Positions 1 to 20,000 of a stretch of DNA of 20,000 bases are shown here, one piece after another; position 1 is the stretch's first letter, and each line of letters starts with the position of its first letter. This DNA comes from Anaerolineae bacterium. GTDB taxonomy: Bacteria; Chloroflexota; Anaerolineae; B4-G1; DUEL01. The notes under the pieces are model-generated. The model saw only the letters and a list, made by a program, of their open reading frames with translations. It searched no databases and had not been told where the DNA came from. The stretch is from positions 55,300 to 75,299 of the forward strand of contig JBDOIF010000171.1 in the NCBI GenBank assembly GCA_041082215.1, in the 5' to 3' direction. The translations under genes were made by a program, and so were the position numbers.

Positions 1-1
1 C

Positions 2-3000
2 CGTATCCTTGAGTTCTGGAAAGCGTCGAACGCGTTTGGGAAGCTGGTCGAGCTGCGGGAAGGCAGCCCCCGCTGGTCCTTCATAGACGGCCCGATCACC
101 GCCAACAACCCGATGGGCGTTCATCACGGGTGGGGGCGCACTTATAAAGACCTGTTCCACCGTTATAAGGCGATGCGCGGCTTCCATACGCGCTACCAGA
201 ACGGCTTCGACTGCCAGGGGCTCTGGGTCGAGGTCGAGGTCGAAAAAGAGCTGGGCTTCCGCTCCAAGCGGGATATCGAAAACTACGGCATAGACCGCTT
301 CGTCCGTAAATGCAAAGAGCGGGTGCTCCGCTACGCCGCCGTCCAGACGGAGCAGTCCATCCGGCTGGGCTACTGGATGGACTGGAACGATCCCGATTTC
401 CTGCGAGAGCTGGGAAACCGGCTGATGGAAAACCCCAACGAGGTCATCACCGTCCATGGCCCCCAGGGACCGGTGACCGACACGGTGGAACAGATCGTGG
501 GCCGGCTGGGGCTGCCGGAGCTGGGCGGCTCCTACTTTACCTTCTCCAACGAGAATAACTACATGATCTGGACCTTCCTCAAGCGTTGCTGGGAACGGGG
601 ATGGCTCTACAAAGGTACGGATGTGATGCCCTGGTGCCCCCGCTGCGCCACCGGCATCAGCCAGCACGAGATCGCCACCGAGGGGTACCAGGAACGCACC
701 CACCCCAGCGTCATCCTCCGCTTCCCGCTGCGAGGGCGGCCCAGCGAGAGCCTCCTGGTCTGGACCACCACCCCCTGGACCCTGACAAGCAACGTGGCGG
801 CGGCAGCAGGGCCCAAGCTGACCTATGTCCGGGTCCGCCAGGGAGACGAGGTATTCTACCTCTCCAAAGGCACTCTCCATCAGTTGTCGGGTCCCTACGA
901 GGTGCTGGAGGAGATGATGGGAACGGCGCTGGAGGGCTGGACCTACGACGGCCCCTTCGACGAGCTGGAGGCCCAGCGGGAAGCTGGCGGCCCCCAGGCC
1001 CACCGGGTGGTCCTCTGGGACGAGGTGGGGGAGGCGGAAGGCACCGGCATTGTCCACATCGCGCCAGGGTGCGGTGCAGAGGACTTCGCCCTCAGCAGGG
1101 AGTACAACCTCCCCGCCATCGCCCCGCTGGACGAGGAGGGGTACTTTATCCCGGGCTTCGGCCCTTTCAGCGCCACCCACGTCTCCGAAAGCGCCGGGCG
1201 GGTCTTCGCCAGCCTGCGGGAGAAGGGACTGCTCTACAGGGTAGAGGACTACACTCACCGCTACCCCGTCTGCTGGCGGTGCGGCACCGACCTGGTCTTC
1301 CGTCTGGTGGACGAGTGGTTCATCTCGATGGACGAGCTGCGCCACGATATGATGGAGGTGACCCGACAGATCCGCTGGCTTCCCTCCTTCGGCCTGGAAC
1401 GGGAGCTGGACTGGCTGCGGAATATGCACGACTGGATGATCAGCAAAAAGCGGTACTGGGGACTGGCGCTGCCCATCTGGGAGTGCAAGGAGTGTGGACA
1501 CTTCCACGTCATCGGCAACGAACGTGAACTGAAAGAACGGGCCATCGCTGGCTGGGAGGAGTTCGAGGGCCACACCCCCCACCGCCCCTGGGTGGACGCG
1601 GTCCGTATCGCCTGTCCCAACTGCGGCGCGGAGGTGAGCCGCATCCCCGACGTGGGCAACCCCTGGCTGGACGCGGGGATCGTCAGCTTCAGCACCCTCC
1701 AGTACCGGACCAACCGGGAGTACTGGCGGCAATGGTACCCGGCCGACTTCATCACCGAGTCCTTCCCCGGCCAGTTCCGCAACTGGTTCTACTCCCTTCT
1801 GGCGATGGCAACCGTCCTGGAGAACTCGCCCCCCTTCAGGACCTGCTTCGGCTATGCCACATTGCTGGCGGAGGACGGGCGGGAGATGCACAAGTCCTGG
1901 GGCAACGCCATCGAGTTCAACGAGGCCGCCGACCGGATGGGGGTGGACGTGATGCGGTGGCTCTACTGCCGCCAGAAGCCGGAGAAGGACCTGCTCTTCG
2001 GCTACAACAAGGCAGACGAGGTCCGCCGTCAGTTCCTCCTCCCCCTCTGGAACGCCTACGTCTTCTTCGTCACCTACGCGCGGCTGGACCAGTGGACGCC
2101 TTGTAGCGCAAGTTTAAACTTGCGCTACAATCTGCTGGACCGCTGGATCCTGGCCCGCCTCAACCAGGTCGTTGCTCAGGTGACGGAGCGGCTGGAGGAT
2201 TACGACGCCTATGGCGCGACGCTCGTCGTCGAGCCCTTTATTGACGATCTGACCAACTGGTACCTCCGCCGCAGCCGACGCCGCTTCTGGAAGAGCGAGC
2301 AGGACGCGGATAAGAACGCGGCCTACGCCACCCTCTACCGGGTCCTCACCACCCTCTGCCGGCTTCTGGCCCCCTTTGTCCCCTTCGTCACCGAGGCCAT
2401 GTATCAGAACCTGGTCCGCTCGGTGGACGCGGACGCGCCGGAGAGCGTCCACCACACCAACTGGCCGGAACCGGACCTATCGCTGGTGGATGAGGAGCTG
2501 CTGGCACAAATGGAGCTGGCCCGTGAAGTGGTCGCGGTGGGCCATTCGGCCCGCAACAGCGCCGGCATCAAACTGCGCCAGCCCCTGGCGCGCGCGCTGA
2601 TCTACCTTGAGCCGGATGTGGGCGGGCTGGACGGGGAGCTGGTGACGCTGGTGCAGGAGGAGATGAACGTCAAGGAGGTCTCCTTCGTGAAGGAACTCGG
2701 CGACCTGGTGACCTACCGGCTGCTGCCGGACAACCGGGTGCTCGGCCCCCGCTTCGGCGGGCGGTTCCCGGCCTTGCGGGCGGCGCTGACGGGGCTGGAA
2801 CCCGCGGCCGCGGTGCGGCGGCTGCGCGCGGGGGTTCCCCTCCATCTGGAGGTGGAAGGGGAAGAGGTGGAGCTGGCACCGGAAGAGGTGCTGATCCAGG
2901 AAGAGCCCCAGGAGGGACTGGCGGTGGCCTCGGAGAAGGGGGTGACCGTCGCCGTGGAGACGGCCCTCACACCGGACCTGCGCGCCGAGGGGCTGGCCCG

Positions 3001-3244
3001 TGAGGTGATCCGACGGGTGCAGAACCTGCGCAAGGAGGCAGGCCTGGAGCTGGATGACCGCATCGTGGTCCGCTATCAGGCGGAAGGGGAGCTGGCAGAA
3101 GCAGTGGAGGCGTGGCGGGAGTACATCGCTGCCGAGACGCTCGCGGTGGAGTGGGCGGCTGGCGAGCCGGAGCCAGGCATGCAGGTTGAGGAGTTCCGGG
3201 TAGAGGGACACCGGCTACAGGTCGGCCTGCGGCGGGCCGGCTGA
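2..3244 (+). CDS. ileS: Isoleucyl-tRNA synthetase, type 2 (IleRS2), 5'-truncated by the window edge
   Basis: The frame is open from nt 2 (RILEFWKASNAF...WSFIDGPITANNPMGVHH), so the ORF-track Met at 113 is internal. Motifs: GFDCQGL; WTTTPWTL and GTGIVHIAP (CP1 editing domain); DWMISKKRYWG; EMHKS (KMSKS equivalent); NWYLRRSRRRFW anticodon domain; IleRS2-type C-terminus EGLAREVIRRVQNLRK with no C-terminal Zn finger. Confidence 0.97.
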   Translation, partial: RILEFWKASNAFGKLVELREGSPRWSFIDGPITANNPMGVHHGWGRTYKDLFHRYKAMRGFHTRYQNGFDCQGLWVEVEVEKELGFRSKRDIENYGIDRFVRKCKERVLRYAAVQTEQSIRLGYWMDWNDPDFLRELGNRLMENPNEVITVHGPQGPVTDTVEQIVGRLGLPELGGSYFTFSNENNYMIWTFLKRCWERGWLYKGTDVMPWCPRCATGISQHEIATEGYQERTHPSVILRFPLRGRPSESLLVWTTTPWTLTSNVAAAAGPKLTYVRVRQGDEVFYLSKGTLHQLSGPYEVLEEMMGTALEGWTYDGPFDELEAQREAGGPQAHRVVLWDEVGEAEGTGIVHIAPGCGAEDFALSREYNLPAIAPLDEEGYFIPGFGPFSATHVSESAGRVFASLREKGLLYRVEDYTHRYPVCWRCGTDLVFRLVDEWFISMDELRHDMMEVTRQIRWLPSFGLERELDWLRNMHDWMISKKRYWGLALPIWECKECGHFHVIGNERELKERAIAGWEEFEGHTPHRPWVDAVRIACPNCGAEVSRIPDVGNPWLDAGIVSFSTLQYRTNREYWRQWYPADFITESFPGQFRNWFYSLLAMATVLENSPPFRTCFGYATLLAEDGREMHKSWGNAIEFNEAADRMGVDVMRWLYCRQKPEKDLLFGYNKADEVRRQFLLPLWNAYVFFVTYARLDQWTPCSASLNLRYNLLDRWILARLNQVVAQVTERLEDYDAYGATLVVEPFIDDLTNWYLRRSRRRFWKSEQDADKNAAYATLYRVLTTLCRLLAPFVPFVTEAMYQNLVRSVDADAPESVHHTNWPEPDLSLVDEELLAQMELAREVVAVGHSARNSAGIKLRQPLARALIYLEPDVGGLDGELVTLVQEEMNVKEVSFVKELGDLVTYRLLPDNRVLGPRFGGRFPALRAALTGLEPAAAVRRLRAGVPLHLEVEGEEVELAPEEVLIQEEPQEGLAVASEKGVTVAVETALTPDLRAEGLAREVIRRVQNLRKEAGLELDDRIVVRYQAEGELAEAVEAWREYIAAETLAVEWAAGEPEPGMQVEEFRVEGHRLQVGLRRAG
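2101..2130. repeat. Perfect 30-bp palindrome (GTAG-REP-like) embedded in frame in ileS
   Basis: TTGTAGCGCAAGTTTAAACTTGCGCTACAA equals its own reverse complement. It is AT-rich relative to the gene and encodes CSASLNLRYN. Confidence 0.85.
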
Positions 3245-3264
3245 CCGTCGGGTGACAATAGGGA

Positions 3265-4230
3265 ATGAGAGAAAAAGCCCACTCTGGAACCGGGAAAGAC
3301 CTCAGACCCGGCTCCAGGCTTGCCTTCAAAGGGATCCAGAGACTTCTCAGCTCCCGCCCCGTCACCGGTTTGGGGATGCTCTGCAGCAGGTACCTGCCGC
3401 CGCCCGTGGGGCTTGCCGTTGCGGACCTCATCGCCGGGCTGCTTGTCCGCTTCAGGCCACACGTCTACCGGGTTGTGTGGGCCAACCTGCGGCAGGTCCT
3501 CGGCCCGGAGGTAGGGGAGGAACAGCTCCACCTGACCGTGCGGCGCGTGTTTCGGGACACAGCCCGCACCTACTACGAATTATGGCATCTGGTCGCCCGC
3601 GGGGAGAAGGCGATCTCCGCCGCCGTCCATTTCCCGGCCGGGAGCCTGGCCCGTGTGGAGGAGGCTCTGCAACAGGGTCGGGGGGTGATCGTCGTCGGGA
3701 GCCACGTCGGCAATTTCGACCTGGGGATCCTGGCGCTGGCCGCCTCAGAGCCGATGCGAGGCCGGGTAGTGCAGGTGCTGGGGCTGGGGGAGGAGCCGGC
3801 CGGAGGGTTTGCCCTGATGGACCGGATGAGGACGCAGGCTGGCATCGAGATGACGCCGGTCACCGTCCCGGCCCTCCGGCAGGCTATCCGACACCTGCGA
3901 GCCGGCGGAGTGGTGCTGACGGGCGTGGACCGGCCGGTGAGGGAGACGCTTCCTGAGGTTGAGTTCTTCGGCCGGCTGGCCCCGTTGCCCACGGGTCACA
4001 TCCGGCTGGCTCTCAGGACCGATGTGCCTGTCCTTGTCGCCAACATGTACCGCACGCCCGAAGGGAGAAATGTCGCTTCCATCTGCGCGCCGCTGGAGAT
4101 GATCCGCACCGGCGATCCCGGAGAGGAATTGCAGATCAACCTGCGACGGGTGACGGAGCTTCTGGAAGCCCACATCCGCGCCTATCCGGATCAGTGGAAG
4201 ATGTTCGTCCCCGTGTGGCCGGAGCTGTAG
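3265..4230 (+). CDS. Lysophospholipid/lipid acyltransferase, LpxL/HtrB-PatA family
   Basis: HxxxxD catalytic motif (SHVGNFD), plus VEFFGRLAPLPTGHIRLALRT and LEAHIRAYPDQW, typical of the lipid A lauroyltransferase / PIM acyltransferase family. Exact start codon uncertain. Confidence 0.85.
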   Translation: MREKAHSGTGKDLRPGSRLAFKGIQRLLSSRPVTGLGMLCSRYLPPPVGLAVADLIAGLLVRFRPHVYRVVWANLRQVLGPEVGEEQLHLTVRRVFRDTARTYYELWHLVARGEKAISAAVHFPAGSLARVEEALQQGRGVIVVGSHVGNFDLGILALAASEPMRGRVVQVLGLGEEPAGGFALMDRMRTQAGIEMTPVTVPALRQAIRHLRAGGVVLTGVDRPVRETLPEVEFFGRLAPLPTGHIRLALRTDVPVLVANMYRTPEGRNVASICAPLEMIRTGDPGEELQINLRRVTELLEAHIRAYPDQWKMFVPVWPEL

Positions 4231-4245
4231 GTGTGCAAAGCTTTG

Positions 4246-4324
4246 TGCCCTCACCCCTTCCCCTGCCCCCTCCCCTCTCCCACGCGGCGGAAGAGAGGAG
4301 GGGGCTGGGGATAGGGTGAGGGCA
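4246..4324. repeat. BoxC-like pyrimidine/purine imperfect palindrome between convergent genes; probable bidirectional terminator or RNA hairpin
   Basis: TGCCCTCACCC (4246-4256) pairs with GGGTGAGGGCA (4314-4324). The inner arm CCCCTGCCCCCTCCCCTCT pairs imperfectly with AGAGAGGAGGGGGCTGGGG. Confidence 0.7.
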
Positions 4325-4349
4325 TCCGCCAGTCTGCGGTCGGGCGCTC

Positions 4350-5393
4350 CTACTCCCCCTTCAGCTCCTTCAGCCGCGCCTCCCACTTGGCGTACAGCTT
4401 GTTGTAGACCGCCTCGGTGATCTCCCCCGACGCCAGCCGCAGGTCCAGATTATCCAGCATAGCCTGGACCTCCTCCACTGTCTGTGGGGTCCTGGGAGCG
4501 GCGGCCTCCTGCGGCTCGGCGGGCTGCTGAGGCTGTTTGGGCTGCATCGCCTGAGCCATCATCTGAGCCATCGTCATCCCCATCGCCGCGCCGGCCCCCA
4601 GGCCGACCCCTGCTCCGGCCAGCCCGCCGCCTCCAGGCTGCTGGGCCGCGTCTCCCATCGCGATGGCGGCCTTGTATTTGAGGTAGGCGTCCATATCGCC
4701 GATGGCGCCCATCGCTGCCGCCTGGTCAATCGCCTTGGCCGTCTCTTCGGTGGGGCTGATGGATTCGATGTAGACGTTGGTCAGATTGATGCCGCGGGCG
4801 GCGAAGTCGTCGGCCGCCTTGGCCCGCACCCCGGCCGCCAGCTCTTCCATCATCGCCGGGATATCCAGGATGGACCGGCTCATCTCCCCCAGAAGGTCGG
4901 TCAGCTTGGTGATGATGATGCTGCGGAGGAACTTCTCGATGTCCGAAGTGCGATAGAGGCGCTGCGTGCCGACGATCTTGTTGACGAAGAGCTGAGGATC
5001 GGTGACCGCCATTCCATAGGTGCCGAAGGCCCGCAGCCGGGCCATCCGCAGGACCGGGTCGCGGATGGTGATCGGCTCCGGCGTCCCCCACTTCATATCC
5101 AGAAGCTCCCGCAGGGTGACGAAGTAGACCTCCGCCTTGAAGGGGGTCTGGCCGGAAAAAGCCTTACCGATCAGGTCCACCAGCAGGGGGATGTTGGCGG
5201 TGGTGATGGTGTGTCGGCCAGGCCCGAAGACATCCAGGGCCTTGCCGTCCCGGAAGAAGACCGCCGCCTGGCTTTCGCGGACGATCACCTGGGAACCGAT
5301 GCGGAAGTCACCCGATCCCTGTTCGGGGAACCGGTAGACGATCTCCCGCCCGCTCTCGTCCATAAACTCAACAATGTCGAATACTCTTGCCAT
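4350..5393 (-). CDS. SPFH/Band-7 protein, YdjI (COG4260)-type, with C-terminal SHOCT-like domain
   Basis: Family-typical segments GSQVIVRESQAAVFFRDGKALDVFGPGRHT, KWGTPEPI, LRAFGTY and the GAGVGLGAGAAMG linker. The C-terminal LDLRLASGEITEAVY resembles SHOCT. RBS AGGAGAGGAG lies just upstream. Confidence 0.88.
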   Translation of the reverse strand: MARVFDIVEFMDESGREIVYRFPEQGSGDFRIGSQVIVRESQAAVFFRDGKALDVFGPGRHTITTANIPLLVDLIGKAFSGQTPFKAEVYFVTLRELLDMKWGTPEPITIRDPVLRMARLRAFGTYGMAVTDPQLFVNKIVGTQRLYRTSDIEKFLRSIIITKLTDLLGEMSRSILDIPAMMEELAAGVRAKAADDFAARGINLTNVYIESISPTEETAKAIDQAAAMGAIGDMDAYLKYKAAIAMGDAAQQPGGGGLAGAGVGLGAGAAMGMTMAQMMAQAMQPKQPQQPAEPQEAAAPRTPQTVEEVQAMLDNLDLRLASGEITEAVYNKLYAKWEARLKELKGE

Positions 5394-5408
5394 TTCGCTC
5401 CTCTCCTT

Positions 5409-5483
5409 TACGGAATACGCAATACGAAATAGTGCAAGCTGCGTATTGCGTATTCCGTATTCCGTACTCCGTATTCCTTATTC
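5409..5483. repeat. Heptamer tandem repeat (CGTATTC x6) combined with an 18-bp inverted repeat
   Basis: Units CGTATTG, CGTATTC, CGTATTC, CGTACTC, CGTATTC, CTTATTC at 5442-5483. TACGGAATACGCAATACG (5409-5426) is the exact reverse complement of 5442-5459. Confidence 0.85.
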
Positions 5484-5492
5484 CGTGCCGTA

Positions 5493-6014
5493 TCATGCAG
5501 CGCCCAGGATCACCTGCTCCCGCCCATCGAAGGTGAGGTTGGCCTCGGCGCAGATGCTCAGCACCTGTCGGACCGCCTCTGCCAGTCCTTCGCCAGCGGG
5601 GATCGAGGTCTCCAGATTGTCCAGCGCGGTCGAAAGCCGCTCAGCATACTCCAGGAGCTTGGTGTCGAAGTCGTACAGTCGGTCCAGCTCCTCCTCCCGC
5701 ACGCGCACGGCGTCGAAGAGGCCGGCATAGCCGTAGGCGGCCTTCCGCACCCGGTCAATGAAGGTCTGAAGCTTCGTCGCCGCATTCCCCATCTCATCCA
5801 GGTACTCGAACCGGCCGGCGGTGATCAACTGCCTCTGCAGGTCATCCATCCGCTGGCGCTGGGCCTCCATCTGCGTCGCCACCGTCTCGCGCAGGAGTTT
5901 GTCCGACTCCCGCCGCATTTCCTTGTCCTTGTAGCCCTTGTAGCCGGGGATCTTTCCCAGCAACTTTTCCAGCTCGGTTCGGGCCTCGCTCACGCGCTCA
6001 TACAGGTCGCCCAT
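5493..6014 (-). CDS. Conserved-looking hypothetical all-alpha-helical protein (about 173 aa)
   Basis: ATG at 6014 is preceded by an AAGGAGAAG RBS and is preferred over the GTG at 6032. Sequence IPGYKGYKDKEMRRESDKLLR...GYAGLFDAVRVREEELDRLYDFD; helical/coiled-coil composition; host-like codon usage. Confidence 0.8.
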   Translation of the reverse strand: MGDLYERVSEARTELEKLLGKIPGYKGYKDKEMRRESDKLLRETVATQMEAQRQRMDDLQRQLITAGRFEYLDEMGNAATKLQTFIDRVRKAAYGYAGLFDAVRVREEELDRLYDFDTKLLEYAERLSTALDNLETSIPAGEGLAEAVRQVLSICAEANLTFDGREQVILGAA

Positions 6015-6034
6015 CACTCTTCTCCTTTCCACGT

Positions 6035-6069
6035 GACGTTTGACGTTTCACGTTTGACATTTCACGTTC
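6035..6069. repeat. Heptamer tandem repeat (SACGTTT x5)
   Basis: GACGTTT GACGTTT CACGTTT GACATTT CACGTTC in the intergenic spacer. Confidence 0.8.
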
Positions 6070-6085
6070 TTGGTTCCACCCCCTA

Positions 6086-6589
6086 TCAGGCCAGGAAGAT
6101 CTCAGTTTGACAGTACGGGCATCTCACAACCCCCTTCCCCGCCAGTTCCAGCGCCCCGCCACAGTGGGGGCACTTGGTGGTATCCATCCTGGCTGCATCC
6201 ACCGAGATCAGGTCGCCTTCGTCCCAGTTGATGTAGCCGGTGAAGAGGCCCTTGTTGACCAGGTCGTACACCCACGTTTTGATCTGATCCCGGCTGACGT
6301 TCAGCTCCAGCGCGGCATCGGCGACGTTGACCCGGCCCTGGGCGCGGACCATTCCCAGGAGCCGTTTCTGCTGCTGGGCGACGGCCATCTCCTTCGCCTC
6401 CTGCTGGCCACGGATGAGGAGGAAGACGCCCACAGCGACCAGAGGAACGCCGAGGATTGCGCCAAGGGCCAACCCCATGATCCTTCCCCCCATCGTCTCG
6501 GCGGAGGTGAAACTGGCCATAGCGGCCAGCACACATGCCAGCAATCCTGCAGCGATGAGAATAAGCCCAAGAATCCGTCCGGTGTTCAT
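6086..6589 (-). CDS. Membrane protein: two N-terminal TM helices, PCI/winged-helix-like domain, C-terminal zinc ribbon
   Basis: Two hydrophobic segments; GRVNVADAALELNVSRDQIKTWVYDLVNKGLFTGYINW has a wHTH/PCI-like pattern; CPHCG...CPYC Zn ribbon. RBS AGGAG upstream. Confidence 0.8.
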   Translation of the reverse strand: MNTGRILGLILIAAGLLACVLAAMASFTSAETMGGRIMGLALGAILGVPLVAVGVFLLIRGQQEAKEMAVAQQQKRLLGMVRAQGRVNVADAALELNVSRDQIKTWVYDLVNKGLFTGYINWDEGDLISVDAARMDTTKCPHCGGALELAGKGVVRCPYCQTEIFLA

Positions 6590-6614
6590 TTGCGGTTGCT
6601 CCTATTTGTTTGTT

Positions 6615-7013
6615 TCAGGAAGCCTCACCCCTCATCCTGTCGCGGACAAACTCACGAACCTGTTGTGCCAGCGCCAGCGCTTCCCGAGTTTCCTGAAGAG
6701 ATGGAAGATAGAATTCTTCTCCGTACCGAACATTCACAGCGTAATCGGTCAGCCGTTCAACCCCGGCATCAACCAGGCTTTGGAAATCCGGGTCATGCCT
6801 TCGGCAGCGGGAGAGCAGAAGCGCCAGGTTATGAGTTCTGGGGATTTCTTCGCCCCTGAAAAGCAGATAGGCTTTCAGGTATTTCTCTACACATTGCTGA
6901 AGATGGAAGCAAACAGCATCGGTAGCTGGCTCCTCCGTCGCCATCTCGTCACGGGCGATCTTGAGGTCGCTTTCTGCCTTCCGAATCCAGCTTCGAACGC
7001 CCTCCTCGCTCAT
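6615..7013 (-). CDS. HEPN domain protein (COG2250-type; putative toxin of an MNT-HEPN pair)
   Basis: WIRKAESDL, AVCFHLQQCVEKYLKAYL, PRTHNL and YAVNVRY motifs. Overlaps the upstream MNT gene by 4 bp (ATGA). Confidence 0.88.
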   Translation of the reverse strand: MSEEGVRSWIRKAESDLKIARDEMATEEPATDAVCFHLQQCVEKYLKAYLLFRGEEIPRTHNLALLLSRCRRHDPDFQSLVDAGVERLTDYAVNVRYGEEFYLPSLQETREALALAQQVREFVRDRMRGEAS

Positions 7014-7342
7014 ACTTCTATCCCTTCTTTCAACACATAGTAGGTCAGATAGGCAGGATTGTCTTCCCTCTCGCGCACCATCCTTTCACTTTGAATCACT
7101 ATATCGCAATCCATATCCTCTTGGGCGAGGGCCCACCGAATGCGCGAAGCTATCTTTTGCCGCTCGGGGAAGGAAAGGTCCCTATCAACGACTACATAAA
7201 AATCCCAATCGCTATCTTGGCGGAAGTCACCCCGCGCCCGACTGCCGAAGAGCAAAACTTTCAGAACCCGAAAGCCGCTTCTCCGCCCTTCAGCATCTAT
7301 GATTTGCCTGATTCGTTTCAGCTCCTGCATCCTGCTGACCAT
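7010..7342 (-). CDS. Minimal nucleotidyltransferase (MNT; putative antitoxin)
   Basis: LLFGSRARGDFRQDSDWD matches GSX10DXD, third Asp in DCDIV, C-terminal LKEGIEV. Start is 7342 or 7330. Confidence 0.9.
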   Translation of the reverse strand: MVSRMQELKRIRQIIDAEGRRSGFRVLKVLLFGSRARGDFRQDSDWDFYVVVDRDLSFPERQKIASRIRWALAQEDMDCDIVIQSERMVREREDNPAYLTYYVLKEGIEV

Positions 7343-7375
7343 CAGCTGAGAATCTGTTGTGCGGCTCCCGGCAGG

Positions 7376-9217
<1,842 letters not shown>

Positions 9218-9266
9218 AGTTCCTCCTCAGGCTGGAGTCGGGTGCTACGCGGGCTGAATTGTCCAC

Positions 9267-9275
9267 ATTTTACCA
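9267..9275 (-). promoter_or_regulatory. Putative extended -10 promoter (TGGTAAAAT) for the DUF2207 cluster
   Basis: The minus strand reads TGnTAAAAT about 50 nt upstream of the DUF2207 start, with no clear -35. Confidence 0.5.
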
Positions 9276-9306
9276 TGCTTTTGAAGCCGGTAATGAGTAA
9301 AGAAAG

Positions 9307-9333
9307 GACAGAAGGCTGACAGTTGGCTGACAG
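9307..9333 (-). promoter_or_regulatory. Three CTGTC direct repeats with 11-bp period (OmpR/PhoB-type box candidate)
   Basis: Minus strand reads CTGTCAGCCAA CTGTCAGCCTT CTGTC (plus-strand GACAG at 9307, 9318, 9329). Confidence 0.4.
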
Positions 9334-9351
9334 GGGTCAAAGGGGAAGCCA

Positions 9352-10296
9352 TCACTCTCCCCCGTCGAAGCCGATCCGTTCCCGGACGGTATAGAGAGGA
9401 CGGCCGCGCACTTCGTCGTAGATGCGGACCAGGTACTCGCCGAGGATCCCCAGGAAGATCAACTGCGTGCCGCTCAGGATGAGGGCAACGGTGAGCATCA
9501 GCCCCTGCCCGGCCAGGGGGGCGCTGCCGGTCAGGCGGACCGCCAGCAAAGCCAGACCCAGCAGGAGACCCAGCCCGATCAGCACAAAACCGCAGATCCA
9601 GGCCAGCCGGAGGGGGATGTCGGAGAAGCCGGTGATGGCGTCCAGGGCCAGGCGGAACATTTTGCGGAACGGGTACTTGGTCTCGCCGGCAAAGCGGGGA
9701 TGACGGACATAGGGGACGCCGATCTGGCGATAGCCCACCCAGGAGGTCATCGCCCGGATAAAGCGGCGACGCTCCCGCATACGGCGCAGGTCCTCGATCA
9801 CCTGCCGGTCCAGCAGGCGGAAATCGCCCGCCTCCATAGGGATCTTCACGTCGGTGAGGGCGGAGATGAGACGATAGAAGAGCCGGGCGGTGAAGAGCTT
9901 GAACCAGGTCTCCCCCTCCCGCTCGGCCCGCACCCCGTAGACGACATGGTAGCCCTCCCGCCATCGGGCAATCAGCTCCGGGATCACCTGGGGAGGGTCC
10001 TGAAGGTCGCAGTCTATTGTGATAACAGCCTCCCCCCGGGCGTGGTCCATCCCGGCGGTGATGGCGATCTGGTGGCCGAAATTGCGGGCGAAATCCACAA
10101 TACAGACGCGGGGGTCCTTCTCATGAAGCTCCCGCATCACCTGACCCGTGCGGTCCGTGCTGCCATCGTTGATCAGGACCAGCTCCCAGGATTCTCCCAG
10201 GCCATCCATCACCTCCCGCACCTGCCGGTAGAACTCGGGGAGGGTCTCCTCCTCGTTGTAAGCTGGGGCGACAACGGAGAACTTGGGTCGGCTCAT
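9352..10296 (-). CDS. GT2 polyprenol-phosphate glycosyltransferase (GtrB/YkoT/DPM1-like)
   Basis: SVVAPAYNEE, INDGSTD, RNFGHQIAITAG, DxD motif IDCDLQDPP, GDFRLLDR, two C-terminal TM helices and LGILGEYLVRIYDEVRGRPLY. Confidence 0.92.
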   Translation of the reverse strand: MSRPKFSVVAPAYNEEETLPEFYRQVREVMDGLGESWELVLINDGSTDRTGQVMRELHEKDPRVCIVDFARNFGHQIAITAGMDHARGEAVITIDCDLQDPPQVIPELIARWREGYHVVYGVRAEREGETWFKLFTARLFYRLISALTDVKIPMEAGDFRLLDRQVIEDLRRMRERRRFIRAMTSWVGYRQIGVPYVRHPRFAGETKYPFRKMFRLALDAITGFSDIPLRLAWICGFVLIGLGLLLGLALLAVRLTGSAPLAGQGLMLTVALILSGTQLIFLGILGEYLVRIYDEVRGRPLYTVRERIGFDGGE

Positions 10297-10335
10297 AGAA
10301 CTACCCCTGCTTCCTCATGATCTTCATCTGTGCCA

Positions 10336-10364
10336 AGTATACTTCCTTTCCTGCTCTCAGGCAA
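10336..10364 (-). promoter_or_regulatory. Putative sigma70 promoter TTGCCT-N17-TATACT for the GT2 gene
   Basis: Plus-strand AGGCAA (10359-10364) and AGTATA (10336-10341) are exactly 17 nt apart and about 40 nt upstream of the ATG at 10296. Confidence 0.55.
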
Positions 10365-10380
10365 CTCGTGGCGTGCAAAA

Positions 10381-10526
10381 AGGTGTATTTCAGTTCGGGG
10401 CGAGATGTCCCTGGCCCGGGCCGGACCTGGGGAAACACGAATGGCGCGAATGGAAACAAATACCGCGAATGGAGCAGGGATCCCTCCTATCCAGAGGACC
10501 ACTCGCCCCGAAATTGAATTACGCCC
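10381..10526. mobile_element. MITE-like non-autonomous element (146 bp) with imperfect terminal inverted repeats and a 9-bp target-site duplication
   Basis: Left end AGGTGTATTTCAG-TTCGGGGCGAGATGTCC-CTGG vs reverse complement of right end GGGCGTAATTCAATTTCGGGGCGAGTGGTCCTCTGG (28/36 identical). CGTGCAAAA flanks both sides directly (10372-10380 and 10527-10535). Confidence 0.7.
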
Positions 10527-10527
10527 C

Positions 10528-10555
10528 GTGCAAAATTTGCCTTCTGTGCTACACT
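10528..10555 (+). promoter_or_regulatory. Putative promoter for the cyclase operon (GTGCAA-N16-TACACT with TGTGn extended -10)
   Basis: TGTGCTACACT at 10545-10555, 20 nt upstream of the ATG at 10575. Confidence 0.5.
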
Positions 10556-10574
10556 AGGAAAAGAGAGACGGCAA

Positions 10575-13500
10575 ATGGTAGGAGATGAGACTGCCGGCCA
10601 GGATCTCCTTCGGTACCTGCCTTCCGGCTGGGAAGCGGGGGTTTCGCTTCCACTCCCGCCAGCCGCTGCCGCCCAGGTCCGGGACCATCTGGCGACCCTT
10701 CTCCATACGGTGGCCACCTATCTCCCCCGCTGTGTGGTGGAGCCGATCCTCCTGGCGCCGCCCAGGGAGCCGGTCCACGGGCTGTTCCGCTGGGGGACGG
10801 TCCTCTTTGCCGATGTCTCCGGCTTCACTGCCCTCTCCGAACAGATGCGGCGCTCGCGCCTGGGGAGGGAGGGGGCAGAGGCGATCACCGACGTCGTCAA
10901 CCGGTACTTCGGGGTGATGACCGGCATCGCGCAGCGGCATGGGGGCGACTTGCTGAAGTTCGGCGGCGATGCCATCCTGCTCCTGTTTGAGGGGGAGGGG
11001 CATGCGTGGAGGGGATGCCTGGCTGCTGCAGAGATGCAGACGGCGATGTCCACCGACCTTTCGGAGGCAGGCATTGCCGAAACCCCGATCTCCCTCCGCC
11101 TGGCGATCGGGCTGGGCACAGGCCCCCTCTTCACCGCTAGCCTGGGCACCGCTGAGAGCCTGGAGTTTGCCGTCCTGGGGCCAGCCCTGGAACGGATGGG
11201 CCGGGCCGAGAGCATGGCCGCCGGAGGACAGATCGTGCTCGACGAGGCCACCCTCCAGGCCGCTGGAAGGCTCCCCGTCACCCCCGCCGACCAGGCAGGG
11301 TACTTCCGCCTGGAGACGGCGAAGCTGGCCCACGACTTCTGCCTCGATCCGGCCTCCGCGCCGGACATCCCCCTCCCTCCCGGGGATGCCCACACCCAGA
11401 TCGCCTGGCTCGTCGCCCGGCTCGACGCCCTTACCCCTTATCTCCCCCCCGGCCTGTTGCGCCGCCTGCAGGCAGACCCCGCCCAGCCGCGCGCGCTGGA
11501 CGAGACCCGCTGGGTGACGGTCCTCTTTGCCGACATCCCGGGGGTGAACGCGCTGGTGGAGTCGCTCCGCGACCGTCCTCCCGACGAGTTGACCGCCCTG
11601 CTCAACGGCTATTTCACTGCGATGCGGGACTGCGTCGAGTGCTATGAGGGAGTTGTCAACAAACTGGGCGTCAGCCCGGTTGGGCTGCATATCATGGCCC
11701 TCTTCGGCGCGCCGCTTGCCCACGAAGACGACCCCGAGCGGGCGGTGCTGGCGGCGCTGAATATGCGGGCTGCGCTGGAACAGGCCGGCTTCCGGGTGGG
11801 GGAGGGAGCGGCATCCGGCCACGGCATCGGCGTCAATACCGGCTTCGTCTTCGCCGGGAATGTGGGGATGGCCGGCCGCCGTGAGTACACCGTGATGGGG
11901 GACGAGGTTAACCTGGCCTTCCGTCTGATGACCGCTGCTTCCCCCGGAGAGGTGCTGATCAGCCGGACAACCGCTCACTATGTGGAGGAACGGGTGCAAC
12001 TGATGGCCTGCCCTCCCATCCATGTCAAGGGCAAGGCTGACCCAGTGGCCCATTACCGCGCCCTCGCACTCCAGACAGGCCTGGAAGCGGGTCTGGGCCG
12101 CCGCTGGGAGGGGCCGCTGGTGGACCGGGAGGAGGCGATGGCCCGGATTCGCCAGGCGCTGGATGCGGTGGGGAACGGAGAGGGCCGGGTGGTCGTGGTG
12201 CGCGGCGAGGCCGGCATCGGCAAGTCCCGCCTGGTCGGCGAGGGGATGGAACTGGCCCGCCAGCGGGGTTTCCTCATCCTGGCAGCGACCAGCCTCTCCT
12301 ACGGGCGGGATACCCCTTACCTGCCGTGGGCCGAACTGCTGCGGGCACTGCTGGAGATTCGAGAAGGGGAGCCGCCGGATGAGCAGATAAGGCGGGTCCG
12401 GGCCGGGCTGGAGCGGCTGGGAGCCGAAGAATGGGCCCCGGTGCTCGGCGAGGTGCTCGGCCTCCCCGTAGAGGATACCCCCCTCACGGCTGCCCTCACC
12501 CCCCATCTGCGCCAGCAACGATTGTTCGACCTGACCCTGGCGCTGATCCGCCACCGGGCCACGCCTTCAGGATTGATGCTGGCGATGGAGGACATCCAGT
12601 GGGCAGACCCCGCCTCGCTGGACCTCCTGGACTATCTGGCCCGCAACCTGCGGGATATGCCGCTGGCCCTCTTTATTGTCCATCGCCCCGACGAACGGCT
12701 GGAGGGCCGGTGGCAGCAACTGAAACACTGTGTGGATGTTCTCCTGGAAGAATTGCCCCCTCCGGCCGTACAGGAAATGGTCGCCCACCTGTTGCAGGGG
12801 CTGGAAGTGCCGGAATCCCTCTACCAGATGGTCTGTGAGAAAGCTCAGGGAAACCCCCTGTTTGTCGAAGAGATCGTCCGCTCCCTGAAGGAGAGCGGCG
12901 CGCTGCGGTGGGACGACGGTCACTGGCTGATGGACACGCGGCTGAGCGCCACCCAGATCCCCGACACGGTCCACGGCCTGCTTCAGAGCCGCATTGACCG
13001 CCTGGTCGAAACCGACCGGCGGGTGCTTCAGGTAGCGGCCTGCATCGGGCAGACCTTTCCGGTGCAGACGCTGGCAGGAGTCTATCCCTATGGCGACCTG
13101 GGGAGCTCCCTCCCTCAGCGCCTGGAGCGGCTGACCGCTCTGGAGCTGACCGCTGTGGAGCCTTCCGCTTCCATCCCCACCTATGCCTTCCGCCACACCC
13201 TTATCCGGGAGGTAGCCTACGAGAGCCTGGCCTACGGTCGGCGACGGGAACTGCACCGGCACATTGGCGAACTCATCGAGCGGGAACGGGCAGAGACGCT
13301 TCCCCAGTGGTACAACTTGCTGGCCTACCACTTCTATCAGGGACAGGTCTGGGATAAGGCAGCCGACTACGGGCTGAAGGCCGGGGAGCTGGCCCGGCGT
13401 GAGTATGCCAACGAGGTGGCCCTGGCCCAGTTCCAGCGGGTCCTGGAGGCGGTAGAGGAAGGAAGGCAAACCAGCCTGGAGTTGACGGAGGTCCGCCTGC

Positions 13501-14753
13501 AGGCTCACGAAGCGCTGGGGGATGTGATGGCGGTGATCGGGGAGTACGATCAGGCGCTGGAGCATTACGAAGCAGCGAGGAAGCTGGTGGAGGATAGCCC
13601 GCCCGGCGAAGAGCGGTCCCGTCACCTGGCCGACCTGTGCCGCAGGACAGCCGAGGTATATGAGAGGAAGAGCGAATACGACACTGCTCTCCGGTGGCTT
13701 CAGCAGGGACTGGAGGAGCTGGGCCAGTGGGAGCCATTGGAGGCAGCCCGTATCTACCGCCTGGGGGCCGGGATCTACCATCGGCTGGGCCAGAACGACC
13801 AGGCCATCGCCTGGTGTCGGCGCAGCATGGAGATCGCCCGCGCCAGTCAGGATCCCCAGAGGGAGCACACCCTTGCCCATCTCTACTTCCTGATGGCGGA
13901 GATCTACCGCCGGTATGGGGACCTGAATGAGGCGGTGAAGTACGCCCACCAGAGCCTGGAGGCGTACCGGTCGCTGGAGGACCTCCTGGGGGCCTCCCAG
14001 GCCTACAACACCCTGGGAAATGTCTATTTCGAGGTGGGGGATTGGAGCAAGGCGGCCCGCTTCTACCGCCTGGGGATGGAGATCAAGGAGCGGGTCGGCG
14101 ATGTGTATGGACAGGCAGTGATCGCCAACAACCTGGGGGAGGTCCTGCTTTACCAGGGCGACCTGGAGGCAGCCCAGCAGGTCTACGAACGGAGTATGGG
14201 GATATGGGAGCGGCTGGGGGTGACGTTTGGGATCGCGGTGCTCCACAACAACCTGGCCGTGGTCCATATCCGGAGTCAGGAATGGGAGGATGCCCAGGAG
14301 CATCTCCGGCGCAGTCTGGAGCTTTTCAGGGAGATCGGCGTTGAGGACTGGCTGCCGGAGGTCTACCGGCATCTGGCGGAGGTGGCGGTGGGACAGGGCC
14401 GGCTGGACGACGCGCTGGCTTACGCCGCCGCCGCCCTGGACCTGGCCCGCCAGCACAAGATGCAGCTTGAGGAAGGGATCGCTGCCCGGATCGTGGGGCT
14501 GGTTTACCACCGGCTGGGACAGGACGAATGGGCCTTGCGGGAGCTCCAGAGCAGCCTGGAGATGCTGGAGGGACTGGATTCCCCCTACGAGGTGGCCCGT
14601 ACCCACCTTGCGCTGGCCCGGCTGTATGCCGACCGCAGGGAGAAGGATGCAGCACAGACACACCGCTCCCAGGCCATAGAGACCTTTCGGCATCTGGGGG
14701 CCAGGCTGGACCTGGAAGAGGCGCTGATGCTTGAGGTCCAGGACGGCGGATAA
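10575..14753 (+). CDS. Soluble adenylyl cyclase (sAC)-like protein: two class III cyclase domains + STAND/AAA ATPase + C-terminal TPR array
   Basis: C1: VLFADVSGFT...LKFGGDAIL. C2: VLFADIPG...VNK...ALFGAPLAHEDDPERA...REYTVMGDEVNLAFRLM. Walker A GEAGIGKS (12204-12227), Walker B LAMEDIQWAD, GNPLFVEE, RIDRL and YAFRH. Multiple TPRs (AYNTLGNVYFEVGDW, IANNLGEVLLYQGDL, LHNNLAVVH). No TM helices. Confidence 0.93.
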   Translation: MVGDETAGQDLLRYLPSGWEAGVSLPLPPAAAAQVRDHLATLLHTVATYLPRCVVEPILLAPPREPVHGLFRWGTVLFADVSGFTALSEQMRRSRLGREGAEAITDVVNRYFGVMTGIAQRHGGDLLKFGGDAILLLFEGEGHAWRGCLAAAEMQTAMSTDLSEAGIAETPISLRLAIGLGTGPLFTASLGTAESLEFAVLGPALERMGRAESMAAGGQIVLDEATLQAAGRLPVTPADQAGYFRLETAKLAHDFCLDPASAPDIPLPPGDAHTQIAWLVARLDALTPYLPPGLLRRLQADPAQPRALDETRWVTVLFADIPGVNALVESLRDRPPDELTALLNGYFTAMRDCVECYEGVVNKLGVSPVGLHIMALFGAPLAHEDDPERAVLAALNMRAALEQAGFRVGEGAASGHGIGVNTGFVFAGNVGMAGRREYTVMGDEVNLAFRLMTAASPGEVLISRTTAHYVEERVQLMACPPIHVKGKADPVAHYRALALQTGLEAGLGRRWEGPLVDREEAMARIRQALDAVGNGEGRVVVVRGEAGIGKSRLVGEGMELARQRGFLILAATSLSYGRDTPYLPWAELLRALLEIREGEPPDEQIRRVRAGLERLGAEEWAPVLGEVLGLPVEDTPLTAALTPHLRQQRLFDLTLALIRHRATPSGLMLAMEDIQWADPASLDLLDYLARNLRDMPLALFIVHRPDERLEGRWQQLKHCVDVLLEELPPPAVQEMVAHLLQGLEVPESLYQMVCEKAQGNPLFVEEIVRSLKESGALRWDDGHWLMDTRLSATQIPDTVHGLLQSRIDRLVETDRRVLQVAACIGQTFPVQTLAGVYPYGDLGSSLPQRLERLTALELTAVEPSASIPTYAFRHTLIREVAYESLAYGRRRELHRHIGELIERERAETLPQWYNLLAYHFYQGQVWDKAADYGLKAGELARREYANEVALAQFQRVLEAVEEGRQTSLELTEVRLQAHEALGDVMAVIGEYDQALEHYEAARKLVEDSPPGEERSRHLADLCRRTAEVYERKSEYDTALRWLQQGLEELGQWEPLEAARIYRLGAGIYHRLGQNDQAIAWCRRSMEIARASQDPQREHTLAHLYFLMAEIYRRYGDLNEAVKYAHQSLEAYRSLEDLLGASQAYNTLGNVYFEVGDWSKAARFYRLGMEIKERVGDVYGQAVIANNLGEVLLYQGDLEAAQQVYERSMGIWERLGVTFGIAVLHNNLAVVHIRSQEWEDAQEHLRRSLELFREIGVEDWLPEVYRHLAEVAVGQGRLDDALAYAAAALDLARQHKMQLEEGIAARIVGLVYHRLGQDEWALRELQSSLEMLEGLDSPYEVARTHLALARLYADRREKDAAQTHRSQAIETFRHLGARLDLEEALMLEVQDGG

Positions 14754-14766
14754 AAGGAGGAAAAGA

Positions 14767-17700
14767 ATGGGGAGGCACCGGTTGCTGAAGGGGATTGCGA
14801 TTGTTGGGCTGAGCGGGTTGATGCTGGCGCTGGTGGGGGCCGGGCTATCTACAGCCGATATGCCCCCTTCCTCCGCCGGTCGGGCAGATGCGGCGCCCTC
14901 CGTCACGGGCGCGGCCTCCGCCCAGACAACGGCCACGCTCCCGGTCGCCGCGGCTGCCTACGAGGGTAGCCCGGGCGGATGGTATGAACAGGCCGTCCCC
15001 TTTGTCGCCTACTCCGCCGATGGCCTGGAGACCAACCTCCACGTCCAGAGCCTCTCCGGCTACACTATCACTGCCTACCTGTACGTCTCCGCCGGTGGCC
15101 TCTCCACTACGGTCACCCGTACCATCCCGCCCAACGGGACCACCATCTGGAATATGAAGGAGCTGACTCCCATCCTTGGAGCCTCCTTCTCCGGCTCCGC
15201 CATCCTCGATTCCGGGCCCGATCCTGTGGCTGCCGTGGTGCGGATCACAGACCACAGCGGTGACACGGAGGGGCTGATGGCCTATACGGTCCCCGGAGCT
15301 GCTCAAAATGAGGTCGTTCTCCCGGCGCTCTACAGGAACTACGGGGGGTGGTGCTCCACGGTGGTCGTCCAGAACACGGATCGCTTCAGCTCTGCCAGAG
15401 CGAACATCTACCTCTTCGCCGCAGATGGCTCAGTTGCCTATGACGATAGCCCGGAGCTCGCCCCTATGGCCATTTACACGCTGAACCTCTGCCAGACCGG
15501 CTCGATCCCCTCCGGGTTCCACGGCTGGGCCTCCATCAGCTCCGATCATCCCACCGCCGCTGTGGTCATCAACAAGAATCCGACCACGGGCGGGGCCTTC
15601 GCCCTCACCGGCCAGTATAGAGAGAACCTCTCCACCTACGGCGTCCTCCCCTGGGCCTCCTGCCGGGGGTCGGCTGAGCCGCTGAATACGGAGTTCACCC
15701 TGTACCATGCAGGGATCGATGCCTTCACAGTGACAGTGGCTTACCACAATCAGACGAGCGGTTCGCTTGATGCGCTGGAGGAGCGGACCCTCGTGCCAGG
15801 GGGCAACGTCACCCACAGCCTGGCCGCCTACGAACCGCTCCCGGGGGGGTGGCAGGGGACCATCGTCTATAGCGGCACAGACTTACTGACAGCTTACGCC
15901 CTCAACGAGGACGGCCAGACATCGGCTGGCTACGGCGGCTTTCCCTGGCCAGAGTTCCGGGTCCATCTCCCCTACTTCATCTACTCCCCTGGCGAACGGA
16001 CTGACCTGCGGGTCTGGAACAGCGCCGATTTCTCCAACACTGCCTACATCTACCTCTTCGACCTCGCCGGCAACCTGGCCCACGAGTTCGAGATCGAAGT
16101 CCCTCCCTACGCTTCCTATATCCTGGATCCCAGCAAGCTTCTGGAAGGGTACTTCTTTGGCTCCGCCGTCGTCACGGCTGGCAACAACTTCTTTGAGACG
16201 GTCGTAGCCGACCTGGTCTTCAGCACCCCGTCCGGTGATACCTACGAGCCGAATGACATCTGGGAGATGGCCTACCCCATCCAGGCAGGGCAGCCATACT
16301 GGTCCTACATCAGTCACGAAGACGATCTGGACTGGTACCGGATCGAGATCACCGCTCCGGCAATGCTGACGGTGACGCTGGACAACCTTCCTGCCGATTA
16401 CGACCTGGTCCTCTTCGGCGATCTGGGCCAGCCGCTGGGGCCGGACAACCAGGTGCTGGGCGAGCTGGGGGACAACTCCGATATAGACGCCGCTGGCCGC
16501 ATCAGCTCCATCGGCCGTATCAGCTCCATCGGCCGCATCAGCTCCATCGGCCGTATCAGCTCCATCGGCCGTATCAGCTCCATCTCCGCCAACCCCAACA
16601 CAATGTCGGAGCAGGTGTCCACGATGGCCCTGGAGCCGGGCTGGCACTACATTCTGGTCCTGGGCGACAACGGAGTCCACGACCCGACCCGCTCCTACCG
16701 GCTCCAGGCCGAAGTCGTCCCCCTGACAGGGGGCAGTTGTTCGTGGACCCCCACTTACCCGATGGGTGAACCGATCGCCACCTATGTTGGCACCCCCACA
16801 GGCACCTTTCCCTACAGCGAACCCCTGACCCTGATCCTGCTCAACAAGCAACGGCTGGACGCCACCTACGGGATTACGGAGACGAACGCCCTGGTGAACG
16901 ATCTGCGGGCTCTGGCCGACCACCCACTGGTGCGGGGAATTGTGGTCCCGGTGGAAAACGACGATGTCATCTCCGACACCTACACCACATGGAATACAGA
17001 GTACTGTTCCCCTGGCTATGCCAACGAGGTCGCCAGGCAGATAAGGGAGCGGATCGTCCTCCCCTATTTCCAGGGTTACCCCTCCCTGCAATACGTGGTG
17101 CTGGTGGGAAGCGACGAGCAGCTCCCCCTCTACCGCATTCCTGACGAGACGCGCATCGCCAATGAGCGCACCTACGAAAGCAGCGCGTACCTGGACGCCG
17201 GTGCGGCCCGGGCAGCCCTGGCACTGGGCTACTACCTTACCGACGACATCTACGGCGACCCGACGCCGCTGGCGTGGCGCAACCGGTGGCTGGTGGTGCA
17301 GCGGCACCCGGTGGGCCGGCTGGTGGAGACACCGACGGAGGTAAGGGCAATGATCGGCTCCTTCCTCCAATCCGGTGGCGTGCTCACCGCCACCCGGGCC
17401 GTCGCTACTGGCTACGATTTCCTTTCCGATAGCGCCGCCGCCATCGGAGCCAGGCTGAGCGACCACGGCCTTGCTGTCACTTCCCTGATCAGCGAGACCT
17501 GGGACGCCGATGATCTGGAGTCGGCCTGGACCCAGGCCGTGCCGCCCAACGAGATCGCCTCCATCAACGCTCACTTCTCCCACTACGAGGCCTACCCGGC
17601 CCTCACCACTTCGGTTCCCTTATCCAACGCCGCTGTCGTCAATGCCCTCTTCACAGGCACGCTGGGCTTCTCGATGGGCTGCCATGCCGGGCTGAACCTG

Positions 17701-18879
17701 GCCGACGCGGAGGTGCAGCCAGCCCACCCGGAGACGATCCCGGACTTCCCCCAGGCTATGGCACAGCGGGCCTCCGCCTGGGTGGGCAACACCGGCTACG
17801 GCTACGGGGTGGACGATTCCATCGCCCTCTCCGAGCGACTGATGTACTTCTTCTCCCAGGAGCTGGGCCGCAGCGCCTACATGCCCATCGGGCAAGCATT
17901 GCGCAACGCCAAGCTCCGCTATCTGGGTACACTGCCCAGCGGCGGCCTCAGCCTTTACCACGAAAAAGCGCTGATGGAGGCTGCCCTCTACGGCCTGCCG
18001 ATGCTGCGGGTCCACCTCCCCACCCCTCAGCCTCCCTGGCATGAAGGGATCTCCAGCACGGTCGAGGGGCCGGCCCCCGTGGGCATTGGGGGCCTGCAGG
18101 TGATCACCGCCACGGTCCACCCCACCCTCACCCGTCATATCGCAGGCGGTATGACGGGCCAGGCCCTGGGGCAGGGAGGCGGCGTCTACTACAGCGTGGG
18201 CGGCGAGGCGCAGGCCAGCCCCGGCCAGCCGGTCCAGCCGCTGGCGACCCTCCTCATCTCCCCTCCGGCTACGGCCGACTACGTCGCCCATGGCACTCTC
18301 TTCCTGAGCGGCCACTACACTTATGACACCGACTTCGACCCCCTCATCTCCCGGCCAGTGACCGATGTCACCCTGCCGGAGCCGGAGTTCACCTTTACCG
18401 GCTGGTTCCCGGATAAGCCCTTCTTCGTAAATCGGTTCGGTGGGCACGACCGGCTGGTGCTCATCCCTGGCCAGTACAACGCCGGGCTTGGCCTGGAGCG
18501 GCTGTACGACGAGCTTCAGCTCCTGGTCTTCTATTCCACCAGCGACGATTTCCTTCCACCCACCATCTGGGAGACGGATGCAACCCGGTTTGTGGGCAGG
18601 GTCAACTTCCGGGCGCGGGCATCGGATACCTCCGGCATCTACCGTATGCTGGTCACCTACAGCACCGGCGGTGGCTACTGGCAGAGTATGGACCTGGCCT
18701 ATAACGAGGGGAACAAGCTCTGGGAAGGCTCGCTAGACAGGGTTGAAGATGCCCTCCACTTCTTTGTCCAGGCAGTGGACAGGGCAGGGAACGTGACGAT
18801 GAGCGCCAACAAAGGGATGCTGCTGGAAGCGAAAGGGTGGGCGCTCTACCTGCCACTGGTAACCCGGAACGGGCGATAG
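14767..18879 (+). CDS. Large secreted protein: signal peptide, four beta-sandwich-like repeats, PPC domain with (GRISSI)5 insert, peptidase C25 (gingipain)-like domain, C-terminal YLPLVxR motif
   Basis: ATG 14767 follows AAGGAGG. Signal peptide MGRHRLLKGIAIVGLSGLMLALVGAG. PPC pattern DTYEPND...DLDWYRI...LPADYDLVLF...GWHYILV. C25-like segments YVVLVGSDEQLP, TDDIYGD, VGRLV, SINAHF, SMGCHAG, WVGNTGYGY, IGQALRNAK and LYGLP. Confidence 0.8.
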   Translation: MGRHRLLKGIAIVGLSGLMLALVGAGLSTADMPPSSAGRADAAPSVTGAASAQTTATLPVAAAAYEGSPGGWYEQAVPFVAYSADGLETNLHVQSLSGYTITAYLYVSAGGLSTTVTRTIPPNGTTIWNMKELTPILGASFSGSAILDSGPDPVAAVVRITDHSGDTEGLMAYTVPGAAQNEVVLPALYRNYGGWCSTVVVQNTDRFSSARANIYLFAADGSVAYDDSPELAPMAIYTLNLCQTGSIPSGFHGWASISSDHPTAAVVINKNPTTGGAFALTGQYRENLSTYGVLPWASCRGSAEPLNTEFTLYHAGIDAFTVTVAYHNQTSGSLDALEERTLVPGGNVTHSLAAYEPLPGGWQGTIVYSGTDLLTAYALNEDGQTSAGYGGFPWPEFRVHLPYFIYSPGERTDLRVWNSADFSNTAYIYLFDLAGNLAHEFEIEVPPYASYILDPSKLLEGYFFGSAVVTAGNNFFETVVADLVFSTPSGDTYEPNDIWEMAYPIQAGQPYWSYISHEDDLDWYRIEITAPAMLTVTLDNLPADYDLVLFGDLGQPLGPDNQVLGELGDNSDIDAAGRISSIGRISSIGRISSIGRISSIGRISSISANPNTMSEQVSTMALEPGWHYILVLGDNGVHDPTRSYRLQAEVVPLTGGSCSWTPTYPMGEPIATYVGTPTGTFPYSEPLTLILLNKQRLDATYGITETNALVNDLRALADHPLVRGIVVPVENDDVISDTYTTWNTEYCSPGYANEVARQIRERIVLPYFQGYPSLQYVVLVGSDEQLPLYRIPDETRIANERTYESSAYLDAGAARAALALGYYLTDDIYGDPTPLAWRNRWLVVQRHPVGRLVETPTEVRAMIGSFLQSGGVLTATRAVATGYDFLSDSAAAIGARLSDHGLAVTSLISETWDADDLESAWTQAVPPNEIASINAHFSHYEAYPALTTSVPLSNAAVVNALFTGTLGFSMGCHAGLNLADAEVQPAHPETIPDFPQAMAQRASAWVGNTGYGYGVDDSIALSERLMYFFSQELGRSAYMPIGQALRNAKLRYLGTLPSGGLSLYHEKALMEAALYGLPMLRVHLPTPQPPWHEGISSTVEGPAPVGIGGLQVITATVHPTLTRHIAGGMTGQALGQGGGVYYSVGGEAQASPGQPVQPLATLLISPPATADYVAHGTLFLSGHYTYDTDFDPLISRPVTDVTLPEPEFTFTGWFPDKPFFVNRFGGHDRLVLIPGQYNAGLGLERLYDELQLLVFYSTSDDFLPPTIWETDATRFVGRVNFRARASDTSGIYRMLVTYSTGGGYWQSMDLAYNEGNKLWEGSLDRVEDALHFFVQAVDRAGNVTMSANKGMLLEAKGWALYLPLVTRNGR
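16495..16584 (+). repeat. Five tandem 18-bp coding repeats GGCCG(C/T)ATCAGCTCCATC encoding (GRISSI)5
   Basis: Units start at 16495, 16513, 16531, 16549 and 16567 and differ only at the synonymous third base of the Arg codon (C,T,C,T,T). Confidence 0.95.
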
Positions 18880-18884
18880 GAGCG

Positions 18885-19781
18885 ATGGAGGCTGTCGTTC
18901 TCGGCAACATCACGCTGGACGTGCTCTGCTATCCGGTGGAGGACGTACCTCGACACGAGTCTATTTCCTTCGAGCAGGCAGCGGTCGGCCCGGGGGGATG
19001 CGGCTCCAATGTGGCGGTGGGCCTCTGCGCCCTGGGTGTGCGGACGGCGCTGGTGGGGCGGGTCGGCACCGACGATGCCGCCGCCCTGATCGAGCGGTAC
19101 TGGGAGCGGGTCGGACTGGATACCCGCTTTGTCCGTCGTGTGCCGGACCGACCGACGGCAGTGAGCGTGGGGCTGGTGGACCGGCAGGCTCAGCCCCGCT
19201 TCGTCCACACGCCCGGGGCCAACGCCGGCCTGACGGTGGATGACCTCGACCTGGAGGCCCTGGCGGACGAGGGGGCCCGCGTCCTCCACGTGGGCGGCTT
19301 CCTGGTCCTGCCGGGGCTGCTGGATGGGCGGCTGCCCGGCAAGCTGGCAGAGGCACGGGCACGGGGGCTTCTCACCTCGCTGGACGTGGTCATCTCCCGC
19401 GCCCAGCCAGACCCGGCCCCCCTCTGGCCCTGCCTGTCCCATCTGGACCTGTTCCTGTGCAACCAGCGGGAGGCCCATTATCTGACCGGGGAGCGGAACC
19501 CGGCGAGAGCGGCCCGTGCCCTCCGCGAGCGAGGCGCGCGGGCAGTGGTGATCAAGCTGGGGGCGGAGGGGTGCTGGGCGGAGGGAGCGGGCTTTTCCGG
19601 TCGGGTCCCGGCCCCCCAGGTCGAAGTGGTGGACACCACCGGGGCGGGCGACGCATTCGCCGCCGGCCTCATCGCCGCCCTGCTGCGCGGGGCGGGCCTG
19701 GAGGCGGCCTGCCGGGCAGGGAACGAGGCCGGCGCACGGATGGTGGGCAATCTGGGAACGGTGGCCGCCTGGTTCCCGTAG
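18885..19781 (+). CDS. PfkB/ribokinase-family carbohydrate kinase
   Basis: GGCGSNVAVGLCALG (signature 1), VVIKLGAEG and VVDTTGAGDAF (signature 2). ATG 18885 follows TAGGAG and is preferred over the GTG at 18837. Confidence 0.92.
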   Translation: MEAVVLGNITLDVLCYPVEDVPRHESISFEQAAVGPGGCGSNVAVGLCALGVRTALVGRVGTDDAAALIERYWERVGLDTRFVRRVPDRPTAVSVGLVDRQAQPRFVHTPGANAGLTVDDLDLEALADEGARVLHVGGFLVLPGLLDGRLPGKLAEARARGLLTSLDVVISRAQPDPAPLWPCLSHLDLFLCNQREAHYLTGERNPARAARALRERGARAVVIKLGAEGCWAEGAGFSGRVPAPQVEVVDTTGAGDAFAAGLIAALLRGAGLEAACRAGNEAGARMVGNLGTVAAWFP

Positions 19782-19835
19782 GGGCGAGGCGTGCCTTGCC
19801 CCCCGTAGGGGCGAGAGGCATCTCGCCCCTACGGG
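19775..19835. repeat. GTAG-family REP doublet between convergent genes
   Basis: cccGTAGGGGCGAGGCGTGCCTTGCCCC is followed by CCCGTAGGGGCGAGA-GGCA-TCTCGCCCCTACGGG (19802-19835, perfect 15-bp arms). Confidence 0.85.
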
Positions 19836-20000
19836 TAACACGTCTGGTAATCTGCCCCCAGGATCAGCCGGAAGCCGAATCGTGAGCTTCCCCCCGGCTC
19901 GTAGACCACCCGGCTGTCGGGAATGCGGAACATCTGCTGAAGATACCCCACGCCGGTCCCCTTGGCATATTCGCTGAACACCACAAGCTGCGTCTGACCG
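19829..20000 (-). CDS. 3' end of a gene ending in a LytR_C-like domain (probable LCP-family cell-envelope protein); not in the ORF track
   Basis: Manual minus-strand translation from 19999: GQTQLVVFSEYAKGTGVGYLQQMFRIPDSRVVYEPGGSSRFGFRLILGADYQTCYP*. The ending hhLGxDY is typical of LytR_C. Confidence 0.6.
   Translation of the reverse strand, partial: GQTQLVVFSEYAKGTGVGYLQQMFRIPDSRVVYEPGGSSRFGFRLILGADYQTCYP

Follow-up and report, generated by a model that had tools for sequence, protein, structure and literature searches.

In the RRNPP systems, among them Rap/Phr, NprR/NprX, PlcR/PapR, PrgX, Rgg/SHP and AimR/AimP, a cytoplasmic TPR receptor is paired with the secreted precursor of a peptide of 5-8 residues, which differs by strain or species and matches its own receptor, and the oligopeptide permease required for uptake is encoded elsewhere (10.1101/2024.03.06.583649 and established knowledge). 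In Rv0386 from Mycobacterium tuberculosis and similar cyclase-ATPase-TPR proteins, a class III cyclase is combined with TPRs and a STAND ATPase of the MalT type; what the TPRs do is stated to be unknown (10.1101/2024.03.06.583649).

The window analysed here, a stretch of 20,000 nucleotides from an Anaerolineae bacterium, encodes two adjacent genes whose pairing suggests that Chloroflexota and Actinomycetota possess a peptide signalling system not described before; a literature search for a system of array-bearing protease and STAND-TPR cyclase retrieved no description. Our leading reading, held tentatively at slightly less than an even chance, is that of a multi-copy peptide-signal precursor which is fused to its own protease and read by a cytoplasmic STAND-TPR cyclase.

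10575..14753, + strand: gene 1, tandem-cyclase/STAND NTPase/TPR protein, 1392 aa (translation and Pfam)
14754..14766, + strand: 13-nt spacer with the ribosome-binding site AAGGAGG of gene 2 (read directly from the sequence)
14767..18879, + strand: gene 2, multi-domain C25-like protein, predicted to be exported, 1370 aa (translation)

As described in the initial annotation, the cyclase-cyclase-STAND-TPR gene, which terminates with TAA (14751-14753), is followed after a gap of 13 nt, AAGGAGGAAAAGA, by the ATG of gene 2 at 14767, which possesses its own ribosome-binding site.

10788..11339, + strand: cyclase homology domain 1 (metal-binding Asp D80 and D132 as well as K128 kept; Asn and Arg positions degenerate)
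11508..12047, + strand: cyclase homology domain 2 (metal-binding Asp lost; K363, T439, N446 and R450 retained)
12117..12668, + strand: STAND NTPase core (Pfam AAA_16, E 2e-26) with the P-loop GEAGIGKS
13392..14750, + strand: C-terminal TPR array of TPR_12/TPR_10 type, the proposed peptide sensor (Pfam TPR_12 2.3e-43, TPR_MalT 1.9e-19)

Pfam assigns Guanylate_cyc in two stretches (E 8e-31), AAA_16 at residues 515-698 and TPR_12 in six stretches, along with other TPR families at approximately residues 945-1390, to the gene 1 product, which is predicted to be cytoplasmic; a hydrophobicity scan retrieved no 19-residue window with a Kyte-Doolittle mean of at least 1.6. Among 38 orthologues, cyclase domain 1 retains D80 and D132 (each 37/37 ungapped rows) and K128 (28/38), and the positions aligned to Asn and Arg are variable. 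Domain 2, with its best Pfam stretch at residues 312-491, is not conserved at position D320 (N in 15, D in 8 and S in 7 orthologues) and retains K363 (31/38), T/S439 (33/38), N446 and R450 (both 38/38). With catalytic roles that we take to be those assigned in the class III cyclase literature, the two domains appear complementary and would contribute to one composite active site. The P-loop residues G544, G547, G549, K550 and S/T551 are present in all 38 orthologues, as are N1186 and N1226 of the TPR array (alignment A3). In a paralogue of the cyclase-STAND type from the same genome, the long TPR sensor is replaced by a peptide-binding domain of the SBP_bac_5 family.

14767..14859, + strand: predicted N-terminal signal peptide or membrane anchor (basic, then hydrophobic stretch)
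14899..16242, + strand: N-terminal region of unknown fold, variable among homologues
16243..16725, + strand: PPC/collagen-binding-type beta-sandwich, interrupted by the repeat array (Pfam PPC and ColH fold match)
16495..16584, + strand: (GRISSI)x5, five identical hexapeptide units, residues 577-606, in a loop of the PPC domain (exact)
16813..18027, + strand: gingipain-like (clan CD, C25-type) catalytic domain (fold matches, model residues 189-593)
17572..17682, + strand: candidate catalytic residues His936 or His939 (17572-17574, 17581-17583) and Cys972 (17680-17682), by invariance
18043..18843, + strand: C-terminal beta-sandwich domains (AlphaFold2, all-beta from model residue 599 on)
18844..18867, + strand: C-terminal tail LYLPLVTR, three residues ahead of the stop codon

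Gene 2 has 70 homologues at E <=0.001, and its profile retrieves 2470 representative clusters at E <=1e-30. Its product is probably exported, with hydrophobic 19-residue windows that begin at residues 5-12 and a hydrophobic segment within the first 200 residues of the open frame in 37 of 39 paired orthologues. The subsequent N-terminal region is matched neither in Pfam nor in NCBIfam and in Atlas solely by hypothetical clusters (score <=0.91), and homologues carry PKD, beta-propeller, beta-helix and other domains in this region. Matched in two parts over residues 521-631, PPC (E 0.0036, below the cut-off; matched by 13/28 orthologues) is the sole Pfam family assigned to gene 2, and residues 1-157 of the structure model superimpose on the ColH collagen-binding domain 3jqw (Z 13.7, rmsd 1.8 Å, 106 residues aligned). 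The C25-like domain that had been proposed from the sequence thus finds no Pfam match in gene 2 itself, with PF01364 being recognized in 2/28 orthologues (best E 9e-13), and is confirmed by its fold in the AlphaFold2 model (pLDDT 86, pTM 0.89), of which residues 189-593 match RgpB (Z 32.7 and 31.4; 4ief_D at rmsd 2.6 Å over 308 residues), Kgp (Z 27.6) and separase (Z 18), with a Foldseek E of 1e-10 for the gingipain-like fold. PorU is also among the fold matches (Z 12.8, Foldseek E 6e-9), and sequence identity to RgpB, Kgp and PorU amounts to 11-17%. His936, His939 and Cys972 are invariant in 28/28 rows of alignment A2 and 8/8 rows of A1. Model residues 599-765 resemble the Kgp prodomain 5mun (Z 12.3), and L868 and P869 of A2, which belong to the tail, are conserved at >=90%. 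Tails of the LYLPLVTR type close 21 open frames of this genome.

The pairing of the two genes is conserved. In all ten relatives with fetched loci the protease homologue is immediately preceded by a STAND gene of the same orientation, which is a full tandem-cyclase-STAND-TPR frame in eight, holds STAND and TPR parts only in G037 and is split in G026. In 41 of 79 loci from other named genomes, a complete cyclase-cyclase-STAND-TPR frame lies no more than 500 nt from the homologue: on the same strand it precedes the homologue in 28 and follows it in 6, in 5 it is downstream in the opposite orientation, and in 2 the frames overlap. A further six loci have a partial cyclase-STAND-TPR frame. Seven loci that lack a cyclase-STAND-TPR gene within 500 nt are fully assessable, having 4 kb or more of sequence on either side; six of them show a STAND-TPR or cyclase frame within 4 kb and one does not. 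In a sample of the class Actinomycetes, the cyclase-STAND-TPR gene is found within 500 nt in 12/18 loci and within 3 kb in three more, in variable orientation and often divergently transcribed. Adjacency, one of two tests that the initial annotation had proposed, came out in its favour, as it extends across Chloroflexota into Actinomycetota in several orientations, and the pairing, which the initial annotation had allowed to be incidental, is not. In some loci, a further large surface protein is encoded between the two genes. A third conserved gene was sought around the 79 loci and not found, with the next gene cluster present in nine, and neither an importer nor a modifying enzyme nor an exporter is conserved beside the pair.

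As it is conserved in variable orientation, the pairing indicates functional linkage, which does not give the direction of the link. It is also in line with regulatory coupling of the genes without peptide sensing, which we regard as rather unlikely; the STAND-TPR cyclase would sense another cytoplasmic cue and cAMP would control expression or export of the protease, with the array having an extracellular role of its own, such as a recognition tag, an adhesion or kin-recognition epitope or a modification site. The six cNMP-binding proteins among the genome-wide matches above cut-off (with 12 family-5 peptide-binding proteins, SBP_bac_5) could read the cAMP, and the surface protein encoded between the genes in some loci likewise speaks for such coupling. 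This explanation gives no reason for spacer-free identical copies, and the unit sequence is a second difficulty. The unit is diversified (55 distinct units in 68 loci; median copy number 5, range 3-15), and, in a second outcome in favour of the initial annotation, which had suggested this test, it varies by locus and tracks divergence of the neighbour's TPR region better than that of four other domains. In partial Mantel tests, the significance of which can be overstated on related sequences, unit distance correlates with TPR distance when controlled singly for the STAND domain (r 0.32, p 0.0004), the cyclase (r 0.34, p 0.0002), the C25 domain (r 0.31, p 0.0002) and the C-terminal domain (r 0.30, p 0.0002), and the reverse tests give r 0.00-0.05 (p 0.25-0.50). 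Regulatory coupling does not explain why unit distance should follow the neighbour's TPRs better than two domains of the array-bearing protein itself, C25 and the C-terminal one. A link to the receptor is also favoured by the 25 best column-position pairs, 16 of which fall within the TPR region although it makes up 37% of the columns (binomial p 0.005). Residue-level covariation is otherwise weak, as such coupling would have it: TPR columns exceed other domains in information at unit position 4 (p 0.0012), but not at positions 1-3 (p about 1), nor do TPR-to-core divergence ratios differ significantly between same-unit and different-unit pairs (1.47 vs 1.60, p 0.18; 1.33 vs 1.41 in 17 chosen independent pairs, p 0.14). 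The correlation of unit and TPR is domain-specific, while the finer covariation is mixed or not significant.

The array itself, exact as first noted, is read by Tandem Repeats Finder with period 18, 5.0 copies and 95% matches, and the five DNA copies differ solely by CGC/CGT in the Arg codon. As a perfect array occupies the same position in orthologues from other genomes (66/79 homologue loci share it in the PPC loop), it is far beyond chance. Across these arrays, the copies agree in every amino acid but use different synonymous codons, CGC/AGA and AGT/TCG among them, with a pooled pS between copies of 0.62 and, in 54/90 arrays, codon differences that reach at least 80% of the expectation for random codon choice. 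This pattern shows strong selection for protein identity of the copies, which the initial annotation had not foreseen and which fits a released peptide, although the absence of amino acid differences is partly built in, as detection demanded perfect copies, and degenerate units occur at the edges of 35/91 arrays.

An uncleaved structural array, a short beta-solenoid, stalk or spacer in the manner of pentapeptide repeats or left-handed beta-helices which is kept uniform by repeat turnover, seems improbable to us. The unit pattern [GA]-x-[WLMI]-x-[SAN]-[IVT] spaces its hydrophobic residues regularly, many arrays are flanked by degenerate copies, and judged by its DNA the array in the window is young, with a codon difference of 0.10 against 0.54 expected. 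In pentapeptide relatives, the unit is also found within long degenerate five-residue repeat regions of the A(D/N)LXX-type pattern, with Pfam Pentapeptide_4 in P0009 and P0011; those regions fit a folded beta-helix better than a cleaved precursor. Against a solenoid, gene 2 matches neither Hexapep nor Pentapeptide in Pfam, and known solenoids allow variation between coils, whereas here copies are identical with synonymous sites near random in the majority of arrays. One unit, GRISSI, is common to the window and L043, whose flanking 876 residues are just 55% identical, with scrambled codons. In an otherwise confident model, AlphaFold2 renders the array as low-confidence coil devoid of regular secondary structure (pLDDT 37-54; model residues 80-106 <50), with the last unit continuing into a strand of the PPC sandwich, and the array of a 15-copy orthologue likewise (pLDDT 22-40). 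Such low pLDDT values, which are not proof of disorder, fit an exposed substrate loop.

A slim chance is left to a peptide natural product instead of a signal. The clan-CD enzyme would be a transpeptidase, like PorU and plant asparaginyl endopeptidases, and its products, penta- or hexapeptides cyclized head to tail, would be set free or joined to the envelope and serve as antibiotics, in metal binding or at the surface; the STAND cyclase would regulate the pathway. A spacer-free multi-core array with fused protease resembles multi-core RiPP precursors, known from cyanobactins, orbitides and fungal Kex2-processed repeats, the fold search returned PorU, and the best NCBIfam matches of gene 1 are RiPP-associated STAND/TPR proteins (TOMM kinase/cyclase, HaaT), all far below cut-off (TOMM kinase/cyclase 279.6 bits, cut-off 705.75). 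The lack of a modifying enzyme or exporter conserved nearby speaks against it, as does the unit-TPR correlation, which is expected of a ligand-receptor pair and not of an antibiotic regulator unless the product is the inducer. Sensing of the uncleaved array before export, by which the TPRs of several STAND molecules would bind one precursor, nucleate an oligomer and report export load, is very improbable, as the array lies about 580 residues behind the export signal in a domain that folds outside the cell and the role needs neither spacer-free identity nor a fused protease, even if the copy number is within STAND oligomer sizes, the unit-TPR correlation fits this reading as well as it does a free peptide, and an importer, none of which is linked, would not be needed.

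For the precursor-protease reading, the following route can be envisaged. Gene 2 would be exported with its PPC loop as a polyprotein-like precursor of five (elsewhere 3-15) identical, spacer-free peptide copies, which would be cut extracellularly to hexapeptides; the simplest candidate for this step is the protein's own gingipain-like domain. The cut may occur at the conserved unit boundary, between position 6 (I/V/T) and position 1 (G/A), with specificity carried by the variable inner positions, above all 2 and 4. After uptake, for which the 12 family-5 peptide-binding proteins are candidates, the peptide would bind the concave face of the gene 1 TPR array and, by analogy with other STAND proteins, release the NTPase switch; this would turn on the composite cyclase site so that extracellular peptide concentration is read out as cAMP. 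The initial annotation, partly supported as a whole, had assumed Arg-gingipain-like cleavage. Since the paired set comprises 31 distinct units and 23 of these contain neither Arg nor Lys, cleavage after Arg cannot be general and Arg/Lys specificity of the protease is unlikely; this makes both the ISSIGR register and the number of four peptides arbitrary. As the boundary varies in orthologues (I/V/T/L/S before G/A/R), a single protease specificity is not obvious, and it may be the YLPLVxR tails, not the array, that the C25 domain serves.

Among known systems, kinesin light-chain TPRs are of the same TPR_12/TPR_10 type as those of gene 1, with a conserved Asn ladder, and bind W-acidic cargo motifs, short Trp-containing linear peptides; in the paired set Trp occupies position 3 in 12/31 units, and in several of these Glu or Asp comes next. 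As a eukaryotic cargo adaptor without evolutionary or functional link, kinesin light chain is a precedent for the TPR type only. The gingipains RgpB and Kgp and PorU (peptidase family C25, clan CD) share with gene 2 the catalytic fold, the conserved His and Cys, the multi-domain architecture and export, predicted for gene 2, but differ by the low identity and the missing Pfam C25 match, and the PPC-array module and the YLPLVxR tail are absent from gingipain features. In polyprotein precursors such as yeast alpha-factor MF-alpha-1, fungal Kex2-processed repeat proteins, FMRFamide-type neuropeptide precursors and polyubiquitin, tandem identical units, whose DNA copies differ synonymously as here, are each freed as a separate active molecule. 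Those precursors are eukaryotic, with spacers or dibasic sites and separate processing enzymes, whereas the units of gene 2 abut within a folded domain of the presumed processing enzyme. Actinobacterial proteins of the Rv0386 type resemble gene 1 in domain order, with the class III cyclase ahead of a STAND ATPase of MalT type and TPRs; Rv0386, however, contains a single cyclase domain and ends in a LuxR HTH domain, in contrast to two complementary cyclase domains that would form one site, and is not known to have a peptide-array partner gene. Unlike in RRNPP systems, the receptor, for which peptide binding is only proposed, is a STAND NTPase with tandem cyclase output in place of an HTH or phosphatase domain, the presumed precursor is a multi-copy loop of a 1370-aa protease and not a small propeptide, and the hosts are Chloroflexota and Actinomycetota; common to both, on the proposed reading, is the gene of a TPR receptor beside that of a secreted precursor.

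The array protein and the tandem-cyclase protein are encoded side by side. What best explains the pair, tentatively and just short of probable, is that the secreted protein would join a protease to a precursor with several peptide copies, and that the STAND-TPR cyclase next door would read the peptide. The two genes are:

10575-14753, forward strand: gene 1, 1392 aa; tandem class III cyclase homology domains, then a STAND NTPase core (AAA_16) and a long array of TPRs of TPR_12/TPR_MalT type
14767-18879, forward strand: gene 2, 1370 aa; N-terminus basic and then hydrophobic, of export type

The stop codon of gene 1 is followed by AAGGAGGAAAAGA and then by the ATG of gene 2, a gap of 13 nt, and on direct reading both genes, the gap and the (GRISSI)5 array of gene 2 are as described by the initial annotation, which had proposed a peptide-sensing cAMP system. 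A hydrophobicity scan detected no transmembrane-type hydrophobic segment in the gene 1 protein. Neighbouring genes look unrelated, encoding an isoleucyl/valyl-type tRNA synthetase, a lipid A-type acyltransferase, an SPFH protein, a HEPN/nucleotidyltransferase pair, a DUF2207 protein, a GT2 glycosyltransferase and a PfkB kinase. The HEPN (132 aa) and nucleotidyltransferase (110 aa) genes, with overlapping stop and start at 6615-7342 on the reverse strand, are arranged as is typical of HEPN/MNT toxin-antitoxin modules, and 7-base repeat arrays (TACGAAA x3.3, CGTATTC x6.4 and TGACGTT x5, at 5409-5486 and 6034-6068) flank, on either side, an open frame of 179 aa that has no Pfam match (5493-6032, reverse strand).

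The (GRISSI)x5 array occupies gene 2 residues 577-606 (nt 16495-16584, period 18 nt), its five DNA copies differing solely by CGC/CGT, and all relatives examined carry a perfect array at the same spot, built on another unit (GRMQAI x5, ARWGAV x6, IGTWEA x5, RGWWAT x6, IGGWEA x15, SIGGWE x7, AGWSSI x7, IGRLSN x3+5 and GVIRSI x3). A pattern scan with one genome per species yielded 79 loci from Anaerolineae, Thermoflexia, Ardenticatenaceae, Promineifilaceae, Herpetosiphonaceae and Caldilineales, together with a small number of Actinomycetota and a single Zixibacteria MAG; 66 of the 79 have three or more perfect copies in an array, and 55 distinct units were counted among 68 loci. With 550 relatives among 600 stretches, the scan points to several hundred such pairs of genes. 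In a common register the units follow the consensus [GA]-x-[WLMI]-x-[SAN]-[IVT], with positional entropy lowest at positions 1 and 6 (0.90 and 1.65) and highest at positions 2 and 4 (2.48 and 2.57). Distant homologues have pentapeptide arrays of the form [PAG]-[LFVIW]-x-x-[IVST], such as PLRSV, PFRSS, PLRGS and YSPSI, often with several arrays per protein, one of which again lies in a PPC-like domain, just N-terminal of the C25 part. Named sources of pentapeptide-type homologues include Flindersiella endophytica and Microbacterium pumilum. In several cases two modules with different units occur in one and the same assembly (locus pairs L053/L073, L082/L065, L085/L091 and L094/L106), for example GGWASI of L053 and LGRIGT of L073 in one isolate, or GAMTSI together with ARVNAI in another case, as expected for parallel, non-cross-talking channels. 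Elsewhere in the source genome GRISSI occurs only as six isolated six-frame chance matches. The only other hexapeptide array of this genome, EGTAHT x4 and GTAHTE x3.7, belongs to a 1252-aa protein without Pfam match (contig C7, 116673-120431, forward strand; 2677-6435 of locus L123), near which no STAND gene was found within the 8 kb examined. Independent hot-spring metagenome contigs carrying the locus at an identity of at least 99% all break at window positions 16524-16555, inside the 90-nt array, and database homologues (P0003, P0005 and that of genome G026) start or end at the array because the assemblies break inside it.

A gene 2 homologue is present in 16 of 41 related genomes, counting the source genome, and in all ten relatives with fetched loci the gene immediately upstream, on the same strand, is a STAND gene that ranks first or near the top among the matches to gene 1; in genome G037 the frame comprises STAND and TPR parts only, and in G026 the frame is split and the contig ends within the array. 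Among the 79 loci, a full cyclase-cyclase-STAND-TPR frame lies within 500 nt of the homologue in 41 (upstream on the same strand in 28, downstream on the same strand in 6, downstream on the opposite strand in 5 and overlapping in 2) and a partial cyclase-STAND-TPR frame occurs in 6, with 13 loci left out of the count as not assessable; no such gene was found at 12 loci with one short flank, and it is absent within 500 nt at 7 loci with both flanks of at least 4 kb. Six of these seven exceptions have a STAND-TPR or cyclase frame within 4 kb, L112 being the sole one without, and the usual intervener is one large surface-protein gene (beta-helix or SdrD-like). At L069, L077, L080, L083 and L095 an extra surface-protein gene lies on the same strand between the STAND and C25-like genes, encoding proteins of 637-1294 aa with right-handed beta-helix, DUF11 or SdrD-B/SpaA matches or no match. 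In a sample of the class Actinomycetes, 19 of 301 genomes have a homologue, and at the 18 other loci fetched the cyclase-STAND-TPR frame is located within 500 nt in 12, often divergently, and within 3 kb in 3, with no such frame within about 7 kb in 3. With 1-25 matches to the gene 1 query per genome, the two genes would be expected next to each other by chance in roughly 1% of cases. The pairing, initially regarded as possibly incidental, is conserved in both samples, and, judging from the gene arrangements, the order and orientation of the two genes have changed repeatedly without their separation. No conserved third gene was found at the module loci, and the module therefore consists of two genes.

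The initial annotation had linked the repeat unit to the TPR region, so that it should vary between loci and co-vary with the TPR; the variation is evident and the co-variation holds for domain-level distances, finer column and ratio tests being mixed or non-significant. In Mantel and partial Mantel tests of between-unit against between-domain distances for 38 pairs, which are liberal on related sequences, unit and TPR distances correlate with r 0.54, and the partial r is 0.32 given STAND (p 0.0004), 0.34 given the cyclase domains (p 0.0002), 0.31 given the C25 domain of gene 2 (p 0.0002) and 0.30 given the C-terminal domain (p 0.0002), while the other four domains give r 0.00-0.05 (p 0.25-0.50) once the TPR is controlled for. 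Sixteen of the 25 strongest column-position pairs fall in the TPR region, more than its 37% share of the columns would give (binomial p 0.005), and the invariant Asn1186 and Asn1226 are flanked by several of these top TPR columns. As a class, TPR columns exceed other columns for unit position 4 only (p 0.0012), column information of the TPR versus other domains not differing significantly for unit positions 1-3, 5 and 6, and different-unit pairs show no significant excess in the TPR/core divergence ratio (p 0.18 for close pairs, p 0.14 for 17 chosen independent pairs). The link between unit and TPR is suggestive and falls short of proof. As a rival reading, a regulatory coupling of the two genes without any peptide sensing is unlikely.

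PF00211 scores 107.5 bits on gene 1 against a cut-off of 21.9, in two stretches. Domain 1 keeps the metal-binding Asp residues D80 and D132 in 37 of 37 orthologue rows each and has not kept the Asn/Arg pair; domain 2 has lost the metal-binding Asp residues and keeps K363 in 31, T/S439 in 33, and N446 and R450 in all of 38. The residue set of a class III nucleotidyl cyclase is complete only across both domains, a split conserved in 38 orthologues, and since the two halves complement each other there would be one active site per polypeptide. Mammalian adenylyl cyclases are C1/C2 pseudo-heterodimers, which the complementary halves of gene 1 resemble, and the composite predicted active site probably uses ATP. 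AAA_16 (2e-26), TPR_MalT (1.9e-19) and TPR_12 (2.3e-43) matches identify a MalT/AfsR-like STAND protein, with an NTPase core, a helical arm and a C-terminal repeat sensor, whose P-loop GxxGxGK[ST] is intact in 38 of 38 orthologues. Because the match to paralogues elsewhere in these genomes begins at the second cyclase domain, the tandem cyclase form may mark the paired subfamily. The genome encodes 12 family-5 (oligopeptide-type, SBP_bac_5) binding proteins and 6 cNMP-binding proteins above cut-off, none of either inside the window. One gene 1 paralogue of 1298 aa (contig C101; 2662-6558 of locus L122, forward strand) combines a double zinc ribbon, a cyclase, AAA_16 (STAND) and SBP_bac_5, a C-terminal sensor that provides independent circumstantial backing for cytoplasmic reading of small peptides by cyclase-STAND proteins here.

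On gene 2, Pfam and NCBIfam are blind except for PPC, with 18.6 bits versus a cut-off of 25.9. In an AlphaFold2 model of residues 495-1370, with 28 orthologues as input (pLDDT 86, pTM 0.89), a PPC/collagen-binding-type beta-sandwich (ColH 3jqw, Z 13.7, rmsd 1.8 Å, 106 of 117 residues aligned) adopts the PPC (PF04151) fold, which Pfam matches in 13 of the 28 orthologues, and the C-terminal part consists of beta-sandwiches. The catalytic domain aligns with RgpB (4ief_D; Z 32.7, rmsd 2.6 Å over 308 residues), 1cvr (Z 31.4) and Kgp (Z 27.6), separase as the next family reaching only Z 18, and Foldseek matches the model to the gingipain fold with E 1e-10 and probability 1.00. As modelled, this domain has the C25 (gingipain-like, clan CD) catalytic fold of the RgpB/Kgp type. 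Candidate catalytic residues His936, His939 and Cys972 are invariant in the alignment of 28 orthologues, and the spacing of 33 between His939 and Cys972 equals that between His211 and Cys244 of RgpB. A Pfam search gave no PF01364 match on gene 2 at E ≤0.01, the gathering score not being reached; PF01364 matches 2 of the 28 orthologues (best E 9.3e-13) and, in precomputed annotation, several further homologues. A PDB sequence-profile search with the same alignment found no gingipain at E ≤1, returning the ColH domain (E 0.37) and one chance low-complexity match only. The N-terminal 450 residues have no Pfam or NCBIfam match and in the Atlas they hit unnamed clusters only, DUF5719 (0.89) being a lead. 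With 2470 representative clusters matched by the gene 2 profile at E ≤1e-30, the family is large; its C25-like part was found in 38 of 401 sampled Chloroflexota genomes at E ≤1e-20.

Copies inside one array encode identical amino acids and differ at synonymous sites, including CGC/AGA (Arg) and AGT/TCG (Ser); as array detection required perfect repeats, the lack of amino-acid differences is partly built in. The pooled between-copy synonymous difference is 0.62, at least two DNA versions occur in 56 of 56 arrays without degenerate edge units, and degenerate units are found at the edges of 35 of 91 arrays. Set against random draws from the codon usage of the same gene, codon differences amount to 80% or more of the expectation in 54 of 90 arrays and to less than 50% in 11, among them the window array (0.10 versus 0.54 expected), which is young at the DNA level, like the arrays of a clade with recently changed units (L062, L082). 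GRISSI is common to all copies of the window and of L043, from an Ardenticatena MAG, with different flanks, scrambled codons and 55% identity over the surrounding 876 residues; GGWASI and AGWSSI are kept in three genomes each, and close relatives can differ at 1-4 of the 6 unit positions, simultaneously in all copies. These comparisons suggest how units change: one variant is amplified anew, and its copies later diverge at silent sites. A recent slippage artefact or assembly error as origin of the array was rejected, independent assemblies holding orthologous arrays with scrambled codons. The copy pattern is that of polyprotein peptide precursors, in which each unit has to work alone, and not that of structural repeats. 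That the array forms a structural solenoid is improbable: the hydrophobic periodicity of the units and the PF13599 (Pentapeptide_4) matches of two distant pentapeptide-type homologues speak for it, but the codon data and two AlphaFold2 models speak against it. The array is modelled as an insertion into a loop of the PPC sandwich, with model residues 80-106 at pLDDT <50 and the last unit running on into a strand, and in a second model, of a 15-unit orthologue, the whole array has pLDDT 22-40 and is devoid of regular secondary structure, the 5-copy and 15-copy arrays together appearing as coil of pLDDT 22-54. Pfam detected no Hexapep (PF00132) or Pentapeptide (PF00805/PF13599) match on gene 2 at E ≤0.01, and the array has neither the profile match nor the regular beta-helix across the repeats that mark beta-solenoid repeat proteins.

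Cutting after Arg, put forward in the initial annotation, is wrong as a general rule and was rejected, 23 of the 31 distinct units of the paired set having neither Arg nor Lys; if the C25-like domain cuts, the conserved unit boundary, I/V/T before G/A, would be a likelier site. A cyclic or attached peptide product formed by transpeptidation has a low probability. Near its C-terminus the gene 2 protein carries a tail, [VIL]-Y-L-P-[LVI]-[VI]-x-[RK] (window 18844-18867), which looks like an undescribed sorting or processing signal. This YLPLVxR-type tail sits 2-8 residues ahead of the stop, is kept in the C25-like orthologues (L868 and P869 of their alignment at least 90%), and is terminal in 21 of the 61 open frames of the source genome that hold the motif, namely gene 2 and 20 others (e.g. 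on contigs C11, C26, C29, C66, C123, C134 and C160), tail-bearing frames being mostly large (400-1537 aa). PorU, which belongs to the same peptidase family as the gingipains, is a sortase-like enzyme, and for this reason the C25-like domain might act on the tail. Sensing of an unexported multivalent precursor is very improbable.

The case for a secreted precursor-protease read by a STAND-TPR cyclase is considerably strengthened over the one made from the sequence at the outset. Its widest form, an unrecognised peptide 'language' of Chloroflexota and Actinomycetota with self-cut pheromone arrays that are imported, read by STAND-TPR proteins and answered by cAMP, is possible, if somewhat doubtful. 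Thousands of secreted clan-CD proteases would then carry spacer-free, lineage-specific penta-/hexapeptide pheromone arrays and excise their own peptides, possibly cyclic via transpeptidation; the imported peptide would be recognised by a dedicated NLR-like STAND-TPR protein whose response is cAMP, and new 'pherotypes' would start from a mutant unit that is re-amplified, with the TPR changing in its wake. Such a language would supply bacterial cyclase-STAND-TPR proteins with their first ligand class and would be the first case, outside Firmicutes-type systems, of peptide quorum sensing with second-messenger output. Its specificity code, 55 units in 68 loci, could be taken straight from genome sequences. 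Even if signalling fails, two things need explaining: why short peptides in a loop modelled as irregular and at low confidence are under such extreme selection to stay identical, and why the array protein is paired almost obligatorily with a STAND cyclase.

Many bacteria of complex lifestyle, in Actinomycetota, Chloroflexota and further phyla, commonly have STAND proteins that join a TPR sensor to a cyclase output, and to our knowledge no ligand has been described for such proteins. The module offers a concrete ligand candidate for one large STAND subfamily, concrete because the peptide is encoded, in several copies, by the adjoining gene. If true, peptide signalling through cytoplasmic receptors would extend to two further phyla and be coupled to cAMP, not to a transcription factor, and the design of eukaryotic pheromone and neuropeptide precursors, identical tandem copies with scrambled codons, would here be fused to the processing enzyme. 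Searches of full-text literature, subscription journals lying outside their coverage, gave no description of the arrays or of the gene pairing. For the cyclase-ATPase-TPR protein Rv0386, the TPR-dependent role is stated to be unknown in a preprint on mycobacterial LuxR-type proteins, where RRNPP receptors are mentioned as an analogy only (10.1101/2024.03.06.583649).

RRNPP receptors combine TPRs with an HTH or a phosphatase-type output and have no NTPase, whereas gene 1, in which Pfam and NCBIfam found no HTH, connects its TPRs to a tandem cyclase via a STAND NTPase. In RRNPP systems a small secreted propeptide is encoded by the adjacent gene and its mature peptide of 5-8 residues is imported and bound by the TPRs; the adjacent gene here encodes a predicted exported protein, 1370 aa long, with a repeated unit of 6 residues. 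Lacking two defining RRNPP features, the module falls outside this family; it may work like an RRNPP system.
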